From IMG/VR virus record IMGVR_UViG_3300023174_000039, positions 186,001-250,000 of that record: a DNA stretch of 64,000 nt; one strand, written 5' to 3'. A program made the translations under genes and the position numbers. This document shows positions 1 through 64,000 of this stretch, one piece after another; position 1 is the first letter of the stretch, and each line of letters opens with the position of its first letter. The notes beneath the pieces are model-generated. The model ran no database searches. It saw nothing but the letters and a program-made list of their open reading frames with translations, and was not told where the DNA came from.

Positions 1-278
1 GATAAAGCCCTGCGCCCTTGAACAACACACGCCAAATACCATACACATGTGGGCTGTGCGGATCTTGTGTTTCTTCTGTGAATCTATGATGTTTGCGATG
101 TATAGCCACCCATTGACGGGTGACCATGCCAGTGGTTAACCATAACCAGGCTCTCATAAAATGTTCCAGTATAGGATGAAATACAATGCTTCTGTGTGCT
201 TGTCCACGATGTAAAAACAACGTGACACATATTATAGTGATGTGTGTAACTGTTAGGGTGTAAATTAGTTCAGTCATT
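1..278 (-). CDS. Fatty-acid (acyl-CoA/acyl-lipid) desaturase, N-terminal part; runs off the left edge
   Basis: Not in the ORF track. Manual translation from ATG at 278: MTELIYTLTVTHITIICVTLFLHRGQAHRSIVFHPILEHFMRAWLWLTTGMVTRQWVAIHRKHHRFTEETQDPHSPH. It has the HRxxxH and HRKHH histidine boxes and DPHSP of delta-9-type desaturases. Confidence 0.88.
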
Positions 279-281
279 GTT

Positions 282-321
282 TATTTACTTGAATCTACGC
301 AAGTAAAACTCCAACTAAATA
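282..321. promoter_or_regulatory. Divergent pair of T4-late-like TAAATA promoters
   Basis: TAAATA on the minus strand at 282-287, 3 nt before ATG 278. TAAATA on the plus strand at 316-321, 4 nt before ATG 326. Confidence 0.6.
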
Positions 322-325
322 CAGG

Positions 326-616
326 ATGGGATTACAAAGCGTTCAATTTGAATACGAAGTACATTGCGACTGGACCGGCACACCACCTGTTTATCGCTTG
401 TACATCAATGACGAACTGTTTACTGAACGCACATACATCTGGAATAACAAATATCTTGAAGAAGCAGTGTCAATCGAAGCACTGCCTGGGGACTATGTTG
501 TTCGTTATGAATTACACGGTAACGGAACGCTGACTGCAAAAAACCCCAAAGTCACCATTGGCACAGCAGAGTTTATAGACAATAACACATTAAGGATTCC
601 GCATGAGAGCTCATGA
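326..616 (+). CDS. Hypothetical protein, beta-rich
   Basis: 96-aa ORF directly after TAAATA; overlaps the next gene. Confidence 0.7.
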   Translation: MGLQSVQFEYEVHCDWTGTPPVYRLYINDELFTERTYIWNNKYLEEAVSIEALPGDYVVRYELHGNGTLTAKNPKVTIGTAEFIDNNTLRIPHESS

Positions 617-821
617 GATTATGGAAAATGCCAGTGCAGGCGCCACTTGTGCAGGGTCAATTGCTCCTGTAGAAAGCACCATGGGCATGGTATCAAGAAA
701 CGGCGGATCAATGCTAACAGGTAAATATGTAACAGGTTCAGATCCCACACCGAACACACCTAAAGAATACAAAAGGAACAAGAATGTTAGCGGACGCTTT
801 AAAAATTCTCCTGGCAACTGA
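603..821 (+). CDS. Small hypothetical protein, possibly virion-internal
   Basis: 72 aa; MRAHEIMEN N-terminus of the type seen in large-phage late proteins; coupled to its neighbours. Confidence 0.65.
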   Translation: MRAHEIMENASAGATCAGSIAPVESTMGMVSRNGGSMLTGKYVTGSDPTPNTPKEYKRNKNVSGRFKNSPGN

Positions 822-1224
822 AGAAGCTTTTGCTCTAAAAGCCAAACAGTTTCACTGGAACGTAGAAGGCCCAGATTTTGGCCAGCTACATGCTTTCTTT
901 GACGCGATCCACGACGATGTGTATGGTGCTACTGACCCTACCGCTGAATACATTCGTGCCATGGGCGATTATGCTCCAGGGTCATTTGAACGATTTATAG
1001 AACTAACAAAAATACAGGGACAAACAAAGATCCCACGTGCTAGACTTATGTTAGAAGAACTCTTGGCCAACAATGGTCAAATGCTGGATCTTCTTAACGA
1101 AACCTTCCAAGTAGCAACCAATGAAAATCAGCAAGGTATTGCCAACTTCATTGCCGAACGAATTGATGCCCACCAGAAACATGGATGGATGTTGAGAAGT
1201 TATTTGAAAGAGCAACGAGCATGA
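784..1224 (+). CDS. dps: Dps/ferritin-like DNA-binding protein
   Basis: KAKQFHWNVEGPDFGQLHAFFD and HQKHGWMLRS are Dps signatures. Confidence 0.9.
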   Translation: MLADALKILLATEEAFALKAKQFHWNVEGPDFGQLHAFFDAIHDDVYGATDPTAEYIRAMGDYAPGSFERFIELTKIQGQTKIPRARLMLEELLANNGQMLDLLNETFQVATNENQQGIANFIAERIDAHQKHGWMLRSYLKEQRA

Positions 1225-1913
1225 GTTCATCAGCAGACATTAGATCAATTCTAGATCGCTTGGCCACAGTAGAAGAAAGCAAACTTACTCCTGTCAACGT
1301 CAAGCATGGGTTAAACAAACAGCAGAAGTCTGCGGACCAATTGCCTGCGCTGTTCAAACCCCGAGACATTAGTCCCACATTGGCCAAAAAGCCTTATCAA
1401 AAACATCCCATGGACGGCAAACTAGTTGGCGACTCAATTGAGCCTACCAAGAGTCCGCTAGAAGAAGCCATGCAAGACATTGAAGAAGACATGCTCAGCA
1501 AAGTCAAGCGCAGTTTTGTTGATTACTTGGAGCAATTAGAAGACGATAACAAAATTGACGGCCACTTGGTCCGCAAGGCCAAGGCTGAACTAGATATTGC
1601 CAATGACCCAGATCCTGAAAACGAATCAGAGATAGATGAAGATCCTACACAACAAGACCTTGATGTGGTGCCTGCACAAGCACCTGCTGAAGATCCTACA
1701 TTGGCAGAAGCACCTGTAAAAACCTATCCCATGGAAGATGGTAGCATGCTAGAGTGTTATGGTAATGAATCACAAGGATTTGAAATTCGTCATGGAGAAC
1801 GACGATTACCCACACGTTTCCGCAATGTCAATGATGCCGACATGGCAGTAAAGATATTCCAGAAACGTAAAAACAAGCCCCAGGGCAACGAAGATTATTT
1901 GGAAGAACGCTGA
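1221..1913 (+). CDS. Acidic hypothetical protein
   Basis: Probable start MSSSADIRSIL at 1221, overlapping the dps stop as ATGA; D/E-rich middle region. Confidence 0.7.
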   Translation: MSSSADIRSILDRLATVEESKLTPVNVKHGLNKQQKSADQLPALFKPRDISPTLAKKPYQKHPMDGKLVGDSIEPTKSPLEEAMQDIEEDMLSKVKRSFVDYLEQLEDDNKIDGHLVRKAKAELDIANDPDPENESEIDEDPTQQDLDVVPAQAPAEDPTLAEAPVKTYPMEDGSMLECYGNESQGFEIRHGERRLPTRFRNVNDADMAVKIFQKRKNKPQGNEDYLEER

Positions 1914-1914
1914 A

Positions 1915-4233
1915 ATGATAGTAGATCAATTATTCACAACCCCTGCTGTAGTTGGTAACACCAAGCAGTTTTTTGGTGAAAGCCGTCACAACAAGTTGCT
2001 GAAAGAAGACGTAACTTATCGCAAGTTCCATAATCTAAGTCGCATGCTTGCCGAACGTGCAATGAGTGAGAAAGAAATTCTTGACTTGTTTGCGGCCATT
2101 GAGGCAGGTGCCAATGCCACAGGACAGAATCGTACTGCATTGGGCCGAGGCAAAGATGCGGTAGCAGGTGCATACACATCTGCCAAAGATGCTATTAACG
2201 GTGTATTGAGTTCTATTGCAAAATCTACTCCTGTTGCAGGTGTAGATGCTGCCTACAATGATGCCACTGGCGCACTACGCGACGCAGTTGGCACTAACAG
2301 CAAGGTCATGGATTCGATCAAGAAGTATCGACTGCTGGCCAAAGAATATCCCAAGACACAGTTATTTGTCAAGACAGCACTAATTGGGTTGGCCGGTATG
2401 GCCACTGGTGGTGCAGGATTGCCTGCTATTGCCGGTCTTACTGCCGCCATTGATGCCGCCATTAAAGGTGAAAAGTTATCTAGTATTATTGGCAAAGGTG
2501 TTGGCGCCGCACTAATGGGCTTGGCCTCAAAAGAAGTAATGGATCTGTTGTCTGGTGGCTCTGCTCCTCTTGCTGCCGATGATGGTACCACCGCAGGAAT
2601 ACAAGCACAGATTGATGCACAGAATGCGGCACAGATTCCCGGTGGCTACACAGATTACACAGTGCAAAAAGGTGATACTTTGAGTCAACTTGGGCAAAAA
2701 GGTAAATTTAGTGTTGGTGATGCACTAAACGCCAACAATGGTGCTACATCTGTAACCCCCAATGGTCAATCAATGACCTGGAATGATCCTAATGCATTAT
2801 CTGATGTTAACCCCATGGGTGATTATGTGGGGCCGAATACAGGCGTGCAACAAGATTACAACGTAAGCACCGCGCCAAAAATTTCAAATCCTGATGTGTT
2901 ACCAACAGGACAAAAAATCAGACTTCCAAACGCCACAGGTGCCACACCATATGCAGGCAATGTTGGCCTTGCTGGTGACACTTGGAACAAGATTGGGTCA
3001 GGGCAATATCCTTACAGTCAGATTTCTGCTAACCAAGCTGCCAAGTATGGACTCAAAGAAAATGTCAACTTAAAACGATTGCCAGCAGAACAGTTAATTG
3101 ATCAAAAGCTCACCGTGATGGCTTGGGCACTGGTTGAAAGTGCAGGCAAGCCTCCTGCTCGCAACATACACTTGACACATGCGGGTGTTATCACTGTGAT
3201 TGAAAACGTTGATCGTCATCGTCGTGCGTTGTTGAAAGAACTTGATGCAATGGGTCCTAGCCGTGCAAATATACCTGCTGTGCCTCGTCCTGACATGCCC
3301 GGCGTAATTGGGCGTGGGCTAAATGCGGCATCTGGTTTTGCTAGCAAAGTAGGCAACTATTTTACCAAGCAAGCACAGAACTTCACACGCAAAGTCACCG
3401 CAGCCAAACTCAAAACAGAGTGGGAACAACTGGGACACTTTACTGATTCAGATCAAATTGCCGCCTTCTTGGCCAAGCAAGGTGTTCCACAAGGTGTTAT
3501 CACTGATGTGTATGGCAAGATGGGTATTCCTTACACAGCGCCAGCCGCAGTTCCTGATGGTACACCTGCACCACAGCAACAAGGCGGTGCCGGCATCCAG
3601 ACTGGCGACATCTACGCTATTGATCCAGCCACAGGCAAGCCTTACGAAAAAGAAAAACTTGCTGCCAAGTGGAATACTACTACACAACCAGCGCCTACTC
3701 CGGCACCTGCCCCAACTACAGTACCTACACCAACCACAGCAACAACTCCTGGGAAAACAAATGTAACTACAAATGCTCCTGGGTTTGACGCTACCAATGT
3801 AATGAAATTACCAGGCATGGAAAAATATGCCAAGACTGCACCAGCGGCCCCGGCAAAGACTGCTAACTTTGGAGGCGGGCCTACTGGGTATGGTAAAACA
3901 ACTACTGCCTTTAAGGCACCAACTGCACAAGCGCCGTCCGCGCCATCTGTGCCTGCCGCGCCAAAGGCTCCGGGTGACCAAAGATTAACTTCTGACGAAT
4001 ACATTAAGAAACTCGGAGCACCAGCACTTCCTGAAACTATCGAGCAAGTGAAAAAAATGTTAGAAACTGTGCAGACCAAGGATGATGTTGCATTTATTAA
4101 AAAGTACATCAACCGACAGTTCCAAGGGCAACTCAGCGAATCAGCCAATGCACAACGTAGTCACTTGCTAAACGAAGTAACTAGAATTGGTGCAATACGC
4201 CGAAGAACATACAGCCAGCAACTGGCCATTTGA
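1915..4233 (+). CDS. Large Ala/Gly/Pro/Thr-rich protein with an interrupted LysM domain; probable virion protein
   Basis: YTVQKGDTLSQLG...NPDVLPTGQKIRLP LysM halves; PAPT low-complexity linker. Confidence 0.8.
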   Translation: MIVDQLFTTPAVVGNTKQFFGESRHNKLLKEDVTYRKFHNLSRMLAERAMSEKEILDLFAAIEAGANATGQNRTALGRGKDAVAGAYTSAKDAINGVLSSIAKSTPVAGVDAAYNDATGALRDAVGTNSKVMDSIKKYRLLAKEYPKTQLFVKTALIGLAGMATGGAGLPAIAGLTAAIDAAIKGEKLSSIIGKGVGAALMGLASKEVMDLLSGGSAPLAADDGTTAGIQAQIDAQNAAQIPGGYTDYTVQKGDTLSQLGQKGKFSVGDALNANNGATSVTPNGQSMTWNDPNALSDVNPMGDYVGPNTGVQQDYNVSTAPKISNPDVLPTGQKIRLPNATGATPYAGNVGLAGDTWNKIGSGQYPYSQISANQAAKYGLKENVNLKRLPAEQLIDQKLTVMAWALVESAGKPPARNIHLTHAGVITVIENVDRHRRALLKELDAMGPSRANIPAVPRPDMPGVIGRGLNAASGFASKVGNYFTKQAQNFTRKVTAAKLKTEWEQLGHFTDSDQIAAFLAKQGVPQGVITDVYGKMGIPYTAPAAVPDGTPAPQQQGGAGIQTGDIYAIDPATGKPYEKEKLAAKWNTTTQPAPTPAPAPTTVPTPTTATTPGKTNVTTNAPGFDATNVMKLPGMEKYAKTAPAAPAKTANFGGGPTGYGKTTTAFKAPTAQAPSAPSVPAAPKAPGDQRLTSDEYIKKLGAPALPETIEQVKKMLETVQTKDDVAFIKKYINRQFQGQLSESANAQRSHLLNEVTRIGAIRRRTYSQQLAI

Positions 4234-4316
4234 ACACACCTTAGGACCGGTACTTGTTACCGATAGTGTGGTCCGGCTGCTGGACTGGCGTAACGATTCG
4301 CTACCGTGAAACCTAA
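4234..4316 (+). ncRNA. Candidate structured intergenic RNA
   Basis: Complementary segments: TTAGG 4241-45/CCTAA 4312-16, CACAC/GTGTG, GGACC/GGTCC, CGGTA/TACCG (two possible partners), GTCCGG/CTGGAC. Confidence 0.45.
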
Positions 4317-4390
4317 AGTGAGCATTATCTCTCCAAACTTGTTGTGATTATAACATATTGTGTGTATACTTACACACAAGGAGTATTTTT

Positions 4391-4654
4391 ATGTCACAAC
4401 CCAAATCTTTCAATGGCGAGCAGAAGCTCAAACTCACACAAATTATCAACGAAGGCATGCAAGTCATGCACGAGATTGATACATTACAAGGTGGACTTAC
4501 TGACACTATCAAAGCAGTAGCAGAAGAACTTGAAGTCAAGCCAGGCATCTTGAAAAAAGCAATTCGTATTGCGCACAAAGCAAGTCTAACACAAGCCAAT
4601 CAAGAACACGAAGACCTTAATACTATTTTGGAAACCGTTGGCAAAACATTATAA
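4391..4654 (+). CDS. Small helical conserved phage protein
   Basis: AGGAG SD followed by ATG 4391; KAVAEELEVKPGILKKAIRIAHK. Confidence 0.8.
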   Translation: MSQPKSFNGEQKLKLTQIINEGMQVMHEIDTLQGGLTDTIKAVAEELEVKPGILKKAIRIAHKASLTQANQEHEDLNTILETVGKTL

Positions 4655-4725
4655 ATATCTGTCTCGACAGCGAGTCGCTCACGTTACGAGCATGAATCAC
4701 GGCTTACCGGCCACAATCGGAGACT
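4650..4725 (+). promoter_or_regulatory. TATAAATA late promoter plus structured 5' leader of the DNA polymerase gene
   Basis: TATAAATA 4650-57. GTCTC 4661-65 pairs with GAGAC 4720-24, which covers the SD. Internal hairpin GCTC-acgttac-GAGC. Confidence 0.55.
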
Positions 4726-7386
4726 ATGAGTTATATCGACGCACTATTTGATCGTGAACACGATCGCATTCATGTTGTAGAACGCCAAGACGGCGTGAGG
4801 AAATACCAAGAGTATCCTGCCAACTACATCTTTTACTATGACGATGCCCGGGGCAAGTTCCAAAGCATATATGGCACACCTGTCAGTCGTTTCTCAACAC
4901 GCAACAACAAAGAGTTCCGCAAGGAAGTTAAAATGCATTCCGGCAAGCAATTGTACGAGAGTGATATCAATCCTATCTTTCGTTGTTTAGAAGAAAACTA
5001 CAAAGACCAAGACGCCCCAGAACTCAATGTTGCATTTTTTGACATTGAGGTAGACTTTGACAAAGAGCGAGGTTTCTCGCCTGTGGAGGATCCATTTAAT
5101 CCTATCACTGCAATCTCAGTCTACCTAAACTGGTTAGATCAATTGGTTACTCTGGCAGTGCCACCACGAGGAATAACTTGGGAGACTGCACAAGAGCTTG
5201 TGAAAGACTTTGAAAACACCTTGTTGTTTGATCGAGAAGAGGACATGATTAAAACATTCCTGGACTTGATCGAGGATGCAGATGTGTTGTCAGGTTGGAA
5301 CTCAGAGGGCTACGATATTCCATATACTGTGAATCGTTGCACTCGTGTGTTATCAAAAGACGACACTCGCAAGTTCTGTCTATGGGGACAATTACCCAAG
5401 ATGCGTATGTTTGAACGCTTTGGTAGCGAAAGCCAAACGTATGACTTGATCGGTCGTGTGCATATGGACTATATGCAATTGTATCGCAAGTACACATATG
5501 AAGAACGTCACTCATACAGTTTGGACGCCATTGGCGAGCACGAACTCAACGAGCGCAAGACACAGTTTGAAGGCACACTGGATCAACTATACAATCAACA
5601 CTTTAAAAAGTTTATTGAATACAACCGTCAAGATACATTGTTGTTACACAAGCTGGATCGCAAATTACAGTTTTTGAGTCTGGCTAGCGAATTAGCACAC
5701 GCCAACACAGTATTGCTACAAACCACAATGGGTGCTGTGGCAGTAACTGAGCAGGCTATTATTAATGAAGCTCACGAACGTGGCATGGTGGTACCCAATC
5801 GCAAGCAACGTCTAACAGATGATGACACACAGGCCGCGGGTGCGTATGTTGCGTATCCCAAGAAGGGCTTGCATGACTGGATTGGATCAGTTGACATTAA
5901 CTCACTGTATCCGAGTGCTATTCGTGCCATGAACATGGGACCAGAAACTGTGGTAGGACAATTACGTCCTATCATGACCGACCACTATATCAAAGAAAAG
6001 ATTGCCAAGGGTGCCAGTTTTGCGGCTGCGTGGGAGGGCTTGTTTGGCAGCTTGGAATACACTGCTGTGATGGAACAGCAACGTGGCACAGAGATCACAA
6101 TTGACTGGCAAGACGGCACAGAAAGCACACACTCGGCAGCAGAGATTTGGACCATCATGTTTGACAGCAACCAGCCCTGGATCATGAGTGCTAATGGTAC
6201 TATCCTTACATATGAGAAGAAGGGTATCATTCCTGGCCTGTTGGAACGCTGGTATGCGGAACGTAAAGAACTGCAGGCCAAGAAAAAAGTAGCCAAGGAC
6301 AAGAAAGAAGAAGCATTCTGGGACAAGCGTCAGTTAGTCAAGAAGATTAACTTGAATTCGTTGTATGGTGCTATTTTGAATCCAGGTTGTAGGTTTTTTG
6401 ATCACAGGATCGGGCAATCAACCACACTCACAGGCCGTGCTATTGCCAAACACATGGATGCCTACATCAACGAATGTATCACAGGCAAATATGATCACAC
6501 AGGCGAAGCTATTATATATGGTGATACAGACTCATGCTACTTTACTGCTTGGCCAGTGTTAAAGAAGGAAGTGGAAGAGGGTCGCATGGAGTGGTCAAAA
6601 GAAACTGCCATTGCCTTGTATGATTCAATTGCCGAACAAGTCAATGCAAGTTTCCCTGGCTTTATGGAGCAAGCATTCCATTGTCCAAGAGAAATGGGTG
6701 CGTTGATTGCGGCAGGTCGAGAACTGGTTGCAGATCGTGGCCTGTTTATCACAAAAAAACGTTATGCTGTAAACATCATTGACTTAGAAGGCAAACGACT
6801 GGATGTAGAAGGTAAAAAAGGCAAAACCAAAGCCATGGGCCTGGATTTGAAACGTAGTGATACACCTAAAGTTATTCAGGACTTCTTGTTGGAACTTCTA
6901 AATAGTACATTGCATGGCGGCACACGTGAAGCAATCATTGAACGTATTCGTGAGTTCAAATATGAATTTATGGAGCGACCAGGCTGGGAAAAAGGTTCGC
7001 CCAAGCGTGTGAACAACTTGACCAAGTATGCGGCAGAAGAAACAAGACTTGGTAAAGCCAACATGCCAGGGCATGTTAGAGCCGCAATGAACTGGAATCA
7101 AATGCGCAGAATGAACAGTGACAACTACTCAATGCAAATTGTAGACGGCATGAAAACCATTGTGTGTAAACTAAAAAGCAATCCCTTGGGATGGACCAGT
7201 ATTGGGTATCCTACAGATGAACAGAGATTGCCTGCTTGGTTTGTTGAACTGCCGTTTGATGACGGACTTATGGAGGCAACTGTTGTGGATCAAAAGGTCG
7301 ACAACTTGCTGGGTGTGCTGGAATGGGACTTGGCATCAGCAACCAACACAGAAAATACATTTACTAGTTTATTTGAATTCGAATGA
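4726..7386 (+). CDS. polB: Family B DNA polymerase with 3'-5' exonuclease (gp43-like)
   Basis: ExoI FFDIEV, ExoII GWNSEGYDIPY, motif A DINSLYPS, motif B KINLNSLYG, motif C YGDTDS. Confidence 0.97.
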   Translation: MSYIDALFDREHDRIHVVERQDGVRKYQEYPANYIFYYDDARGKFQSIYGTPVSRFSTRNNKEFRKEVKMHSGKQLYESDINPIFRCLEENYKDQDAPELNVAFFDIEVDFDKERGFSPVEDPFNPITAISVYLNWLDQLVTLAVPPRGITWETAQELVKDFENTLLFDREEDMIKTFLDLIEDADVLSGWNSEGYDIPYTVNRCTRVLSKDDTRKFCLWGQLPKMRMFERFGSESQTYDLIGRVHMDYMQLYRKYTYEERHSYSLDAIGEHELNERKTQFEGTLDQLYNQHFKKFIEYNRQDTLLLHKLDRKLQFLSLASELAHANTVLLQTTMGAVAVTEQAIINEAHERGMVVPNRKQRLTDDDTQAAGAYVAYPKKGLHDWIGSVDINSLYPSAIRAMNMGPETVVGQLRPIMTDHYIKEKIAKGASFAAAWEGLFGSLEYTAVMEQQRGTEITIDWQDGTESTHSAAEIWTIMFDSNQPWIMSANGTILTYEKKGIIPGLLERWYAERKELQAKKKVAKDKKEEAFWDKRQLVKKINLNSLYGAILNPGCRFFDHRIGQSTTLTGRAIAKHMDAYINECITGKYDHTGEAIIYGDTDSCYFTAWPVLKKEVEEGRMEWSKETAIALYDSIAEQVNASFPGFMEQAFHCPREMGALIAAGRELVADRGLFITKKRYAVNIIDLEGKRLDVEGKKGKTKAMGLDLKRSDTPKVIQDFLLELLNSTLHGGTREAIIERIREFKYEFMERPGWEKGSPKRVNNLTKYAAEETRLGKANMPGHVRAAMNWNQMRRMNSDNYSMQIVDGMKTIVCKLKSNPLGWTSIGYPTDEQRLPAWFVELPFDDGLMEATVVDQKVDNLLGVLEWDLASATNTENTFTSLFEFE

Positions 7387-8318
7387 AACTCAGCGATATT
7401 GTTTATTACCGTAACCACCTTGACAGTGTTAATACAGATACTATCAAGTATAATGCCATGCATGAACTTGATGCCATGCGGCATGTGGTTGATCACGGTG
7501 GAGTCAAGGTTGGAAATTATGCAGATTTAATCCATGACAAGTATAGTTCGGCTGTTGATGCTGTTGCCGACATGACTTCGGTCATACACAACCTTTGTGA
7601 TGAACTTGATTTGTTAATTGAACAACACACCGCTGAATACATGGCCGAGAGCACAAGAATGTATGAGCAAGACATGTGCTGGGAAACAAACGAGTATATT
7701 CTCAGACGCAAACTACACATTGACGATAACAGCAACATAATGTTGCGCGGTAGGCTACGGAACTATACTGACTGGCGTGTACCGGGACTGATCATCCGCC
7801 CGGCTTGCGAAACATTTATTGAAGAACTAGTACCACTGGATCCTTTATATATTGTAGACCACCACATGGATCTTATTACACCTAGTATGGCGGAATTCAA
7901 CGAAGTGTATCAAGCTAGACTACGACCATATGTAATCAGCGAAGAAGATGAACAAATACTTGGACCACTACCCGATGGGCAGTTTGGATTTGTATTTGCC
8001 TACAACTTTTTCAATTACAAACCATACGAATTATTGCAACGCTACCTGCAGGAACTGTATCAAAAGATAAGGCCTGGAGGTGCAGTGATTTTGACATTTA
8101 ATGACTGTGATCGGGGGCACGGAGTAGCATTGATGGAATCTTGTTTCATGTGCTACACTCCCAAGACCAAAGTCATTGACTATGCCGAGTCTCTTGGCTT
8201 TGATCTCAGCCATGATCATACCGGACTTGGTGATCTAAGTTGGTTAGAATTCCGAAAGCCCGGAAAGATAACCAGCCTGCGAAGCGCACAACCTTTGGCA
8301 AAAATTATTTCAAAATAA
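7383..8318 (+). CDS. Protein with a C-terminal SAM-dependent methyltransferase-like domain
   Basis: FGFVFAYNFFNY...LYQKIRPGGAVILTF resembles class I MTase motifs. Confidence 0.65.
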   Translation: MKLSDIVYYRNHLDSVNTDTIKYNAMHELDAMRHVVDHGGVKVGNYADLIHDKYSSAVDAVADMTSVIHNLCDELDLLIEQHTAEYMAESTRMYEQDMCWETNEYILRRKLHIDDNSNIMLRGRLRNYTDWRVPGLIIRPACETFIEELVPLDPLYIVDHHMDLITPSMAEFNEVYQARLRPYVISEEDEQILGPLPDGQFGFVFAYNFFNYKPYELLQRYLQELYQKIRPGGAVILTFNDCDRGHGVALMESCFMCYTPKTKVIDYAESLGFDLSHDHTGLGDLSWLEFRKPGKITSLRSAQPLAKIISK

Positions 8319-8319
8319 C

Positions 8320-8348
8320 TTGCTAAATCTAAATAAACCCTGTATACT
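8320..8348 (+). promoter_or_regulatory. Sigma70-like promoter with TAAATA nested in the spacer
   Basis: TTGCTA 8320-25, 17 nt spacer, TATACT 8343-48; TAAATA at 8330-35. Confidence 0.55.
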
Positions 8349-8368
8349 TAAACACTTAGGAGAAAATT

Positions 8369-9091
8369 ATGAAAGACTGTCTATTAGACTTGGTACAACA
8401 CACACATGATCTTGGTTGCATTGACTTGATCAAGATTGTAGGAGACGAGAACTCTACACAAATCGAAGGCTTGGCGGAAGATTTGAGCGTGGTAGTTAAA
8501 GGTGAGTATAAGAATCCAGTGCCCGATTTTGTTGGCACATTTGGTATGCCAAACTTGAGCAAACTCAAAACACTTTTAAACTTGCAAGAGTACAAAGAGG
8601 ATGCCAAACTCACTATCACACGCAAGACTCCCACAGAACCCGATGGCATTGATTTTATAAACAAAACAGGCGACTTCAAAAACAACTATCGATTCATGAC
8701 ATCCGGAGTTGTTAGTGACAAATTAAAAACTGCCAAAATGAAACCAGTAACTTGGCACATTGAGTTTGAGCCCACAGTTGCCAGCATCATGCGTTTGAAG
8801 ATGCAGATGAGTGCCAATGCCGAAGAGCCAAACTTTCAAGTCAAGACTGATGGTACAGACTTGAAATTTTACTTTGGTGATCATTCAACCCATGCTGGTA
8901 ATTTTGTGTTTCAACCTGATATTACAGGACAATTGAAACGTGCATGGAGTTATCCTGCCAAACAATTTGCCAGTATCATGGATTTGATTGGAGATAAGAC
9001 TGTGCGCATCAGTGATGACGGAGTGGCACAGATCACAGTAGACTCTGGTGTGGCTGTATACAACTACCTGTTGCCAGCACAAAGCAAGTGA
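8369..9091 (+). CDS. Probable sliding clamp / DNA polymerase accessory protein (gp45-like)
   Basis: 240 aa, alternating beta/alpha pattern, ends YNYLLPAQSK, located near polB. Size and position fit a clamp. Confidence 0.65.
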   Translation: MKDCLLDLVQHTHDLGCIDLIKIVGDENSTQIEGLAEDLSVVVKGEYKNPVPDFVGTFGMPNLSKLKTLLNLQEYKEDAKLTITRKTPTEPDGIDFINKTGDFKNNYRFMTSGVVSDKLKTAKMKPVTWHIEFEPTVASIMRLKMQMSANAEEPNFQVKTDGTDLKFYFGDHSTHAGNFVFQPDITGQLKRAWSYPAKQFASIMDLIGDKTVRISDDGVAQITVDSGVAVYNYLLPAQSK

Positions 9092-9092
9092 T

Positions 9093-10178
9093 ATGACTGC
9101 TAAAGATCAGGCACCAGAACAAGTCTTTAAGATTCTAACACAGGATCAAATTGATCAGCGGCAAATAAATCACTTGACATCGTTCGCACGTGGTAGTACA
9201 CATTCAAATATTACCAATCACTGTGATCGTCCGTGGAACACTGTGACAATTCACACAGACGGTGAATGTTATACGTGCATTTGTGCTGCCTGGCTTCCTA
9301 TCTCTGTAGGCAATATTGAATCGTTTAGTAGTCTTGATGACATATGGAATAATCCAACCGCAGAATTTTTGCAACAAACTGTAACTGATAAAAAATATAC
9401 ATATTGTGCTGTTAATCACTGTGGCATACCAGATCATGAATTGTACCAGGACCCCAACAGTCCAACAACATACATTATTAATGTTTCTGTAGATGAAAGT
9501 TGTAATCTTGCATGCCCAAGTTGTCGACGAGAAGCTGTTAACATCACGTCTGGTCCTGTGTTTGATAAAAAACTAAAAATGGTAGAACATCTGACTCGGT
9601 TGATTACAGAGTTTAACAAACCATTAGAGATCATAATGATAAGTTCTGGAGACCCTCTGGCTAGCTTGATCATGCGACCACTTGTGTTAAATTGGGTACC
9701 ACAACCTAATCAGAAAATTACGTTGTTTACAAATGGATTACTAATGAAAAAGTTATTGCCGACCAGTAGCATATTACAAGATATATCTAAATTCTGGATC
9801 AGTGTAGATGCTGGGTCGGAAGATGTGTATGAAAATGTTCGTCGTCCTGGGAAGTACAGTGTGCTTAGAGAAAACTTAGATTGGCTAACCGAGAACAAGC
9901 CCAAGGATGCCACAGTTGTTTTAAAATTTACGTTGTCTGCCGGTAATGCATTGGACATTATGAACTTTTGCAAAATGTGCGAGCATTATGGATTCCATGG
10001 TGATATTACCAATCTAGATGATCAAAGGACCTGGGACAATTTCAACGATCACGAAGTCATAAGAAATAGTGATCATCCGTTGCACTCTGCGGCTGTAGAA
10101 CAACTGAAACAAGCATCTGTTCTTCCTTACATAGAAGTATCTCCATTCTTTAACAAGGTATTACATGATTCAAGATAA
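9093..10178 (+). CDS. Radical SAM protein with an N-terminal SPASM/twitch-like Cys cluster
   Basis: CNLACPSC; HCDRPWNTVTIHTDGECYTC; SSGDP. Confidence 0.88.
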   Translation: MTAKDQAPEQVFKILTQDQIDQRQINHLTSFARGSTHSNITNHCDRPWNTVTIHTDGECYTCICAAWLPISVGNIESFSSLDDIWNNPTAEFLQQTVTDKKYTYCAVNHCGIPDHELYQDPNSPTTYIINVSVDESCNLACPSCRREAVNITSGPVFDKKLKMVEHLTRLITEFNKPLEIIMISSGDPLASLIMRPLVLNWVPQPNQKITLFTNGLLMKKLLPTSSILQDISKFWISVDAGSEDVYENVRRPGKYSVLRENLDWLTENKPKDATVVLKFTLSAGNALDIMNFCKMCEHYGFHGDITNLDDQRTWDNFNDHEVIRNSDHPLHSAAVEQLKQASVLPYIEVSPFFNKVLHDSR

Positions 10179-11721
10179 CCTAACCGACAAGCAGAGCGAC
10201 TATGCTGTGTTCCTTCCAGCTATATCTGGCTTCTATGCCACCTTTGTGGGCAAGCAACGCAATGAACCGTATGTAGATCCTGCTAGGTTCCCCCAAGGAT
10301 TTACTGACATGGAACAGATGAATTGGCTTAATAGTCAAAAAGGTATGTTTCCTTACAAGTGGAGTCTGTACTCTGGTGGTCATGCTAACTTGGACTTGAA
10401 CAAACAAGACTGGTCAGAAGACATGGTTCGTAATCGTGATCCTAACACTATTATGCTAGGAGACTCAGGTGGGTTCCAGATTGCCAAAGGCCTGTGGGAA
10501 GGTGACTGGAAAGCCAACTCGGGTTGTCCAAAAGCTCAAAAGAAACGTGAGTCTGTGCTAACTTGGTTGGACACTATCAGCAACTATGGTATGGGCCTAG
10601 ATATTCCAACCTGGGTTATCCACGACAAGAAAGCAAGCGATGCCTGTCAGATCAAAACACTAGACGAAGCAGTTGCGGCTACCAAGTTCAACAATGAATA
10701 CTTTATCCGGCACCGCCGGGGCAAAGATCAAGGTGGCGCCCGTTTCTTAAATGTGCTACAAGGTGACAATCATACGTCTGCTGAGGAATGGTATCAGCAA
10801 ATGAAACACTTCTGCGATCCTGCTGTGTACCCCGATCGTCACTTTGATGGCTGGGGCATGGGCGGACAAAACATGTGCGATGTACACTTGGTGTTAAAAC
10901 GCCTTGTGGCCTTGCGCTACGACAATCTACTACAAGAGGGCAAACATGATTGGATGCACTTCTTGGGAACCTCCAAGTTGGAGTGGGCCGTTTTATTAAC
11001 TGTAATTCAGAGAGCCGTAAGAAAATATGTCAACCCGCAATTCACTATCTCGTTTGACTGCGCCAGTCCGTTCCTTGCAACAGCCAATGGACAAGTGTAT
11101 TTTGAAAATGTCTACGAGCACAACCAGAAGTGGTCGTATCGCATGGCTCCTTCAGCCGATGACAAAAAATACGCCACAGACACCCGCAAGTGGAGCGACG
11201 GAGTAGTAGCAGACGGCATCTACGATAACTGGGAAGATTCGCCATTAAGCAACCTGTTCAAGATGAAAGACATCTGTATCTACAAACCTGGTGACCTAAA
11301 CAAGATTGGCAAAGAAGGCAAAACATCCTGGGACTCATTCTCGTATGCTTTGCTGATGGGACATAATGTTTGGATGCACTTGACTGCGGTACAAGAAGCC
11401 AATAGACGGTTTGATGCAGGTTCTCGTCCTGCCATGATGCAACGGCAAGGCGGTGACTATGCCAAGTTTGAGGACATTGTGGAGGCCATCTTTGCCGCAC
11501 CAGATCGTGTGACTGCCGAAGCCATAATTGAACAGTATGACACCTATTGGATGGAAATTGTGGGCACCCGTGGATTCAAAGGCAAAAAAGCCAAGAATGC
11601 TCGAACCCAGTTCAAAGCATTGTTTAGTTTTGAAGAACCCGAAGTTGACACTGAATCTATAGATAGTGTACAATTAGATACAAACGCATTGAATCAACTT
11701 GAACAGGATCAAGAGAAATGA
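10165..11721 (+). CDS. dpdA: DpdA/TGT-family guanine transglycosylase, probably the phage DpdA2 type that inserts 7-deazaguanine into DNA
   Basis: GDSGGFQ, LDIP, NVLQG, HFLGTS and ISFDCASP motifs; co-located with folE, queD and queE. Confidence 0.82.
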   Translation: MIQDNLTDKQSDYAVFLPAISGFYATFVGKQRNEPYVDPARFPQGFTDMEQMNWLNSQKGMFPYKWSLYSGGHANLDLNKQDWSEDMVRNRDPNTIMLGDSGGFQIAKGLWEGDWKANSGCPKAQKKRESVLTWLDTISNYGMGLDIPTWVIHDKKASDACQIKTLDEAVAATKFNNEYFIRHRRGKDQGGARFLNVLQGDNHTSAEEWYQQMKHFCDPAVYPDRHFDGWGMGGQNMCDVHLVLKRLVALRYDNLLQEGKHDWMHFLGTSKLEWAVLLTVIQRAVRKYVNPQFTISFDCASPFLATANGQVYFENVYEHNQKWSYRMAPSADDKKYATDTRKWSDGVVADGIYDNWEDSPLSNLFKMKDICIYKPGDLNKIGKEGKTSWDSFSYALLMGHNVWMHLTAVQEANRRFDAGSRPAMMQRQGGDYAKFEDIVEAIFAAPDRVTAEAIIEQYDTYWMEIVGTRGFKGKKAKNARTQFKALFSFEEPEVDTESIDSVQLDTNALNQLEQDQEK

Positions 11722-12251
11722 ATAGAGAAGGTCACGAAAACATCGACCTGTTTATTGGTCAAGAAGTGGAACATACACCAGCATATGGACAAAAAACATT
11801 GTTTGTTGTAGGGTTACAAGATGTTGCTAAGATTCTAGAAATTCTCAAGAATCACAAATCCTATCTTGATCCAGAACGACACATAACCCATGTGTACTTT
11901 GGTGCTAACATGAGCTTTCCGCATCTCTTGGTCAATGACTACAGATGGCAAGACTGGGAAAACATGATCAAACAAGTATTGGATGCTGGCTATGTATGTA
12001 CCCTTGATATCGATATTGCATGCGTAGAAGGTCTTGCAGAAAGTTCATTGTGTGAACACAACAACTTTATCCCAATGATTTCGGCCAAGATTCCTTATAT
12101 TCGTCTACTCAACTACAATGCAACATTGAAGATTGATGACAAAGACTTTGACGCCACCAATCCAGGCGTGTGGTGTCATAGCATACATACACTACAAAAA
12201 CGAGCAGTGTTCACTGACTGGTCTAAGTATACCAAAGACACCAGTATCTAA
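11718..12251 (+). CDS. Conserved hypothetical protein coupled to dpdA
   Basis: ATGA overlap with dpdA; FIGQEVEHTPAYGQKTLFVVG and HVYFGAN. Confidence 0.75.
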   Translation: MNREGHENIDLFIGQEVEHTPAYGQKTLFVVGLQDVAKILEILKNHKSYLDPERHITHVYFGANMSFPHLLVNDYRWQDWENMIKQVLDAGYVCTLDIDIACVEGLAESSLCEHNNFIPMISAKIPYIRLLNYNATLKIDDKDFDATNPGVWCHSIHTLQKRAVFTDWSKYTKDTSI

Positions 12252-12946
12252 TGTCAAAACTTGAAAACGACCACAATAATCAGAACTCAAAATATCATCA
12301 ACACATTACAAAATCGTTTTTTCATGTGTGTACTGATAAATCAGTGCTGGAAATTGGTCCTAACATAGGACAACAAACCTATTGTATCATGAACAACAAT
12401 CCAAGATTTGTAACACAGGTCGAAGCCGATGAAGATAATTTGCCTAACTTAAGGTCTAGATTTCCACATAATAACATACTACATCAAGATATTTTTGATT
12501 ACTACAAAGTTCCGCACAAAATGGATGTTGTTGTATGTTGCGGAATGTTTTATCATTTGCACAATCCGTTTCATCTGTTAGAGCTAATTGTAAATCAGTC
12601 AGATCCTGAATATTTGGTGTTGGATTGTACCAGCGCAGATAATGCAAGTGGATGGCTCAAGGACTCAATATCACTTGAAGATCCAACAACTGGAGAATGC
12701 AAAATACGTGTTAGAGACGAATATACATCTGCTGTATTAATTGACACTGAAGTTACAAACACTCCTGGAATGAGACAGTCGTCAATGAAAAAACACATGC
12801 CATTTAGCATTGTGTTTCATACTGATTTGTATCGAAAGGCACTTGAATCATTTGGATATCAAACTCTGAAGATTGAGAAAATAGGAACTAGATTCAAGAC
12901 AAAAACCAAGCATAGTAGTTGGATGGGCCTATGGAAGAAAACATAA
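12251..12946 (+). CDS. Class I SAM-dependent methyltransferase
   Basis: VLEIGPNIG; DVVVCCGMFYH. Confidence 0.82.
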   Translation: MSKLENDHNNQNSKYHQHITKSFFHVCTDKSVLEIGPNIGQQTYCIMNNNPRFVTQVEADEDNLPNLRSRFPHNNILHQDIFDYYKVPHKMDVVVCCGMFYHLHNPFHLLELIVNQSDPEYLVLDCTSADNASGWLKDSISLEDPTTGECKIRVRDEYTSAVLIDTEVTNTPGMRQSSMKKHMPFSIVFHTDLYRKALESFGYQTLKIEKIGTRFKTKTKHSSWMGLWKKT

Positions 12947-14094
12947 ATCAAGACAAGTCAAAAACTGCCAACAACAAAAACTTTTGTCCAGCACCCTGGG
13001 TCAGTGTGTATCTTGCGCCAGATGGGACTATCGATAACTGTTGTGTTTCTAGAAACAATCTTGGCAACATTAAACATTCACAAGACACACACAAAATCTT
13101 GTCCGGCAATATCAATCTTGGTGTTCAGCAGGCCATGCTTGACAATCAAGTTGTGCCCGGGTGTGCCTGGTGTCACGGAACTGTGGATAACTTACAAGAT
13201 AGTTTGATAAGAGATCATGGTGATCTAGGCGATTCATTTTATCAACCCGGATTCTTTAATTTAAAATATCTAGATGCAAGATGGAGCAACACCTGTAATT
13301 TGGCGTGTGTATACTGCAACGAAGGATGCAGCTCGTTGTGGGCACAAGAAAACAACAGACACATTCCCATAAAAACCAATGACAGAAATAATTTTTTACA
13401 GTATGTGCTGGACAATGTGGAATCCCTAGAACGCATTCAAATGGCAGGTGGCGAACCGTTGTTGTTGAAAGAAAACGAGTTGTTGATCAACGAAATAATT
13501 TCTCGTAATCCCAAGTGTCACATAACCATCAACACAAATTTAATAAACATTGACAACAAAATTTATCAACAATTGATACGCCTAGACAATGTAAGATGGC
13601 TGGTGAGCTTTGAAGCCACCGGTGCTCAGTATGAGTACATTAGATACCCTGGAAAGTGGTCTGTGTTTGAAAACAATCTACAACAGCTCAAACTCGATGT
13701 TGAAAACACCCAAAGTACCATTAGCTTTAACATGGTATTTCTTTCGTTAAATGCCATGTCATACTGGGACACAATTGACTGGACCTTGGATTTTTTTAGT
13801 GACACCCAAAAATCAGCCACGCTGGCACTGGCATTGTACAACAATGGTGTGTTTCCCGGGGCGTTTGATCCCCGTGCGTTATCTGCCAACTATAGAAATC
13901 AGATAATCAATCGCATGCAAAAAGGCAATTACAGTGGACTCAGAGGCTATCAAAATATTGCCAAATCTCTTGCAAGTAACGAGCATATTAGTGTAAAATT
14001 CAATGACACAATGCAAGGACTTGACAGTCGCAGAGGTCTAAATAGTAGACAACTTTTTCCTGAAATTTATAACTCTATAGAAAACACTTTATGA
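12919..14094 (+). CDS. Radical SAM protein with an N-terminal twitch-like domain
   Basis: FCPAPWVSVYLAPDG..CC; CNLACVYC; AGGEP. Confidence 0.9.
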   Translation: MDGPMEENINQDKSKTANNKNFCPAPWVSVYLAPDGTIDNCCVSRNNLGNIKHSQDTHKILSGNINLGVQQAMLDNQVVPGCAWCHGTVDNLQDSLIRDHGDLGDSFYQPGFFNLKYLDARWSNTCNLACVYCNEGCSSLWAQENNRHIPIKTNDRNNFLQYVLDNVESLERIQMAGGEPLLLKENELLINEIISRNPKCHITINTNLINIDNKIYQQLIRLDNVRWLVSFEATGAQYEYIRYPGKWSVFENNLQQLKLDVENTQSTISFNMVFLSLNAMSYWDTIDWTLDFFSDTQKSATLALALYNNGVFPGAFDPRALSANYRNQIINRMQKGNYSGLRGYQNIAKSLASNEHISVKFNDTMQGLDSRRGLNSRQLFPEIYNSIENTL

Positions 14095-14534
14095 ATCAAG
14101 AGCAACGAGAAAAAATTGAAAGATGCAAACAATATGCAGATAGAAAAATCTGGGTTACCTTCCGCAAAGAAGGAATCCACAAGTACCCTGCTGCCGCTAG
14201 TGATCCTGCACTGGCGACTGGTGATGAATATGATGTTAGTTTCCTTGGTGTGCCTCATAGACACATATTTCATTTCCGAGTTTGGATTGATGTTTTTCAC
14301 AACGATCGCGATATTGAATTTATCCAGTTCAAACGCTGGTTGGAAAAGCTCTATGCCGGTGGAACACTGGAACTCAACTTCAAGAGTTGTGAAATGATCT
14401 CAGATGATCTGTACCTGCAGATTGCTCAAAGGTATCCTGACCGTGCGGTCTGGATTGAAGTGGCCGAAGATGGTGAGAACGGCGCTTTGATCAAATATGA
14501 AATTTCTCGCCCAAGTTTATCAATTGTAAATTAA
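14091..14534 (+). CDS. dpdL: T-fold QueD paralogue, DpdL-like (candidate CDG decarboxylase)
   Basis: LGVPHRHIF matches the LxxxHRHxF motif I recall for DpdL. Also has SCEMISDD and EVAEDGENG T-fold features and sits in the deazaguanine cluster. Confidence 0.62.
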   Translation: MNQEQREKIERCKQYADRKIWVTFRKEGIHKYPAAASDPALATGDEYDVSFLGVPHRHIFHFRVWIDVFHNDRDIEFIQFKRWLEKLYAGGTLELNFKSCEMISDDLYLQIAQRYPDRAVWIEVAEDGENGALIKYEISRPSLSIVN

Positions 14535-14544
14535 AAGGAAAAGT

Positions 14545-14772
14545 ATGGCCAAGCCTACAATCAAATCCAACCCTCGTGTGACTGAGATCTACGAGGATCT
14601 CGAAAAGTACTTGGAGTTCTGCCAAGACTACGGGTATCGCTACAACGAAGCGGACTTGTATAACTTCAAGAGTTATGCATTCCAGCAGTTCAACAAGTGG
14701 GCACAGGGCAAGAATGCCAAGAATATGTGGTGGGAAGATGCAAGACGTTTTGCAGGATATCGTCCCGCATGA
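14545..14772 (+). CDS. Small conserved phage hypothetical protein
   Basis: AAGGAAAAG SD; 75 aa. Confidence 0.75.
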   Translation: MAKPTIKSNPRVTEIYEDLEKYLEFCQDYGYRYNEADLYNFKSYAFQQFNKWAQGKNAKNMWWEDARRFAGYRPA

Positions 14773-15662
14773 TTCACGTATTCTTTGATTGCGGATCTTT
14801 TGGTAGTACCATAGAATCGGTGTTGCACAACTACACTGATCACAGTGTGCCAATTGATTCCAAGATCTTAGATGACGGATCCATGCATTCGTTTCTCAAA
14901 GAACAACATGTGACAAGTGTCAAGATACTGGATGATTTTCTTCATCAGGGTACATCTAACAGTAATACTATTACTACGCCAACGTATCCGTTTAAGGAAT
15001 TTAAACTACCTACAATTCTTGAGCATTTTTCTTTGAGCCAATCCTGGGCTACTGATACAAAAATTTTGATATTTCAACCGGACCTTAGAGCATGTGAACT
15101 AAACTTGTTGTTCAAGTATCACAAGGTCTGCATCAGTTACATAAATGCTGGTCTTGATATTATCATTGGTGATAATCAACACAATATTGTGAATTGGAAT
15201 CAAACCTATACTCACTGGTCGCAGATGAAAACCTGGGAACTGAGAGAGTGGTTGAGTTTGTTTTACACAGGGTTTGTGCAGGAGTTTATTGATGCCAAAG
15301 ACCAAGTAACAGATGATTGGTTAAAACTCACCAACACTGACATATTGTACAATACCAAAGAGTCATTGCTCAAAATTATAAATCACTGTGGGTTGACCAA
15401 CACCAAAGACCTTACAGATTTTGTGACCAAGTGGCAACAGGCACAAAAATACATTGTGGACGAGTTTAATCTGTTGGATCAAATTGTTGATTGTGCCATT
15501 GCTAACCAGCCACTAAAATGGCAACCTATCAACATCATAGCAGAAGCTATTGTTCAACAACGGCTGAGAGCAAAAGGTTATGAGATTCGATGCGACGGCC
15601 TTGACATATTCCCAACAGATGCTATAATGTTTAATACACTACTAGAGAAAGTACACCAATGA
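14769..15662 (+). CDS. Hypothetical protein, possibly sulfotransferase/P-loop-like
   Basis: Likely start MIHVFFDCGSFGSTI at 14769 (ATGA overlap). Confidence 0.65.
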   Translation: MIHVFFDCGSFGSTIESVLHNYTDHSVPIDSKILDDGSMHSFLKEQHVTSVKILDDFLHQGTSNSNTITTPTYPFKEFKLPTILEHFSLSQSWATDTKILIFQPDLRACELNLLFKYHKVCISYINAGLDIIIGDNQHNIVNWNQTYTHWSQMKTWELREWLSLFYTGFVQEFIDAKDQVTDDWLKLTNTDILYNTKESLLKIINHCGLTNTKDLTDFVTKWQQAQKYIVDEFNLLDQIVDCAIANQPLKWQPINIIAEAIVQQRLRAKGYEIRCDGLDIFPTDAIMFNTLLEKVHQ

Positions 15663-16861
15663 GAAAACTATTTTACATGGGCTTGGAAAGTTACGAAGCC
15701 CGATATACACTACAATTAACAGAGTGGAACCGACGAGTGTTTGACCGTAGAGGTCTTGACGTTGTGTATGTTCCCGGAACCACTATTGACAATAGCCAGG
15801 CTATTTCGGTAGGTCAAGTGCTGGACGCACATGGACGCAGTTATTTTAGCATGAGCCAGATGATGAACTTGGTTCAGATGATGAAGAACGGAGAAGTTAC
15901 CAATGAAGATGTTATCTACTTTGAAGACATGTTTCAACCCGGTATTGAGAGTTTACCCTACATCCTTAATCAGGTTCCTGCTGATCAACGTCCTCGTGTG
16001 TATGTGCGCTGTCTTGCTCAGTCCATTGATCCTGATGACTTCGTGCATGTATGGGGTATGGCGAAATGGATGGGCCTCTACGAACAAATGGTTAATGAGT
16101 TCGTGGACGGGGTTCTCGCCACAAACGAAGAGATGGTTGCTCATATGCGCATTGCTGGATGGCGTGCTCCTATATACAATATTAGTGGCCTAGCATTCGG
16201 CAAGGCGGAAGTGTTAGAGCGCATTGGTGGCGCAGAGAATATCCGGCCATTTGATCAGCGTCCACGACGTGTGGGATTTGCCGCACGGTTTGACCAAGAG
16301 AAGCAACCAGGATTCTTTATGGACTTGATTGACATGTATGGGTACTTGACCAATCAGCCTTGCGAGTTTGCTATCTTCTCAGGTGGCCCGTTGCGCAGTA
16401 ACAATCCAGAATACATTAGTCGTGCTAGACAAATGGAACGAGAAGGCAAGCTCAAGATCTACGAAAACCTCAGCAAGAACGATTACTATGAGTTATTGAA
16501 CGATACTAGAGTGCTGTTCAACTGTGCCCTGCAAGATTGGGTAAGTAATACAGTATCCGAAGCAGATACATTAGGAGCAAATGTGGTATATCCTGCATAT
16601 CGCAGTTTCCCAGAGACATTTGCAAACGATCCTGAACGCTTGTATGTTCCTTGGTCAATTGATGATGCCTATCACAAAATGCAAAACATGTTGCACAAGC
16701 CACATCATAACATGGGCCTGATCAGTGACTGGAACAATGGTACCATCGACCGCGTGATTGATATCATGCAGGGCCAAGGCGAGCAATGGAACCGTGCAGG
16801 TAATCGTTATCGTGATCATACTGCTCACGAGAAGTATCAAGTTGTAAAGATTGAAGAATGA
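15659..16861 (+). CDS. GT-B (GT4-like) glycosyltransferase
   Basis: FAARFDQEKQPG, LSKNDYYELL, VSNTVSEADTLG, YPAYRSFPE. Confidence 0.8.
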   Translation: MRKLFYMGLESYEARYTLQLTEWNRRVFDRRGLDVVYVPGTTIDNSQAISVGQVLDAHGRSYFSMSQMMNLVQMMKNGEVTNEDVIYFEDMFQPGIESLPYILNQVPADQRPRVYVRCLAQSIDPDDFVHVWGMAKWMGLYEQMVNEFVDGVLATNEEMVAHMRIAGWRAPIYNISGLAFGKAEVLERIGGAENIRPFDQRPRRVGFAARFDQEKQPGFFMDLIDMYGYLTNQPCEFAIFSGGPLRSNNPEYISRARQMEREGKLKIYENLSKNDYYELLNDTRVLFNCALQDWVSNTVSEADTLGANVVYPAYRSFPETFANDPERLYVPWSIDDAYHKMQNMLHKPHHNMGLISDWNNGTIDRVIDIMQGQGEQWNRAGNRYRDHTAHEKYQVVKIEE

Positions 16862-17808
16862 GTAAAATTATTGTTACAGGTGCTGCCGGCTACATCGGTG
16901 GACAGATTAGTATAGCATTGCGTGATGCAGGATATCAAGTGATTGGCATTGACCTTATGCCAGCACCATCACACTTGGTAACACAGTTTACCAGATTTCA
17001 TCAAACAGATTTTGCAAGCGATACTGCATTGCAAACTATTCTAGAACATCGCCCGGATGCTATCATACATTGTGCTGGGACCAGTTTGGTTGGTCCAAGT
17101 ATTGACAACCCTCAAGAATACTACAACAACAATGTGGTCAAAACATTGAAGTTGTTGGACATGTTGGTTGATAAACTATCCAGCACTAGATTCATATTCA
17201 GTTCAAGTGCGGCTGTGTACGGTGTTCCGTTTATGACTCCGTGTCACGAGATAGATCCATGTGATCCTATCAGTCCGTATGGCGAAAGCAAGCTGATGAT
17301 TGAGCAAGCAATGGCTAGTTATCATCGAGCATATGGTTTAAACTATGTTGCATTTCGATACTTTAATGCATGCGGTGCTGATAGCAGTCGCCGGCACGGT
17401 CAGGCTCCTGGAGCCACACACATCATTGCTAGAGTACTTGAAAGTATCAAAAATGATCAGGAGTTTACACTCAACGGCATAGACTACCCAACCAAAGATG
17501 GCACATGTATTCGGGATTATATCCATGTAGAAGATATTGCTCGTGCTCATGTATTGGCATTAGATACCAAAGTTCCATCAGGCATTTACAATCTTGGCAG
17601 CAATACTGGTGTCAGCAACAGAGAGATTATCACAGCCGCAGAAGCTGTTACCAGTAGAACTGTTAATGTGGTAACTGGGCCTGCTCGTGCAGGAGATCCT
17701 CCGGTGCTGACTGCTGAACCAGGTAAATTTACCGAAGTAGCTGGAGAATGGAAAAAGTACACACTAGATGACACAATACAACATGCATGGAATTGGTACA
17801 ATGTTTGA
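16858..17808 (+). CDS. galE: UDP-glucose 4-epimerase
   Basis: VTGAAGYIG, SSSAAVYG, YGESK, FRYFNACGA, RDYIHVED. Confidence 0.92.
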   Translation: MSKIIVTGAAGYIGGQISIALRDAGYQVIGIDLMPAPSHLVTQFTRFHQTDFASDTALQTILEHRPDAIIHCAGTSLVGPSIDNPQEYYNNNVVKTLKLLDMLVDKLSSTRFIFSSSAAVYGVPFMTPCHEIDPCDPISPYGESKLMIEQAMASYHRAYGLNYVAFRYFNACGADSSRRHGQAPGATHIIARVLESIKNDQEFTLNGIDYPTKDGTCIRDYIHVEDIARAHVLALDTKVPSGIYNLGSNTGVSNREIITAAEAVTSRTVNVVTGPARAGDPPVLTAEPGKFTEVAGEWKKYTLDDTIQHAWNWYNV

Positions 17809-18397
17809 TAAAATCCTGCAGTTTGAACGAGCTCTAGCAGAGTTTACCGGTGCACCATATGCAATCATGACTGATTGTTGTACACATGCCATTGAACTGT
17901 GTTTGCGATATGATCAAGTTAAGCATTGTAAGATGCAACCTTACACATACCTAAGTATTCCAATGACCATGCACAAGTTGGGCATCAAATATGAATATCT
18001 TGATCACGAATGGCAACGTTGGGTTGGTGAATATCCCATACTTGAAACACGCATTTGGGATAGTGCTCGTAGACTTGAAAAGGATATGTATCGTCCGGGT
18101 ACCTTGACCTGTTTGAGTTTTGGTCGTGGCAAGCCTTTGCATATTGGTCGTGGCGGTGCTATCTTGTTAGATGACGTTGAGGCTTACGATACCATGCTAG
18201 CTCAACGATACGATGGTAGAGACTTGAGTATCACACCTTGGGAATCACAACAGGTGTTTAAAGTGGGGTATCATTACAAGCCCACTATCGAAGAAGCTGT
18301 GCAAGGACTTGCATTGCTAGAAGGTGTCAAGACAAATCGGCCAAAGCCAATCCCAGTAGATTATCCAGATCTACGTAAAATTAAAATTATACCTTGA
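17801..18397 (+). CDS. Short DegT/DnrJ-like PLP aminotransferase-family protein
   Basis: FERALAEFTG...DCCTHAIELCL...CLSFGRGKPL.IGRGGAIL. Confidence 0.75.
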   Translation: MFDKILQFERALAEFTGAPYAIMTDCCTHAIELCLRYDQVKHCKMQPYTYLSIPMTMHKLGIKYEYLDHEWQRWVGEYPILETRIWDSARRLEKDMYRPGTLTCLSFGRGKPLHIGRGGAILLDDVEAYDTMLAQRYDGRDLSITPWESQQVFKVGYHYKPTIEEAVQGLALLEGVKTNRPKPIPVDYPDLRKIKIIP

Positions 18398-18422
18398 CAT
18401 CGCGATCTAAATACGTTACAAT
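18394..18422 (+). promoter_or_regulatory. Sigma70 promoter with nested TAAATA, upstream of folE
   Basis: TTGACA 18394-99, 17 nt spacer, TACAAT 18417-22; TAAATA at 18408-13. Confidence 0.7.
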
Positions 18423-18461
18423 AGCACAAAGACATCCACGTCATTAACTCGGAGAACCAAC

Positions 18462-19274
18462 TTGACAAAAACTTTTATTCCAGATCCTGTTATACATACA
18501 GATTCAAAAAACACATTCGTCCCCCACGCTCATCAGAGCCCAATTGAAAAAGCCAGCAAGAACATGAGTGACAAGGGCTATGAAGAAGGTTACCTAGGCG
18601 ATGCCATTCGTTTCAAGATGAAACGTGACAACAAACGTTTCTGGGCAGGCGACAACATTAGCGACTATATCAATGGGGCAGATAAAGAAACTTTGATTGA
18701 CGAAGCAACAGAAGCATTTGAACTAGTGCTTGATCGTTTGCTTATTGATCGTGAAAATGATCCCAACTCAAAAGGTACAGCAAGACGACTTGCTAAAATG
18801 TACTTCAATGAAATTATGGAAGGTAGATATGAACCAGAACCAGACGCCACAGCATTTCCAAATGATTCGGAGAGCCGTTATGAAGGCATGCTTGTGGTAC
18901 GTAGCGAGTTGCGCAGTATGTGTAGTCATCATCACCAACCTGTGGCTGGCGTGGCTTATATTGGCATTATTGCTGCTCAAACTCTTATTGGACTTAGCAA
19001 ATATACACGCATTGCACAGTGGTGCGCCAGACGAGGTACTCTCCAGGAGGAACTTTGTAATGACATTGCCCGCGAGATTAGTAAAGCTACTGTTTCAGAA
19101 AACGTAGCAGTGTACATTCAAGCCACACACGGATGCTGTGAGAATCGTGGCATTATGGCACATAGCTCGTTGACTCAGACTACTGTGTTGCAAGGTGCGT
19201 TCAAAACAGATCCGTCAGTGAAGAAAGAGTTCTTTGACAACATTAAACTACAACAGGAGTTTGCCCCAAGATGA
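18462..19274 (+). CDS. folE: GTP cyclohydrolase I
   Basis: SMCSHHHQP, GLSKYTRIAQWCARR..LQE, ATHGCCENRG; TTG start after GGAG. Confidence 0.95.
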   Translation: MTKTFIPDPVIHTDSKNTFVPHAHQSPIEKASKNMSDKGYEEGYLGDAIRFKMKRDNKRFWAGDNISDYINGADKETLIDEATEAFELVLDRLLIDRENDPNSKGTARRLAKMYFNEIMEGRYEPEPDATAFPNDSESRYEGMLVVRSELRSMCSHHHQPVAGVAYIGIIAAQTLIGLSKYTRIAQWCARRGTLQEELCNDIAREISKATVSENVAVYIQATHGCCENRGIMAHSSLTQTTVLQGAFKTDPSVKKEFFDNIKLQQEFAPR

Positions 19275-19672
19275 GATATGAAACCCTAGAAGAAGCCGCT
19301 GCCGCAGGTGCCGCACCTTGGAGTGACGAAGCTACAGAATATTCAGATTATCATGTGGCAGTGTTCCGTGATGCTTATCCAGTAACTGTTGGACATTTAC
19401 TATTTGTTCCACGATGGAACAAGAATGACATCATTGAACAAGCAATGAACTATGCTTTCCGTTTTGGTCACCGAAAAGTAGTAACTGGTGAATGGGAGGC
19501 CTACAATGTGGGTATCAATTGTGGCGAGGCTGCAGGACAAACTGTGATGTATCCTCATGTGCATTTGATTCCACGCAAGGTGGGCGACTGCGCCAATCCC
19601 ATTGGTGGTGTTCGAGGTGTGATACACGGACAGGCCAACTATAAAGCTACTGGCTATACCAAACCAGTATAA
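19271..19672 (+). CDS. HIT-family hydrolase
   Basis: GQTVMYPHVHLIPR. Confidence 0.92.
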   Translation: MRYETLEEAAAAGAAPWSDEATEYSDYHVAVFRDAYPVTVGHLLFVPRWNKNDIIEQAMNYAFRFGHRKVVTGEWEAYNVGINCGEAAGQTVMYPHVHLIPRKVGDCANPIGGVRGVIHGQANYKATGYTKPV

Positions 19673-19683
19673 GTAATGATCTC

Positions 19684-19749
19684 AGCGGCCTTTAGAGCAT
19701 TCATCCCGCTATACAAATTCTGCAAGCCTATGCTATAATCTAACATAGG
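19684..19749 (+). promoter_or_regulatory. Candidate preQ1-I-like riboswitch or leader upstream of queD
   Basis: AGCGG/CCGCT stem, CATCCC and A-rich tail, possible loop-tail pseudoknot, then a CCTATG/CATAGG hairpin over the SD. Confidence 0.4.
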
Positions 19750-19758
19750 AGAATAATA

Positions 19759-20313
19759 ATGGCACAATCATCGACTCAGGATCTAATTAGACATATGGAG
19801 CAAAATCTTCCATATCGTGGGCCTGTTCAATACAAGTTCACCAGTACCAAAGAGTACATTGACGCATTTCCTTGTGCATACCGACAGTGGAGAGCCGACA
19901 GTCATTGTAACTTGAATCATGGGTACTCGTTTAGTATGAAGTTTTACTTTGGTACTAACGACCTTGATGTTCGAAACTGGGCTGCCGACTATGGTGGACT
20001 CAAGGAACTTAAAAAGATCCTAGAAGATCAATTTGATCACACTACTTTGGTCAGTGCCGACGATCCAGAACTGGAATTTTACAAAGAGATGGAACGTCGC
20101 AAACTGGCCAAGCTCACAATCTTGCCCCGTGTAGGATGTGAATCACTTGCAGACATGCTGTACAAGTATGTTAATGGTGTTTATATACCAGACTTTTGGG
20201 GTCCAGGTGAAGCAGAGCGTTTGTGGTGCTACCGAGTGGAAGTACGTGAAACACAAGCAAACATGGCTTTCCGTGAAGGCCATAGAGAATGGAATGAGGA
20301 CTTATTTGCATGA
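19759..20313 (+). CDS. queD: 6-carboxy-5,6,7,8-tetrahydropterin synthase
   Basis: CAYRQWRADSHCNLNHGY, FDHTTL, GCESLA, EVRET. Confidence 0.88.
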   Translation: MAQSSTQDLIRHMEQNLPYRGPVQYKFTSTKEYIDAFPCAYRQWRADSHCNLNHGYSFSMKFYFGTNDLDVRNWAADYGGLKELKKILEDQFDHTTLVSADDPELEFYKEMERRKLAKLTILPRVGCESLADMLYKYVNGVYIPDFWGPGEAERLWCYRVEVRETQANMAFREGHREWNEDLFA

Positions 20314-21164
20314 ACACCCCCGAATTTGATATTGCAATTTTATTGCCCACTCGTGGGCGATCTGATTCACTAGAACGTAGTGTAAAAAGTGTAATTGAAT
20401 TAGCATCAGCGCCAGACAAAATTCAACTGATGTTTGGATTTGATGACGATGACGAAATTGGCACCAAGCACTTTGAAGATGAACTACAGCCGTGGCTAGA
20501 TGCACAAGGTGTGCATTATACTGCCATGAGCTTTGCTCCTTTAGGATATATTCGTCTCAACGAATATGTCAACGAACTAGCACGTAACAGTGATGCACGT
20601 TGGTTGGTATTTTGGAATGACGACGCTGTGATGGAAACCCAGGACTGGGACAAAGAAATCATGAAGCACGAAGGCGAGTTTAAGTTACTTGCATTCCATA
20701 CACATCATGATCATCCTTACAGTATCTTTCCTATTGCACCTCGCAAGTGGTTGGAGTTGTTGGGTTATTTGAGCCCACATCAGATCTCTGATGCATGGCT
20801 GAGTCAACAGGCATACATGCTGGATATCTGGGAACGGATTGAAGTTGATGTGTTGCACGATCGTCATGATCTTACCGGCAACAACAACGATGAAACATTC
20901 CAGAATCGCCCCATGCTGGAAGGCAATCCCAAAGATCCTAGAGATTTCCATAGCATTCAACAAATGGAACTTCGTCATGTTGACTGCGCCAAAATTGCAA
21001 CTTACTTGCAAAACGAATGCGGCAAAGACATGAGTTTCTTTGCCAACATCTTCAGAGGCACCCAAGATCCTTGGGAAAAACTAGCCAAGAACGATGTCAA
21101 CAAGCAAATGATGCAGTTTGCTAACCCACACAGTAATAAACAAAATGTCACAATCAAGTCTTGA
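20310..21164 (+). CDS. GT-A (GT2-like) glycosyltransferase
   Basis: ILLPTRGR; FWNDD (DXD-like). Confidence 0.82.
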   Translation: MNTPEFDIAILLPTRGRSDSLERSVKSVIELASAPDKIQLMFGFDDDDEIGTKHFEDELQPWLDAQGVHYTAMSFAPLGYIRLNEYVNELARNSDARWLVFWNDDAVMETQDWDKEIMKHEGEFKLLAFHTHHDHPYSIFPIAPRKWLELLGYLSPHQISDAWLSQQAYMLDIWERIEVDVLHDRHDLTGNNNDETFQNRPMLEGNPKDPRDFHSIQQMELRHVDCAKIATYLQNECGKDMSFFANIFRGTQDPWEKLAKNDVNKQMMQFANPHSNKQNVTIKS

Positions 21165-21933
21165 AGATCGTATTAAAAAATACTGGAACACACAGCCGTG
21201 CAACATCAAACACGGCACTAGCGATATTGGTACTGCTGAATTCTTTCAGGAAGTAAGCGAACGCCGATACAAAGTAGAATCTCACATTGCTGAGTTTGCA
21301 GGATTTCACTTGTGGGCCGGTAAACGTGTGCTAGAAATTGGTTGCGGTATTGGATCAGATGCTGAAGAATTTGCCAAGCATGGTGCCGAGTATGTGGGCA
21401 TTGACTTGAGTGACCAAAGCATTGCACTAAGTCGTCAACGATTTGAAACACTGGGACTCGAAGGCGAGTTTTACAATATTGATGCAACAGATGCCACGGC
21501 TCTTGCTACACTGGGCGAGTTTGATCTTGTGTATAGTTATGGTGTAATACATCATTTTCCTGGCATTGACAAGATTATTGACAATGTACACGAAGTGGTC
21601 AAGCATGGTGGAGAATTCCGATTCATGGTGTATGCCAAGAACTCCTGGAAGTATGCCATGATACAAAAAGGGCTTGATCAATTTGAGGCACAAGCAGGTT
21701 GCCCATACGCACAGGCATTCAGTAAAGATGAGATTCATCAGATGATGAACAGCGACAATGGATGGTATGTTGAACGTTTGCGTCAAGATCACTGCTTTAT
21801 GTACAATGTAGATGAGTACAAGAAAGGCAATTATGTGTTAGAGCCATGGTTTGAAGCCATGAGCGATGCACATCGTCAAGCGGTACGAGAATATCTAGGC
21901 TGGCATTTGTTGGTTAAGGCTCGCAAAGTTTGA
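21145..21933 (+). CDS. Class I SAM-dependent methyltransferase
   Basis: VLEIGCGIGSD; FDLVYSYGVIHH. Confidence 0.9.
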   Translation: MSQSSLEDRIKKYWNTQPCNIKHGTSDIGTAEFFQEVSERRYKVESHIAEFAGFHLWAGKRVLEIGCGIGSDAEEFAKHGAEYVGIDLSDQSIALSRQRFETLGLEGEFYNIDATDATALATLGEFDLVYSYGVIHHFPGIDKIIDNVHEVVKHGGEFRFMVYAKNSWKYAMIQKGLDQFEAQAGCPYAQAFSKDEIHQMMNSDNGWYVERLRQDHCFMYNVDEYKKGNYVLEPWFEAMSDAHRQAVREYLGWHLLVKARKV

Positions 21934-22661
21934 GTAGACTGTTTGCTTTTGGATGTAGTTTTACCCATTATAGATGGAGTACCTGGGCTGACATCCTAGC
22001 AGTGCAGTACGATGAGTACCAGAATTGGGGACAAAGTGGCGGAGGCAATCATTTTATCTTTAATTCTGTTATGGAAGCAGATCAGCGTCACAAGTTTACT
22101 GCAGGAGATACTGTGGTAATTTGTTGGACCAATGTCATGCGAGAAGATCGATACACACACAATTGGCAAACACACGGGAACATTACCACTTGTCAATACT
22201 ATGATGATGCCTATGTGCGTAAATATGTTAGCGAACGTGGTAACCTAGTCCGAGACATGGCATTTATCAAGGCCACACAATTATTTTTACAAAACATTCC
22301 TGACCTAAAGCATGAATTTTTGAGCATGTGTCCATTGGTATACCCAGATCAATACAATCCAAACAGAGTCAGCGACAACCCAGATATTACAGCCTTGTAT
22401 GAATCCGTTCTAAATAACATCAAACCCAGTTACTACGAAACTGTGTTAGCCGAAGATAGATCAAATGGATGGAAGTTGCATAACTGGAACACAGGATTAA
22501 AAGATCCGCATCCTACACCCGTAGAGCACTTGGCGTATTTGGATTGGGTTTTGCCGGGTTGGGTGACAAACTCAGATATTCGTGTTAAAGTAGTACAAGA
22601 AACTGCAGACCCCGACATCATACACAAATTTTTAAAACGACCAGAGATTACGAGATTATAA
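21930..22661 (+). CDS. SGNH/GDSL-like protein
   Basis: FAFGCSFT, NWGQSGGGN, DPHPT. Confidence 0.65.
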   Translation: MSRLFAFGCSFTHYRWSTWADILAVQYDEYQNWGQSGGGNHFIFNSVMEADQRHKFTAGDTVVICWTNVMREDRYTHNWQTHGNITTCQYYDDAYVRKYVSERGNLVRDMAFIKATQLFLQNIPDLKHEFLSMCPLVYPDQYNPNRVSDNPDITALYESVLNNIKPSYYETVLAEDRSNGWKLHNWNTGLKDPHPTPVEHLAYLDWVLPGWVTNSDIRVKVVQETADPDIIHKFLKRPEITRL

Positions 22662-22662
22662 T

Positions 22663-23517
22663 ATGAAACTCAAAGTATCAGAACTATTTTATTCAGCACA
22701 AGGAGAAGGACGCTTTATTGGTGTACCAAGTGTATTCTTGAGAACATTTGGTTGTAACTTTACCTGCGCAGGATTTGGATGCAAGCCTGGCGAAAAGTCC
22801 ACAGAAGCAGACGAGGTTGCCAAGACTGTACACTTGTACAAAACATTTGAAGAGCTTCCGCTTGTAAACACAGGGTGTGACAGCTATGCGTCATGGCACC
22901 CTGACTTTAAAGAACTCAGTCCCACATACGAGATTGATGAGCTAGTAGACAAAATGCTAGACTTGATTCCAGATCGCAAGTGGACCAATCGCACAGGCAA
23001 TGATACACATCTTGTGATCACAGGAGGTGAGCCTTTGCTAGGTTGGCAACGTGTATATCAAGACTTGTTTGATCATGCTGACATGCGTGGTATTAAAAAT
23101 GTTACATTTGAAACCAATGGCACTCAGCAGTTACAACCTAAATTTGGCGCATATCTTAACGAGTGGTTGGCCGGGCACAATGAACTTACATTCAGTGTAA
23201 GTCCCAAACTCAGCGCCAGTGGTGAAGCATGGGAAGAGGCTATCAAGCCGGAGATTGTTGCAACGTATCAAAACTACGGCACAGTGTATCTTAAATTTGT
23301 GATTGATAGCGAAGCACACTTTGAAGAAGTGGATCGTGCAGTAACAGCGTATCGTGCGGCAGGATTTGAAGGTGTAGTATATGTGATGCCGCAAGGTGGT
23401 GTTGTTGCACCATATGCAGAGAATCGTGTGAACGTTGCAGACTGGGCACTTGCACGTGGTTATTATTATACTCCAAGATTGCACGTTGATCTCTGGGGCA
23501 ATGGATGGGGCAAGTGA
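22663..23517 (+). CDS. queE: 7-carboxy-7-deazaguanine synthase (radical SAM)
   Basis: ELFYSAQGEG..GVPSVFLRTFGCNFTC; ITGGEP; FETNG; VSPK; PRLHV. Confidence 0.9.
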   Translation: MKLKVSELFYSAQGEGRFIGVPSVFLRTFGCNFTCAGFGCKPGEKSTEADEVAKTVHLYKTFEELPLVNTGCDSYASWHPDFKELSPTYEIDELVDKMLDLIPDRKWTNRTGNDTHLVITGGEPLLGWQRVYQDLFDHADMRGIKNVTFETNGTQQLQPKFGAYLNEWLAGHNELTFSVSPKLSASGEAWEEAIKPEIVATYQNYGTVYLKFVIDSEAHFEEVDRAVTAYRAAGFEGVVYVMPQGGVVAPYAENRVNVADWALARGYYYTPRLHVDLWGNGWGK

Positions 23518-23912
23518 TGGGAATATTTGATAGATTTTTAAAACCCAAGAAGGCAGAGAAACCAGTAGAGGTCAAAGCACCTCCTGTTCCCAAAGTCAAA
23601 GCACCCGAGAAGACTGCTAAACAATTGGCTACAGAAGCCGGTGAGCCTTATGTGGCTGTATTAGGCATGGATGTAGACCTTGATAACTTACACCAAGGTG
23701 CATTTGAACTTGACTGGAACGAAATCTTTGTTGCTAGACTAATCAAAGCAGGGTATCAAGGCAAAGTAGATGCAGACATTGTGGACCAGTGGTTCCAAAA
23801 CGTGTGTAGACATGTTGTTATGGAAACATGGGAACAAGAACAAGCAATCAAAAACTCAGGCATCTGGGTACAAAGCAAAGACATAGGTAATGGTAGGAGC
23901 GAAGTATCATGA
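23505..23912 (+). CDS. Conserved phage hypothetical protein
   Basis: GEPYVAVL...FELDWNEIF..L...GY...IVDQWF. Confidence 0.75.
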   Translation: MGQVMGIFDRFLKPKKAEKPVEVKAPPVPKVKAPEKTAKQLATEAGEPYVAVLGMDVDLDNLHQGAFELDWNEIFVARLIKAGYQGKVDADIVDQWFQNVCRHVVMETWEQEQAIKNSGIWVQSKDIGNGRSEVS

Positions 23913-24385
23913 TTTTTAATCATATCAAAGAACTAAAAGCACAAGGTAAAAAGATTGGCATTACCTTTAGCACATTTGACATGTTGCATGCTGGCCATGT
24001 TGCCATGTTGTCAGAAGCCAAGAATCACTGTGATTATTTAATTGCAGGATTACAAACTGATCCAACTATTGATAGGCCTGATACAAAAAATCATCCTATA
24101 CAAAGCATTGTAGAACGTCAGATTCAACTTGCGGCTTGTCGTTACGTTGATGAAGTAGTAGTATATCAAACTGAACAAGACTTGATTGACTTGTTGTTGA
24201 TTCTACCATTGGACGTTCGAATTCTAGGTACCGAGTATGAGGACATGAACTTTACCGGTCGTAATGAAGGGGCCGGTCGCGGTATACAGGTTATATTTAA
24301 TAGACGTGACCATAGTTTTAGTTCCAGCAGTTTGCGCAAGCGAGTTGCAGAAGCAGAAAAAATCAAAGCACTCAAACAAGAATGA
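23909..24385 (+). CDS. Cytidylyltransferase (TagD-like)
   Basis: FSTFDMLHAGH (HXGH motif); SFSSSSLR. Confidence 0.9.
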   Translation: MIFNHIKELKAQGKKIGITFSTFDMLHAGHVAMLSEAKNHCDYLIAGLQTDPTIDRPDTKNHPIQSIVERQIQLAACRYVDEVVVYQTEQDLIDLLLILPLDVRILGTEYEDMNFTGRNEGAGRGIQVIFNRRDHSFSSSSLRKRVAEAEKIKALKQE

Positions 24386-25110
24386 TTTTGTATGTCAACG
24401 GCGATAGTCATGCTGCCGCAGCCGAGGCAGTAAATCCACACGCATGGGCCATGGATGATGGGTTGTTTTATGCCCTTGCACGACAGCCACATCCTGACAA
24501 TGAACGTGCCAGCTTTGGATGTGAGCTAGCCAACTGGTTAAATGCTATATTATACTTGGATGCACAAGCCGGTTGTTCAAACACACGCATCATGCGCACC
24601 ACAAGAGAATGGATCAAAGCCAATCCTGATGCAGTAAAAGATTGTTTTATGGTTATTCAATGGACCACTTGGGAACGAGAAGAGTGGTGGCATAACGGCG
24701 AAGACCTTCAAGTAAATGCCAGCGGTATTGATGAAGTGCCCCAAGAACTGCAACAGCGTTACAAACAGTTTATCATTGATGTGGACTGGGACAAGTGCAG
24801 ACAACGTGCTCACGATGAAATTTGGGAGTTCCACAAGGAACTGGAAGCACAAGAAATTCGGCATGTGATGTTTAACGGCAACAACCATTTTGATGGTATT
24901 TCAGACCAAAAAGCGTGGGGATCTAGTTACATGCATCCGTATGCTGCCGAACTGACTTACAATTCGGTACTAAGAAGCAACGGATTCAAAACGGTTAATC
25001 CAGATAGTTGGCATTTTGGGCCAGATGCCCATTGCTATTGGGCGGAATATGTGTTACAATACATTAAACGCAACCAACTATTAACCCCCAATGAAATACC
25101 TACTTATTGA
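24382..25110 (+). CDS. SGNH/GDSL-like protein
   Basis: YVNGDSH, AGCSN, WHFGPDAH. Confidence 0.65.
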   Translation: MILYVNGDSHAAAAEAVNPHAWAMDDGLFYALARQPHPDNERASFGCELANWLNAILYLDAQAGCSNTRIMRTTREWIKANPDAVKDCFMVIQWTTWEREEWWHNGEDLQVNASGIDEVPQELQQRYKQFIIDVDWDKCRQRAHDEIWEFHKELEAQEIRHVMFNGNNHFDGISDQKAWGSSYMHPYAAELTYNSVLRSNGFKTVNPDSWHFGPDAHCYWAEYVLQYIKRNQLLTPNEIPTY

Positions 25111-26110
25111 CACAGCCAACATGTTTTTCCGAGCACGTCACGGTGCCCACAGAGCCAGTGACACATGGACCAAACTAGGCTTTGCATTACACGTTACAAT
25201 GATGGCTGCCAACAAGGTAGCCCGGCGTTTTCAAGCAGATCACGTGATTTTCGCACTGGAAGGTCGATCATGGCGCAAAGACTACTACGAGCCCTACAAA
25301 AAGAACCGTGCTGTAGCACGTGGTAAAATGACCGAGGACGAAGCAGAAGAAGACAAGCTGTTTTGGGAAACTTATGACAATCTGACTAAATACTTGTCAG
25401 ACAGAACCAATTGCAGTGTTATTCGTTGCGCAACAGCCGAAGCAGATGACATCATTGCACGTTGGATTTCATTACACCCCCAAGACGATCACGTAATTGT
25501 TAGCTCAGACACAGACTTTGTTCAATTAGTCGCATCTAACGTCACACAATACAATGGCATTACAGATGAACTGATCACACTGGAGGGCATATTTGATGCC
25601 AAGGGTAAGCCTGTTACAGATAAAAAAACTAAACAACCAAAAACCATCCCGGATCCGTCCTGGCTATTATTTGAGAAGTGCATGCGTGGCGACACCTCCG
25701 ACAATGTCTTCTCTGCTTATCCGGGAGTACGTGAAAAAGGGACAAAGAATAAAGTTGGTCTCCGTGAAGCCTTTGCCGACAGAGACCGAAAAGGATATTC
25801 TTGGAACAACATGATGCTTCAACGCTGGACTGACCATAATGGCGAGGAGCACAGAGTGTTAGACGATTATGAACGTAACTGTACATTGATCGATCTTAAC
25901 GCACAACCGGATGCGGTCAAGGCCACAGTAGATGCCGCAATCCGTGAACAACTTAGTCACAAGGATGTAGGACAAGTGGGCAGTCACTTTCTCAAGTTCT
26001 GTGGCAAATACGAGTTGACCAAATGCAGTGACTCAGCAGAGTCATTTGGTCGCTGGCTCAATGAAACATACAAAGGAGTATTAAATGATACAAGCCAAAC
26101 CAGTAGTTGA
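25091..26110 (+). CDS. rnh: RNase H / 5'-3' exonuclease (T4 Rnh-like)
   Basis: LLIDTAN, EADDII, SSDTDF, RGDTSDNV. Confidence 0.9.
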   Translation: MKYLLIDTANMFFRARHGAHRASDTWTKLGFALHVTMMAANKVARRFQADHVIFALEGRSWRKDYYEPYKKNRAVARGKMTEDEAEEDKLFWETYDNLTKYLSDRTNCSVIRCATAEADDIIARWISLHPQDDHVIVSSDTDFVQLVASNVTQYNGITDELITLEGIFDAKGKPVTDKKTKQPKTIPDPSWLLFEKCMRGDTSDNVFSAYPGVREKGTKNKVGLREAFADRDRKGYSWNNMMLQRWTDHNGEEHRVLDDYERNCTLIDLNAQPDAVKATVDAAIREQLSHKDVGQVGSHFLKFCGKYELTKCSDSAESFGRWLNETYKGVLNDTSQTSS

Positions 26111-26534
26111 TAACGAATATTGGATCTTGAAAAAAGATGACCAGAAGATTGGTAACATCCAAGCAGTTAACGATGGATATCAAATCACAATCGAAAACAA
26201 GATTGGATTGTACAAGACCATTCCCATGTTGCGCAAACGTGAGAATGTGGAATTTGAGCCAGCTGAAAAAGTAACCAAACCTGCGGCAGACCTGGTGCAT
26301 GGCTATAGCACTGGATGTAGAACATACAATCCCATATGGGATGTCAAACACAAGCTACCGCTGTTTACCAAAAACAACAAAAGTAAATCTTGGTTTGCAG
26401 CCGGCTGGTACATGGTCAAACAACATCGCAACTGGAAGCCGGTCCATAACCCCAAACTCATTGTACTCGAGCGTTACAAGTATCAAGGTCCTTTCCACTC
26501 CAAAGAAGAAGCCAATGTCAAATCCGTTTCGTGA
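26085..26534 (+). CDS. Hypothetical protein
   Basis: 149-aa ORF with an AAGGAG SD. Confidence 0.75.
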   Translation: MIQAKPVVDNEYWILKKDDQKIGNIQAVNDGYQITIENKIGLYKTIPMLRKRENVEFEPAEKVTKPAADLVHGYSTGCRTYNPIWDVKHKLPLFTKNNKSKSWFAAGWYMVKQHRNWKPVHNPKLIVLERYKYQGPFHSKEEANVKSVS

Positions 26535-26892
26535 TCAAGAAAAATTCATGCTGGCCTGCGATCAGACTGTGGGCACGTTCAATCAAAAACAATACAACCT
26601 GTATCGTGACCTTATTTCTGAAGAGACTGCAGAACTCAATGCCGCAGTGGCACAAGGCGATTCAGTCGAACAGCTTGATGCCCTAATTGATATCCTGGTT
26701 GTGACCATTGGTGCTATTCATTCCATGGGTGCCGATGCCGAAGGTGCATGGAAAGAAGTCATGCGCACAAACTTTGCCAAGATTGATCATAACACCGGCA
26801 AAGTACGCAAACGTGAAGACGGAAAAGTACTAAAACCAACAGGTTGGGAGCCGCCTGACCTAGCACCATACCTAAAACAAGTGACCAAATGA
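26515..26892 (+). CDS. MazG-like NTP pyrophosphohydrolase (PRA-PH/dUTPase-like)
   Basis: LISEE..EL; LDALIDILVV; EVMRTNFAK; KREDGKVLKP. Confidence 0.88.
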   Translation: MSNPFRDQEKFMLACDQTVGTFNQKQYNLYRDLISEETAELNAAVAQGDSVEQLDALIDILVVTIGAIHSMGADAEGAWKEVMRTNFAKIDHNTGKVRKREDGKVLKPTGWEPPDLAPYLKQVTK

Positions 26893-27092
26893 GTTTACAT
26901 ATTAATCGATTTGTTGACAGTATCAAAGCACACGAATCTAGAGGGCAAAAAGATTTCTCTATGCCACTCAAAGACGCCAAAGATCTACACGCAGATATCA
27001 CCAAATTATTGCTGGTGCTAGAACAACTACGACAAACAAACAGCAAAACTGATGATACAATTCAAGTGGAAATCACCGGTGGTACATTTTAA
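26889..27092 (+). CDS. Hypothetical protein
   Basis: Coupled 67-aa ORF. Confidence 0.7.
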   Translation: MSLHINRFVDSIKAHESRGQKDFSMPLKDAKDLHADITKLLLVLEQLRQTNSKTDDTIQVEITGGTF

Positions 27093-27130
27093 ACTACTCA
27101 GTTTTCTAGGTAAATAATACTAGGAGTTTA

Positions 27131-27430
27131 ATGATGAGTAGACCAAAACCCAGTGTGTTAATTGAACACACAAACAAACAATCTTACAAGACCGAGCAAG
27201 TGCTAGCGTCGGAAGGAGTATGGGCGGTTTTCTACGACAACAAACCCATTAACCTCAAAACATCCAATATGCTTACACAGTATCCTGGGCCCAAGTACAA
27301 GAAGGTCAGCTTTTCCAATCCTGGGCATGCTATCAATTTGGCTCGTAAACTCAACACGCAGTTTAAAACTGACAAGTTCAGCGTGGTGCTGTTGACTCAG
27401 GGGGCTCAAGTGTTCCCCAATGATCAATAA
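27131..27430 (+). CDS. Conserved phage hypothetical protein
   Basis: TAAATA at 27111 and AGGAG SD; MSRPKP N-terminus. Confidence 0.8.
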   Translation: MMSRPKPSVLIEHTNKQSYKTEQVLASEGVWAVFYDNKPINLKTSNMLTQYPGPKYKKVSFSNPGHAINLARKLNTQFKTDKFSVVLLTQGAQVFPNDQ

Positions 27431-27785
27431 GATTGCATTAACTCAGCAGTTGATTGAACAGCTTCGCAGTGATGTAACACTCACACTTGACGAAGCCATG
27501 CAAGAGTGGTGGAAGAATCCCGACAAAGATGCAGGCCTACGGTTAACCGCCGAAGGCTTTTTTGTTTTTGATTCGTTAAAAATTGAACATTATGAGTTTG
27601 ATGTGCCCGCAAGTATGCCTGCAATACCTGGACAGCTATTAACTTTGGACAGAAAACTCACTTGTCCCTATTATATTTTTCTTGGTAAAAAGCCAAAGTT
27701 ATTGTTATTTGGTAGCAAGGAAGCCACAATGTATTCATTATATGGAGATATTAACCAATTTCTCAAAGGCATTGCTCGGGCATGA
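27420..27785 (+). CDS. Hypothetical protein
   Basis: Coupled 121-aa ORF. Confidence 0.72.
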   Translation: MINKIALTQQLIEQLRSDVTLTLDEAMQEWWKNPDKDAGLRLTAEGFFVFDSLKIEHYEFDVPASMPAIPGQLLTLDRKLTCPYYIFLGKKPKLLLFGSKEATMYSLYGDINQFLKGIARA

Positions 27786-27976
27786 CTGATATAAATTTTT
27801 CTGGATTATGGCGGGTCAATCTGGTAGAGCATACTGATAATCAAATTAGTAATATAATTGACGAAGTTTATTTTGAATTTCGGGGCGAAGCATTATTATT
27901 CATGAAAATCTATAATGAACCCATACCCGAATCTGGTAATTATACTGTATATACAGGTCCGTATAAAGTACCCTAA
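27782..27976 (+). CDS. Small hypothetical protein, AT-rich
   Basis: ATGA overlap; 64 aa. Confidence 0.55.
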   Translation: MTDINFSGLWRVNLVEHTDNQISNIIDEVYFEFRGEALLFMKIYNEPIPESGNYTVYTGPYKVP

Positions 27977-27978
27977 TT

Positions 27979-28018
27979 GATAATATTATCGATAATATTA
28001 TCGATAATCCCTGATAAT
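27979..28018. repeat. Tandem palindromic GATAATATTATC array
   Basis: GATAATATTATC twice (27979-28002), then GATAAT at 28003 and 28013. Confidence 0.9.
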
Positions 28019-28054
28019 CTAGCATGTTGTTTTTATGCAACATATGGATTTTGG

Positions 28055-28083
28055 TTGACCAGAAATGCCCGATTTGCTATAAT
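28055..28083 (+). promoter_or_regulatory. Strong sigma70 early promoter with extended -10
   Basis: TTGACC-17-TATAAT preceded by TG; ATG lies 5 nt downstream. Confidence 0.85.
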
Positions 28084-28088
28084 ACACT

Positions 28089-28427
28089 ATGAACTTAAAA
28101 AAGCAATCACGTAAAAAGCGCACCGACCGTACACACATCATTTATATGTTGCAAAGCGGTGCTGACTTCTACATTGGTGTTACTGCCAAGACTGAATCTA
28201 CTGTTAACAAGAGTGCTCAAGTGCGTTTCAACAAGCACGTATATCGCTCACGTTCAGAAGACAAATCCTGGGCACTATATGAGTGCATGCGTGAGCGTGG
28301 TGTTGACACATTTAACTTGGTGGTTGTGGATGTTGTGCGTGGCAAAACTGAAGCTCACAAATTAGAGCGTGAGATGATCCGTGAACACAAACCTAATTTG
28401 AACACAGATGTGCGTGGTGTTGTTTAA
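28089..28427 (+). CDS. GIY-YIG nuclease-family protein, apparently leaderless
   Basis: IIYML...FYIGVT...RFNKH...LEREMIREHKPNLN. Confidence 0.8.
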   Translation: MNLKKQSRKKRTDRTHIIYMLQSGADFYIGVTAKTESTVNKSAQVRFNKHVYRSRSEDKSWALYECMRERGVDTFNLVVVDVVRGKTEAHKLEREMIREHKPNLNTDVRGVV

Positions 28428-28441
28428 TTACAACACTGCGT

Positions 28442-28502
28442 TTTGGTTGACCAATAATTGCCCATTTGCTATAATATGAACATAGTAAGAAATAAGGAGC
28501 CC
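28442..28502 (+). repeat. 61-bp promoter plus RBS cassette, copy 1
   Basis: Identical to 28726-28786; TTGACC-17-TATAAT...TAAGGAG. Confidence 0.92.
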
Positions 28503-28505
28503 AAA

Positions 28506-28724
28506 ATGAAAGTCACTTTTACCCCTGCAAACGGTCGCCCAATGTTGATCCCTGCAGTGGCACTGAAAACATATCAGGCCAAGCACACGGCGGTTGCGTT
28601 TCTGCAAGCCAATGGTAGCATCCATGCTTCGCCCTTGACTCCTGGTGTTAACAAAGCCCGTAATACTATTCTCCGGGCCAATCGCAAGATCGAGCGCGAA
28701 GGCTGGTACTCCCAGGCTATTTGA
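28506..28724 (+). CDS. Small early hypothetical protein
   Basis: TAAGGAG SD and ATG 28506; 72 aa. Confidence 0.75.
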   Translation: MKVTFTPANGRPMLIPAVALKTYQAKHTAVAFLQANGSIHASPLTPGVNKARNTILRANRKIEREGWYSQAI

Positions 28725-28725
28725 A

Positions 28726-28786
28726 TTTGGTTGACCAATAATTGCCCATTTGCTATAATATGAACATAGTAAGAAATAAGGAGCCC
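28726..28786 (+). repeat. 61-bp promoter plus RBS cassette, copy 2
   Basis: Identical to 28442-28502. Confidence 0.92.
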
Positions 28787-28789
28787 GAA

Positions 28790-29167
28790 ATGACTACAGA
28801 ATTTACAAGTTGGGAAGACATGACAGAATTAGAGCAAGCCCAATGCACATTTTGGGACATGTACAAGGATGCCTACGGTGTTCGCCCACGTGGCGTTGAC
28901 ACATCTGGTTGGACTCTTGATGACTTTACATCTGAGTTTGTGATCCTAGGTCAAGCCATTGACCGTGAAGAGACTGCTCGCAAAGAATCCGAGACCAAGG
29001 CTGTTGAGATGTTTGAACGCCGTGTTGCTGAATTGCTCAGCACAGGTGCTAAAGACCAGGCCATGGCCATGCGTTGGATCCACGAAGCTGAAGAGACCAA
29101 TGGTGACAATGATTACCTTGCTTGGACACTGGGCTTGCCTTATCAGTACTTCCGCAAAGCGGCTTAA
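28790..29167 (+). CDS. Early conserved phage hypothetical protein
   Basis: SD and ATG 28790; WDMYKDAYGVRPRG. Confidence 0.82.
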   Translation: MTTEFTSWEDMTELEQAQCTFWDMYKDAYGVRPRGVDTSGWTLDDFTSEFVILGQAIDREETARKESETKAVEMFERRVAELLSTGAKDQAMAMRWIHEAEETNGDNDYLAWTLGLPYQYFRKAA

Positions 29168-29176
29168 GGAGCAACA

Positions 29177-29599
29177 ATGAAACACTCTATTCTATTAGAC
29201 AATGGGTCATACCTGCAGGTCAATGACATGGGTTTCTATGAGCGCAAGGCTCCTAGACAGTACAAGAATCTAGCAGAAGCCCAGCACCATTTACAATGGG
29301 GCATTGCCATGTGCCACACCAATGTCAAACTCAGAACAGACTATATTGCAATCTATCATCGAGATAAAACTAAATTTGAAAAGGCTGTTGCCAAAGAACA
29401 GGCCCTTATCAAACAGCTAGAGACACAACCTTATAACAAGGTAGCAGATCAAATTAAGAAGGCTCACTTTAATATTGATCAACTCACTGTCAAGTTTTAT
29501 CCCAAAAGCCGGCTTGCAGATTTCAAACGTGATACCAAGTTCCTTGCAAGTGCCAAAAGAGTACTTGCCAACAACCCTAGAGTTGTTCCTTTAGGTTGA
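29177..29599 (+). CDS. Early hypothetical protein
   Basis: TAAGGAG SD; 140 aa. Confidence 0.75.
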   Translation: MKHSILLDNGSYLQVNDMGFYERKAPRQYKNLAEAQHHLQWGIAMCHTNVKLRTDYIAIYHRDKTKFEKAVAKEQALIKQLETQPYNKVADQIKKAHFNIDQLTVKFYPKSRLADFKRDTKFLASAKRVLANNPRVVPLG

Positions 29600-29624
29600 C
29601 CAAAAAGAGACGATTTGCTATAAT
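29596..29624 (+). promoter_or_regulatory. Sigma70 early promoter
   Basis: TTGACC-17-TATAAT with TG extension. Confidence 0.82.
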
Positions 29625-29648
29625 ACAAGCATAGTAAAAACAAAGGAG

Positions 29649-29885
29649 ATGACAATGATTAAAGAACACGCACAATCCAGTTACTACGACGAACGTCACG
29701 GCGGTCCTTACGATCGCGGCGTTTGTGACAGCTACTACGGTCGTGACTATTGGCCCCATTACTTTGTGAGAGACACTCACAAAAGTCCTAGAATTGACAT
29801 AGATCAAATGACTGACGCAGAAGTTGCGGCCTACGCCGCTGGCTATCGTAATAACGAAGCTACCGGCGACAAAAAGGAGTGGTAA
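29649..29885 (+). CDS. Early hypothetical protein
   Basis: AAGGAG SD; HGGPYDRGVCDSYYGR. Confidence 0.78.
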   Translation: MTMIKEHAQSSYYDERHGGPYDRGVCDSYYGRDYWPHYFVRDTHKSPRIDIDQMTDAEVAAYAAGYRNNEATGDKKEW

Positions 29886-29887
29886 AA

Positions 29888-30292
29888 ATGACAATGCCAG
29901 CAGGACGATATTACATTGGTGACTTGTGCTATGTCATGCACCCGGAATGGGACGAGGCATGTGCCATGTTCTTTCCACCTCGGCACGAAGGTCGTGGTAT
30001 AGAGGGTGAGTTTGTCTTGAAGGATGGCCGACGGTTTGCCAGCTTTGGCACAGCCTGGGGTGATGGCACATACAACAGCAACATTGGTACTGAACACATG
30101 GTAGACTCAGGCTCTATTGGCTGTATCCAAATTGAAGATATCCGTGACACCACTTATAATGATCTTGAGCAATTGGGTGCCATTGTAGATTTTACACAAC
30201 CATTCGAAGTCAGAAAAGTAAGCCTAGGCCTACTCAGATTTGGACATGTGGATATTGAAACGGACGCTGACTATGACAAAGAATATTGCTAA
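29888..30292 (+). CDS. Early hypothetical protein
   Basis: AGGAG SD; GRYYIGDLCYV and VDSGSIGCI. Confidence 0.78.
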   Translation: MTMPAGRYYIGDLCYVMHPEWDEACAMFFPPRHEGRGIEGEFVLKDGRRFASFGTAWGDGTYNSNIGTEHMVDSGSIGCIQIEDIRDTTYNDLEQLGAIVDFTQPFEVRKVSLGLLRFGHVDIETDADYDKEYC

Positions 30293-30593
30293 GTTAGTTG
30301 ACAACGGTAAAGTGGCAGTGCTATACAGCCCGGGATTCGGTGCAGGCTGGAGTACTTGGAATCGTGGAGTGCCAGAAATTGTATTTGATCCTGCTATTGT
30401 GAAATTTATAGAACATGATCAAATGGCAGAGTTAAACACTTATGTTACCCTCAAGTATCCAGGACTCTACACAGGTGGCATGACAAGCCTGTCAGTGGCT
30501 TGGGTATCAGTGGGTACCGAGTTTCGAATCAAAGAATACGACGGTGCCGAAAGCATTGAACTAAAAGAAGAAATAAATTGGATAACCGCATGA
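30273..30593 (+). CDS. Conserved phage hypothetical protein
   Basis: VAVLYSPGFGAGWSTW; FRIKEYDGAESI. Confidence 0.78.
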   Translation: MTKNIAKLVDNGKVAVLYSPGFGAGWSTWNRGVPEIVFDPAIVKFIEHDQMAELNTYVTLKYPGLYTGGMTSLSVAWVSVGTEFRIKEYDGAESIELKEEINWITA

Positions 30594-30712
30594 AACGAGC
30601 AGACTTTGGCCGACTGGCCTGGACATCTTACAGATATGAGGCTCTTGCGCCCGAGATCACAGACTTCACAGAAGCTCGGGCTGTGATTGCTTACATCAAG
30701 TCCTTGTTATGA
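30590..30712 (+). CDS. 40-aa hypothetical protein
   Basis: Below the track cutoff; ATGA overlaps on both sides. Confidence 0.55.
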   Translation: MKRADFGRLAWTSYRYEALAPEITDFTEARAVIAYIKSLL

Positions 30713-30834
30713 AAGTGATTGTAAACTCCGCCGAGACCGTTGTACTTCCTTGGGAAGAAGGTCTCCTAGAATGGTTGCAGGAACACTATCCTTATAGTCG
30801 GTATCAGGTGGTAGAGATCCGCCAAATGGGTTGA
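30709..30834 (+). CDS. 41-aa hypothetical protein
   Basis: MKVIVNSAETVVLPWEEGLLEWLQEHYPYSRYQVVEIRQMG; ATGA overlap. Confidence 0.55.
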   Translation: MKVIVNSAETVVLPWEEGLLEWLQEHYPYSRYQVVEIRQMG

Positions 30835-30859
30835 CTATAAATAGTTTTCCTTGTACAAT
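30831..30859 (+). promoter_or_regulatory. Sigma70 promoter with nested TATAAATA, upstream of tRNAs
   Basis: TTGACT 30831-36, TATAAATA 30836-43, TACAAT 30854-59. Confidence 0.72.
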
Positions 30860-30867
30860 AAAACAAT

Positions 30868-30942
30868 GCGCCTATAGCTTAATGGTAAAGCAGGGGACTC
30901 ATAATCCCTTGAGTCGTGGTTCGATCCCACGTGGGCGCACCA
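30868..30942 (+). tRNA. tRNA with CAT anticodon, probably tRNA-Ile2 (lysidine type)
   Basis: Cloverleaf with GGGGA-ctCATaa-TCCCT and encoded CCA; anticodon arm resembles Ile2. Confidence 0.85.
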
Positions 30943-30947
30943 TTTTT

Positions 30948-31022
30948 CTGGCCATAGTATAATGGATAATACAGTAGCCTTCTAAGCTATCAATCTAGGT
31001 TCGATTCCTAGTGGCCGGACCA
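30948..31022 (+). tRNA. tRNA-Arg(TCT)
   Basis: GTAGC-ctTCTaa-GCTAT; TTCGA T-loop; CCA. Confidence 0.92.
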
Positions 31023-31056
31023 AGCTCTGTTAAATAACAGACACTAGGAGAGCACT

Positions 31057-31218
31057 ATGGCTTCATTTATCACAGCAGTAAAATCGGCATTGGAAAAAAA
31101 GCATGCCGCACAACATCCTGATGCAAAACCCGTCAAAGGTTCCAAGTCAGTTAAAAAACCAACAGCACCACAGCCAGTGGGTAAACCTGTTAAAAAGGTC
31201 ACTGGCCGGGGCGGATAA
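31057..31218 (+). CDS. 53-aa Lys/Pro-rich basic protein between tRNAs
   Basis: TAAATA at 31031, AGGAG SD; MASFITAVKSALEKKHAAQHPDAKPVKGSKSVKKPTAPQPVGKPVKKVTGRGG. Confidence 0.7.
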   Translation: MASFITAVKSALEKKHAAQHPDAKPVKGSKSVKKPTAPQPVGKPVKKVTGRGG

Positions 31219-31225
31219 CGCACAA

Positions 31226-31309
31226 GCGAGTGTGGGGGAATAGGTAGACCCAGCAGACTTAAAATCTGCCGCGTAATGCGTACCGGTTCGATTCCGGTCA
31301 CTCGTACCA
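31226..31309 (+). tRNA. tRNA-Leu(TAA)
   Basis: GCAGA-ctTAAaa-TCTGC; variable arm; CCA. Confidence 0.93.
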
Positions 31310-31318
31310 TTTTATATC

Positions 31319-31876
31319 ATGACCAAGATAAACAGTAGCCCCGATCGACACACCTTTCAAAAAGAAGGTTATGTTAAACGCTGTGAGGAACAAGGCAAGT
31401 TGCCTAATCCTGACTATGTTGAAATGTACAAAACCTGGCGTGAACAAGATGCGGCAAATCTTGTGGATCCCGAGTGGCAAAACAACAACATGGAGTACGA
31501 CCTGCGTAGTACCAAATGGATCTGCGACAAAGTCAAGGCCAGCGACAGCTATGCTCAAAATCTGTATGCAGCCATGTGCAACATGCAATTTGTAAAAAAC
31601 GAAGTATGGCCTTTGCTCAAGGACCAACGCTGGAGTGCCAGTTGGCGCAGTGCTGGAGGCATTGTGGCTGACATGCATGAACAAGGTGACTATATTGACT
31701 GGTACTGTTCGGGCATTGGTGGCATGATGGGAGGCGGTAGTGAGTCCAGTCCAGCAACAGAAGCAGCCTTGCTGGCCAGAAAAAACTATGTGCCAGAGGG
31801 CACTGTCACTGATGAGATCCGAGCAGACTTATTTCAACTGGGATGGATTCCAAAAGAGTGGGACAGTGATGAGTGA
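31319..31876 (+). CDS. Conserved phage hypothetical protein
   Basis: YAQNLYAAMCN...WSASWRSAGGIVADM...YIDWYCSG. Confidence 0.8.
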   Translation: MTKINSSPDRHTFQKEGYVKRCEEQGKLPNPDYVEMYKTWREQDAANLVDPEWQNNNMEYDLRSTKWICDKVKASDSYAQNLYAAMCNMQFVKNEVWPLLKDQRWSASWRSAGGIVADMHEQGDYIDWYCSGIGGMMGGGSESSPATEAALLARKNYVPEGTVTDEIRADLFQLGWIPKEWDSDE

Positions 31877-32507
31877 CCATACCTATTATAAAAAACTCAA
31901 CTTGCCGGCTAACCCGTTAAAGGACAGCCGAGCGGTGTCTCAGATGTCGATCACTGGTGTTTATGACATAGTAGAACCCCATGCGATTCTAACAGATGAA
32001 ATACTTTCTATCTTTGACAGTCTTGAGTTGCGTGTGAAAATGGTTGCATTGTTTGGTCGTATGGACGGTACTTCTACCAAACATGATAGACTGATACATG
32101 CTGACCTTTACAAAAACAATGCTGATGTGCGTGGATGGTCAAAACTGGTAGCCGGCGTGAATTGGGAGATCGAAGGGTCGCACAATGTTTTTTATTGGTA
32201 TGACATGTCAAAACTTGACGAGCACTGGCCGCCTGTAGTGGGATCAGGTACATCAAAGTATGATTTGTTGAATGGCATACACTACGGACAACGTGGCAAT
32301 CACGGAGTTTATCCCGAGCAGGCAGTGGTACTAGAACACACCACCATTGACGGTCCCACACTAGTGAGAACTGACATTCCACACTCGACATTGTATCACA
32401 ATCCCAACACATACCGAGTGGGGGTCAGTGTTAGATTTTTTGAAGAAGACTTTGATCACAATTGGGAAACAGTATTGGCAAAGTTTCAACCAGTGTTTCT
32501 CAAATAA
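31869..32507 (+). CDS. Hypothetical protein
   Basis: Likely start MSDHTYY at 31869, overlapping the upstream stop. Confidence 0.68.
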   Translation: MSDHTYYKKLNLPANPLKDSRAVSQMSITGVYDIVEPHAILTDEILSIFDSLELRVKMVALFGRMDGTSTKHDRLIHADLYKNNADVRGWSKLVAGVNWEIEGSHNVFYWYDMSKLDEHWPPVVGSGTSKYDLLNGIHYGQRGNHGVYPEQAVVLEHTTIDGPTLVRTDIPHSTLYHNPNTYRVGVSVRFFEEDFDHNWETVLAKFQPVFLK

Positions 32508-32510
32508 ATA

Positions 32511-32580
32511 AGAGTTAAGACTGTATGAAGTTGACAGAAAAGGATTCAAGACCCGGGGGCAGTTCCCGGCAGGTCCACCA
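32511..32580 (+). ncRNA. ssrA: Permuted tmRNA, acceptor (3') piece; 5' end approximate
   Basis: GATTCAA-GAC-CCGGG-GGCAGTT-CCCGG-CAGGTCC-ACCA gives the T arm and 3' acceptor strand. TAAATA promoter at 32505-10. Confidence 0.9.
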
Positions 32581-32603
32581 TAAGGAGATTGAATAAATAC
32601 TAG

Positions 32604-32909
32604 ATGCGAATAAAAGAACTGACTGAATCATTTAACAAGTGCTATGATATGGCATGTAAAATGTATGATTACGCAAAGGCTAAAAATTTGCATCCTAAAC
32701 TAATACAAGTAGCAGATTATAAAGGCGATGGTTCCGGTGCTGATAAACGCTGGCAAAAACTACCGCAAAGAGTGTGGCAACATTATGTCACAGTAATCGG
32801 CAATAAAGTCTACGATCCAACTGCTAAACAGTTTGGTCCTGACAACGATACTGAATATAGTTTAGAAAGATTAGATGCTGACTGGGGACAACAGTATCTA
32901 ATTAAATAA
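32604..32909 (+). CDS. 101-aa protein encoded inside the tmRNA intervening segment; possible Cys-His-Asp (papain/transglutaminase-like) fold
   Basis: KCYDMA...QHYVTVIGNKVYDPTAKQF; TAAGGAG at 32581 and TAAATA at 32594-99. Confidence 0.75.
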   Translation: MRIKELTESFNKCYDMACKMYDYAKAKNLHPKLIQVADYKGDGSGADKRWQKLPQRVWQHYVTVIGNKVYDPTAKQFGPDNDTEYSLERLDADWGQQYLIK

Positions 32910-32922
32910 GTCTTTTTATGAT

Positions 32923-33105
32923 GGGCCTGACATAGATATCGATTGGGTCAAGAGTACGGAAATGGACAGTCCGGCAATGTAGAAGCCGTTAGGGTTGGGG
33001 GAACTTGGCCGAAGACACAAAAACCGTAAATGCAAACGACGAACAGTTCGCTTTAGCCGCCTAAACTCGGCTTAGGGTAGGAAATACCTCGTAACAGAAA
33101 CCACC
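32923..33105 (+). ncRNA. ssrA: Permuted tmRNA, coding (5') piece with tag ANDEQFALAA
   Basis: GGGCCTG pairs with CAGGTCC and includes G3:U70. GTAAAT-GCA resume site. Tag ORF 33032-33064 is GCA AAC GAC GAA CAG TTC GCT TTA GCC GCC TAA. Confidence 0.92.
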
Positions 33106-33133
33106 AAAAAAGGGCACTTTGGTGCCCTTTTTC
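33106..33133 (+). terminator. Intrinsic terminator, bidirectional
   Basis: AAAAAAGGGCAC-tttg-GTGCCCTTTTTT. Confidence 0.9.
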
Positions 33134-33192
33134 TTTGACTTCTTAGTATAAACGCTATATACTAGTTGATATTCATTTTATAAGGAAAAATA

Positions 33193-34086
33193 ATGACAAC
33201 AACAATTACAATCAAGGACAAAGCAGTAAACACAACATATCAAAATGTCACAGGGTTGACAGGTGGCTCAGGCGACGGCGCCGCATTTGATGTTACCAAG
33301 ACCAATGGTGTTTATTCCGTTGTGTTAGACGCATTGGCAGCCAGTGCTGGCCGCAACTATGTGGCAGGTGATACTATTACTCTTGCTGGCACAGCACTGG
33401 GTGGTACAAGTGCCAACAACTTGATCGTCACAGTGGGCACAGTTGGTACTGCCGGTAAGATTGCTACATTTGGTGTAGTGGGCACAGGCCGTGTTGGCGA
33501 TGGCACAGTAGACGTACAAGTTGATGTTACTGGTACCAGTGGCATTGACACTTATACTGTAGGTGGTGCCAGTACAGAGTACACAACAACCAAGACCGCA
33601 AGTGCAGTTACATTGGCCAGTTCACTGGTCAGCAATTTAGAAATTAAACTTGCTGATCACGAGCGTGTGGTGTTCACAGACAAAGCCATTGCATATGATG
33701 CCGCAGGCCGTGCAGGTGATGTATATGCATTGTTGGCAGCCGCACTTGGTGTTAGTGATGTTACTCGAGCCTACGAAGGCATTGGCATCTATCTTGCAGA
33801 TGCAGGTTGGACCAACAAACAATTGGCCACTGCATTGTTGGCCACTGATACATACAAGGCCGACGCCGGTGGTGTCAGTGACGAAACATTCATCAAGCAT
33901 GTTTATAAAAATGTCACAGGTACCACTGCCACAATCGCAGATGTTACTGCATTAACAAACTGGATGACTGCCAACAAGTACAGTCAAGCAGATGTACTGG
34001 TCATTGCCAGCGAATTGCCAGCATTTGAAACAGCAATTGGCCTGGTTGGATTGGCAACAACTGGCATTGAATATACTCCTGTATAA
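33193..34086 (+). CDS. S-layer/RTX-associated-like protein with a C-terminal DUF4214-like domain
   Basis: Thr/Gly/Ala/Val-rich beta region, then DHERVVFTDKAIAYDAAGRAGDVYALL...SDETFIKHVYKNV. Own promoter TTGACT 33136/TATACT 33159 and TAAGGA SD. Confidence 0.72.
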   Translation: MTTTITIKDKAVNTTYQNVTGLTGGSGDGAAFDVTKTNGVYSVVLDALAASAGRNYVAGDTITLAGTALGGTSANNLIVTVGTVGTAGKIATFGVVGTGRVGDGTVDVQVDVTGTSGIDTYTVGGASTEYTTTKTASAVTLASSLVSNLEIKLADHERVVFTDKAIAYDAAGRAGDVYALLAAALGVSDVTRAYEGIGIYLADAGWTNKQLATALLATDTYKADAGGVSDETFIKHVYKNVTGTTATIADVTALTNWMTANKYSQADVLVIASELPAFETAIGLVGLATTGIEYTPV

Positions 34087-34102
34087 TACAACCGGCCCAG
34101 AC

Positions 34103-34129
34103 AAAAAGGCTGTTTTCACAGCCTTTTTT
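34103..34129 (+). terminator. Intrinsic terminator
   Basis: AAAAAGGCTGT-tttc-ACAGCCTTTTT. Confidence 0.9.
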
Positions 34130-34202
34130 GTTGATTAAATGTAAACATCGCTATATAATATAGATTGACTACCAAGTCAATTTAAACAAGGAAATTTAAA
34201 AA

Positions 34203-34742
34203 ATGAAAAAATTTGCATTCGCATCACTCTTGGCTTTGGCCTCTTTCGCTTCTTCTGCACAGTATGTGTCAGTTGATGTGGACCATGTAAAGACCAGTCG
34301 TGGTCAGGAAAGTTCTGCACAGTACATCCGTGCTGGCAAAACCATCAGTGGCATTGACTACGGTCTCCAAAGCCGCACAGGTGTTGGCAACAAAGGTGGC
34401 ATGTTCAACAGCCTAGAAGTCACAGCTGGCAGCAAACTGGGTTCTTTCGCGCCGTTCGTGGGCGTGGGCTATGACAATGGCTTTAACGGTTCACCTGCTG
34501 GTTCATACACATATGGCTTGTTGGGCGTAACAACTGGTGCCAAGGTTGGTCCAGGTTTTGCATTTGGTGGTGTCAAGACTCGACTGGGTTCTAGTGCCAA
34601 AGTAGAAACAAAACAAACAGTGGCGTTTGGTACTTACAGTTTACCCATTGCCAAGAACCTTGCACTCAACGTGAATGCAAGCAAGAGCTACCAAGACATC
34701 AAAGAAACAGCTTATGGTGTTGGCCTAGCGTTTGGGTTTTAA
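34203..34742 (+). CDS. Small outer-membrane beta-barrel (porin-like) protein
   Basis: Sec signal MKKFAFASLLALASFASSA; alternating beta strands; C-terminal YGVGLAFGF fits a BAM signal ending in Phe. Confidence 0.8.
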   Translation: MKKFAFASLLALASFASSAQYVSVDVDHVKTSRGQESSAQYIRAGKTISGIDYGLQSRTGVGNKGGMFNSLEVTAGSKLGSFAPFVGVGYDNGFNGSPAGSYTYGLLGVTTGAKVGPGFAFGGVKTRLGSSAKVETKQTVAFGTYSLPIAKNLALNVNASKSYQDIKETAYGVGLAFGF

Positions 34743-34768
34743 ATGTAATACTTAATAGTTACATTTAC

Positions 34769-34795
34769 AAAAAACCCGCACTAGGCGGGTTTTTT
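34769..34795 (+). terminator. Intrinsic terminator
   Basis: AAAAAACCCGC-actag-GCGGGTTTTTT. Confidence 0.9.
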
Positions 34796-34803
34796 ATTGG
34801 CGG

Positions 34804-34930
34804 TTGACTGAATATTCTGAATTTGCTACAATAGAAACAAGTTAAGAAATACAGCAAAGTTTGCAAAGCCCTTATAAAGAAAAAGGACTTTGCAAAACAA
34901 GTTGACAAGTAAATCACAAGATGTTATACT
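34804..34930 (+). promoter_or_regulatory. Tandem sigma70 promoters of the main tRNA/ncRNA operon
   Basis: TTGACT 34804/TACAAT 34827 and TTGACA 34902/TATACT 34925, both with 17-nt spacers. Confidence 0.8.
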
Positions 34931-35017
34931 AGAGACTAGTTAGGAAATAGTAGATCGAGACTGTTTCAAGAGTTCGTTAAAAATTCAATTTTGTATAGTA
35001 CTCGGATCCAATCCGGG

Positions 35018-35260
35018 CACTATATGTAAGCACATTGGGTTACCGCCCCAGTAGGTAATTTGACAAGAGATCAATCTGTGGCCGCACAGACTCTTCCAAG
35101 TTACATGAAAGATGGAAACGAAGCCGCAAGGTGGATACTGTATAATCGCGCTGGACCAGGTAGGCCTGTAATGTGTTTGACAAACAAGTCCGTGGACGAC
35201 ACGGTAGGGCAGAAAAAACTGCGATCTTTGTCCGACATCCTGATGTGTTTTCATATAGTG
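35018..35260 (+). ncRNA. Structured spacer RNA A
   Basis: Terminal helix CACTATATG/CATATAGTG plus AAGCACATT/GATGTGTTT; internal hairpins such as TCTGTG-gccg-CACAGA. Confidence 0.6.
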
Positions 35261-35267
35261 ATTTTTT

Positions 35268-35343
35268 GGTCTTAAAGTGTTCATGGACGCACGATGGCTT
35301 GTCACGCCATAAGAGTGGGGATCGTTACCCCCTAAGACCGCCA
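35268..35343 (+). tRNA. tRNA-Asp(GTC)
   Basis: ATGGC-ttGTCac-GCCAT; atypical T-loop ATCGTTA; CCA. Confidence 0.88.
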
Positions 35344-35349
35344 ACATTT

Positions 35350-35412
35350 GAGAGCCACTACGCCTGGATACTTCCCTCGCAAGAGGCACTAGGTCCTGCA
35401 ACCGTGGCTCTC
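35350..35412 (+). ncRNA. Small structured spacer B
   Basis: GAGAGCCAC/GTGGCTCTC 9-bp closing helix; CCTC-gcaa-GAGG hairpin. Confidence 0.5.
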
Positions 35413-35420
35413 CCTTATTT

Positions 35421-35496
35421 GCTCGGTTCATCTAGCGGTCTAGGATAGTGCCCTTTCACGGCATTCACACGGGTTCGAATCCCGTACCGAGCTCCA
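35421..35496 (+). tRNA. tRNA-Glu(TTC)
   Basis: GTGCC-ctTTCac-GGCAT; CCA. Confidence 0.93.
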
Positions 35497-35501
35497 CACA
35501 T

Positions 35502-35586
35502 GGAGATGCCGCCGCAATGGTGTGGCAGGGGACTGTAACTCCTCCGACTTCGGTCACGATAGGTTCGATCCCTATCATCTCCACCA
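35502..35586 (+). tRNA. tRNA-Tyr(GTA)
   Basis: ctGTAac loop; variable arm GAC-ttcg-GTC; CCA. Confidence 0.88.
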
Positions 35587-35590
35587 GAAC

Positions 35591-35778
35591 GTTCCGGGTG
35601 TCTCCGGATAGTCAGACCCTGACGATGAGAAGTAGTGTGACAACTACGGGTGGTAGTCTTCAAACCCAAAGGCCGCTAGCAATGCGAGAACGGTCCCTGT
35701 CGGGAAGCGGGTGGAAGGAGTATGTGATGGATACGATAGCGTCGTATCTTGATACTCTACAATTACCGCCGGGGGATG
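35591..35778 (+). ncRNA. GC-rich structured spacer RNA C
   Basis: Hairpins TCCGG/CCGGA, GTCAG/TGAC and GTAGT/ACTAC; nested GCGGGT..GGAGTAT..GATACGA/TCGTATC..ATACTCT..ACCGC. Confidence 0.6.
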
Positions 35779-35791
35779 CAGAGCATGTTTG

Positions 35792-35949
35792 TTTTTATAG
35801 TCAAGCATCGATAAAGGTATCGTGACAGGACGCTGTCACTATTCGGGCCTAACTGTGCGAGGAACAGGTCCTGACATAACTGCCATTCGCTTGTCAGAGC
35901 TAGCTACTTTGTTGACAAATCGGCATCTCTCGGTGCTTGACTATAAAAA
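35792..35949 (+). ncRNA. Structured spacer RNA D
   Basis: 20-bp terminal helix TTTTTATAGTCAAGCATCGA/TCGGTGCTTGACTATAAAAA with one G-U pair. Confidence 0.65.
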
Positions 35950-35952
35950 TAC

Positions 35953-36030
35953 GCACAGGTGGCAGAGTGGTCCAATGCACGGGATTGCAAATCCTGAAAG
36001 CCGTGAGTTCAAATCTCACCCTGTGCTCCA
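35953..36030 (+). tRNA. tRNA-Cys(GCA)
   Basis: ttGCAaa loop; U discriminator; CCA. Confidence 0.9.
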
Positions 36031-36034
36031 GTTT

Positions 36035-36228
36035 TTATATTGATAACAGTGTGTTAAAAACTCTTTGACCAAGGGCCCAACTGCTAGGGAATTATTGATC
36101 CAAAAACCGCTGAGCGGACGAAAGTTGCGGCGGACTGCTAGTCACAGTCACACATGTTTTTGGAAGGATGCTGGTGTAGCAATACAGCAGGGACCTTTAA
36201 ACACACAGCAGTATTGTTATCAATATAA
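36035..36228 (+). ncRNA. Structured spacer RNA E
   Basis: 14-bp perfect helix TTATATTGATAACA/TGTTATCAATATAA, then GTGTGTTAAA/TTTAAACACAC. Confidence 0.65.
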
Positions 36229-36235
36229 GTACTAC

Positions 36236-36310
36236 CGCGGGGTGGAGAAGTAGTAACTCATCAGGCTCATAACCTGAAGATCGGCGGTGCGAATCCGTCC
36301 CCCGCATCCA
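36236..36310 (+). tRNA. Initiator-like tRNA-Met(CAT)
   Basis: C1:A72 mismatch; CGCGGGG 5' end; TCAGG-ctCATaa-CCTGA. Confidence 0.85.
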
Positions 36311-36326
36311 ATTTTACCATTTGTGG

Positions 36327-36355
36327 TTGACTTTCAATCATAAATAAACTACAAT
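36327..36355 (+). promoter_or_regulatory. Sigma70 promoter with nested TAAATA
   Basis: TTGACT 36327-32, 17 nt spacer, TACAAT 36350-55; TAAATA at 36341-46. Confidence 0.75.
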
Positions 36356-36365
36356 AGAAACTAAC

Positions 36366-36479
36366 ATGAAAACACAAAACTATTCATTTGCTAAGCCATC
36401 CATGTTTGTCCAGCCTTCAGCCTGGACGCATGCGAACGGTCGCGTGAATAGCATTCCAGGAGATCCGGGGTCCGTGTAA
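36366..36479 (+). CDS. Putative 37-aa leader peptide
   Basis: MKTQNYSFAKPSMFVQPSAWTHANGRVNSIPGDPGSV; starts about 10 nt after the -10 box and precedes the terminator/antiterminator. Confidence 0.55.
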   Translation: MKTQNYSFAKPSMFVQPSAWTHANGRVNSIPGDPGSV

Positions 36480-36504
36480 AGTACATTAGTATTCTACTCA
36501 AAGG

Positions 36505-36538
36505 ACCCTGGAACTAAACACTCCAGGGTTTTTCTTTT
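36505..36538 (+). terminator. Intrinsic terminator with an overlapping antiterminator
   Basis: ACCCTGGA/TCCAGGGT plus TTTTCTTTT; alternative pairing GGGGTCC 36467-73 with GGACCCT 36503-09. Confidence 0.82.
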
Positions 36539-36629
36539 AGTGCAATGGCAACGAGAGCCGGCATCACTCAAAACTGCAAATGGGCGGCCTGTAGGATGGA
36601 ACACTATTTGTAGTGTGAAAAATTACAGC

Positions 36630-36685
36630 GTATTAAAGCATTCTTTAAGAACAGGCAGCCTAAGTATTTTAGAGTGCTTTAATAC
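36630..36685 (+). ncRNA. Long hairpin spacer F
   Basis: 15-bp stem GTATTAAAGCATTCT/AGAGTGCTTTAATAC. Confidence 0.55.
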
Positions 36686-36708
36686 ACACATTCGTAAGAG
36701 TGTGTCGG

Positions 36709-36782
36709 GTATCTCTGGTGTAATGGCAGCACCGCGGTCTCCAAAACCGTCAGTCAAGGTTCGAGTCCTTGGAGGTACGCCA
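36709..36782 (+). tRNA. tRNA-Trp(CCA)
   Basis: GCGGT-ctCCAaa-ACCGT; CCA end. Confidence 0.92.
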
Positions 36783-36787
36783 CACAT

Positions 36788-36861
36788 GGGCTGGTAGTTA
36801 AATGGGATAACGGTGGCTTTGCAAGCCTCAGTTGGGAGTTCGATTCTCCCTCGGTCCACCA
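36788..36861 (+). tRNA. tRNA-Ala(TGC)
   Basis: ttTGCaa loop; G3:U70. Confidence 0.92.
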
Positions 36862-36869
36862 AATTAAAT

Positions 36870-36898
36870 TTGACACAACCGTGTGTCTGCTATATAAT
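36870..36898 (+). promoter_or_regulatory. Sigma70 promoter
   Basis: TTGACA-17-TATAAT. Confidence 0.82.
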
Positions 36899-36905
36899 AG
36901 CATGT

Positions 36906-36995
36906 CGAGAGCGGGCAGGACGGTAATGCAGCGGATTGCTAATCCGTAGACCGTAGTAATACGGTCACTGGGTTCGACTCCCAGGCTCTCGGCCA
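36906..36995 (+). tRNA. tRNA-Ser(GCT)
   Basis: GCGGA-ttGCTaa-TCCGT; long variable arm. Confidence 0.92.
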
Positions 36996-37006
36996 CATCA
37001 ATCAAT

Positions 37007-37082
37007 TCCCTAGTAGCTCAGTCGGTAGAGTAGCAGACTGTTAATCTGTTGGTCACACGTTCGAACCGTGTCTGGGGAGCCA
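37007..37082 (+). tRNA. tRNA-Asn(GTT)
   Basis: GCAGA-ctGTTaa-TCTGT. Confidence 0.93.
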
Positions 37083-37087
37083 AACAA

Positions 37088-37163
37088 GCCCTTATAGCTC
37101 AGCTGGTAGAGCAACTGATTTGTAATCAGTAGGTCCCGTGTTCGAATCATGGTGGGGGCACCA
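37088..37163 (+). tRNA. tRNA-Thr(TGT)
   Basis: ACTGA-ttTGTaa-TCAGT. Confidence 0.93.
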
Positions 37164-37166
37164 ATC

Positions 37167-37242
37167 GCTCTCATAGCTCTAGTGGTAGAGCATACCCTTG
37201 GTAAGGGTAAGGTCACGTGTTCGAATCACGTTGAGAGCACCA
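37167..37242 (+). tRNA. tRNA-Thr(GGT)
   Basis: TACCC-ttGGTaa-GGGTA. Confidence 0.93.
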
Positions 37243-37251
37243 ATTCATTTC

Positions 37252-37328
37252 AGCTTCATAGCTCAGTTGGTTAGAGCACCGTGTTGATAACGCGGGGGTC
37301 CTGTGTTCGAGTCACAGTGAAGCTACCA
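37252..37328 (+). tRNA. tRNA-Ile(GAT)
   Basis: CCGTG-ttGATaa-CGCGG. Confidence 0.93.
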
Positions 37329-37379
37329 AATTTTTAAAGGAGAGTCCCTATGGACAGTGATAAGAGTGGGAAGATTTGT

Positions 37380-37455
37380 GGGACGTTAGCTCAGTTGGTA
37401 GAGCAGTAGACTTTTAATCTATTGGTCATTGGTTCAAATCCAATACGTCCTACCA
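37380..37455 (+). tRNA. tRNA-Lys(TTT)
   Basis: GTAGA-ctTTTaa-TCTAT. Confidence 0.93.
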
Positions 37456-37524
37456 TATAAAAACACACTTGGTATGCCCATAGCATACAGAGACATCAGA
37501 AACGTGAGTGTGTTTCTATATGGT
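37452..37524 (+). ncRNA. Structured spacer G linking tRNA-Lys and tRNA-His
   Basis: ACCATATA/TATATGGT plus AAACACACT/AGTGTGTTT. Confidence 0.6.
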
Positions 37525-37598
37525 GCTTGTCGTCAAGCGGTTAAGACCTCGGATTGTGATTCCGATATACGTGGGTTCGAATCCCATCAAGCACCCCA
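37522..37598 (+). tRNA. tRNA-His(GTG)
   Basis: G-1:C73; TCGGA-ttGTGat-TCCGA. Confidence 0.93.
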
Positions 37599-37599
37599 T

Positions 37600-37674
37600 G
37601 GATGTATAGCACAGCGGTAGTGCATCTCCTTCATACGGAGCAGGTCAGTAGTTCAAATCTACTTACATCCACCA
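37600..37674 (+). tRNA. tRNA with CAT anticodon, probably elongator Met
   Basis: CTCC-ttCATac-GGAG; fully paired acceptor stem; CCA. Confidence 0.82.
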
Positions 37675-37685
37675 TAACATTTTGT

Positions 37686-37759
37686 TGGGGGTTAGTTAAA
37701 TGGTATAACATCGGATTTTGATTCCGAGATCACAAGTTCGATTCTTGTACCCTCTGCCA
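37686..37759 (+). tRNA. tRNA-Gln(TTG)
   Basis: TCGGA-ttTTGat-TCCGA; unpaired 1:72. Confidence 0.9.
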
Positions 37760-37764
37760 CATAT

Positions 37765-37841
37765 CGGTCCTTAACTCAATTGGATAGAGTGCCAGTCTTC
37801 GAAACTGGAAGTTGGGAGTTCGACTCTCTCAGGACCGGCCA
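37765..37841 (+). tRNA. tRNA-Arg(TCG)
   Basis: CCAGT-ctTCGaa-ACTGG. Confidence 0.92.
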
Positions 37842-37880
37842 GTTTTTAACCTTGTATAATACTAGCCTATAAATATTTCC

Positions 37881-38642
37881 ATGAAGAAAGCACTTATACT
37901 TGGATGTAGTCATGCCGCTGGTTCAGAAATGATTGATGAGCCAGAAATTGATTTGTTAAACTATGGCAAAGACTACTATGGATACTGTATGAGTTATCCC
38001 TCACAGTTGGCACAATTGTTGGGGTACCATCCCGTAAATCATGCTATCCCTGGTGGTAGCAATGATGCAATGTTTAGAATATTTGAATCGTTTGTCAACC
38101 CTTACAAGAACTTTGAAAAGCCTGACATTGTGTTTGTATGTTGGACCGGTGGCGAACGTACCGAGGTATGGGACTTTGAAGAAGGCAACTGGATTGGCCT
38201 TGCTGGCGGTAAAACTAATTTTACAAAAACAATTCCTGATAGTGTTATACGGGAAGGGAAAATTATTCCTGAACCTATTATTAACGCCGATAACATTGTT
38301 ACATATCAAAAACAATGGATCACTCATCATGCTGATCGCTGGTGGGGTCGATTGAACAAGTTAAAAAACATACTGGCACTGAACACCATGGCAGCTCAAG
38401 AGAAGATCCCGGTTATTAATCTTGATAGTTTTGGTGCAGTGCAAGAATACACATTTCCCGACACAGTATATCGTCCCTTGGGACAAACTGAGTTTTGTAA
38501 CTGGGCGGTCGAGCGTGGATTCAACAACACCAAGTCGGGACATTACTTTTTGCAAGCACACAGAAGTTTTGCAAACTTCATTGCCAAAAAAGTTGATCCA
38601 AAGTATCATGCAGATAACATCGGAAAGATCATAACAGAATAA
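37881..38642 (+). CDS. SGNH/GDSL-like protein inside the tRNA array
   Basis: LILGCSH, NHAIPGGSN, SGHYFLQAH; TATAAATA ends 5 nt before the ATG. Confidence 0.7.
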   Translation: MKKALILGCSHAAGSEMIDEPEIDLLNYGKDYYGYCMSYPSQLAQLLGYHPVNHAIPGGSNDAMFRIFESFVNPYKNFEKPDIVFVCWTGGERTEVWDFEEGNWIGLAGGKTNFTKTIPDSVIREGKIIPEPIINADNIVTYQKQWITHHADRWWGRLNKLKNILALNTMAAQEKIPVINLDSFGAVQEYTFPDTVYRPLGQTEFCNWAVERGFNNTKSGHYFLQAHRSFANFIAKKVDPKYHADNIGKIITE

Positions 38643-38646
38643 TAAT

Positions 38647-38720
38647 GCGGGGCTCGTATAGTGGTAATACCTTAGCCTTCCAAGCTAAAGCGAGGGGTTC
38701 GATTCCCCTGCCCCGCTCCA
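38647..38720 (+). tRNA. tRNA-Gly(TCC)
   Basis: TTAGC-ctTCCaa-GCTAA. Confidence 0.93.
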
Positions 38721-38726
38721 CTTATT

Positions 38727-38802
38727 GCGCGGTTAACTCAGTCGGTAGAGTTCTTGCCTTACACGCAGGCTGTCGGCGGTTCGAGCCCGTCACCGCGCAC
38801 CA
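38727..38802 (+). tRNA. tRNA-Val(TAC)
   Basis: CTTGC-ctTACac-GCAGG. Confidence 0.93.
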
Positions 38803-38808
38803 CACATT

Positions 38809-38885
38809 CGGAGTGTAGCACAGCCTGGTAGTGCGCCTGGTTTGGGACCAGGAGGTCGTAGGTTCGAATCCTACTATTCCGACCA
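38809..38885 (+). tRNA. tRNA-Pro(TGG)
   Basis: CCTGG-ttTGGga-CCAGG. Confidence 0.93.
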
Positions 38886-38892
38886 CCTTTTT

Positions 38893-38984
38893 GGAAGATG
38901 ATGCAGTGGGGTTGGTCCCGCGACTGGCCTTGAAAACCAGGTTCTCTTAACAGGGATGGGGTTCGACTCCTCCGTCTTCCGCCA
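38893..38984 (+). tRNA. tRNA-Ser(TGA)
   Basis: ctTGAaa loop; long variable arm; G discriminator. Confidence 0.88.
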
Positions 38985-39028
38985 AATTAATTGACACCGC
39001 AGATGTTGTGTGTTATTATGATAGTTAG

Positions 39029-39113
39029 GCCCAGGTGGCGAAATTGGTAGACGCACCAGATTTAGGTTCTGGCGTAGAAATATGTGTCGGTTCGAGTCCG
39101 ACCCTGGGCACCA
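39029..39113 (+). tRNA. tRNA-Leu(TAG)
   Basis: CCAGA-ttTAGgt-TCTGG; variable arm. Confidence 0.93.
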
Positions 39114-39116
39114 TTT

Positions 39117-39283
39117 TGCAAACAAAAAAACGTATAGGGGTAAAACCCCAGTGGCTCTGCGCAGTGATGTGCATCTGCTGGTTCAGTTGTCTGGATGAGA
39201 GGTCCTGATTGTTGCCGGTGTAGAGTTAATCTATTAACGATTAGCGTACAAATACCCGCCCTAGCGAAACCGGTTTGTTTGCA
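39117..39283 (+). ncRNA. Structured spacer RNA H after the last tRNA
   Basis: TGCAAACAAA/TTTGTTTGCA 10-bp terminal helix; GGGGT-aaa-ACCCC hairpin. Confidence 0.55.
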
Positions 39284-39336
39284 TTTTTAACACAATTGTA
39301 ATCTCAGCTTCAATAAATACCCATAGAAAGCAATGT

Positions 39337-39816
39337 ATGAAAAAACTAGATCTCAACAAGGTCAAACAATTTATTGAAGCACAAGGTCCAGAAACAAAAA
39401 TCTATCTCGGGTGTGACAGCGAAAGACTCAGGGTCAACAATGTATGGCATGCTGACTATGTGTTGGCTATTGTGGTGCACATTAACGGCAACAACGGATG
39501 TAAAATCTTTGGGGAAGTACACAGAGAACGAGTGTATGATCAACGAGAATCTAAACCTGCCATGCGCTTGATGACCGAGGTGTACAAAGTGTCCGAGCTG
39601 TATCTAAAATTAGCCGAAGTGCTAGAAGGACGCAACGTAGAGGTTCACTTGGACATCAATCCAGATGAAATGCACGGTTCAAGCTGTGTTATTAGTCAAG
39701 CAATAGGATATATCAAAGGCACTTGCAATGTTGTACCTTTTGTGAAACCCAATGCATTTGCTGCCAGCTACGCCGCAGACAGGTTTAAAAGCCTAAGAAC
39801 AGCACAACACAGCTAG
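39337..39816 (+). CDS. YkuK/DUF458 RNase H-like protein
   Basis: IYLGCDS...RLMTEVYK...VEVHLDIN. Confidence 0.85.
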   Translation: MKKLDLNKVKQFIEAQGPETKIYLGCDSERLRVNNVWHADYVLAIVVHINGNNGCKIFGEVHRERVYDQRESKPAMRLMTEVYKVSELYLKLAEVLEGRNVEVHLDINPDEMHGSSCVISQAIGYIKGTCNVVPFVKPNAFAASYAADRFKSLRTAQHS

Positions 39817-39848
39817 TCATATAAATAAATGTATTAGGAGACACTACA

Positions 39849-40082
39849 ATGCGTTATACAACAGTAATCTGGGAACCACCAACAACACCCGAGCAAATAA
39901 CTCAGCTTGATGCAAAAATTGCCGACATGGAGGCTCGAGGTATTTTTTCAGAGCTGACATTAACAAACGAGGGCACACGACAAGTTGCCATCCGTTCATG
40001 GCCAGAGTTGACCAATGCCGAAGAATGGTGTGATTTTACTTTAAACATTGGCTGTTCTAGTGCCAGTATTGATCCAGTGTAA
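39849..40082 (+). CDS. Small hypothetical protein
   Basis: TATAAATA promoter and TAGGAG SD; 77 aa. Confidence 0.72.
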   Translation: MRYTTVIWEPPTTPEQITQLDAKIADMEARGIFSELTLTNEGTRQVAIRSWPELTNAEEWCDFTLNIGCSSASIDPV

Positions 40083-40354
40083 TGACCGGGCACATCAAAT
40101 ACTATAGAATAAAAATAACAAAAAAACTCATCCAAGAAGCTACAAATCACAGGAACAAACTGCTGTCTGAACTAATAGAACATGCAACAGATCCTGTGAT
40201 TTTTAAACGTCGGCTACGGCTATTGGCACAGCTCTCTGAGCTAGAATTTCAACTTTTAACAAAAATACAGTCGTTTGAAACAGACAATGTAGATGACTTT
40301 GATCTGCAAATCTTGTTCAATGAATTTAGACACGTTACCAATCGCAGTTCATAA
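40082..40354 (+). CDS. Hypothetical protein
   Basis: Coupled by TAATG; 90 aa. Confidence 0.65.
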   Translation: MTGHIKYYRIKITKKLIQEATNHRNKLLSELIEHATDPVIFKRRLRLLAQLSELEFQLLTKIQSFETDNVDDFDLQILFNEFRHVTNRSS

Positions 40355-41511
40355 TGACTTCACCTTTGCTGACAGCAATTAATCCCAACTACATTGGAAA
40401 AATACTAGACTGGCACAATATTTCACATGTGCCCGTAGGGAACTTGAAAAAAATCAACGGGTTTACCAATCACAACCATCTAGTGGATATCAATGCTGTA
40501 TTTTCTACATTTCCTCACGGAGATATTGTTGATCGAACTAGCACGGTTCCAAATCCGTTCAAGTTTAAAATACAGAGACCATGGAGTATTCCTACATCAT
40601 ACAAATCGTTTGATCATGTCATGGAACATAGAGTCAAAGAATATCTTGCTCAGGATCAATTGCTAAACTTGTGTTGGAGCGGCGGACACGATAGTACTAG
40701 TCTTGTGATTGCATTTTTAAAACATACTCCTAATTTTGATCAGTTGAGAATTTTATACTCACCACACAGCACATACGAGAACAGAGAATTTTTTGAATTC
40801 TTACAAAAAAATTATCCGCAACTGGACCTGCTAGACATCAGTGGAGAAGTTTATCTAAACACACAATTTGATGGACATGTTATTACCGGGCACGGCGGCG
40901 ATGAATTTACAGCCAGCCTTGACGGATCTTTTGTTGACAAAATTGGCATTGATGCCTTGTACGGCTCTTGGAAAGATTATTTTCATACGGCCAATCAAAG
41001 TCAAAGCCTGATAGATTTTGCAGAAATGTATTTTGCACAGTCTGGTAAATCTATTAATACGTTACTAGAAGCCAGGTGGTGTTATTACAGCCTGGCCAAA
41101 AGCCAAATCTATGCAATCACCGACAACTCATTCTTGGCCAATCAAGCTTCATACACCGAACAGTCAATGAGTGGGTTCTTTGAATGCAAAGACTTTGAAA
41201 ATTACATGTATCACAATCTTGATCAGATTCTTGACCGTCGATACGGATACCTAGGATACAAACAATTCCTCAAAGAATACATTTATGAATTTGACAAGAA
41301 CGAAAACTACTATACCAATGCTGGTAAACAAAATAGTATTCAGTTCAGTGCTTATATCAACAAGAAAATTCGCCTGCTTGACCTAAGATGGATATTTAAG
41401 TTAAGCGACAGCACAATTGTGAGAACAAAAAATTTACCTTTCTTAAGTCGTATAGAATTTGATAATGCATACGGAAACAGCCTTGACTACTTATTCAACT
41501 CACCAGGTTAA
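40354..41511 (+). CDS. PP-loop ATP pyrophosphatase (asparagine-synthetase-like C-terminal fold)
   Basis: LCWSGGHDSTS; ITGHGGDE. Confidence 0.78.
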   Translation: MTSPLLTAINPNYIGKILDWHNISHVPVGNLKKINGFTNHNHLVDINAVFSTFPHGDIVDRTSTVPNPFKFKIQRPWSIPTSYKSFDHVMEHRVKEYLAQDQLLNLCWSGGHDSTSLVIAFLKHTPNFDQLRILYSPHSTYENREFFEFLQKNYPQLDLLDISGEVYLNTQFDGHVITGHGGDEFTASLDGSFVDKIGIDALYGSWKDYFHTANQSQSLIDFAEMYFAQSGKSINTLLEARWCYYSLAKSQIYAITDNSFLANQASYTEQSMSGFFECKDFENYMYHNLDQILDRRYGYLGYKQFLKEYIYEFDKNENYYTNAGKQNSIQFSAYINKKIRLLDLRWIFKLSDSTIVRTKNLPFLSRIEFDNAYGNSLDYLFNSPG

Positions 41512-42514
41512 ATTCAATGCACCCTGGCATGATCTAAAACACACCTGGGTCGGAGCCAGCTACTTGCCGGAATTTTACGACCCTGTAAAAAACAGCAAGG
41601 TTAGAGATAGCTTGCAAAAGATTGCACAGGAAACCGAAGAAGATTATGTTAACCTAGTTAATACTCTAACCGACCTAGGGGTGCATGTTCAACGTCCTAT
41701 AATTGATCCGGCGTTGACCATAATGGACTTTATTGATCCAAATTCTGGTAAACTGACTTATCAAACATCTGGTAGTTACACACTAATTCCCAAACCGCCG
41801 ATGCAACCTAGAGACTGCCAGCTGATTGTGGGCAATGATCTTGTGTTGACCAACCAGGATACTGCATGGTTCACGCCCATGATTGATCAATTGACTCCCA
41901 GTAGACTTATCACTGCACCAACAGATTTTGATGCTCCAATGGCCACCGTGGTCGGCGATCATATCATACTTGACTGTAGAGAAGATCCCTGGTTGTACGA
42001 GTATTTTAAACAACAGTTTCCAACATACACAATTGTGCCAGTGTTTATTGGCGGGCACAACGATGCAGTGTTCAGTCTAGTTAAACCGGGCGTGGTTGTA
42101 AGCACCTATCATCACAACAACTATACTGATACCTTGCCCGGATGGCAAGTGAAATACATTGAGAATCAAAGTTGGAACGCTATACCGGCCTGGCGTCAAC
42201 TCAAACACAGCAACAAAGGTCGTTGGTGGATTCCCGATAGTCAAGACAATAGTGAATTTAATAACTTTGTCGAAACCTGGCTTGGGCACTGGCTGGGGTT
42301 TGTTGCTGAAACTGTGTTTGATGTCAACATGCTACAAATCAACGAGCGCACTGTATTAGTCAATAACTACAACAAAGATATGTTTGAGTTTTTTAAACAA
42401 CATCACATTGAACCAATAGTTACACCTTTCCGTCATAGGTTTTTTTGGGACGGTGGCATACATTGTATTACCAACGACATCTACAGAGAAGGCGAGGCAG
42501 AAAATTATGTTTAG
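41465..42514 (+). CDS. Amidinotransferase (pentein) family protein
   Basis: PMQPRD, GGHNDAVF, FDVNML, WDGGIHCIT (C-terminal catalytic Cys). Confidence 0.85.
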   Translation: MHTETALTTYSTHQVKFNAPWHDLKHTWVGASYLPEFYDPVKNSKVRDSLQKIAQETEEDYVNLVNTLTDLGVHVQRPIIDPALTIMDFIDPNSGKLTYQTSGSYTLIPKPPMQPRDCQLIVGNDLVLTNQDTAWFTPMIDQLTPSRLITAPTDFDAPMATVVGDHIILDCREDPWLYEYFKQQFPTYTIVPVFIGGHNDAVFSLVKPGVVVSTYHHNNYTDTLPGWQVKYIENQSWNAIPAWRQLKHSNKGRWWIPDSQDNSEFNNFVETWLGHWLGFVAETVFDVNMLQINERTVLVNNYNKDMFEFFKQHHIEPIVTPFRHRFFWDGGIHCITNDIYREGEAENYV

Positions 42515-43013
42515 CATGCCAGGGAAAATCGATCACATCAAAACAGCTTGCCTGGACATACACTTGGAAACTGGTCACATGATTGACTTCAAAGAGTGGG
42601 TGCCATCTGTTCAACAATGCCGTGTAAAGGTCATGTTGAATGACACAGTGTTGCATCACGGCGACATTGGTAGCCCTATAAAAATAGCACACAATTTTTT
42701 AGATCTCGACAACGGGCAGTACAATCTACAAATTGAAATTGAAGAGATTGCACATGGATTTGATTACAACGGGTTATGGGCATCGCCCATGCTACACATA
42801 CAAGGTGTATGGATAGAAAATCTTAATTTAGGGCTGGCATTTGAAGAATACGGAAAATGTCATTATGCCACACATCCAGATATAACTGTTCCATCAAACT
42901 TTATGGGCAACATTGGTGTTCAGAGTCTTGAATTTACAACTCCAATCTACGCATGGTTGTTGTCAAATGACCAGTACGAAGATGCCACATATTATTCCCC
43001 GGTGTTAGCATGA
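42453..43013 (+). CDS. Hypothetical protein; start uncertain
   Basis: Fills the gap to the heptose cluster; ATGA overlap downstream. Confidence 0.6.
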   Translation: MAYIVLPTTSTEKARQKIMFSMPGKIDHIKTACLDIHLETGHMIDFKEWVPSVQQCRVKVMLNDTVLHHGDIGSPIKIAHNFLDLDNGQYNLQIEIEEIAHGFDYNGLWASPMLHIQGVWIENLNLGLAFEEYGKCHYATHPDITVPSNFMGNIGVQSLEFTTPIYAWLLSNDQYEDATYYSPVLA

Positions 43014-43405
43014 AACAAATTTTTGTTAACGGAACATTTGACATTCTACATCCAGGTCATGTACAATTGCTAAATTACGCTCGTGGTCTAGGAGATAGCT
43101 TGATTGTTGCAATCGATAGTGACCGTCGTGTACGTGAACTCAAAGGCAAGGATCGGCCAATCAACTCAGAATCTGATCGAAAATTCATGTTAGAAAATCT
43201 ACGTAGCATAGATAGCGTTTGGGTATTTGATAGTGACCAGGAACTTGAAGATATTTGTAGACTGTACAATCCCGTTATGGTCAAAGGATCAGACTACCGT
43301 GGTCGGCCTGTAATAGGGCAACAATATTGCAAAGAGATAATTTTTTATGATAGAATTGAACCATACTCAACCACAAGAGCAATTCAGGATATTGGTAATA
43401 GGTGA
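43010..43405 (+). CDS. Heptose-1-phosphate nucleotidyltransferase (HldC / RfaE domain II)
   Basis: NGTFDILHPGH, DSDRRVRELKGKDRPIN, KGSDY, YSTT. Confidence 0.9.
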   Translation: MKQIFVNGTFDILHPGHVQLLNYARGLGDSLIVAIDSDRRVRELKGKDRPINSESDRKFMLENLRSIDSVWVFDSDQELEDICRLYNPVMVKGSDYRGRPVIGQQYCKEIIFYDRIEPYSTTRAIQDIGNR

Positions 43406-44105
43406 TGTTTGCGTGGACATTTACCAGTACGGCGTAGTTGATCGTATCAGTCCCGAGGCGCCTGTGCCGGTGTTTGTACCCACAAGAGAAGAAAGCACTA
43501 ATGGCATGGCTGCAAATGTAGCGGCTAATTTGGTTGCTCTTGGATGCGAAGTACTGGTGGCCAGTGGGCCGCCAGGGTCAAAGACACGACTGATTGATGA
43601 ACGTAGCCGGCAACAAATTGTTCGTATTGATAACGACTATATCAATGAGCCGTATCCATTAACCGACATGGATCTCAGTGTGTGCAGTGCTATAGTTGTT
43701 AGTGATTACAACAAGGGCAATGTAACCTATGAACTGATTGAAAATCTGCGCAAGACATACAAAGGGCCAATCTTTGTAGACACAAAGAAAACAGACCTTG
43801 CAAGACTAGCAGGTTGCATTGTGAAGATCAACAATAAAGAATTCAACGATGCCAAATCTGTGTGTGATGAATTGATTGTCACCCACGGGCGTAACGGTGC
43901 AGTATACAAAGGTCAAACATACCCTGCTGTGGAAATAGCAGTAACAGATGTATGCGGTGCTGGCGACACGTTCCTTGCTGCCTTATGCTATGAATATCTA
44001 AAATCCAACAACATGGATCTTGCAATAGAATTTGCAATTCGAGCCAGCGCCGTTACTGTACAACATATAGGTGTGTACGCCCCCACATTAGAGGAAATCA
44101 AATGA
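43347..44105 (+). CDS. PfkB-family heptose-7-phosphate kinase (HldA / RfaE domain I)
   Basis: VIGDVCVD..YG.VDRISPEAPVPV; SDYNKG; DVCGAGDTF. Confidence 0.9.
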   Translation: MIELNHTQPQEQFRILVIGDVCVDIYQYGVVDRISPEAPVPVFVPTREESTNGMAANVAANLVALGCEVLVASGPPGSKTRLIDERSRQQIVRIDNDYINEPYPLTDMDLSVCSAIVVSDYNKGNVTYELIENLRKTYKGPIFVDTKKTDLARLAGCIVKINNKEFNDAKSVCDELIVTHGRNGAVYKGQTYPAVEIAVTDVCGAGDTFLAALCYEYLKSNNMDLAIEFAIRASAVTVQHIGVYAPTLEEIK

Positions 44106-44458
44106 GACTAGAAGGCTTTGTAGAAAAAGGATGGGGCTCAGAACATATCTGGGCCACTAACGACTTGTACTGTGGCAAACTTATGAAGTTTAACGAAGGT
44201 GCTCGATTCAGCATGCATTTCCATGCTGAAAAAGATGAAACATGGTACGTGTTAGATGGGTTGTTTCAGGTACGTTTTATAGAAACTCAAGATGCCAGCC
44301 AACATGATGCAATCTTAAAACCAGGTGCCACATGGCGCAACAGACCATTACAGCCACATCAATTGGTTTGTATAGAAGCTGGCACTATCATCGAAGTCAG
44401 TACACCAGATTCAGTAGAAGACAACTATCGTGTGGGCAAAGGAGACAGTCAAAAATGA
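44102..44458 (+). CDS. Cupin protein (mannose-6-P isomerase-like)
   Basis: KGWGSE, SMHFHAEKDETW, EVSTPD. Confidence 0.82.
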   Translation: MRLEGFVEKGWGSEHIWATNDLYCGKLMKFNEGARFSMHFHAEKDETWYVLDGLFQVRFIETQDASQHDAILKPGATWRNRPLQPHQLVCIEAGTIIEVSTPDSVEDNYRVGKGDSQK

Positions 44459-45231
44459 GAATTTTACTTACTGGCCATAAAGGCTTTATTGGATCAAACA
44501 TGTTGAAAGCCCTTGAAGGGCATGATGTTAGAACATATGAGTGGGGCGAGAATGAAGACAAGCTAGATACCAGAGGCCAAGATGTGTGTATTCACATTGG
44601 TGGCATATCCAGCACAACCGAACGAGATGTAGACAAAGTCATGCGACAAAATTATGATTTCAGTTGTCGCTTGCTGGATCGTTGCATGAATACAGGCACA
44701 CATTTTCAATATTCCAGTAGTGCCAGCGTGTACGGGTTGAACCAGGAGTTTCGTGAAGATTCTCCTGTGGATCCACGCACACCATACGCATGGTCAAAAT
44801 ACATGTTTGAACGATATGCACTCAAACGTCAGGAGTTTGGCGATAGTGCTGGTTACCGTATACAAGGTTTTAGATATTTCAATGTGTATGGTCCTAGAGA
44901 AGATCACAAAGGATCTCAAGCGAGCCCTTATCATCAATTTGAAAAACAAGCTAGAGAAACAGGACGCATACGTGTGTTTGAAGGCAGTAGAGACTATCAA
45001 AGAGACTTTGTGCCTGTGGATCAAATTATCCAAACTCATTTGGCATTTTTAAATGTCAAACAATCGGGTGTGTTCAATGTGGGCACTGGGCGTACCCAAA
45101 GCTTCTACGAAATTGCTGAACAATTTGGTGTGCCCATAGAAGAAATCCCCATGCCCGAACATCTAAAAACCAGTTACCAAATCTACACTTGTGCCGATAT
45201 GACTCGTACAAATCGAGCATTGGCAAGTTGA
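44455..45231 (+). CDS. hldD: ADP-L-glycero-D-manno-heptose-6-epimerase-like SDR
   Basis: TGHKGFIG, YSSSASVYG, YAWSK, FRYFNVYGPREDHKG, RDFV. Confidence 0.85.
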   Translation: MRILLTGHKGFIGSNMLKALEGHDVRTYEWGENEDKLDTRGQDVCIHIGGISSTTERDVDKVMRQNYDFSCRLLDRCMNTGTHFQYSSSASVYGLNQEFREDSPVDPRTPYAWSKYMFERYALKRQEFGDSAGYRIQGFRYFNVYGPREDHKGSQASPYHQFEKQARETGRIRVFEGSRDYQRDFVPVDQIIQTHLAFLNVKQSGVFNVGTGRTQSFYEIAEQFGVPIEEIPMPEHLKTSYQIYTCADMTRTNRALAS

Positions 45232-45275
45232 CAATATAGTTGTATTATTGTATAATAAGTCAAGAGAGGAACAAT

Positions 45276-45587
45276 GTGAGTAACGAACTAGCTAAATTCA
45301 TAAATTCGCGGCGTCGGCATAAAACTGATGTCAAGGTTGCTAGGCAAGTGAAAATTGCCAAAGCACATGGTCTTGGTTTTTACGACAAAGCAATCAGAGA
45401 ACCACATCGTTTAGCAAAGCATCATGCTATGGATTGCGGTCAACCCGGTTGTATGATGTGCGGTAATCCTCGCAAGACTCACAAGGACCGACTCACAGCT
45501 CAAGAAAAGCGTTTGTTCCAGGACTTGGAGCAGGTCACAGACAGACATTCAAATGGTTTAACAACGAAAGACAATGATGAAAATTGA
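45276..45587 (+). CDS. Basic conserved phage protein with a CxxPxCxxC Zn-binding-like motif
   Basis: GTG start after GAGAGGA; CGQPGCMMCGNPR; sigma70 promoter TTGACA 45228/TATAAT 45251. Confidence 0.75.
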   Translation: MSNELAKFINSRRRHKTDVKVARQVKIAKAHGLGFYDKAIREPHRLAKHHAMDCGQPGCMMCGNPRKTHKDRLTAQEKRLFQDLEQVTDRHSNGLTTKDNDEN

Positions 45588-45843
45588 ACATGATGCACGT
45601 GGTAGAACTGCCGGACTCACTAGCGAACATGCTGTTGAAGCATTAGGCAATCGATATGATTTGGTTCTAGTTGCCGCACAAAGAACAAGAGAACTACGTC
45701 GCGGACATGCCCCAAAGATTGTTACCAAGTACGGTCCAATGGTCACTGCTATATTAGAAATTGAAGAAGGCCTTGTGGGCAACGAGTACTTGCTCAAAGA
45801 AACTTTAGAAGATCGTCATCACCAAAAGCATCCGCGCCGTTAA
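45574..45843 (+). CDS. rpoZ: RNA polymerase omega subunit homologue
   Basis: AVEALGNRYDLVLVAAQRTRELRRG...VTAILEIEEG matches the omega core. Confidence 0.82.
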   Translation: MMKIEHDARGRTAGLTSEHAVEALGNRYDLVLVAAQRTRELRRGHAPKIVTKYGPMVTAILEIEEGLVGNEYLLKETLEDRHHQKHPRR

Positions 45844-45889
45844 CTAAATTGGCGATGTATGCTATGCATTTTTGTAAAAGGAGCACACA

Positions 45890-46477
45890 ATGCCGTCAGT
45901 ATTTTTAGTCAGCGATACACATTTTGGGCACGCCGGTGTATGTCGGTTCACACATCCTGATGATGCCACTGTGAAGTTGCGTCCTTGGGACAATGCCGAC
46001 GAGATGGACGAAGAGATGATCCGTCGATGGAACGACCGTGTGCGTCCCACTGACAAGGTCTATCACTTGGGAGATGTTGTGATCAACCGCAAGGCCTTGA
46101 AAACATTGCATCGCTTGAATGGGGACAAGGTGTTGATTCGTGGCAACCACGATATCTTTCCAGATGTTGAGTACCGTGAGTATTTTCGTGAGTTGCGAGC
46201 CTACCATGTCATGAACGGAATGATCTTGAGTCACATCCCAATCCATCCTGAATCATTGGGTCGGTTTGGCGTTAACATTCATGGTCACTTGCATGCCAGT
46301 CGTGTAAAAATGACTGACCCGTTTGGACATAGACCGCCCATGATTGACCCACGATATCATTGCGTGTGTGTGGAGCAAACTGACTTTACCCCTATCTTGT
46401 TTGAAGATGTTATCAAGCGTATCGAAGCCGAAGGTGGTACTGTTGGCTTTAAAAACGGCAACGGTCCCACAATGTAA
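45890..46477 (+). CDS. Calcineurin-like metallophosphoesterase
   Basis: SDTHFGH, HLGDV, RGNHD, SHIP, HGHLH. Confidence 0.92.
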   Translation: MPSVFLVSDTHFGHAGVCRFTHPDDATVKLRPWDNADEMDEEMIRRWNDRVRPTDKVYHLGDVVINRKALKTLHRLNGDKVLIRGNHDIFPDVEYREYFRELRAYHVMNGMILSHIPIHPESLGRFGVNIHGHLHASRVKMTDPFGHRPPMIDPRYHCVCVEQTDFTPILFEDVIKRIEAEGGTVGFKNGNGPTM

Positions 46478-46592
46478 TAAATACATTTGCAACGCCAGGT
46501 TCTTCTGACGTCGGATCAATTGACGCTTGACATAGTGATGTCTTTACTGTATTGTTAATACAGAACGCCTACCGTGTGTAGAGTTCCTCTAC
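46478..46592 (+). promoter_or_regulatory. TAAATA promoter plus multi-hairpin leader upstream of tctC
   Basis: GTTCT/AGAAC closes three hairpins: CGTC/GACG, GACAT/ATGTC and CTGTATT/AATACAG. Followed by GTAGAG/CTCTAC. Confidence 0.5.
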
Positions 46593-46619
46593 TAGCTCAA
46601 AAATCACAATTTTTAAAAT

Positions 46620-47540
46620 ATGAAAAATACACTCATAGCATTCGTGCTGACAGTATGCACTTCATTGTGCTTTTCGCAACCACGTGTGACACTTGTTGTA
46701 GGTGGTCCACCTGGCGGTCCTTCAGATGCATTTGGCCGTGCTACTGCAGATTATCTAAAAAGAGTCAACGACAGCAATATTGTTGTAAGCAACAAAGCAG
46801 GAGCCAGCGGCTTAATAGCATTGAGATCAACACTCGAGGATCCAGGATTCAACGTACTGGTCGCCAGCACAGGTCCTTTTGTGTTCAATCGAGTCATGAT
46901 TGACAAACTGGACATAGAGCCTTTACAGGAATTTGATGTGTTTGGTCCTGTTGTTAGAACTCCTATGGCCTTGGTCACACAAGGCAATGGCAAAATTAAA
47001 ACCATTGCCGATTGGAAAAAGCAAGACCACGTGGTGTGCGGAGTAACCAATCAAAGTGGAGCACTATGGGCCAGACTGTTGTTTAAAAAGATTGGCGTCC
47101 CATCAACCATAATCATGTACAAAGGGTCTCCACAGCTGATTCAAGATATATTGTCCAAAACACTGGACTGCGGGTTAGATTCATATCCCACATACACTTC
47201 GTTGCATACCAGCGAGCATATAAAAATTGTAGCAGTTGCCGACACACAACGTCCCAAAGATCATGCCACCATTCCCACAGTTAAAGAGCTAGGAGTAGAC
47301 TTTGAAGCATACAGTTGGTTTGGTATTGGTATACCCAACAAGTATCGTGGCACCGACGAATACAATAAGATTGCACGAGCATTGACTCAGATTCATTTGG
47401 ATTCTGAGTTTACAAACAAAATGAACCATCAAGGCTACAGAGCCGGTCGTATCGTCGACAACTACAATCGCACACTGCAACAGGACTACGAGTACTGGAA
47501 TTCTGTCAGACAGCAATTTAACCTAGAGCGCACACCGTGA
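46620..47540 (+). CDS. tctC: Tripartite tricarboxylate transporter substrate-binding protein (Bug/TctC)
   Basis: Signal peptide; VVGGPPGGPSDAFGR, NKAGASG, YKGSPQ, PTVKELG. Confidence 0.85.
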   Translation: MKNTLIAFVLTVCTSLCFSQPRVTLVVGGPPGGPSDAFGRATADYLKRVNDSNIVVSNKAGASGLIALRSTLEDPGFNVLVASTGPFVFNRVMIDKLDIEPLQEFDVFGPVVRTPMALVTQGNGKIKTIADWKKQDHVVCGVTNQSGALWARLLFKKIGVPSTIIMYKGSPQLIQDILSKTLDCGLDSYPTYTSLHTSEHIKIVAVADTQRPKDHATIPTVKELGVDFEAYSWFGIGIPNKYRGTDEYNKIARALTQIHLDSEFTNKMNHQGYRAGRIVDNYNRTLQQDYEYWNSVRQQFNLERTP

Positions 47541-48670
47541 TTTACAATGGCAACGTACAGGACTTTGGTTATTACCAAGTAGGGAACGAGCGCCACTACA
47601 GCAAAATATTGGCCATCATTGCCGCCGAACAAAATCATGAGTTTCCGTATTTTGTGTTTCATGATGATGTGTTTGGCAAATTTGATTGGTCCAAGGAACC
47701 AACAAAAAGTTTACCTCAACTGTATGCTGACCGTGCCTGGGAGATACGAAACAAATACGACTATGTGGTGTTGCATTACAGTAGTGGCAGCGACAGTCAA
47801 AACATTTTGGAAACGTTTATTGAAAACAAAATACCACTTGATGAAATTATCATGCGTGGTTCTCTCAAACACGTTGATCGAGATTTCAACAACAACTCCG
47901 CCGGGAACATGTTTGCCGAGGTACATTTCAATGCATATCCTCTGGCACAACATGTCAAGGACACTTACTATCCACATCTTAAGATTACGGTAGTAGATAG
48001 CACTGACTATATCATGGATTATTTTAAAGACAATCCCGATTGGTTTGATCTAAACGATAATCCAAATTCTTTTTTGAGTCCGTGCATGGTTGCAAGATCA
48101 GACTTTGATGCTCTGAGTGACGACTATAAAAAAATAACAGATTCAGGCAAGTCAATTGGGCATGTACTTGGTATTGACAAACCAATGCTGAATTACATAG
48201 ATGGAAAATTTGTAATAAGATTTTTGGACAAGTTTGTTAATTTATTTCTTCCTTCTAGAAGTACAGGATTAGATTTGCCCCTGTGCCGAGAAGCGTTCTA
48301 CTGGAGCCCAAGTTCTGCTCAGATGATCATAAAACAGGCTCATGTTATCAAGAACTACATCAAACAAAACAAACTAGATCCAAACATCCTTAACCAATCA
48401 CGTGATCGATCAACACATGACTTTATAGCAAACTTGATCTATGACCGAAAATTCAATGTTAAGTTTGTTACAGAAAAACTCAAAAACACCGGAATAATCT
48501 TTCCATATCATGAATTCTTCTTTAAGGATGCCACCAGTGACCACGTGATCAACTGGCGTCGCGGAATAACTGAGGCCAATGCAGTTATCCCTGACAAGTG
48601 GAAGCACAATGGTGACATTGTGAATGACCTAGTGGGTGTATGGAGTCGTCCGTACAACATAGGTACCTAG
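47537..48670 (+). CDS. PP-loop-like (adenine nucleotide alpha hydrolase) protein
   Basis: LHYSSGSDSQN; LGIDKP. Confidence 0.7.
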   Translation: MIYNGNVQDFGYYQVGNERHYSKILAIIAAEQNHEFPYFVFHDDVFGKFDWSKEPTKSLPQLYADRAWEIRNKYDYVVLHYSSGSDSQNILETFIENKIPLDEIIMRGSLKHVDRDFNNNSAGNMFAEVHFNAYPLAQHVKDTYYPHLKITVVDSTDYIMDYFKDNPDWFDLNDNPNSFLSPCMVARSDFDALSDDYKKITDSGKSIGHVLGIDKPMLNYIDGKFVIRFLDKFVNLFLPSRSTGLDLPLCREAFYWSPSSAQMIIKQAHVIKNYIKQNKLDPNILNQSRDRSTHDFIANLIYDRKFNVKFVTEKLKNTGIIFPYHEFFFKDATSDHVINWRRGITEANAVIPDKWKHNGDIVNDLVGVWSRPYNIGT

Positions 48671-48700
48671 TGTGTAGCACAACAACAGTTTTTGCCGCGG

Positions 48701-48729
48701 TTGACCATTAAATTGCTTTTTGCTATAAT
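48701..48729 (+). promoter_or_regulatory. Sigma70 early promoter
   Basis: TTGACC-17-TATAAT with TG extension. Confidence 0.82.
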
Positions 48730-48759
48730 ATGTGTATTGTAGTTAAAAAGGAGTTAGTT

Positions 48760-48945
48760 ATGAGTGCTATGAGCAATCTTGCCGTGGAAATCGACGGCAT
48801 GTTAGTTGAGGGCTATTTGCCCGTTACCATTGCCCGACTTCTTGATGTACCCATCAACTGGGTGTATGAAGTTGCGGATCCTTCTGAAATTCCTGTCAAC
48901 CTGGATGAAGAAGATTGTAGTCCTTTTGCAACAGTCAACAGTTGA
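48760..48945 (+). CDS. Small acidic early protein
   Basis: AAGGAG SD and ATG 48760. Confidence 0.72.
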   Translation: MSAMSNLAVEIDGMLVEGYLPVTIARLLDVPINWVYEVADPSEIPVNLDEEDCSPFATVNS

Positions 48946-49013
48946 CACAAATTTCGTGTTTTGCTACAATAGAAGCTTAGTTAGTTAATTTCAACCCTAG
49001 AAAGGCACAGCCC

Positions 49014-50096
49014 ATGTCAGATACCCGCACCGTCACAGCCGTACAGGCTCGTAAATCCTTGCTTAAAGCATTTAAAGTCCAACGTCCCTTGTTCTTGTGG
49101 GGTCCTCCAGGCATCGGTAAATCCGAGCTTGTGGAGAATATCACTCGAGATCTTGGTGGCTACATGATCGACCTGCGCTTGGGTCAGATGGAGCCCACAG
49201 ACATTCGTGGTATTCCGTTCTATAACAAGGACTCGGGCAAGATGGACTGGGCTCCCCCAGTAGAACTACCCGATGATGAACTGGCCAGCCAGTATCCTGT
49301 TGTGGTCCTGTTCCTAGACGAACTTAATAGTGCCGCACCCAGTGTCCAGAGCGCCGCTTATCAACTTATTTTGAACCGTCGTATTGGCAAATACAAGTTA
49401 CCAGACAATGTTGTAATGGTTGCCGCAGGTAATCGTGAGAGTGACAAAGGTGTTACTTATCGTATGCCTACTCCGCTTGCCAATCGTTTCATCCACCAAG
49501 AGATGAAAGTGGACTTTGCGTCTTGGCAAGAGTGGGCTGTTCTAAACAAGATCCACAAAGACGTTGTGGGTTATTTGAGTTTTGCCAAGCAAGACTTATA
49601 CGACTTTGATGCCAAGAGTGCCAGTCGTGCTTTTGCTACTCCACGTTCATGGAGTTTTGTAAGCGAGCTCTTAGATGACGAGTGCGACAACGACACCTTA
49701 ACCAACTTAATTGCTGGTACAGTAGGTGAAGGTCTTGCTGTTAAGTTTATGGCTCACCGCAAGGTTGCCAGCAAGATGCCTAATCCTTTAGACATCCTTA
49801 AAGGCAAGGTCAAGGACTTGAATGTCAAAGAGGTCAGTGCCATGTACAGTTTGGTGATCTCCATGTGCTACGAGCTCAAGGCCGCTGTGGAAAACAAGAC
49901 AGCAGACAAAGAGTTCCACGACATGGCAGATAACTTCCTGGGCTACATGATGAAGAACTTTGAGACAGAGTTGACAGTTATGGGTGCTCGTATTGCTCTT
50001 ACCACATACGACTTACCGTTCCTGCCTACCAAGCTCAAGAACTTTGATGAGTTCCATCAGCGTTTTGGTAAGTACATTTTGCAGGCATCCGCTTAA
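49014..50096 (+). CDS. MoxR-like AAA+ ATPase
   Basis: GPPGIGKS, LFLDE, AAGN, LANRF, ATPRSW; promoter TTGACA 48942/TACAAT 48965. Confidence 0.92.
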   Translation: MSDTRTVTAVQARKSLLKAFKVQRPLFLWGPPGIGKSELVENITRDLGGYMIDLRLGQMEPTDIRGIPFYNKDSGKMDWAPPVELPDDELASQYPVVVLFLDELNSAAPSVQSAAYQLILNRRIGKYKLPDNVVMVAAGNRESDKGVTYRMPTPLANRFIHQEMKVDFASWQEWAVLNKIHKDVVGYLSFAKQDLYDFDAKSASRAFATPRSWSFVSELLDDECDNDTLTNLIAGTVGEGLAVKFMAHRKVASKMPNPLDILKGKVKDLNVKEVSAMYSLVISMCYELKAAVENKTADKEFHDMADNFLGYMMKNFETELTVMGARIALTTYDLPFLPTKLKNFDEFHQRFGKYILQASA

Positions 50097-50213
50097 TTAA
50101 TTAGGAGGGTGGTGTTCAAAAAAACACAGGGCTGTGTCGCACTGCCCTCCTCTTTAACTTGACCAGTAAATTGCTCTTTGCTATAATACGTTATACAAAT
50201 TAGAAAGGCATAT

Positions 50214-51509
50214 ATGACATCTACTACTGCAACAAAAGAAGACAAGAAGAAGTTTGCCAACCTTCTAGGCAAAACAGATCCCAAACTTGACCGAGAAGTA
50301 CGAGAGATGCTTATCACTGCTCGTGTAGGCCTGTTGCTCAAGGCCAGTTTCTTTGGTAACTTGGCAACACGGTTGAAACTTGTTAACGCAGACGAGTGGT
50401 GCTCTACTGCCGCAACAGATGGCAGAAACTTCTATTACAATAGCCGCTTCATTAAAATGTTGCGTCCCAAAGAAATCGAATTCTTGTTTGGGCACGAGGT
50501 GCTACATTGTGTATATGACCACTTTGGACGTAGAGGTGAGCGAGATCACCAGTTGTTTAACATTGCCAATGACTATTGTGTAAACGCAGATTTGATCAAG
50601 CACCGTGTGGGTGAGAAGATCACTACAGTGCCTTGTTTGCACAATCCCAAGTATGATGGCATGAGCTCGGAAGAGATCTACGATATCTTGTACGAGAAGG
50701 CAGAGAAAATTGATGTGGGCAAGTTGTTGGATCAGATGATCGACGAGCACTTAGACGGCGAAGGCGATCCCGACGGTGATGGCGACAGTGATGGTGAGGA
50801 CGGCGACAAAAAAGGCAAGGGCCGACCAGTACTGACCCCAGAAGAGCGTCAGCAAATTAAAGACGAGATTAAGGAAGCCATGTTGGCGGCTGCCGCTACA
50901 GTAGACGGCGCAGGTAACTTGCCCGCAGGCGTTAAGCGTCTTATTAAAGAGCTCACAGAGCCCCAGATGAACTGGAGAGAACTGCTCCGTATGCAATTAG
51001 AGAGCACTATTAAGAGTGACTACACCTGGATGCGAGCAAGCCGCAAGGGCTGGCACATGGATGCTGTCATGCCTGGCATGAAGGTAGAGCCCATGATTGA
51101 TATTGCTGTGGCACTGGACGCTTCCGGCTCCATTAGCGAGACCATGCTAAAGGACTTCTTGGGTGAGATACAGGGTATCATGGACTCGTTCCCTGCATAC
51201 AAAATTCACGTTATTACTTTTGATACAGAGGCATATAACCCTGCACAATACGACAGTGACAACTTGGAAGACATTTGCGACTACGAGGTCAAAGGTGGCG
51301 GTGGTACAGACTTTGACTGTGTGTTTAACTACTTAAAGGCAGAGGAAATTGAGCCCAAGCGTCTTGTAGTGTTTACAGATGGCTACCCGTTTGGTAGCTG
51401 GGGAGACCCAGCCTATGCAGATACAGTTTGGATCTTGCATGGCACAAGAACTATTGAGCCGCCATTTGGGCAGTATGCGTATTATGGAGAGGACTTGGAT
51501 GACCATTGA
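50214..51509 (+). CDS. Metallopeptidase-like plus VWA-like protein (DUF2201 type)
   Basis: TAATDG, HEVLH (HEXXH), DASGS MIDAS, GGGGTDF, FTDG; promoter TTGACC 50159/TATAAT 50182. Confidence 0.9.
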   Translation: MTSTTATKEDKKKFANLLGKTDPKLDREVREMLITARVGLLLKASFFGNLATRLKLVNADEWCSTAATDGRNFYYNSRFIKMLRPKEIEFLFGHEVLHCVYDHFGRRGERDHQLFNIANDYCVNADLIKHRVGEKITTVPCLHNPKYDGMSSEEIYDILYEKAEKIDVGKLLDQMIDEHLDGEGDPDGDGDSDGEDGDKKGKGRPVLTPEERQQIKDEIKEAMLAAAATVDGAGNLPAGVKRLIKELTEPQMNWRELLRMQLESTIKSDYTWMRASRKGWHMDAVMPGMKVEPMIDIAVALDASGSISETMLKDFLGEIQGIMDSFPAYKIHVITFDTEAYNPAQYDSDNLEDICDYEVKGGGGTDFDCVFNYLKAEEIEPKRLVVFTDGYPFGSWGDPAYADTVWILHGTRTIEPPFGQYAYYGEDLDDH

Positions 51510-51696
51510 TAAAATCTCAGAGTGGAACACCCAAGTCTTTCAACGTAGCGAGATAAAGAAAACAGAGCAACGGCACAACGATGCCGTTACCGAGCAACAA
51601 AACATCAAGGCACGTCGAGAAGCAGATGAATTGAAACGTGTTGAGATGAACCGGTACATGAATCGTCCGGGACAGAATGTAGATAGGATGGCCTAA
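51499..51696 (+). CDS. Small hypothetical protein
   Basis: Likely start 51499; ends PGQNVDRMA. Confidence 0.65.
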   Translation: MTIDKISEWNTQVFQRSEIKKTEQRHNDAVTEQQNIKARREADELKRVEMNRYMNRPGQNVDRMA

Positions 51697-51830
51697 TGCA
51701 AGACTTTCTCAGTGCATTAAATTGGTTTGTGATGGGTGCCGCGGTAGGATACTGCTGGCATCCTATTTGGGAAATAGCCAAGAAGATTTTTACAGAGGCT
51801 CTTAAGGCCAGACAGGATTGGAAGCAATGA
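51696..51830 (+). CDS. 44-aa membrane peptide
   Basis: MQDFLSALNWFVMGAAVGYCWHPIWEIAKKIFTEALKARQDWKQ; TAATG coupling. Confidence 0.6.
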   Translation: MQDFLSALNWFVMGAAVGYCWHPIWEIAKKIFTEALKARQDWKQ

Positions 51831-52015
51831 CAGACCGTTTTGATTTTGAGCAACAAATTATGAGTTGCTGGGGCATGGTTGATGACGTCAAGTTGTTGGC
51901 CAAGCGAGGTGCAGGGAGTGCCGATTTTGAGGCATTGTCCGCTGTTTATCATCATAAGTTTGAAGAACTGTTTGAACAGTTTGAAACACTTGTACACGAA
52001 AGAAAACTAACATGA
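51827..52015 (+). CDS. Small hypothetical protein
   Basis: FDFEQQIMSCW; ATGA overlaps. Confidence 0.68.
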   Translation: MTDRFDFEQQIMSCWGMVDDVKLLAKRGAGSADFEALSAVYHHKFEELFEQFETLVHERKLT

Positions 52016-52191
52016 GTGCTTTTAGAACATGGTATATCACGCACCAAGATGCTATTACTTGGTTTATTATTGGGCTGTGCGTTGGGCAAGGCATTCATGA
52101 ACTTGCCGCAGGAAACTACACATCGGCTGCATTTAACTTTGCGGTTGCTGGCGTTAATTATTTCCTGTCAGGTTACAAGATGAAAATGTAA
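52012..52191 (+). CDS. 59-aa membrane protein
   Basis: Two hydrophobic segments, AITWFIIGLCVG and AAFNFAVAGVNYFL; coupled on both sides. Confidence 0.6.
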   Translation: MSAFRTWYITHQDAITWFIIGLCVGQGIHELAAGNYTSAAFNFAVAGVNYFLSGYKMKM

Positions 52192-52430
52192 TGGGCAATC
52201 AATCTGATTACTTTAATCGCATTGGCTATCAGCCAATTTGGTACATTGGTGATCGCGTGTTTGGTCACTGGAACAATATTCCGTTTGTTGGTACTGTGGG
52301 CAATGATACTGTGATCAATCACATTGAAGGTCCACGTATTACGGTGCATTTAGATTTGCCTATCAAACATAACGGTCAAGTGCATCATATTGTTGTGGTC
52401 ACACATAAGGATATCAAGGAATACAAGTGA
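52191..52430 (+). CDS. Small SH3-like hypothetical protein
   Basis: IGDRVFG.WNNIPFVGTV. Confidence 0.68.
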   Translation: MGNQSDYFNRIGYQPIWYIGDRVFGHWNNIPFVGTVGNDTVINHIEGPRITVHLDLPIKHNGQVHHIVVVTHKDIKEYK

Positions 52431-52666
52431 AAACTCGAGAAGAGATCATTCACTCAATGTGTGTGATGTACAGAGAAGATTATGAAGTGCCAAAAATAGC
52501 CACAGATCCACCTTGGGTACGTGGCATGACTGCATTAGAACGTCGTGGACTGTGGCGTGTGATGGAACAAATTTACGATATTAACATTAAACCAGTTTTG
52601 GAAAAGAAGTATGGAAACCAAACTACAGAATCTAGTAGAACAAGTAGGAACCGACGTAAGCGGTAA
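52427..52666 (+). CDS. Hypothetical protein
   Basis: GTGA overlap. Confidence 0.6.
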   Translation: MKTREEIIHSMCVMYREDYEVPKIATDPPWVRGMTALERRGLWRVMEQIYDINIKPVLEKKYGNQTTESSRTSRNRRKR

Positions 52667-52793
52667 ATGGATTGCAGTTGGCAAGATTGATCAACTGGCC
52701 AATTTAATTGTGAGAGAATGTATGTATAACTTGTATCTGAACGGATACGATGATGCAATGAACCAGCTTAAAGAGCATTTTGGGATCAAATAA
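52611..52793 (+). CDS. Hypothetical protein
   Basis: 60 aa; ANLIVREC. Confidence 0.55.
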   Translation: METKLQNLVEQVGTDVSGKWIAVGKIDQLANLIVRECMYNLYLNGYDDAMNQLKEHFGIK

Positions 52794-52829
52794 AAATCAC
52801 CACCAAGTATTTTCTCGTTAAATATTTGC

Positions 52830-53054
52830 ATGGAAAATACTCAACTAACAATCACTGACATGGTTTCTATCAAGAACATCATTGATGCGGCTTGCAATCG
52901 CGGTGCATTCAAAGCTGCCGAGATGAAGCATGTTGGCGAGCTATACGAAAAACTCGGTCACTTTATTGAGGCTGTGCAGGCGCAGGCTGTGCAGGGAACA
53001 ACATTCCCTACAAAAGAAGAAACTGCAAATCAACAAGGAGAAGCAAATGCTTAA
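52830..53054 (+). CDS. Small conserved phage protein
   Basis: TAAATA 52819-24, ATG 5 nt later; RGAFKAAEM. Confidence 0.75.
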   Translation: MENTQLTITDMVSIKNIIDAACNRGAFKAAEMKHVGELYEKLGHFIEAVQAQAVQGTTFPTKEETANQQGEANA

Positions 53055-53778
53055 ACACATCGGAAGACACGGAGACCGCAAGGTTGCAATTTTATTTAGA
53101 GAAGTACCTGGCGAGGACCACATGTGCCTTGTGATTTATCCAGAGACTTTGCCAACACACATTCATGATTCAATCATGAAAACCTTGGAAAGTCCAGTGG
53201 GACAACAGGCCACTAACTTGGCAGATGCTTTGCACCGCGGAGTGTTACCAGATGGTCGTCCACAACTAGAAGCCTTGCATCGTGAGGGTATGATCAAGAA
53301 GATTCCTAGTAATCAAGTCATTGTGACGCCTAATGCTCAGAGCAACGTCAAGCTAGACGAACTCAACCGTATTATCAAAGAGATGGAAACAGGTGAGGCT
53401 GCTATCAATCGCTTGCGTGAAATTGACAAGAGCACCGGCCTAGTTGATCCTGCTGTAAAGCGCAAAGCTGAAGCAGAATTCAAACGTGTGCAAGAGCGTA
53501 ATGCACAACAACCCGAACCGTTGATCGCATCAACTGATGGTGCACTTGACGATAAGTCGCTTGCCATGAACATGTTGTCACAGGCCAAACGCATGGAATC
53601 TGAAGCCAAGGGCATGATTGCCGAAGCCGCAAGAATGAAAAAAGATGCTCAGCGCATGTACCCTGCTGTGAATCTAAACAACTTTACCCCGCCAGTACAA
53701 GCGCAGGCACAACCTACTACCACCGCCCCACGTCGTGGTCGTCCACCCAAGGTAGTGTCAGCTGATGCAGTTCAGTGA
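53047..53778 (+). CDS. Conserved phage hypothetical protein
   Basis: AAGGAG SD; MLKHIGRHG; ends RRGRPPK. Confidence 0.8.
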   Translation: MLKHIGRHGDRKVAILFREVPGEDHMCLVIYPETLPTHIHDSIMKTLESPVGQQATNLADALHRGVLPDGRPQLEALHREGMIKKIPSNQVIVTPNAQSNVKLDELNRIIKEMETGEAAINRLREIDKSTGLVDPAVKRKAEAEFKRVQERNAQQPEPLIASTDGALDDKSLAMNMLSQAKRMESEAKGMIAEAARMKKDAQRMYPAVNLNNFTPPVQAQAQPTTTAPRRGRPPKVVSADAVQ

Positions 53779-54067
53779 TGAGTTCCTGGCCAAGTGGGAA
53801 CACATCATTGAAGAAGTAAACAAGACTGAAATCCCACTTGAGTGCATTAAAAAAGTTGTAATTAGATTGCATGGCAAGAAACAACGGACCATCAATCTAG
53901 CTACACTAAAAAAACAAGGTCTTGACATGGACGAATTAGAAATTGTCTTGACCCGCACACTAACTGAATTTGGCGACGAAGTCAAAGACATTGACTTTGT
54001 GGTTGATGTCAGCGAAGTAGCCAAACTTTTACAACCCGAAACTGACAAACTCCTTAACGGACTATAA
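53765..54067 (+). CDS. Hypothetical protein
   Basis: 100 aa; overlaps the upstream gene. Confidence 0.72.
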   Translation: MQFSDEFLAKWEHIIEEVNKTEIPLECIKKVVIRLHGKKQRTINLATLKKQGLDMDELEIVLTRTLTEFGDEVKDIDFVVDVSEVAKLLQPETDKLLNGL

Positions 54068-54072
54068 ATAAC

Positions 54073-54744
54073 ATGGATGTTCAATTACTATCCTATTCAC
54101 AACCAACAGAGAGATTTGCAGATATGGGCATCGGCGATGCGCAGGAACTCATTGCGTATTGCGCCCGTGTCAGCAATCCCTCCAATCAGCTCAACACAGA
54201 TACATCAGACAAACTTATCAGATACTTGGTCAAGCACCAGCACTGGAGCCCACTCGAAATGGTGTCAGCCTGCATGGAAATCACCACAACAAGAGATATT
54301 GCAAGACAAATCCTTAGACACCGAAGCTTTAGTTTCCAAGAGTTCTCTCAACGCTATGCTGACCCAACGAAGGATCTCAGCTTTGTTACAAGAGAAGCTA
54401 GACTGCAAGACACAAAGAATAGACAAAACAGTGTAGAGACAGAAGACGTGTTGTTACAGAACGAATGGTTCCGTGCGCAACAACGAGTTATCTATGCTGC
54501 CAAACGTGAATACGAATGGGCAATTAAAAATGGTATTGCCAAAGAACAAGCCAGAGCTGTGTTACCTGAAGGTCTAATTGAGAGCCGCCTTTACATGAAC
54601 GGCACCTTGCGTTCATGGATTCACTTTATTGAACTGCGCAGTGCCAATGGCACACAAAAAGAACACCAAGAGATTGCAAGAGCATGTGCTCAAGCTATTA
54701 CAGCAATCTTTCCAATGGCAGCCGACTTGGTTGCCCAAGACTAA
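54073..54744 (+). CDS. thyX: FAD-dependent thymidylate synthase
   Basis: HWSPLE, RQILRHRSFSFQEFSQRY, EQARAVLP, AQ/TQKEH. Confidence 0.96.
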   Translation: MDVQLLSYSQPTERFADMGIGDAQELIAYCARVSNPSNQLNTDTSDKLIRYLVKHQHWSPLEMVSACMEITTTRDIARQILRHRSFSFQEFSQRYADPTKDLSFVTREARLQDTKNRQNSVETEDVLLQNEWFRAQQRVIYAAKREYEWAIKNGIAKEQARAVLPEGLIESRLYMNGTLRSWIHFIELRSANGTQKEHQEIARACAQAITAIFPMAADLVAQD

Positions 54745-54764
54745 TCCTCGTGCTATACTAGCAT

Positions 54765-55094
54765 ATGGCAATAACAAACAGACCCGAATCTGACTACAAA
54801 CACTGGCAACCTGAACGAGTCGAAGTCATCGGTGATCGTGCTGTGCAGTTTAGTGATATATGTGTACACGAGTTCACCATGGGTGATGTTGAAGATCCAG
54901 AACTATATGCCGCACAGCCGCTATGGGAATGGCAAGAGTCCGAAGCAGGCAAGTGGGTTATGGAGCATGCTGTTGAAAAACCTTATTGGATACAGTCGTT
55001 AGATTATAATTCATGGGGGCATAGATTCAAAGTTATGGCACGTATGAGCAAGCAAGACCAAACTTTTTGGACATTGAAATGGGGCAACAAATGA
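54765..55094 (+). CDS. Hypothetical protein
   Basis: MGDVEDPELYAAQPLWEWQ. Confidence 0.72.
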   Translation: MAITNRPESDYKHWQPERVEVIGDRAVQFSDICVHEFTMGDVEDPELYAAQPLWEWQESEAGKWVMEHAVEKPYWIQSLDYNSWGHRFKVMARMSKQDQTFWTLKWGNK

Positions 55095-56059
55095 AAATAT
55101 TAGTAACAGGTGGCTTGGGACTTATCGGTCACAATGTTGTACAACGATTAGAAGCCAAAGAACACGAAGTAATCATCACAGATACTCGTACCAACTACGG
55201 CATTATTCCGCAGGCAGAACTTGACTACTTGATGGCGGAACGGTTAAAAAAGATATCAGGCAAAAATATCTATCATGTTGATATTACTGATGCTGACAAC
55301 TTTGATTGGCTAGTGAACAAGCACAAGCCCGAAGTAATCATTCACATGGCAAGTTTTCCCCGACAGAAAGTTGTCAACGCCAACCCTGCTTGGGGCAGTC
55401 GTGTTATGATGGAAGGCTTGATCAACGTTTGTGAGAGTGCCAAAAAACACGGTGTAGAACGTGTTGTGTACATTTCAAGTTCAATGGTATATGGCGACTT
55501 TGAAGATCAAGTCGAAGAAGACTACGACTGTAAACCCATTGGCCAATATGGCATTATGAAATTAACTGGAGAAGACATTGTCAAAGACTACCATCGTCGC
55601 GGTGCTTTCGATTATGCTGTTATTAGGCCTAGTGCTGTATACGGCCCCTTGGATGTGGAAGACCGAGTCGTGGCAAAATTTATGCTCGGCGCCATGCGAG
55701 GAGGCGTTCTCCGAGTTAATGGGGCAGGGGAGACGCTAGACTTTACCTATGTGGATGATGCCGCAGACGGCATTGTGGCGGCAGCTACTCGTATCATGGC
55801 TCGTAATAGCACTTATAACATTACCAAATCACATTCAGTGAGCTTGTTAGAAGCCGCAGAAATGATTGTTAAAATTGTTGGCAAGGGTACCATTGAGTGC
55901 AAAGACAAAGACGCAGACTTTCCGTCACGTGGAGCACTAAACATTGACCGTGCTAGAACAATTCTAGGTTATGATCCCAAAGTGGATGTACAAGAAGGAT
56001 TCCAAAATTACTTCAACTGGCTTAACAATTCCGTTTACTGGTCTAAAAAAGCAGTATAA
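55091..56059 (+). CDS. NAD-dependent epimerase/dehydratase
   Basis: VTGGLGLIG, SSSMVYG, YGIMK, RPSAVYGP, DFTYVDD. Confidence 0.92.
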   Translation: MKILVTGGLGLIGHNVVQRLEAKEHEVIITDTRTNYGIIPQAELDYLMAERLKKISGKNIYHVDITDADNFDWLVNKHKPEVIIHMASFPRQKVVNANPAWGSRVMMEGLINVCESAKKHGVERVVYISSSMVYGDFEDQVEEDYDCKPIGQYGIMKLTGEDIVKDYHRRGAFDYAVIRPSAVYGPLDVEDRVVAKFMLGAMRGGVLRVNGAGETLDFTYVDDAADGIVAAATRIMARNSTYNITKSHSVSLLEAAEMIVKIVGKGTIECKDKDADFPSRGALNIDRARTILGYDPKVDVQEGFQNYFNWLNNSVYWSKKAV

Positions 56060-57119
56060 CAATCTCCGCACAGAGATTTTAGACGCCACTGACGAAGTTC
56101 TTCGCAGTGGTCAACTCATGAACGGCAACAACACCGTTGAGTTTGAAGCATGGCTTGCAAAACGCAATCATGTACGTTATGCAGTAACTTGTCATTCAGG
56201 CACACATGCACTTGAAATTCTAGCCAGTTACTGGGCAACATGCGACCGTCTTGCACCACATCCTCCTACTGTGTTAATACCCTCAATGACTTATGTGGCC
56301 ACTGCCAATGCATTTATACGTGCAGGCTGGGATATACACATCATTGACACAGACATACACGGCCTAATAGATGTCAACAAAATACCCGAAAATTTAAGTT
56401 ACCAGGCCATTGTAATGGTTGGCTTGTATGGTGCGGCTGTAACACATCACGGCAATGTTCGTGCCTGGAACCAATGGCTACATCGTGATACCATTATAAT
56501 TGAAGATGCCGCACAACATTGGTTGGCAGCAGGTAGCGCCAGGACTGGTCGTGGTGGCGCTGCCATCAGTTTTGATCCCATGAAGAACTTGGCTTGTTAT
56601 GGCAATGGTGGTGCTGTGGTTACAGACAATCTGGATCTAGCAGAATATGCAAGGGCCTGGCGTGACAACGGTAAACCTACGCATCGTAATCCTGGAACTA
56701 ACAGCCGCATGAGTGAACTAGACTGTGCTCATATGTTGGTCAAAGCAAAGCACATTGATCAGTGGCAGGCACGTAGACAAAGTATTGCCGATCACTGGTG
56801 TGAAAGATTTAAAAATGCAAACATACGCTGTTTGATCAACGACTCAAATGCACACAACCATGCTGTGCATAAGTTTGTGATAGATGCTGATGGTCGAGAT
56901 ACACTAAAGGCCAATCTCTCTCTGCGCAAAATTGATACACGAGTGCATTATGCAAATCCCTTGCATGAAATGAGTTTGTATCGTGCATATCCAGGTCCTG
57001 ATATGCTGGCCGCAAGTTCTAGTCTTGCTCGTCGTGTGCTAAGTCTGCCTATCTATCCTGAACTAACAGACCTAGAAGTTGAATACATCAGCGATCAGGT
57101 GTTAGACTGCGTCGCATAA
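55971..57119 (+). CDS. DegT/DnrJ/EryC1/StrS aminotransferase; start uncertain
   Basis: HSGTHAL, EDAAQ, SFDPMKNLACYGNGGAVVT, LSLPIYP. Confidence 0.9.
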   Translation: MIPKWMYKKDSKITSTGLTIPFTGLKKQYNNLRTEILDATDEVLRSGQLMNGNNTVEFEAWLAKRNHVRYAVTCHSGTHALEILASYWATCDRLAPHPPTVLIPSMTYVATANAFIRAGWDIHIIDTDIHGLIDVNKIPENLSYQAIVMVGLYGAAVTHHGNVRAWNQWLHRDTIIIEDAAQHWLAAGSARTGRGGAAISFDPMKNLACYGNGGAVVTDNLDLAEYARAWRDNGKPTHRNPGTNSRMSELDCAHMLVKAKHIDQWQARRQSIADHWCERFKNANIRCLINDSNAHNHAVHKFVIDADGRDTLKANLSLRKIDTRVHYANPLHEMSLYRAYPGPDMLAASSSLARRVLSLPIYPELTDLEVEYISDQVLDCVA

Positions 57120-60100
57120 ACGCATAACTAGCTAACCACTCCCATTCATAGCTCTTTTTAAGAGCCGTAAAATCTCCGCCCACTTCTTCATAGTACTCTA
57201 CAGCATCCTCTGCGCCAAAGCGACTCCACTCTGCGTTCTTGACTTCTCCTGTATCGCTGAGCCACAGGTTGAGTCGGTACTCGTTTTCTACATCTGGTAA
57301 ACTGTGTTTGAGCTTGAGTACTTCACGGAATGCTGTGCGCCAGGCCATCCAAGGTGTTTCGGTGTAGTTGGCTGTGCCACTTATGATTGGAACCACTTCG
57401 TGTGGTTGGTCCATGGTAAAGTCTAGACCTGTTCCTGCATTTTCCAAAGTCATCTGTCGGTTGTAAGCAATCATGGCCTGGTGGCCATATACCAATCCAT
57501 TTACGGGATTGTGTGCGTGGAAGATGTAATGTTTGGGCTGTTGCATACGGTCAGGTTGCCATGTCCAATCAAATCTATGATCAACTTCTAGCTTGGCAAA
57601 CACCGCAAAGAACCATGGTGTTGTGCTTAATCTAGCGGCTGCTTGATATGCTGCCACACGACCATTTACTCCTTTTGAGTGATGTATGTGATTGCAATCC
57701 AAGCCTTCCATCTGCACTGCCCACACCAGGTGTTGGTAGTTAAACTCAGCATAAGGCTCGCCATTTGAAATAAACACAATGTCTAACGGATGCTCCTTGA
57801 GCATGCGTTGAGTTTTATCAATGTAAGGATAATCGTATAACTGCGTCTTGATGTAAGGTACAGCCGCTTGTGGTACAATCACAGTACTGGCACCCGAGCT
57901 CAATGGCACAATGGTCTTGCTACGATCACGCCATAAACTCACTGTATGTAAACGATGATCCGCATAATCTACTGTGGTAAACATTGTGAGTGGTGCAGTC
58001 CATACATGATTACGCACAACATCCACATGTGAGTCTTCGGTGTGTTGCACTATAGGCATTGGCCAACGAGGTACTGTCTGATCGTTACAGTAGTTCACCG
58101 TCTCAAACCAATCTAACAACTCAAGCTCGGCAATTTTGGCCTGCAATGCTTTTACTGGCACAAAGAATGTGTCTCCAAACTTTTGCTCATTGCTGGGGAA
58201 TACATGCAACATGTCTCGTTGCCAGGCTTCGGGTTGCCAAGAGAAGTCAAATGCAGTGTAATCACACACTGAACCAACCACCCACACATGATCATCTGCA
58301 ACACCATCCAGCAGTCGCTTGAGTGTGTCAAGATAGTTGTCAAAGTAACGTGCTTTCTTGACCACACGATACCGTTGTTCAAGATTGGCAATAACTGTTG
58401 CGCTTTCTTTGTTGCCAAAGTCCACAACATAGATGTCGTGTGCGTCAGCTGGCGCATGTATGCGTTGGTCAGTAACAAAGTTCAAGTTGGGAAACTCTTC
58501 TATGTTCTTGGCCCACTTGGCATGACGTTCAAACTCCCAACGGTTGATTAGGAATGTATCCGACCACTTGTTCCACTGTGATCCAAACACATGTGTCATT
58601 GAACTTTGCCAAGGTTGGGCATGCCAGGCAAAGTCAAACTCTGTGTAGTCGTTCTCACTGCCAATAACCCAGAAACGATTCTGTTTGGTCTTGTTCAAGC
58701 AACGTTTGATAGTGTCTTGTATGCTGTTGACATAACGAATCTTCTGTATGTGCGGATAACGTTCTTGCAGTTGTTTGAAACGCACCGTGCTCAGTGCATT
58801 AGATCGATCCATGTAAAAGATATCTTGTACTTGTACCGCTTTCTTCTCTTTTTGTATAAGCGGGGCGTCGCCGGCAAATTTCAATTCAGACGCACCGGGT
58901 ACTGTGTAGGTAAGTCCAATACTCATTTGATACTCACTGCCAAAGTGATGTATGTATGGCTCGTCTTTGGGATGCGGGTGCCAGGAAAAATCTACATTGG
59001 TTGCGTTGATCTCTTCAGGAATATTCCAGCGATCCATAACTGGCAACAGTCTAGCTCTTACAGAATCAACAAACTTGCGCTCAGTTGCACCTGGTACATG
59101 ATATTCAATCGTGCTCATTTCTTCAGCTGGATGCCATTGATTACCAAACACATAGATAAATGGAGGGTCGCCCGGATCAGGAACCCAACTGCGATCAAAC
59201 TCAAATGGAACTGTGGCTGTGACTATCCACTGATCATGTGCCAACAATTTTGCCACAGGCTCGTTCATGAACTTGCGTTCTGTGGCTCCTGCAACTGTGT
59301 ATTCCACTGTGGGCATGATTTCTGCTGGCCAGTGTTGATTACCAAACACATAGACAAATGGAGGTGATCCTGGATCTGGTTCCCATGAGTAGTCAAACTC
59401 ACAGGGGTGGTGTGTGGTAAACAGTTCAGGATTGCCCACACGCAACGCACGAGGTTCACTCATGTACTTGATTGTGGTAGCAGTTGCCACACGATATTGC
59501 AATGCCGGACGTTGTTCAGGTGTGAGCCATTGATTACCAAACACATAGATGTATTCTGGATCTGTGGGATTTGGCCTCCAGGAATAATCAAACGATTCAA
59601 CATTGTCAAGTATTTCAAAATCTGCTGGACTCTGTGCCACAGTGGCAATCAAGTCATCCACATACTTGATTTCAGTGGCGCCAGACACTGTGTAAACCAC
59701 AGTGGCTTCTAACACAGCAGGATTCCATTGATTACCAAACACATAGATAAATGGCGGATCAAACGGATTGGGTTCCCAAGAATAGTCAAATTTGCTCACT
59801 GCAATGTTGTGTTTGAACAAGCTGGGTTGCGGCAATCGTGTGGTACGTGCTTCCTGGTACTTGACTTCTGTCGCGCCCGCTACTACATATCTTACACTGG
59901 CTTTGTACTCTGCTGGGTTCCATTGATTGCCCCAAACATAGATATAAGGGGGATCTTTGGGATTAGGCACCCAGGTCCAGTCCCATGCAGATTCGTCTAT
60001 GGGTTCTAGTATTTCCCACCCAATTCTAGACTCTGCAAGTGTTGCAACTGGCAAGTCTACAAACTTTTCTTTTGTTGCCCCGGGCATGACATACCGTACA

Positions 60101-63100
60101 GTGGGCATGACCGTGCCGGGGTAGTGTTGGTTGCCAAACACATAGATATACAACTCTTCGGTGTTGCTGGGATGCCATGAGTAATCAAAATTGTCAATAG
60201 ACTCTAGCACTTGCCAATTTTCCATTGCCGGCAAACGTTGAGCCACTATGGGAACATATTTTATTTTTTCCGCTCCGGGCACATGATACACAGGGCCGCC
60301 ATTGCTTTGCCATTGTGTAGCAAATTTGTATATGTAAGGTTCTTCAGTGTTGTCCGGATGCCACGAGTAATCAAATGCCTCAACGGGATACGGCACAGTC
60401 CAATGTGTGCTGTCTGGAGTTCTACGATGTGCTTGCTCAGTGTATTTGGTTTCTGTAGCGCCAGGAACAACATATCGTGCACCGCCGTTGTGCTGCCATT
60501 GTGTGGCAAATTCGTATATGTAGGGAGGATCTTGTGGATCAGGTACCCAGGCATAGTTCACACTGTCTTGCGACACTTGGTCAGGTATCTCCCAATTGTC
60601 TGAACAGGCAGCCAATTTTACTGTGCCCGACATGTACTTGCGTTCAGTTGCACCTGGTACACGATATTCAATTGTGGGCATCTTTTCAGCTGGCCAGTAA
60701 TTGTTGCCCCACACATAGATGTAGGCAGGATCTTTAGGGTGTGGTTGCCAAGACCAATTGAAACTTTTGTTATCAATGGGGTGTAACACATGCCAATTTT
60801 TTGTGGTGCCCCGAAGTTGTGCTTTGGGCTCTGCAACATACTTACGATCAGTGGCACCATTTACTTTGTACACTGGCCCACCTTCGTCGTACCATTGTGT
60901 ACCAAACTCATAGATGTATGCAGGATCTAGCACATCCGGATGCCAACTATAATCAAAGTATACAACGTTGTCAGTATTAGTCCAAGCAGTGTCATTGCCT
61001 TCTGCACGAACTTTAAATGCATCAGTAAGTTTGACTTTGGTGGCACCGGGCACAGTGTATGTTACACCGCTGGCTGTTTGCCATTGGCTTGCAAAGTGAT
61101 ATATGTAAGGCGGTGCGAATGGATCAGGTTGCCATGAATAATCCACACTGTTTGTTGCAATATATGCTGGCACTGACCAATTGTCTTTTTTAGGCAATGG
61201 TTTGACCCTAAACGCATCCACTAACTTGATCTCAGCGGCACCCGGTACTGTGTAAGTAACACCACTACTAGCAGACCATTGATTGGGGAAGTGATAAATG
61301 TAGGCAGTATCTAGCGGGTTAGGATGCCAGGAATAATCCACACTGGATTTTGAAACAGAGTCAGGTACAAACCAATTGTCTTTTTTAGGCAACGACTTGA
61401 CTCGGAATACATCTACCAATTTGATCTCAGTAGCGCCTGGTACTGTATATGTAACACCACTTGCTGATTGCCATTGATCTGGAAAGTGATAAATGTAAGG
61501 TGGTGCAAATGGATCAGGATGCCATGAATAGTCAACTGAGTCAGCTTTGATGTTAGCAGGAACACTCCAATTGTCTTTGTTAGATACTGATTTGACTTGA
61601 AACGCATCCACTAACTTGATCTCAGTGGCACCTGGTACTGTATATGTAACACCACTTGCGGGTTGCCATTGATCTGGAAAGTGATATATGTAAGGCGGTG
61701 CCAACGGATCTGGTTGCCAGGAATAATCCACACTATCAGAGATAACACTGTTGGGTACTGACCAATTTGTTTGATCAGGTAAGGGCTTGACACAGAATGC
61801 ATCCACTAACTTGATCTCAGTGGCACCTGGTACTATGTATGTTACACCACTGCTGGCTGACCATTGATTGGGAAAGTGATAAATGTAGGCAGTATCTAAC
61901 GGGTTTGGATACCATGAATAATCCACGCTAGACTCTACCACAGTAGGTGGTACAGTCCAATTGACTTTGTTAGGTAAGTGATTGACACAGAATGCATCCA
62001 CTAACTTGATCTCGGTAGCACCTGGTACTGTGTATGTTACACCACTTGCTGATTGGTACTGACTTGGGAAGTGATAAATGTAGGGTGGATCTAGCAGGTT
62101 AGGGTGCCACGAATAATTAACAGAGTCAACTTTGATAGTAGCAGGAACTGACCAATTGTCTTTACAGGGCAATGTGGTCACTTGAAACGCATCCACCAAC
62201 TTGATTTCAGTGGCACCAGGCACAGTGTATGTTACACCACTGGCTGATTGCCATTGATCTGGAAAGTGATAAATGTAAGGTGGTGCAAATGGATCAGGAT
62301 GCCATGAATAATCCACGCTGGCAGTAGCGACACTGTCGGGTATGAACCAATGTTGGTTACAGGGCAATGTGGTCACTTGAAACGCATCCACCAACTTGAT
62401 TTCAGTGGCGCCCGGAACGACATATGTTACCCCACTTGCGGGTTGCCATTGATCCGGGAAGTGATAAATGTAAGGCGGGTCTAGCGGGTTAGGATGCCAT
62501 GAATAATCAACGGTGGACTTTGAGACAGAGTCTGGTATTAACCAATTGTCTTTACAGGGCAATGTGGTCACTTGAAACGCATCGATTAGTTTGATCTCAG
62601 TGGCACCGGGCACAGTGTATGTTACACCACTGGCTGATTGATACTGGCTTGAAAAATGATAAATGTAAGGAGGATCCAATGGATCTGGGTGCCATGAATA
62701 GTCTACTCTGTCAAAGTTCACATGATTTGGGCATTTCCAATGTGCGTATTGTCGGGTTGCTTTAGCCTGTTGTGTATGTACCAGCTTGATACCCTGATTG
62801 CCTGTGTACACAGGACCACCGGCGCTTTGCCATTGTGTGCCAAAGTGATATTCATATGCTGGTTCACGATAGTCCGGATGCCATGAAAAATCAAAACTAT
62901 GTTGATCAATTCCTGCAGGAATCCGCCAGTTATCTACTGTAGACAATCTTGTGATAGTACGATCTACATGATAGTGTGTTTCAGTATAGCCCGCAGCAGG
63001 CACAAGATACACACCTGCATCTGCTTGATGTTGGCTAGGCCAGGCATGTCGCTGATGAGCTTGCCAAGGAACAGGCTCCCAAAGAAAATCCCACTCTCTA

Positions 63101-63231
63101 AGATCTGCTAAGTATGTGATCCACCAAAAGAACCTTGTGCGACTCAACTGCTGTGCATGCCCAATATCACTTGCTTCACGCTCATGAGCAAACAACCCTG
63201 GCTTCTTACCTGAATAAAAAATATCAAACAT
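57088..63231 (-). CDS. 2047-aa protein with 21 tandem Trp/Pro/Tyr-rich repeats flanked by GT-A-like modules
   Basis: 6.1-kb open frame. C-terminal DIVFISNGEP...AARLSTTPWFFAVFAK module resembles phage glycosyltransferase-like proteins. Confidence 0.9.
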   Translation of the reverse strand: MFDIFYSGKKPGLFAHEREASDIGHAQQLSRTRFFWWITYLADLREWDFLWEPVPWQAHQRHAWPSQHQADAGVYLVPAAGYTETHYHVDRTITRLSTVDNWRIPAGIDQHSFDFSWHPDYREPAYEYHFGTQWQSAGGPVYTGNQGIKLVHTQQAKATRQYAHWKCPNHVNFDRVDYSWHPDPLDPPYIYHFSSQYQSASGVTYTVPGATEIKLIDAFQVTTLPCKDNWLIPDSVSKSTVDYSWHPNPLDPPYIYHFPDQWQPASGVTYVVPGATEIKLVDAFQVTTLPCNQHWFIPDSVATASVDYSWHPDPFAPPYIYHFPDQWQSASGVTYTVPGATEIKLVDAFQVTTLPCKDNWSVPATIKVDSVNYSWHPNLLDPPYIYHFPSQYQSASGVTYTVPGATEIKLVDAFCVNHLPNKVNWTVPPTVVESSVDYSWYPNPLDTAYIYHFPNQWSASSGVTYIVPGATEIKLVDAFCVKPLPDQTNWSVPNSVISDSVDYSWQPDPLAPPYIYHFPDQWQPASGVTYTVPGATEIKLVDAFQVKSVSNKDNWSVPANIKADSVDYSWHPDPFAPPYIYHFPDQWQSASGVTYTVPGATEIKLVDVFRVKSLPKKDNWFVPDSVSKSSVDYSWHPNPLDTAYIYHFPNQWSASSGVTYTVPGAAEIKLVDAFRVKPLPKKDNWSVPAYIATNSVDYSWQPDPFAPPYIYHFASQWQTASGVTYTVPGATKVKLTDAFKVRAEGNDTAWTNTDNVVYFDYSWHPDVLDPAYIYEFGTQWYDEGGPVYKVNGATDRKYVAEPKAQLRGTTKNWHVLHPIDNKSFNWSWQPHPKDPAYIYVWGNNYWPAEKMPTIEYRVPGATERKYMSGTVKLAACSDNWEIPDQVSQDSVNYAWVPDPQDPPYIYEFATQWQHNGGARYVVPGATETKYTEQAHRRTPDSTHWTVPYPVEAFDYSWHPDNTEEPYIYKFATQWQSNGGPVYHVPGAEKIKYVPIVAQRLPAMENWQVLESIDNFDYSWHPSNTEELYIYVFGNQHYPGTVMPTVRYVMPGATKEKFVDLPVATLAESRIGWEILEPIDESAWDWTWVPNPKDPPYIYVWGNQWNPAEYKASVRYVVAGATEVKYQEARTTRLPQPSLFKHNIAVSKFDYSWEPNPFDPPFIYVFGNQWNPAVLEATVVYTVSGATEIKYVDDLIATVAQSPADFEILDNVESFDYSWRPNPTDPEYIYVFGNQWLTPEQRPALQYRVATATTIKYMSEPRALRVGNPELFTTHHPCEFDYSWEPDPGSPPFVYVFGNQHWPAEIMPTVEYTVAGATERKFMNEPVAKLLAHDQWIVTATVPFEFDRSWVPDPGDPPFIYVFGNQWHPAEEMSTIEYHVPGATERKFVDSVRARLLPVMDRWNIPEEINATNVDFSWHPHPKDEPYIHHFGSEYQMSIGLTYTVPGASELKFAGDAPLIQKEKKAVQVQDIFYMDRSNALSTVRFKQLQERYPHIQKIRYVNSIQDTIKRCLNKTKQNRFWVIGSENDYTEFDFAWHAQPWQSSMTHVFGSQWNKWSDTFLINRWEFERHAKWAKNIEEFPNLNFVTDQRIHAPADAHDIYVVDFGNKESATVIANLEQRYRVVKKARYFDNYLDTLKRLLDGVADDHVWVVGSVCDYTAFDFSWQPEAWQRDMLHVFPSNEQKFGDTFFVPVKALQAKIAELELLDWFETVNYCNDQTVPRWPMPIVQHTEDSHVDVVRNHVWTAPLTMFTTVDYADHRLHTVSLWRDRSKTIVPLSSGASTVIVPQAAVPYIKTQLYDYPYIDKTQRMLKEHPLDIVFISNGEPYAEFNYQHLVWAVQMEGLDCNHIHHSKGVNGRVAAYQAAARLSTTPWFFAVFAKLEVDHRFDWTWQPDRMQQPKHYIFHAHNPVNGLVYGHQAMIAYNRQMTLENAGTGLDFTMDQPHEVVPIISGTANYTETPWMAWRTAFREVLKLKHSLPDVENEYRLNLWLSDTGEVKNAEWSRFGAEDAVEYYEEVGGDFTALKKSYEWEWLASYAFMRRSLTPDR
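58825..62928 (-). repeat. 21 coding repeats of about 62-68 aa; nine near-identical 195-nt units at 60985-62739
   Basis: Consensus W.(I/V)P......(V/F)DYSW.P.P.DPPYIY.F..QW.......Y.VPGATE.K. Confidence 0.95.
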
Positions 63232-64000
63232 GATTAGAATAGACGAAATTTACAACAACACTTTTTGGCCCTGGATTAATAATCAAATCCCTGGCACTAG
63301 AACATACTTCTGTGATCCACCTGGCCGCAGTGATCCAGATGCATTGTTTAACTTTGGTCGAGATGACATTCCCGAAAACGATTTTGTGTTTTTCCATGAT
63401 CAAGAACCTGTGCATTTAGATCTTCATAGACCTTTGTTTACACAGGTCAGAGAGTACACCGAAGACATTAGAAAAAGCAACGGCGATGTCAAAAAAGGCG
63501 GGCATGTAATTGTCAGCGAGCATGGAGAATACGTGCGTGAGTTGTGTCGTGCATACGGATGGAAGAGCCATTATTACTTTTATCATGGATGGGCTTGCAA
63601 GGATTGGTTTCGAGGATATGATAAAACTTTCTTGATCCCTCGAGCAAAAGACAGAGCTCCTACACGCACATTTATGAGTCCTAATAGGATTGTTGCCGGC
63701 AAACGAGATCACAGAGTTTTGTTTTTGTATAATGTATTTAAGCACGGGCTAGATCAAAATTATATTTCGGCTCCTAGAATATGTCCTTACGAAAATGTAG
63801 ATATTTCACAGATAGCACTCAAGTATAATAACATATATCCTGACATAGAGCAAGTGTTCTTGGCAGCAGAATTGCCTAGATTGTTTGCCGGCGAAGACAC
63901 TCAGATCATGACCAGCTGTTGGTTGGGCAACTATGCAGAAGCACAAGACAGTTTGGTGTATGTTCCTACAGAGACTGTGTACTTTGGCAAACGATTACAC
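63230..64000 (+). CDS. Hypothetical protein, possibly glycosyltransferase-like; runs off the right edge
   Basis: Not in the track. Open frame of 257 codons to the window end, MIRIDEIYNNTFWPW...FHDQEP...VPTETVYFGKRLH. Confidence 0.78.
   Translation, partial: MIRIDEIYNNTFWPWINNQIPGTRTYFCDPPGRSDPDALFNFGRDDIPENDFVFFHDQEPVHLDLHRPLFTQVREYTEDIRKSNGDVKKGGHVIVSEHGEYVRELCRAYGWKSHYYFYHGWACKDWFRGYDKTFLIPRAKDRAPTRTFMSPNRIVAGKRDHRVLFLYNVFKHGLDQNYISAPRICPYENVDISQIALKYNNIYPDIEQVFLAAELPRLFAGEDTQIMTSCWLGNYAEAQDSLVYVPTETVYFGKRLH

What the first reader, a model, noticed from the sequence alone, without database searches (positions are those of the whole stretch)
35018..39283. tRNA array interleaved with structured spacer RNAs closed by long terminal helices
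Seen: at least eight non-tRNA, non-coding spacers (A-H) in the tRNA operon fold back on themselves. Six have 9-20-bp closing helices, several AT-rich and built from similar words (TATA..., ACAC/GTGT). Their inner sequences differ from each other. Inference: tRNA processing would excise each as a stable, end-protected RNA, so the tRNA operon may act as a release cassette for several unknown phage ncRNAs such as decoys, sponges or anti-defence RNAs.
Basis: partly seen in the sequence, partly recalled or inferred. Interest (0 to 1): 0.8.

Follow-up and report, generated by a model that had tools for sequence, protein, structure and literature searches.

The report
Structured RNA modules inside phage tRNA array
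Several gaps between the tRNA genes of this uncultivated freshwater jumbo phage hold conserved, folded non-coding RNAs of unknown function, belonging to families that no database lists and that recur in at least a hundred related phage contigs.

Summary
The long fold-back helices are real: 4 long inverted repeats against 0.5 expected in shuffles.

Five spacers are conserved structured RNAs with strong covariation:
- S2, 35350-35412
- S3a, 35587-35790
- S3b, 35791-35952
- S4, 36031-36235
- S5b, 36539-36707

Across 13-69 distinct homologues each, 91-99% of cells stay paired. S1 (35018-35260) and S11 (39117-39283) keep invariant closing helices around variable or weakly sampled interiors.

None matches Rfam 15, and the five spacer stretches tested (S1, S3a-S5b) have no match in 50,697 cultured phage records. 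All families occur only inside tRNA arrays of uncultivated, mostly freshwater, phage contigs. They lie on the tRNA strand, usually 0-6 nt from a tRNA end, and in shuffled order. In four metatranscriptomes S3a and the S1 interior reach depths of hundreds to thousands, while the ORF embedded in the array reads about 0.

Other spacers are different things:
- σ70-like promoters at 36870 and 38991
- a missed tRNA-Ser(UGA) at 38893-38983
- a DUF6071 ORF
- a plain inter-tRNA hairpin (S8)
- a leaderless 37-codon ORF whose 3' end is complementary to a downstream terminator (S5a), probably a translation-sensing attenuator

Release by tRNA processing is well supported but not shown. No evidence bears on a decoy or anti-defence role.

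The parts
34902..34930 (+). σ70-type promoter P1 (TTGACA-17-TATACT) ahead of S1 and tRNA-Asp
   Evidence: 11 of 12 consensus positions
35018..35260 (+). An 18-bp closing helix, CACTATATGTAAGCACAT / ATGTGTTTTCATATAGTG, around a 207-nt interior. It ends 5-8 nt before tRNA-Asp or tRNA-Glu.
   Evidence: The helix is invariant in 8 aligned homologues, while the interior is replaced by unrelated sequence in 4 of them. 74 distinct copies in the census. RNA contig depth over 35051-35201 is 953 (X3) and 2689 (X6).
35350..35412 (+). S2. A 63-nt rod-like RNA with a 9-bp closing helix, invariant internal loops and a GNRA-type tip. It fills a slot 4-6 nt after one tRNA and 6 nt before the next.
   Evidence: A9: 18 sequences, 96.9% paired, 10 of 18 pairs changed on both sides. 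Boundaries.
35587..35790 (+). S3a. A 204-nt multi-helix RNA that starts 0-2 nt after the CCA of a tRNA, mostly tRNA-Tyr. It is the most widespread module.
   Evidence: CM R2: 99 hits, 69 distinct, 97.6% paired, 21 of 43 pairs changed on both sides; slid controls 34-52%. At least 120 IMG/VR contigs. RNA depth 159-4008.
35791..35952 (+). S3b. A 162-nt RNA closed by a 21-bp AU-rich helix that is nearly invariant in sequence. It ends 1-3 nt before tRNA-Cys or tRNA-Asp.
   Evidence: A6: 26 sequences, 99.4% paired, 12 of 41 pairs changed on both sides, all inner hairpins covary. 35 contigs match the pattern exactly.
36031..36235 (+). S4. A 205-nt RNA whose closing helix varies freely in sequence but stays paired.
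   Evidence: A8: 13 sequences, 91% paired, 26 of 38 pairs changed on both sides, including 10 of 10 in the closing helix.
36327..36355 (+). Promoter P2 (TTGACT-17-TACAAT). The ATG of the small ORF lies 6-9 nt after the -10 in homologues, so the mRNA would be leaderless.
36366..36479 (+). S5a ORF, 37 codons. Its last ~8 codons (36455-36473) are complementary to both arms of the terminator.
   Evidence: Open in 29 of 30 homologues. Weak third-position bias. Helix 36465-36473 with 36503-36511 is 87.8% paired with compensatory changes.
36503..36538 (+). Intrinsic terminator hairpin plus U-run. It is mutually exclusive with the pairing to the ORF 3' end.
   Evidence: 99.2% paired in 34 sequences. 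Energies: -30.1 kcal/mol for the antiterminated fold, -16.3 for the terminator when the ORF end is masked.
36539..36707 (+). S5b. A 169-nt RNA with six helices and invariant stretches (AACGAGG loop, AAACGGGCGGCC). It sits at the head of a run of tRNAs.
   Evidence: CM R1: 82 hits of 91-186 bits, 63 distinct, 98.7% paired, 24 of 33 pairs changed on both sides. 38 of 63 copies have a tRNA within 15 nt downstream.
36870..36898 (+). Promoter P3, a perfect σ70 consensus. It fills the Ala-Ser spacer.
   Evidence: 12 of 12; 86-91% identical in relatives
37452..37524 (+). S8. An 18-bp hairpin that pairs the CCA end of tRNA-Lys with the first bases of tRNA-His. The window copy has a 32-nt insertion in the loop.
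   Evidence: Relatives keep the helix with a short loop. The interior has no homologue.
37881..38642 (+). DUF6071 (SGNH/GDSL-like) ORF embedded in the array
   Evidence: RNA contig depth about 0.
38893..38983 (+). Probable tRNA-Ser(UGA) with a long variable arm, missed by ARAGORN
   Evidence: Rfam tRNA-Sec 36.9 bits, E 1.5e-4. It aligns with the ARAGORN-called tRNA-Ser(tga) of L027 and has the same anticodon loop. 89-99% identical in relatives.
38991..39019 (+). Promoter P4 ahead of tRNA-Leu
   Evidence: 11 of 12
39117..39288 (+). Trailer RNA after the last tRNA. A 9-bp outer plus 6-bp inner closing helix is followed by a T-run, so it may also act as the terminator of the array.
   Evidence: A12: 5 sequences, closing helix invariant, 6 pairs changed on both sides.

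Best explanation
The tRNA region is a set of σ70-driven transcription units. In them, several positions that a tRNA could occupy are taken by independently folding, conserved RNAs: S2, S3a, S3b, S4 and S5b, plus S1 and S11 at the two ends.

Inferred release. Each module is transcribed with its neighbouring tRNAs. RNase P cutting at the 5' end of the downstream tRNA (1-6 nt away) would make the module's 3' end. Endonucleolytic 3' maturation of the upstream tRNA (0-6 nt away) would make its 5' end. The closing helix brings the two ends together, which shields them from exonucleases and from 5'-end-dependent RNase E.

Inferred function. The released RNAs accumulate and act in trans. The invariant internal loops flanked by covarying helices suggest that each binds a specific protein or RNA partner. 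The partner is unknown.

Other elements work differently:
- S5a is most likely a leaderless leader-peptide attenuator. When a ribosome reaches the end of the 37-codon ORF it masks the antiterminator and the terminator forms. When translation lags, transcription reads through into S5b and the tRNAs.
- S8 is a plain inter-tRNA hairpin, probably a processing or insulating helix.

Shown: the structures, their conservation and covariation, their placement, and their presence in RNA libraries. Inferred: the cleavage enzymes, the stability, and trans action.
For: Structure and conservation. Cells paired 91-99%, against 27-52% when the partners are slid. 10-26 pairs per family are changed on both sides. 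Five of these six counts had 0 of 500 shuffles reaching the observed value on four or all of the five measures; the S2 count did so on three.

Not in a known family: Rfam at gathering score and at E ≤ 10.

Restricted to phage tRNA arrays. Of 23 genome contigs pattern matches, only one 13-kb MAG contig is a true S5b. No match in cultured phage records.

Boundaries at tRNA ends.

Same strand in 265 of 265 loci, with variable order, so the modules are independent.

G·U pairs that turn into G-C, which fits RNA on the + strand.

RNA libraries: depth 159-4008 over S3a and up to 2689 over the S1 interior, against 0-0.9 over the ORF in the same array. That argues against DNA carry-over. The contigs also carry the same compensatory hairpin variant as the phage relatives. 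S3a/S3b words are held by metatranscriptomes from more than 10 studies.

Attenuator.
Against: - No 5' or 3' ends were mapped. Read laying used assembled contigs, which have no strand, sum depth over relatives, and give no discrete ends (table 6 empty).
- S3b, S4 and S5b have only modest RNA depth.
- Two closing helices (S1, S3b) are invariant in sequence. That fits a recognition or processing site, or a DNA-level signal, as well as it fits end protection.
- Homologues were partly recruited by exact-match patterns taken from conserved segments, and the CM-made alignments lean towards the model structure.
- The S5a ORF lacks a run of regulatory codons, and its codon-position bias is weak.
- No partner protein or target was found.
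Confidence: 0.7

Rival explanations
1. The spacers act only in cis, as processing or insulating elements. The long closing helices would be RNase III (or RNase E-resistant) structures that separate neighbouring tRNAs and help them fold independently. This would resemble the stems that flank 16S and 23S rRNA, or the T7 early RNase III sites. The excised pieces would be by-products.
For: - S8 is exactly this kind of element. Its helix pairs the tRNA-Lys CCA end with the tRNA-His 5' end, and relatives have only a short loop.
- The S1 and S3b helices are 18-21 bp and nearly invariant in sequence, while the S1 interior is swapped between phages.
- The S11 helix is followed by a T-run.
Against: - The interiors of S2, S3a, S3b, S4 and S5b have invariant loops flanked by covarying helices over 13-69 distinct sequences. 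A mere spacer needs none of this.
- Most tRNAs in the same array are separated by only 1-11 nt with no such element, so the array does not need them for processing.
- S3a has no long closing helix, yet it is the most abundant and the most widespread.
Confidence: 0.15
2. The modules are cis-regulatory leaders, riboswitch-like or attenuator-like, that set how much of the downstream tRNA run is transcribed. They would not be trans-acting RNAs.
For: - S5a has a conserved ORF, antiterminator and terminator arrangement.
- S5b always heads a run of tRNAs and follows that terminator.
- S1 lies between a promoter and the first tRNA and has a possible alternative pairing.
Against: - S2, S3a, S3b and S4 sit between tRNAs with no terminator or expression platform next to them.
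- Their order relative to the tRNAs is shuffled.
- The same module precedes different tRNAs.
Confidence: 0.1
3. The spacers are decayed tRNA genes, small protein genes, or scars or terminal inverted repeats of small mobile elements that inserted between tRNAs.
For: - One 'spacer' is indeed a tRNA (S10).
- One holds a small ORF.
- Relatives have radical-SAM and other ORFs inserted exactly at the same boundaries.
- S1 has conserved inverted-repeat ends around a variable interior.
Against: - Neither ARAGORN nor the Rfam tRNA model scores S1-S5b, even at E ≤ 10.
- Each helix word occurs only as its own pair in the 64-kb window, so these are not multi-copy elements.
- Compensatory changes and G·U pairs turning into G-C show selection on RNA pairing.
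- Indels are not in multiples of three, and no ORF is kept in S2-S4 or S5b.
Confidence: 0.05

Closest known systems
Phage T4 tRNA cluster with its two small stable RNAs (species 1 and 2, genes rnaC/rnaD). This is from my own knowledge of the T4 literature; no paper I read states it.
   Same: Non-tRNA stable RNAs of unknown function are encoded among phage tRNA genes, transcribed with them, and cut out of the tRNA precursors by host enzymes.
   Different: There are six or seven distinct families here rather than two. Several have 18-21-bp closing helices. Sequence relatedness could not be tested because no T4 RNA C/D model or sequence was available. A 1.1-kb stretch of these spacers found no T4-like match in the phage collection.
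GOLLD and ROOL RNAs (Rfam RF01998, RF03087)
   Same: Covariation-supported phage or prophage RNAs of unknown function, 'often near tRNA islands'. GOLLD sometimes has tRNAs in its linker (PMC5737381; bioRxiv 10.1101/2024.12.08.627333).
   Different: GOLLD and ROOL are single RNAs of about 580-800 nt or more. These are 63-205-nt modules that are shuffled independently. No Rfam match even at E ≤ 10.
Leader-peptide transcription attenuators (trp, his, leu, pheL type; PMC3082878 for pheL)
   Same: For S5a only: a short ORF, a terminator directly downstream, and an alternative pairing between the ORF and the terminator arms that a translating ribosome would prevent.
   Different: - There is no run of codons for one amino acid.
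- The ORF is leaderless.
- It is a two-state rather than a four-segment design.
- It controls an RNA and tRNAs rather than biosynthetic genes.
- It is in a phage.
RNase III processing stems (rRNA operon 16S/23S stems; T7 early R sites)
   Same: Long helices formed by the sequences flanking an RNA that is to be released from a polycistronic precursor.
   Different: Cleavage is untested. Some helices are only 9 bp. The interiors are themselves conserved RNAs.
Bacterial and phage Y RNA-like RNAs (YrlA, RF02553), and HDV-like or hammerhead ribozymes next to phage tRNAs
   Same: Small structured RNAs found beside phage tRNAs. Y RNAs also have a long terminal helix.
   Different: The YrlA model hit only the real tRNAs, at 24.9 bits or less against a gathering score of 69. 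No ribozyme family was hit.

Membership tests
Any Rfam 15 family | Covariance-model score at or above the gathering threshold | tested here: not met
   cmscan at gathering score over the whole window and at E ≤ 10 over 30500-39500. The spacers S1-S5b, S8 and S11 received only chance-level hits. The best was tmRNA_permuted at 22.7 bits (gathering score 47), partly lying over the tRNA-Tyr T arm.
tRNA (RF00005 / ARAGORN) | Cloverleaf with acceptor, D, anticodon and T arms | tested here: not met
   Not met for S1-S5b, S8 and S11. Met in part for 38893-38983: tRNA-Sec model 36.9 bits against a gathering score of 47, anticodon loop CTTGAAA, T loop GGTTCGACTCC, and alignment to a called tRNA-Ser(tga).
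Phage tRNA-cluster stable RNAs (T4 species 1/2 type) | Encoded between tRNA genes on the same strand | tested here: met
   Modules lie 0-6 nt from tRNA ends, and 265 of 265 loci have all modules on one strand.
Phage tRNA-cluster stable RNAs (T4 species 1/2 type) | Accumulates as a discrete stable RNA processed from the tRNA precursor | tested here: inconclusive
   RNA-library contigs cover S3a and S1 deeply and the embedded ORF not at all. Some contigs bridge tRNA-Tyr to S3a and S3a to S3b. No ends could be mapped.
Phage tRNA-cluster stable RNAs (T4 species 1/2 type) | Sequence or structure homology to T4 RNA C/D | not tested
blastn of 35587-36708 against the phage collection gave only tRNA-Met matches.
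GOLLD / ROOL | Match to the family model; one large multi-junction RNA of 580-800 nt or more | tested here: not met
   No hit. Modules are 63-205 nt long and change order between phages. Only the genomic context, a tRNA island in a phage, is shared.
Leader-peptide attenuator (S5a only) | Short ORF immediately upstream of an intrinsic terminator | tested here: met
   ORF 36366-36479, open in 29 of 30 homologues. Terminator 36503-36538, 99.2% paired.
Leader-peptide attenuator (S5a only) | Conserved alternative pairing between the ORF region and the terminator arm | tested here: met
   36465-36473 with 36503-36511: 87.8% paired, slid controls 14-60%, compensatory GTCC/GGAC, GTCT/AGAC and GTTC/GAAC. 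The MFE fold is the antiterminated form, -30.1 against -16.3 kcal/mol.
Leader-peptide attenuator (S5a only) | Run of regulatory codons for the sensed amino acid | tested here: not met
   The peptides have no repeated residue run. There is only one invariant Trp.
RNase III processing stem | Helix of about 20 bp or more flanking the released RNA, cleaved by RNase III | not testable with these tools
   The length criterion is met by S3b (21 bp), S4 (about 19-25 bp with bulges), S1 (18 bp) and S8 (18 bp). Cleavage needs an enzyme assay.
MITE-like mobile element | Many dispersed copies sharing terminal inverted repeats | tested here: not met
   The arm words of S1 and S3b occur only as their own pair in the 64-kb window. 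In other contigs they occur only inside tRNA arrays.

The most novel reading that the evidence does not exclude
S1, S2 and S3a, often with S3b, S4 and S5b, form a co-inherited suite of phage RNAs delivered through the tRNA-processing pathway. They would act together on the host, for example by titrating or redirecting an RNA-binding protein, an RNase, or a tRNA-targeting defence. Alongside them, a leaderless mini-ORF attenuator (S5a) would switch on part of the phage tRNA supply only when host translation falters. Together this would be a new regulatory layer that couples phage tRNA supply and ncRNA release to the state of host translation.
Probability: 0.15. Interest if true: 0.85.

Novelty: new member of a known kind. 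Interest (0 to 1): 0.62.

Why it matters
Phage tRNA clusters are usually read as codon-usage or anti-defence tRNA supplies, and the DNA between the tRNAs is ignored. Here that DNA holds at least five RNA families with covariation as strong as that of accepted Rfam families. They are widespread in uncultivated freshwater phages (S3a in at least 120 IMG/VR contigs), and at least two of the spacer RNAs are abundant in environmental RNA libraries.

This provides ready-made alignments for new Rfam entries. It gives a defined set of candidate trans-acting phage RNAs to test. It also gives a testable candidate for translation-coupled control of a phage tRNA operon. Finally, it extends the old and still unexplained T4 observation of stable RNAs inside tRNA clusters, and the GOLLD/ROOL link to tRNA islands, to a new and diverse set of small RNAs.

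Tried and rejected
- **Rfam.** Searches at gathering score and at E ≤ 10 found nothing for the spacers.
- **Cultured phage collection.** megablast of the whole region and blastn of 35587-36708 and of S1 returned only tRNA matches or none.
- **PHROGs and Pfam on neighbouring ORFs.** Found only DUF6071, an RNaseH-like PF04308 protein and a family B DNA polymerase. No reverse transcriptase, Cas protein, Ro protein or other obvious RNA partner turned up, so I dropped the retron, CRISPR and Y-RNA ideas.
- **Genome-contig scan with the S5b core.** 23 matches, about what chance predicts. Only one is a true S5b, on a 13-kb contig binned with a Neisseriaceae MAG.
- **MITE idea.** The arm words are single-copy in the window.
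- **Hammerhead reading of GAUGAG in S3a.** The flanking core (CUGAUGA ... GAAA) is absent (by eye).
- **Promoter reading of the 3' arms.** TATAGT and TATAAA sit 6-8 nt before the tRNA 5' end, but only a weak -35 is present and it is not conserved. Not excluded for a T4-type late promoter.
- **S5a as an ordinary protein gene.** Codon-position differences of 4490 / 4395 / 5131 show little third-position excess. The conserved C-terminal residues coincide with the nucleotides that pair with the terminator.
- **IMG/VR csRNA catalogue (PMC10690425).** Its supplement is not held, so I could not check whether it already lists these motifs.

Full report
**Source and setting.** The window is part of a 331,654-bp uncultivated viral contig (IMGVR_UViG_3300023174_000039; L001 is identical to the window). 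Its family B DNA polymerase is only 42-50% identical to those of Atu_ph07, Phosso and Rak2-like jumbo phages. No cultured phage shares the spacer DNA. ARAGORN finds 21 tRNAs at 35268-39113 and 3 more at 30868-31309, all on the + strand.

**Observation check.** They exceed chance: 4 long inverted repeats in 35000-39300 against 0.54 ± 0.72 in 300 dinucleotide shuffles. MFE z-scores run from -3.4 to -7.0 for S2, S3, S4, S5 and S8.

I number the spacers S1 to S11.

**What each spacer is.**
- S1 (35018-35260), S2 (35350-35412), S3a (35587-35790), S3b (35791-35952), S4 (36031-36235), S5b (36539-36707) and S11 (39117-39283) are non-coding structured elements.
- 36862-36905 is a perfect σ70 promoter.
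- 38886-39028 holds a tRNA-Ser(UGA)-type gene that ARAGORN missed (tRNA-Sec model 36.9 bits; same anticodon loop as a called tRNA-Ser(tga) in L027), followed by another promoter.
- 37842-38646 is a DUF6071/SGNH-like ORF.
- 36311-36538 (S5a) is a promoter, a 37-codon ORF and a terminator.
- S8 (37452-37524) is an 18-bp hairpin joining the CCA end of tRNA-Lys to the start of tRNA-His. Relatives keep the helix with only a short loop.
- S7 (37329-37379) shows no structure signal (z +0.26).

**Relatives.** The DUF6071 protein recovered syntenic tRNA arrays from IMG/VR (L002-L006) and from lake metagenomes (L008-L044). Exact-pattern scans of IMG/VR gave these counts:

| Core pattern | Contigs |
|---|---|
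| S5b | 67 |
| S3b | 35 |
| S2 | 60 |
| S4 | 62 (partly chance) |
| S1 3' arm | 44 |

An HMM census over all 344 fetched loci counted distinct sequences: S1 74, S2 52, S3a 97, S3b 54, S4 37, S5b 93 and S11 10.

**Covariation.**

| Module | Sequences | Cells paired | Pairs changed on both sides |
|---|---|---|---|
| S5b (CM R1) | 82 hits of 91-186 bits, 63 distinct | 98.7% | 24 of 33 |
| S3a (CM R2) | 99 hits, 69 distinct | 97.6% | 21 of 43 |
| S3b | 26 | 99.4% | 12 of 41 |
| S4 | 13 | 91.0% | 26 of 38 |
| S2 | 18 | 96.9% | 10 of 18 |

- For S5b, no shuffle out of 500 reached the observed values, and slid controls gave 27-52% paired.
- In S3b the inner hairpins covary, while the 21-bp closing helix is almost invariant in sequence. 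It shows one C-G to U-A change and one U·G to C-G change, and the latter makes sense only for RNA of the + strand.
- In S4 all 10 pairs of the closing helix are changed on both sides.
- S1 shows the opposite pattern. Its 18-bp closing helix is invariant in 8 sequences, while the interior is replaced by unrelated sequence in four of them.
- S11 has few homologues and limited covariation.

Caveats: part of the recruitment used exact words from conserved segments, and the CM-made alignments lean towards the model. The slid-partner controls and the MAFFT-only alignments (A6-A9) give the same answer.

**Placement.** Module edges coincide with tRNA edges:
- S2 lies 4-6 nt after one tRNA in 16 of 17 copies and 6-7 nt before the next in 12 of 17.
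- S3a starts 0-2 nt after a CCA, mostly of tRNA-Tyr.
- S3b ends 1-3 nt before tRNA-Cys or tRNA-Asp in 21 of 26 cases.
- S4 often abuts tRNAs on both sides.
- S1 ends 5-8 nt before tRNA-Asp or tRNA-Glu.
- S5b has a tRNA of varying identity within 15 nt downstream in 38 of 63 distinct copies.

All modules in a locus are on one strand (265 of 265 loci). Their order varies: S1>S2>S3a is commonest, and S5b>S1... and S1>S3b>S2>S3a also occur. They are therefore independent cassettes that occupy tRNA-like slots. In relatives, radical-SAM and other ORFs are inserted at exactly these junctions.

**RNA evidence.** Contigs of four metatranscriptomes were laid on 34900-39400 at 88% likeness or more.

| Region | Word depth in X1 / X2 / X3 / X6 |
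|---|---|
| S3a, 35655-35805 | 406 / 159 / 1635 / 4008 |
| S1 interior, 35051-35201 | 2 / 16 / 953 / 2689 |
| DUF6071 ORF, 37920-38523 | 0 / 0.4-0.9 / 0 / 0 |

- The zero over the ORF argues against DNA carry-over.
- The contigs carry the same compensatory hairpin variant (35613/14 with 35620/21) as the phage relatives.
- Some contigs bridge tRNA-Tyr to S3a and S3a to S3b, as precursors would.
- S3b, S4 and S5 have lower depth (about 2-100).
- Contigs carry no strand or end information and sum depth over relatives. This shows transcription and accumulation, not excision.
- Words of S3a and S3b are held by RNA runs from more than 10 studies.

**S5a as an attenuator.**
- The ORF is open in 29 of 30 homologues although the sequences diverge, and the other two frames hold 79 and 34 stop codons in total.
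- Its ATG lies 6-9 nt after the -10 element, so the mRNA would be leaderless.
- Third-position excess is weak.
- The conserved peptide tail (NSIPGDPGS) is encoded by the nucleotides that pair with both arms of the terminator. The helix 36465-36473 with 36503-36511 is 87.8% paired and shows compensatory changes. The terminator is 99.2% paired.
- The unconstrained fold of 36455-36538 is the antiterminated form, at -30.1 kcal/mol. With the ORF end masked as a terminating ribosome would mask it, the terminator forms at -16.3 kcal/mol.

The simplest reading is a switch. Completed translation gives termination. Lagging translation gives read-through into S5b and the tRNAs. I put this at about 0.5. 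No published precedent for such control of a phage tRNA operon turned up.

**Mechanism and rivals.**
- Best explanation (0.7): conserved RNAs co-transcribed with tRNAs, freed by RNase P and tRNA 3'-end maturation, stabilised by terminal helices, and acting in trans on an unknown partner.
- Pure processing-aid rival (0.15): fits S8 and perhaps the invariant S1 and S3b helices. It does not explain the conserved interiors, nor why most tRNAs in the array need no such element.
- Cis-regulatory rival (0.1): fits S5a, and possibly S5b and S1.
- Scars, pseudo-tRNAs or small genes (0.05): excluded for S2-S5b.

No evidence bears on decoy, sponge or anti-defence roles.

**Comparison with known systems.**
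- The kind is known. T4 encodes two stable RNAs of unknown function within its tRNA cluster (own knowledge).
- GOLLD and ROOL are phage or prophage RNAs 'often located nearby to tRNAs' (PMC5737381; bioRxiv 10.1101/2024.12.08.627333).
- The families here match no Rfam model. They are much smaller than GOLLD and ROOL, there are several of them, and they are modular.
- A catalogue of 8,495 IMG/VR candidate RNAs exists (PMC10690425) and may already contain some of them. I could not check this.

**Host hint.** A two-piece tmRNA-like gene with the tag ANDEQFALAA lies upstream. The only genome-collection hit for S5b is on a contig binned with a Neisseriaceae MAG. Both point to a betaproteobacterial host.

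**Verdict.** These are new RNA families of a known kind, and their function is open.

Noticed in passing
window 32513-32591 and 32916-33108 (tag ORF 33032-33064): A two-piece (permuted) tmRNA-like gene encoding the tag ANDEQFALAA*. It is homologous to the tmRNAs that ARAGORN calls in relatives L027 and L012. ARAGORN misses it in the window, and it scores below the Rfam gathering threshold (beta_tmRNA 57.9 against 84 bits).
   Followed up: partly
L003 706-3131, 4271-5389(-), 6848-8017; L006 502-2924, 3774-4316, 6848-8017: Relatives carry one to four radical-SAM ORFs (one with a SPASM domain) and a PNP_UDP_1-like ORF. These are inserted exactly at tRNA/module junctions of the array, and the window lacks them at those sites. 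Together with the small conserved ORFs nearby, this could point to peptide or RNA modification.
   Followed up: partly
window 31057-31218: A 53-aa lysine-rich ORF with a Shine-Dalgarno sequence fills the spacer between tRNA-Arg(TCT) and tRNA-Leu(TAA). The spacer is conserved in six distinct relatives.
   Followed up: partly
window 37881-38642: A DUF6071 (SGNH/GDSL-like hydrolase) gene sits inside the tRNA array in nearly every relative found (36-81% identity over 40-odd loci). RNA-library contigs do not cover it, although its RNA neighbours are covered deeply.
   Followed up: partly
window 39337-39816: An RNaseH-like (PF04308, phrog_11311) ORF directly follows the last module of the array.
   Followed up: no
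window 34993-35026: The word GTATAGT upstream of S1 repeats the 3'-arm word. It could pair with the 5' arm (CACTATA) around a small hairpin (TCGGATCCAATCCGGG). That would be an alternative to the closing helix and so a possible switch.
   Followed up: no
window 36423-36425 (Trp codon of the S5a ORF) and 36709-36782 (tRNA-Trp): The leader ORF has one invariant Trp codon, and the commonest tRNA right after S5b is tRNA-Trp (12 of 38). However, the Trp codon also forms part of a conserved CCAG/CTGG hairpin, so the link may be coincidental.
   Followed up: partly
window 36513-36521: The loop of the S5a terminator hairpin (ACUAAA[C/A]AC) is nearly invariant across 34 homologues, which is unusual for a plain terminator loop.
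   Followed up: no
window 50214-51509: An HNH endonuclease ORF (phrog_1314, E 8e-108) lies elsewhere in the window.
   Followed up: no

Follow-up and report, generated by a model that had tools for sequence, protein, structure and literature searches.

A conserved structured RNA in the tRNA arrays of uncultured freshwater jumbo phages

A spacer within the tRNA array of the virus record IMGVR_UViG_3300023174_000039 contains an RNA element whose sequence and specific fold are conserved across more than 100 contigs of uncultured freshwater jumbo phages. Our preferred reading is that the element belongs to an uncatalogued family of small stable phage RNAs that is cut from the tRNA precursor by host enzymes and acts in trans. 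We assign this reading a probability of roughly 0.5, with the release inferred from gene layout and the trans role speculative.

Results

Genomic context of the RNA element

The window, which is the whole stretch of DNA that was analyzed (64,000 nucleotides), represents bases 186001-250000 of a 331,654-bp IMG/VR virus record with an estimated completeness of 95%. The gene content of this record includes a family-B DNA polymerase, several radical-SAM enzymes, sugar-nucleotide enzymes, ThyX and a MoxR/VWA pair. No close cultured phage was identified by blastn, which returned only short matches to cyanophage sugar-nucleotide epimerase genes and to tRNA-Glu. When positions 35400-36100 were compared by blastn with 50,697 phage records, tRNA-Glu alone was matched.

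The genome possesses 24 tRNA genes, all of which are located on the + strand at window positions 30868-39113 and are separated by spacers of up to ~800 bp. Between tRNA-Tyr (35502-35586) and tRNA-Cys (35953-36030) lies a spacer of 366 bases, of which the first 200 make up the RNA element; the element starts one base past the CCA of tRNA-Tyr. Its 3' neighbor in the window is a second conserved module of 160 nt at 35790-35950, and no tRNA is present there. Analysis of loci fetched via two neighboring proteins revealed two modules in the spacer, a conserved one at bases 1-203 and a second at bases 204-364 that moves independently. We also observed that other spacers of the array are conserved and structured, namely 35344-35420 and the second module at 35790-35950. 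A consensus scan identified three sigma-70-like promoter matches upstream of the element. Inferred from sequence alone, these sites could possibly drive a transcript comprising tRNA-Asp, tRNA-Glu, tRNA-Tyr and the element. No terminator-like site was found on the + strand in a consensus scan of positions 34128-40000. The features of this region were as follows.

34804-34832, + strand: sigma-70-like promoter match (consensus scan only; function not shown)
34902-34930, + strand: sigma-70-like promoter match (consensus scan only; function not shown)
35232-35259, + strand: sigma-70-like promoter match (consensus scan only; function not shown)
35502-35586, + strand: tRNA-Tyr, anticodon GUA, encoded CCA (ARAGORN; Rfam tRNA, 33.3 bits), the upstream neighbor of the RNA element
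35588-35789, + strand: whole RNA unit, consisting of the conserved core 35588-35786 and a U-rich end (nhmmer, covariance model R1)

Extent of the element and distribution of its homologues

The unit at 35588-35789 scored 232 bits (E about 5e-86), with model positions 1-202 covered (nhmmer, covariance model R1). The conserved unit extends from AACGU at 35588 to GCAGAGCAU at 35778-35786. By nhmmer a unit of ~201 nt was delimited (35588-35788), together with 11 distinct relatives, some of which carried insertions of 40-80 nt. The G+C content of the element was 0.53, compared with 0.39-0.49 in 2-kb bins of the window and ~44% around the element. A first-pass annotation, made without database searches, had proposed a GC-rich RNA at 35591-35778; its claim of a G+C content above the surroundings (0.53 versus 0.39-0.49) held, and its limits held in part, being a few bases short at both ends. 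Only one copy was detected by covariance model R1 in the tRNA region of the window (28000-42000), and blastn within the 331-kb genome revealed no match besides the element itself.

Homologues were collected from IMG/VR by two scans, one with an exact 20-mer from the core and one with an independent anchor in the 5' domain. Each returned at least 119 rows. The 5'-anchor scan contributed 67 new loci, all of which lacked the core 20-mer. In total, 138 distinct copies were assembled from both scans, on contigs of up to 524 kb, and the length of the element ranged from 186 to 282 nt in 78 homologues. The sequencing runs that contained the stretch were nearly all from freshwater, lake or river metagenomes. 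Among 185,579 prokaryote species (one genome each), the 20-mer identified a single true copy. This copy resides on a 23-kb contig binned with a Haliscomenobacter MAG and has the same phage-like layout of tRNA and tmRNA genes. Exact 20-mer matches in an NC10 MAG and a Bradyrhizobium genome were dismissed as chance; they possessed no other features of the element and no Rfam family.

The element is not universal among related phages. When covariance model R1 was applied to 5 other large related records, the element was found in one of the five. One of the records without it is a complete 169-kb genome, and the element is thus dispensable for at least some relatives. In more distant relatives (loci retrieved via a neighboring 179-aa protein), no element was present within 6 kb. 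An apparent second, diverged copy upstream in two relatives (L232 and L200; 33 and 21 bits with model R1) was rejected, as it represents only a 57-nt duplicate of the 5' module; in both loci this duplicate is followed by a 178-codon GIY-YIG-like ORF.

Searches with Rfam 15 across the window identified tRNAs as the only families to reach the gathering score; RNase P, SRP, 6S, tmRNA, introns, GOLLD, ROOL, T-box, riboswitches and ribozymes were all included in this search. At E values up to 10 around the element, only a sub-threshold match to tmRNA_permuted overlapped it, and at E values up to 5 in four diverse relatives (L135, L078, L163 and L188) nothing was found over the element. The first-pass annotation had described the RNA as unlike RNase P, SRP, 6S and introns, which held, with no match in Rfam 15. 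It had further stated that a match to a known family, or protein-level conservation revealing a CDS, would refute it: no family matched at the gathering score in Rfam 15, and no reading frame was conserved.

Covariation supports a specific fold

The single-sequence minimum free energy of the element was -68.4 kcal/mol (z = -1.08), and 24 of 200 dinucleotide shuffles folded equally well. The single-sequence fold is within chance; hairpins by themselves are therefore no proof, and what decides the matter is comparison among homologues. Across the 138 homologues, the 43 proposed pairs were 97.4% paired, with double compensatory changes in 35 of them (939 cells). For slid controls, in which the partners were shifted by 1-3 positions, only 33-50% were paired and double changes were present in 9-19 pairs (39-129 cells). 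Conservation of 97% or more was observed at 40 of the 202 positions, many of which are unpaired.

The first RNAalifold consensus was built from sequences selected for the invariant core (the core 20-mer). It was 99.2% paired, displayed compensatory changes in 24 of 36 pairs, and beat 500 of 500 column shuffles and all slid controls, yet it was partly wrong. Two of its helices, 35649-35654 with 35765-35770 and 35696-35700 with 35707-35711, were refuted by the second homologue set: in these 5'-anchored sequences the pair 35651-35768 was U.U in 7 copies and the pair 35699-35708 was G.A in 7. Alignment A4, which contained this second, independently 5'-anchored set, introduced variation into the core, and with it the fold was settled. 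Two further readings were rejected. The pairing of 35693-35697 with 35773-35777 is not a pseudoknot but the base of a nested arm, and the pairing of the 5' CGU (35590-35592) with ACG (35690-35692) fits most copies but is uncompensated where it varies.

The first-pass annotation had also claimed a structured multi-stem RNA after tRNA-Tyr and had suggested covariation analysis as a check. The claim held, with the fold now backed by covariation (compensatory double changes in 35 of 43 pairs). The three nested arms that it named (GCGGGT, GGAGTAT and GATACGA) held as well, all with covariation support (35707-35710 with 35766-35769; 35717-35722 with 35753-35758; 35730-35736 with 35742-35748). Its nested long stem came closer to the settled fold than did the first RNAalifold consensus, in which GGGUGGU was paired with ACCGCC.

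The 5' half is a chain of hairpins with a kissing-loop contact

The 5' half of the element is a chain of five short hairpins (H1, H2, H3, H5 and H6), and the loops of H1 and H3 kiss. Its parts were as follows.

35593-35608, + strand: hairpin H1, 35593-35597 paired with 35604-35608, loop containing GUC at 35600-35602 (double changes in 5 of 5 pairs; 99.4% of cells paired)
35600-35641, + strand: kissing-loop contact of H1 loop 35600-35602 with H3 loop 35639-35641 (covariation)
35611-35623, + strand: hairpin H2, 35611-35615 paired with 35619-35623, ACC loop at 35616-35618 (double changes in 4 of 5 pairs)
35624-35631, + strand: conserved joining strand GAUGAGAA (conservation profile)
35632-35647, + strand: hairpin H3, 35632-35636 paired with 35643-35647, loop GUGACA (double changes in 4 of 5 pairs)
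35648-35654, + strand: invariant GGGUGGU strand (97% or more conserved in 138 copies)
35656-35673, + strand: hairpin H5, 35656-35660 paired with 35669-35673, 8-nt loop with invariant ACC at 35664-35666 (double changes in 4 of 5 pairs)
35674-35690, + strand: hairpin H6, 35674-35676 paired with 35684-35686, conserved 7-nt loop UAGCAAU (covariation)

The kissing pair 35600-35641 was G-C in 85 copies, A-U in 37 and G-U in 7, and the pairs 35601-35640 and 35602-35639 were 90-93% paired. In a sub-family with a wholly recoded 5' domain, the complementarity of the H1 and H3 loops was kept via other letters, ACG with CGU. In H6, the pair 35676-35684 was C-G in 49-50 copies and U-A in 27 of 76 (A2 rows) and 28 of 80 (A3 rows). 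The lone pair 35683-35690 also covaried, being U-A in 126 copies and C-G in 9. Some relatives contained 40-80 extra bases that form one or two hairpins immediately 5' of H5. No pairing partner was found for the joining strand at 35624-35631.

The ACC of the H2 loop resides within a near-invariant GACCC (97% or more conserved). The GGGUGGU strand may be a docking site at which the H2 loop (through its ACCC) and the H5 loop (through its ACC) lie next to each other; this contact is inferred, not shown, and its covariation is thin. Variation at the proposed docking site was limited to 3 copies, in which three substitutions occurred jointly: U35651 to C, A35616 to G and A35664 to G.

The 3' half is a long nested arm followed by a conserved tail

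The 3' half of the element, listed below, consists of nested helices interrupted by conserved internal loops.

35693-35777, + strand: long nested 3' arm (covariation in P-a, P-b and H8a)
35693-35698 with 35772-35777, + strand: P-a (double changes in 6 of 6 pairs)
35699-35706, + strand: conserved 8-nt/2-nt internal loop
35707-35710 with 35766-35769, + strand: P-b (covariation)
35711-35716 opposite 35759-35765, + strand: second conserved internal loop, GUGGAA opposite ACAAUUA
35717-35722 with 35753-35758, + strand: H8a (double changes in 5 of 6 pairs)
35723-35752, + strand: k-turn-like module, a 3-nt bulge at 35723-35725 followed by tandem G.A/A.G, U.U and G-Y
35730-35736 with 35742-35748, + strand: variable distal hairpin inside the k-turn-like module
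35778-35786, + strand: conserved 3' tail GCAGAGCAU (conservation profile)

At the base of the arm, the P-a pair 35694-35776 was U-A in 91 copies, A-U in 26, U-G in 8 and G-C in 3, and P-a was extended to 9 bp in one sub-family. The P-b pair 35708-35768 was C-G in 117 copies, U-A in 8 and A-U in 7. The pairs of the k-turn-like module are G.A 35726-35752, A.G 35727-35751, U.U 35728-35750 and G-Y 35729-35749; the last of these was G-U in 42 copies, G-C in 22 and U-A in 10. A box-C/D-like k-turn signature, RUGAUG...YUGAU, was present in the window and in 48 of 78 copies. This is a signature in the letters only, and a kinked geometry is inferred. Other copies replace the k-turn-like arm, and the module is thus peripheral. 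In many copies a U-rich run follows the tail.

The element lies among tRNA genes and may be released with them

The element was always located on the tRNA strand inside a tRNA array, and its position within the array varied. In 78 of 128 copies it started no more than 5 nt from the end of the upstream tRNA. This tRNA was Tyr in 40 copies and Ser-GCU in 15, and Asp, Asn, Arg, Glu, Cys or Met in the remainder (eight kinds). A downstream tRNA began no more than 5 nt after the end of the element in 36 of 128 copies, and in three loci (L123, L135 and L163) tRNAs abut both ends.

We inferred that the element is co-transcribed with the tRNAs. Metatranscriptome contigs from four studies covered the element or close relatives, one of which, 336 nt in length, spanned 35578-35786. 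These data consist of contigs only, with no information on ends or strand, and DNA carry-over is possible. Metatranscriptome contigs of 88-90 nt corresponded exactly to tRNA-Tyr, so mature small RNAs were probably captured. Peaks in metatranscriptome depth partly reflect conservation, as more relatives map there.

The element lies on the tRNA strand, and its ends very often fall at those of tRNAs. The simplest mechanism would thus make the RNA a passenger of a polycistronic tRNA precursor, freed by the tRNA-processing nucleases of the host. Its 5' end would be generated by 3'-end maturation of the preceding CCA-bearing tRNA, and its 3' end by RNase P cleaving where the following tRNA, or the following spacer module, begins. 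This mechanism is inferred. In the window the 3' neighbor is the spacer module at 35790-35950 and not a tRNA, so RNase P cannot directly set the 3' end here.

Discussion

A trans-acting RNA as the preferred reading

Following release, the compactly folded RNA may act in trans during infection by binding a macromolecule tied to tRNA use or translation. Candidate partners would be the ribosome, a tRNA-processing enzyme or a tRNA-targeting enzyme, with the invariant unpaired bases forming a binding surface or a tertiary core; each of these proposals is speculative. We infer from the compact tertiary contacts and the invariance of unpaired strands that a binding surface or an active site is more plausible than a spacer. 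The basis for a trans-acting, translation-related role is only context and analogy, and the analogues themselves have no known function. The 331-kb record contained no members of the L7Ae, TROVE (Ro60), RtcB and CCA-adding enzyme families. No enrichment of complements to the conserved single strands was seen in the phage genome; an apparent antisense excess of CATTGCTAG, at 7 sites, was rejected as it lies in unrelated coding contexts.

Alternative explanations

One alternative is that the RNA is a ribozyme that frees itself from the flanking tRNAs or acts on tRNA precursors or their 3' ends. We regard this as unlikely, and any such activity is hypothetical. In its favor, the element has ribozyme-like complexity for its size: it contains a kissing loop and probably loop-strand contacts, and 40 of its positions, many of them unpaired, are near-invariant. 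Its ends also adjoin those of tRNAs. RNase P and T-box RNAs use GGU-type strands to recognize the ACCA ends of tRNAs, and the invariant GGGUGGU of the element is comparable with such strands. However, no ribozyme family of Rfam 15 matched, the revised fold is nested without the long-range P1, P2 and P4 helices of RNase P, and the ends are explained by host RNase P and 3' processing with no need for self-cleavage.

A bolder form of this idea is that the element is a new catalytic or tRNA-end-recognizing RNA, with GGGUGGU and the ACC loops combining into a site that would recognize the 3'-terminal ACCA of tRNAs, in the manner of RNase P and T-box RNAs, or imitate it. We consider both the general proposal and this specific site improbable. 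If tRNA ends were read in this manner, a phage taking over host translation could use the RNA to process or protect tRNAs, to sense them or to sequester them; alternatively, the RNA could serve as a decoy for a host tRNA-targeting defense enzyme.

The element could instead be a cis-acting part of the tRNA precursor, such as a folding insulator, a processing enhancer or an RNA-polymerase antitermination element, that has no function after release. This rival is supported by the location of the element, always in tRNA arrays and on the tRNA strand, and by the conservation and structure of further array spacers (35344-35420 and 35790-35950). The proposal of Weinberg et al. that the proximity of GOLLD and ROOL to tRNAs may merely reflect co-transcription (PMC5737381) also favors it. 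Against it, a 200-nt fold with invariant unpaired strands far exceeds what spacing or a nuclease site would need, and an antiterminator would be expected at the start of an operon, whereas the place of the element in the array varies. Eight different tRNAs are found upstream of the element in different phages, which argues that it does not serve one particular tRNA. We judge a purely cis role unlikely.

Much less support remains for a ligand- or tRNA-sensing, riboswitch-like element that controls transcription of downstream tRNAs. Its conservation resembles that of aptamers, and a U-rich run follows the tail in many copies. The letters GGGUGGU...ACCGCC resemble T-box sequence, which is a lead only. 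In contrast to what this rival requires, Rfam contained no T-box or riboswitch match, no terminator-like hairpin was present nearby on the + strand, and the U-run is part of the helix that closes the following module (35793-35811 with 35931-35949). In addition, 36 copies have a tRNA starting no more than 5 nt behind them, which leaves no space for an expression platform, and the partner of ACCGCC is GCGG at 35707-35710 and not the GGGUGGU strand. We consider this explanation very unlikely.

A further rival, in which the element would be one part of a two-piece (permuted) tmRNA or of some other gene of tRNA origin, is all but excluded. The Rfam model tmRNA_permuted scored 22.7 bits (E = 0.01-0.04) over 35559-35780, and GGGGAUG at 35772-35778 matches the 3' acceptor strand of tRNA-Tyr by complementarity at 7 of 7 positions, the third pair being a G.U. 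Permuted tmRNA genes are also present in relatives, with ARAGORN calling tmRNA in 48 related loci. However, 22.7 bits is far under the gathering score of 47, and the match was carried by the T arm and CCA of tRNA-Tyr plus GGGGAUG. Behind other tRNAs the complementarity was only 1-6 of 7 positions, mostly 2-4, with the tail unchanged, and GGGGAU pairs instead with 35693-35698, with abundant covariation. The tmRNA genes of relatives are separate loci (for example, 14815-15148 in L104, where the element is at 3441-3642), and ARAGORN called no tmRNA in the window or the whole genome.

The weakest rival, a protein-coding function, rests on a 125-codon ORF at 35448-35825 that spans the element in the window, and can be all but dismissed: this ORF begins inside tRNA-Glu and crosses tRNA-Tyr, no frame was open in more than 17 of 78 homologues, the element lengths of 186-282 nt fell in every modulo-3 class (33, 31 and 14 copies), substitutions in helices were compensatory, and Pfam and PHROG gave no match.

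Comparison with known systems

The preferred reading, a small stable RNA released from a tRNA precursor and acting in trans, draws on two sets of analogues, T4 RNAC/RNAD and GOLLD/ROOL, which by analogy of layout are the closest. T4 RNAC and RNAD (the species 1 and 2 RNAs) are, like the element, small stable RNAs encoded within a phage tRNA cluster on the tRNA strand, although for the element stability is inferred. The T4 rnaD gene starts one base after tRNA-Arg and the element starts one base after tRNA-Tyr. The T4 array also holds a GIY-YIG homing endonuclease (segB), and a GIY-YIG-like ORF adjoins the element in two relatives. There are clear differences. At 119 and 139 nt the T4 RNAs are the smaller, and inspection by eye suggests a tRNA-like 3' part in each, with a T-arm-like hairpin and a CCA end, whereas the element has no tRNA-like part. 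When model R1 was applied to the T4 tRNA region with filters off, it scored no more than about 2 bits on rnaC and rnaD, indicating no homology. The function of RNAC and RNAD is unknown (PMC3014915, PMC9697503).

GOLLD and ROOL are, like the element, elaborately structured RNAs of phages and prophages that are often found near tRNA islands and are probably co-transcribed with tRNAs. At about 580 to over 800 nt they exceed the element (186-282 nt) three- to fourfold in size, and they assemble into multimeric cages. Their covariance models (Rfam 15) did not match the element or the relatives searched. Neither a protein partner nor a function is known for GOLLD and ROOL (PMC5737381; bioRxiv 10.1101/2024.12.08.627333).

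Other tRNA-linked RNAs are less similar. Permuted tmRNA is, like the element, a non-tRNA RNA gene of the same phage clade; in contrast, the element has no tRNA-like domain of its own, no tag frame and no conserved acceptor pairing. The element merely resembles RNase P and T-box RNAs, through its link to tRNA, its conserved GGU-type strands and its k-turn-like module. RNase P RNA is built around a P4 pseudoknot with CR-I/CR-V and long-range P1 and P2, none of which is found in the element, which also has no helix closing its 5' and 3' ends. The specifier and antiterminator architecture of T-box RNAs is missing as well, the element being a hairpin chain with one long arm.

We also considered whether the element had been reported previously. 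Fremin et al. 2023 bulk-predicted 8,495 candidate structured RNAs from IMG/VR by covariation (PMC10690425), and it is possible that their list contains the motif of the element. The text of that paper (PMC10690425) names no motif with the context of the element, and none is present in Rfam 15. No paper describing the element was found in searches of full-text literature.

Taken together, these comparisons place the element as a new family within a known kind, the structured phage RNAs in or beside tRNA islands, and as a member of none of the named families. Its discovery illustrates that annotation pipelines and Rfam miss abundant, highly conserved RNA genes of uncultured jumbo phages. Phage tRNA islands repeatedly house elaborate RNAs with unsolved roles, and T4 RNAC and RNAD have gone unexplained for fifty years. 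The element is a compact and well-defined family of this kind, with ~200 nt, more than 100 natural variants, a covariation-supported fold and clear domain boundaries, and its size suits chemical probing, crystallography, cryo-EM and expression in a bacterium. Solving one such RNA could reveal what tRNA-linked RNAs do for phages.

Spacer modules around the element

Complementarity to the upstream tRNA was examined at the GGGGAUG strand (35772-35778), which includes the 3' base of the long arm of the element (the structured RNA unit at window 35588-35789). It was complementary at 7/7 positions to the 3' strand of the tRNA-Tyr acceptor stem (35573-35579). Compared with the 5' strand of the tRNA itself it has a single base difference, which places a G.U at the third pair. 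The full 7/7 match was confined to element copies with tRNA-Tyr as the upstream neighbour. It may be a coincidence, a trace of the element's origin, or an alternative pairing in the precursor.

The following further spacers were identified in the tRNA array:

Window 35790-35950: second conserved spacer module, adjoining the element directly on its 3' side
Window 35344-35420: 77-nt spacer 3' of tRNA-Asp, with a long hairpin (GAGAGCCAC...GUGGCUCUC)
Window 34743-35267, 36031-36235 and 36311-36708: long non-coding spacers with promoter-like sites

In the second module, positions 35793-35811 pair with 35931-35949 in a long A+U-rich closing helix that encloses hairpins. In the related loci L078, L093 and L092 it was located between tRNA-Glu and tRNA-Asp rather than behind the element, and it therefore moves independently of the element. 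The module could be another processed RNA, or else a processing or promoter cassette. The 77-nt spacer was retained together with tRNA-Asp in L078 (3271-3341). In the same locus, an initiator-like tRNA-Met was recognized by eye directly 3' of the element (L078:3602-3683); ARAGORN made no call at this position.

Clade marker, tmRNA genes and possible host

Two protein-coding genes of the window bear on the phage clade and its possible host:

Window 39337-39816: RNase H-like protein (PF04308, phrog_11311), encoded at the margin of the tRNA array
Window 46620-47540: phage-encoded homologue of the TctC ('Bug') family of periplasmic receptors

The RNase H-like protein shared 74-95% identity across the best 80 of 494 related loci, and is therefore a handy marker for the phage clade. 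Permuted (two-piece) tmRNA genes were detected by ARAGORN in 48 related phage loci (including L006, L007, L012, L061, L104 and L255), the majority lying just upstream of a homologue of the window ORF at 34203-34742; their tags include ANDEQFALAA, ANDERFALAA and ANDDYFYQDLKLAA. No tmRNA gene was found by ARAGORN in the whole 331-kb record of the present phage.

Among species-representative genomes, the sole copy of the element was in L255 (NZ_JBBAKG010000090.1), a 23-kb contig of a Haliscomenobacter sp. MAG with a phage-like layout of tRNA and tmRNA genes. This is possibly a mis-binned phage contig, or possibly a hint at the host. The TctC homologue and the relatives' ANDE(R/Q)FALAA-type tags tentatively suggest a betaproteobacterial host.

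A GIY-YIG-like ORF beside element copies

An ORF of 178 codons, GIY-YIG-like at its N-terminus (YVYAYL...PYYIGKGK), was present in two related loci:

L200:1481-2017 (+)
L232:616-1152 (-)

Its match to NUMOD3 was weak (E = 0.002, below the cut-off). The ORF is flanked on one side by a duplicated copy, 57 nt long, of the 5' module of the element, and on the other by a full element, in which the 5' domain is recoded and its fold retained. The arrangement is reminiscent of segB, a GIY-YIG homing endonuclease gene within the tRNA cluster of T4.

Follow-up and report, generated by a model that had tools for sequence, protein, structure and literature searches.

A putative leader-peptide attenuator ahead of a structured RNA and tRNA genes in uncultured aquatic jumbo phages

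Phage tRNA arrays are usually treated as constitutively expressed accessories, and the presence of a promoter, a very short reading frame and a transcription terminator immediately ahead of such genes raises the question of whether their output is instead regulated, and by what. This question arises within a 64,000-nt stretch (hereafter the window) of the 331,654-bp IMG/VR contig 3300023174_000039, in a 9-kb tRNA region with 24 tRNA genes, all on the plus strand. The family-B DNA polymerase of the contig is 42-50% identical to those of Sinorhizobium phage Phosso, Agrobacterium phage Atu_ph07 and the Rak2/121Q-like jumbo phages. An earlier note on the sequence described a sigma-70 promoter, a near-leaderless 37-codon ORF with a single TGG codon, an intrinsic terminator whose 5' arm can pair with the last leader codons, and tRNA-Trp(CCA) as the next tRNA, and interpreted these as trp-type attenuation by which the phage may produce tRNA-Trp and downstream RNAs only when Trp-tRNA or translation is limiting, for example after host anticodon-nuclease attack. 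The observation itself is confirmed, as every element described is present in the window. The parts, all on the plus strand, are as follows.

36327 to 36355, plus strand: sigma-70-type promoter, with the -35 box TTGACT at 36327-36332, a 17-nt spacer and the -10 box TACAAT at 36350-36355; the predicted transcription start is near 36362.
36366 to 36479, plus strand: near-leaderless leader ORF of 37 codons plus TAA, with the ATG 10 nt after the -10 box, a predicted 5' UTR of about 4 nt, and the single Trp codon (residue 20) at 36423-36425.
36380 to 36451, plus strand: predicted structured 5' domain inside the ORF, in which a long-range helix pairs 36380-36387 with 36444-36451 and encloses a hairpin (36408-36413 with 36422-36427) whose 3' strand holds the Trp codon.
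36464 to 36473, plus strand: 5' arm of the antiterminator (Pa), UCCGGGGUCC, covering codons 34-36 of the leader and pairing with 36503-36512, GGACCCUGGA.
36476 to 36497, plus strand: inner hairpin of the antiterminator (the Pb/Pc tier), containing the stop codon at 36477-36479.
36501 to 36538, plus strand: intrinsic terminator, with stem 36501-36512 paired to 36522-36533, a 9-nt loop at 36513-36521 and the U-run at 36529-36538; the stem is followed by UUUUUCUUUU, and the predicted energy is -16.3 kcal/mol.
36540 to 36708, plus strand: unnamed conserved structured RNA (here X RNA), abutting tRNA-Trp and with no promoter of its own.
36709 to 36861, plus strand: tRNA-Trp(CCA) at 36709-36782 and tRNA-Ala(UGC) at 36788-36861, the last genes before the next promoter at 36870-36898.

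A promoter-like match alone is no better than chance in this region, with 18 found against 14.3 expected in 8 kb, and a simple terminator scan missed the terminator only because its loop limit is 8 nt. The minimum-energy fold of 36362-36545, however, does not contain the terminator but pairs 36464-36473 with 36503-36512 around the inner hairpin holding the stop codon (z = -3.9, with 0 of 200 shuffles folding as well), and promoter, ORF, arm and terminator are conserved together in 75 homologous loci. The next promoter, at 36870-36898, is a perfect consensus (TTGACA-17-TATAAT, 12 of 12) directly before tRNA-Ser and marks the end of the short leader, X RNA, tRNA-Trp and tRNA-Ala unit, with no promoter-like site between 36355 and 36870. 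Elsewhere in the tRNA region, 34800-35268 and 36031-36235 are promoter-rich stretches without tRNA genes or convincing ORFs, where further small RNAs may lie; the promoter at 34804 shares the TACAATAGAAAC discriminator with the leader promoter, and one RNA-library contig covers 36107-36182.

Homologs were collected by pattern searches of IMG/VR. The 28-nt terminator core occurs unchanged in 13 other contigs; a pattern that frees the loop found 61 stretches, giving 48 non-identical elements; and two further patterns that free the two lowest stem positions, screened with a profile built from the family, added 27 more, for at least 75 sequence variants in jumbo-phage contigs. A pattern with a 10-N loop likewise found loop variants of the terminator, showing that the loop is not invariant. 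As members were first found by the terminator sequence, its own conservation is partly by construction. All members lie in tRNA regions and are co-oriented with the tRNAs. One contig (L021; L numbers denote the collected homologous stretches) carries two copies, at 158-244 and 4269-4344, of which one has no mid-ORF Trp and no X RNA behind it, while the other has both, together with a variant terminator arm. BLAST of the region against 50,697 cultured-phage records gave only tRNA hits and one chance hit, and no cultured relative in that collection carries the element. In the bacterial genome collection, 25 pattern hits were obtained, of which only two short MAG contigs are true members and a third (L089) is a terminator after a small basic protein gene; the element is therefore phage-borne and not a host chromosomal element.

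The reading frame behaves as coding. Every one of the 48 members first collected, and 26 of the 27 later ones, has an ATG-initiated frame of 30-58 codons ending 19-38 nt before the terminator hairpin (22-33 nt in all but two), although peptide identity between groups is only 12-30%. Length differences among close relatives are in-frame, and pN/pS is 0.2-0.9 in nearly all pairs, with a third-position excess in the more diverged pairs. In 35 of 48 members the ATG lies 6-10 nt after a TTGACA-17-TAYAAT promoter, making the predicted mRNA leaderless or nearly so, whereas about nine members have a 5' UTR of roughly 50 nt with a purine-rich SD-like sequence (AAGAGA/AAGGA) 8-10 nt before the ATG. These observations bear on a possible RNA-only switch, in which the structured 5' domain would bind a ligand or a tRNA in the manner of a riboswitch or T-box and the open frame would be incidental. 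The conserved long-range and hairpin structures inside the ORF and the setting among tRNA genes favor such a reading; the long-range helix, read by eye, changes sequence between groups, for example CUAUUCA:UGAAUAG against UAUCACU:AGUGAUA. Nevertheless, the retention of the frame in 74 of 75 members, the coding substitution pattern, the SD-like sequences where a 5' UTR exists, and the absence of a match to T-box or any other Rfam family in permissive scans render it very unlikely; a T-box, moreover, has a Stem I with a specifier loop and a T-box antiterminator bulge without an ORF.

Conservation of the Trp codon had been named beforehand, together with that of the frame, as a point on which the proposal would stand or fall, and neither has been lost: about 70 of 75 members have a mid-ORF Trp (four of the first 48 lack it), and this residue and Met1 are the only columns conserved at 90% or more. 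In 42 of 44 members with a mid-ORF Trp, the codon is the 3' strand of a hairpin, 33-76 nt before the antiterminator arm and about 45-52 nt before it in most, which fits a pause hairpin with a stall site. However, there is a single Trp codon, with no tandem run in any member, and as Trp has only one codon, conservation of the residue cannot be told apart from conservation of the codon.

The same conservation is compatible with a nascent-peptide sensor, in which a conserved W-S ... N-S/D-R peptide would arrest the ribosome inside the ORF in response to a ligand or a phage or host factor, so that arrest rather than tRNA supply would set read-through. Amino-acid-level constraint is present, the W-S motif occurs in different nucleotide contexts (CCUGG, UAUUGG, UUGUGG, GCUUGG), and arrest peptides such as TnaC and SecM depend on a tunnel Trp. 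On the other hand, spacing from the Trp to the C-terminus varies from 16 to 33 residues, no C-terminal arrest motif such as RAGP or RAPP, or a terminal Pro, is conserved, and part of the apparent peptide conservation (N-S, G-S/R-V) is explained by RNA helices. TnaC-type Trp sensing, with its fixed spacing to a C-terminal Pro-stop and Rho-dependent termination, is likewise not matched, as the terminator here is intrinsic. A peptide-arrest mechanism is considered unlikely, although the constraint on the peptide means that it may have a role of its own. A search of PHROGs found no family for the leader peptide, and a homolog search returned only proteins named 'hypothetical protein', with no Pfam domain on record.

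The antiterminator is supported by its conservation and covariation. A sequence complementary to the terminator's 5' arm is found in 46 of 48 members, ending from 1 nt inside the stop codon to 20 nt upstream of it, and its GGGUCC core is read as Gly-Ser in some members and as x-Val-Arg in others; the constraint is therefore on the RNA. When each transcript is folded up to the terminator's 5' arm, that arm pairs upstream in 47 of 48 members, with a median z of -4.0. The helix has three tiers: the outer Pa (GGGUCC:GGACCC); the middle Pb, of 4-5 bp; and the apical Pc, a hairpin of unrelated sequence from lineage to lineage at the same place in nearly every member; the stop codon lies in Pb (G-UAG:CUAC) or in Pc. 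On a covariance-model alignment of 74 distinct sequences, 92.3% of cells are paired, seven of 12 pairs and 72 cells changed on both sides, no shuffle in 500 reached the observed score, and sliding the partner by one column lowers pairing to at most 59.6%, although the alignment was fitted to the tested structure. All four Pb pairs show compensatory changes, for example GAAG:CUUC against GUAG:CUAC, and members whose terminator arm is AGACCC mostly carry GGGUCU, while those with GAACCC carry GGGUUC. A trp-style anti-antiterminator was also sought: the arm's probability of pairing with upstream sequence has a median of 0.54, with partners that differ between groups and no consistent structure, and predicted folds of the full-length untranslated RNA are mixed, with the antiterminator in 35 of 48 members and the terminator in 13 of 48.

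The downstream genes do not bear out the specific link to tRNA-Trp. The first downstream tRNA is Trp only in the window's subclade and a few others; elsewhere it is Cys, Tyr, Ile, Glu, Leu, Phe, Pro, Arg, Lys, Asp or Gly, and one close relative (L008) has lost tRNA-Trp but keeps the element. By eye, no pattern was seen between leader codons and the identity of the first downstream tRNA. The constant neighbor is instead X RNA, present downstream in 44 of 48 members, either directly after the terminator or after one intervening open frame of under 60 codons. It carries invariant AACG.G and GGGCGG motifs, shows compensatory changes in 9 of 10 pairs of two helices, matches no Rfam family even in permissive scans, and by eye may also form a pseudoknot (AGUGUG with CGCACU across a GCCC:GGGC helix). 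The downstream genes start 15-30 nt after the U-run, with X RNA about 15 nt after the terminator or an SD plus ATG within 15-25 nt, leaving no room for a promoter. The intervening frames are SD-led and occur in L009, L017, L020, L027, L029, L032, L034-L036, L039, L048, L053, L057, L060 and L061, in at least three different families starting MTKIDYTKLNERI..., MTDKKIKQAEW... and MKDLDFRKQ..., all absent from the window. In L064, a tiny SD-led ORF of 15 codons with two Trp codons (MTTEEYWKWIHDNVQ), complete also in L033, lies directly after the terminator, between the attenuator and X RNA, with its stop embedded in a 7-bp hairpin; in L063 only its first codons were seen. It may be a second leader.

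Other RNA genes share these neighborhoods. GOLLD RNA (RF02032, 192-213 bits) sits in the same tRNA regions of three relatives (L032:3512-3976, L054:3393-3857, L062:6187-6651), in two of which it lies about 200-250 nt upstream of the leader ORF, and a tRNA lies inside the match; no GOLLD is found in the window. The window does carry a two-piece (permuted) tmRNA gene at 32515-32586 and 32916-33156, with the tag ANDEQFALAA encoded at 33032-33064, which is 89-93% identical to the tmRNA that ARAGORN calls in relative L012; its two parts are separated by an extra ~330 nt holding a 101-codon ORF (32604-32909), which probably explains why ARAGORN missed it and why Rfam scores fall below threshold. A tRNA-Sec-like match at 38893-38980, between tRNA-Pro and tRNA-Leu, scores 36.9 bits against a gathering score of 47 and is not called by ARAGORN.

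Evidence at the RNA level comes from Logan contigs of four metatranscriptomes, which carry no strand information and may include DNA, so that bridging contigs do not prove regulated read-through. A 173-nt contig (X25 record 28) covers 36362-36534 exactly and a second (X15 record 2) ends at 36534, both fitting termination in the U-run, and the first also fitting the predicted start, while two others (X19 record 18 and X18 record 11) cross the terminator, covering 36366-36597 and 36487-36693, which fits read-through. Word depth over X RNA exceeds that over the leader ORF region in three of the four libraries. The discrete 173-nt contig could also be taken to indicate a stand-alone small gene, encoding a functional 37-aa protein with its own promoter and a plain terminator, the upstream pairing being incidental or stabilizing the mRNA and the downstream RNAs arising by leak-through or from phage-specific promoters. 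The annotation of the peptide family as 'hypothetical protein' by gene callers is in keeping with this, as is an ATAAATA motif at 36341-36347 in the promoter spacer, close to the T4 late-promoter box TATAAATA and found at the same place, 22-29 nt before the ATG, in about 25 of 48 homologs, which could be a second, phage-type promoter overlapping the sigma-70 one. Against it stand the covariation of a helix that competes with the gene's own terminator, the conservation of the GGGUCC core in two reading frames, the direct abutment of downstream genes on the terminator in dozens of lineages, and the retention of the order leader, X RNA, tRNAs in 44 of 48 members; it is regarded as improbable.

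Altogether, the element is best explained, with moderate confidence, as a ribosome-dependent (leader-peptide) transcription attenuator heading a small operon for X RNA and tRNAs. In this view, host RNA polymerase starts at about 36362 and the ORF is translated from a 5'-terminal AUG; a ribosome following the polymerase to the end of the ORF holds the 5' strand of the three-tier helix, so that the terminator folds and a roughly 173-nt RNA is released, whereas if the ribosome is absent, slow or stalled further upstream, for instance at the conserved Trp codon in its hairpin, the antiterminator forms first and transcription continues into X RNA, tRNA-Trp and tRNA-Ala. The 25 nt from stop to hairpin in the window is, by inference, about the distance between a ribosome and the polymerase it follows, although in members where the arm ends 14-20 nt before the stop, a terminating ribosome would only just reach the outer helix. 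The switch looks two-state, efficient leader translation turning the operon down and poor translation turning it up. What the analysis establishes is the conserved parts and their geometry, the covariation of the antiterminator, the coding signature of the ORF, and the existence of both terminated and bridging RNA-library contigs; translation of the leader, masking of the arm by the ribosome, control of the outcome by ribosome position, the direction of the response and the physiological signal, be it Trp-tRNA supply, general translation capacity or peptide-mediated arrest, are inferred from sequence and geometry alone.

The interpretation given in the earlier note is thus partly supported: its attenuation logic agrees with the conserved frame, Trp codon and covarying antiterminator, but its link to tRNA-Trp is not supported, the logic is not strictly trp-like, and Trp specificity and the anticodon-nuclease scenario remain inference. 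The Trp-specific version, in which stalling at 36423-36425 would release the polymerase from a following ribosome so that tRNA-Trp and its neighbors are made when Trp-tRNA is short, is favored by the near-invariant Trp, its hairpin, and tRNA-Trp as the first or second downstream tRNA in the window's clade and some others. It is opposed by the lone Trp codon, the four of 48 members lacking it, and the variable downstream tRNAs, and is held to be unlikely.

Comparison with established systems clarifies what is new. Leader-peptide attenuators of enterobacterial amino-acid operons (trpL, hisL, pheL, thrL) share a short translated leader, an intrinsic terminator, a mutually exclusive antiterminator using the terminator's 5' arm, ribosome position as the presumed switch, and a hairpin around the regulatory codon that could act as a pause site. 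The present element differs from them in its phage host, leaderless ORF, single Trp codon instead of a run, absence of a consistently predicted anti-antiterminator, such that no translation is predicted to give read-through in most members, and cargo of a structured RNA plus tRNAs rather than biosynthetic enzymes. Rfam Trp_leader (RF00513) gives no hit at the element, and Thr_leader (RF00506) scores 15.1 bits against a threshold of 55 and covers the terminator only; a weak Trp_leader and family-model hit at 34712-34798 is a plain terminator after the ORF ending at 34742. In uORF attenuators of Firmicutes (vmlR, lmo0919, mef/msr leaders; for example PMC4335068), a ribosome that finishes the uORF likewise allows termination and one stalled inside it allows the antiterminator, making them general sensors of translation trouble rather than of one amino acid; those elements control resistance proteins in bacteria and respond to antibiotics, and nothing here indicates an antibiotic signal. 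The pyrBI and pyrE attenuators of E. coli also read the distance between polymerase and following ribosome, but with opposite sign, as in pyrBI a closely following ribosome blocks the terminator hairpin itself, whereas here the ORF stops 25 nt short of the hairpin and the ribosome would block the antiterminator. In Sinorhizobium meliloti, the terminated attenuator RNA rnTrpL and its leader peptide peTrpL can have trans-acting roles (PMC6614838; PMC7968998); here too the terminated RNA is seen as a discrete contig and the peptide is constrained, although no evidence of trans action was obtained. Finally, the T4 tRNA operon offers a possible parallel to X RNA, as it includes small stable 'species 1 and 2' RNAs of unknown function that are co-transcribed with tRNAs and released by tRNA processing; no leader-peptide attenuator is known to have been described there, and no sequence similarity was found in the cultured-phage collection.

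Literature searches found no such element described before, and this would be the first leader-peptide attenuator found in front of phage stable-RNA genes. The element is widespread, with 75 or more variants in IMG/VR, and short conserved parts of the 36340-36708 stretch turn up in freshwater, estuarine and marine metatranscriptomes, and it points to a new, strongly covarying structured RNA as the regulated cargo. A more far-reaching possibility, doubtful but compatible with the data, is that these aquatic jumbo phages carry a dedicated translation-state sensor, a leaderless leader peptide with a conserved Trp codon set in a pause-type hairpin, that switches on this RNA together with phage tRNAs when host translation or Trp-tRNA charging falters, for instance under starvation or tRNA-targeting defence; this would be feedback control of a virus-encoded translation toolkit. 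The attenuator would show that giant phages can couple the output of their own translation-related RNAs to the state of host translation.
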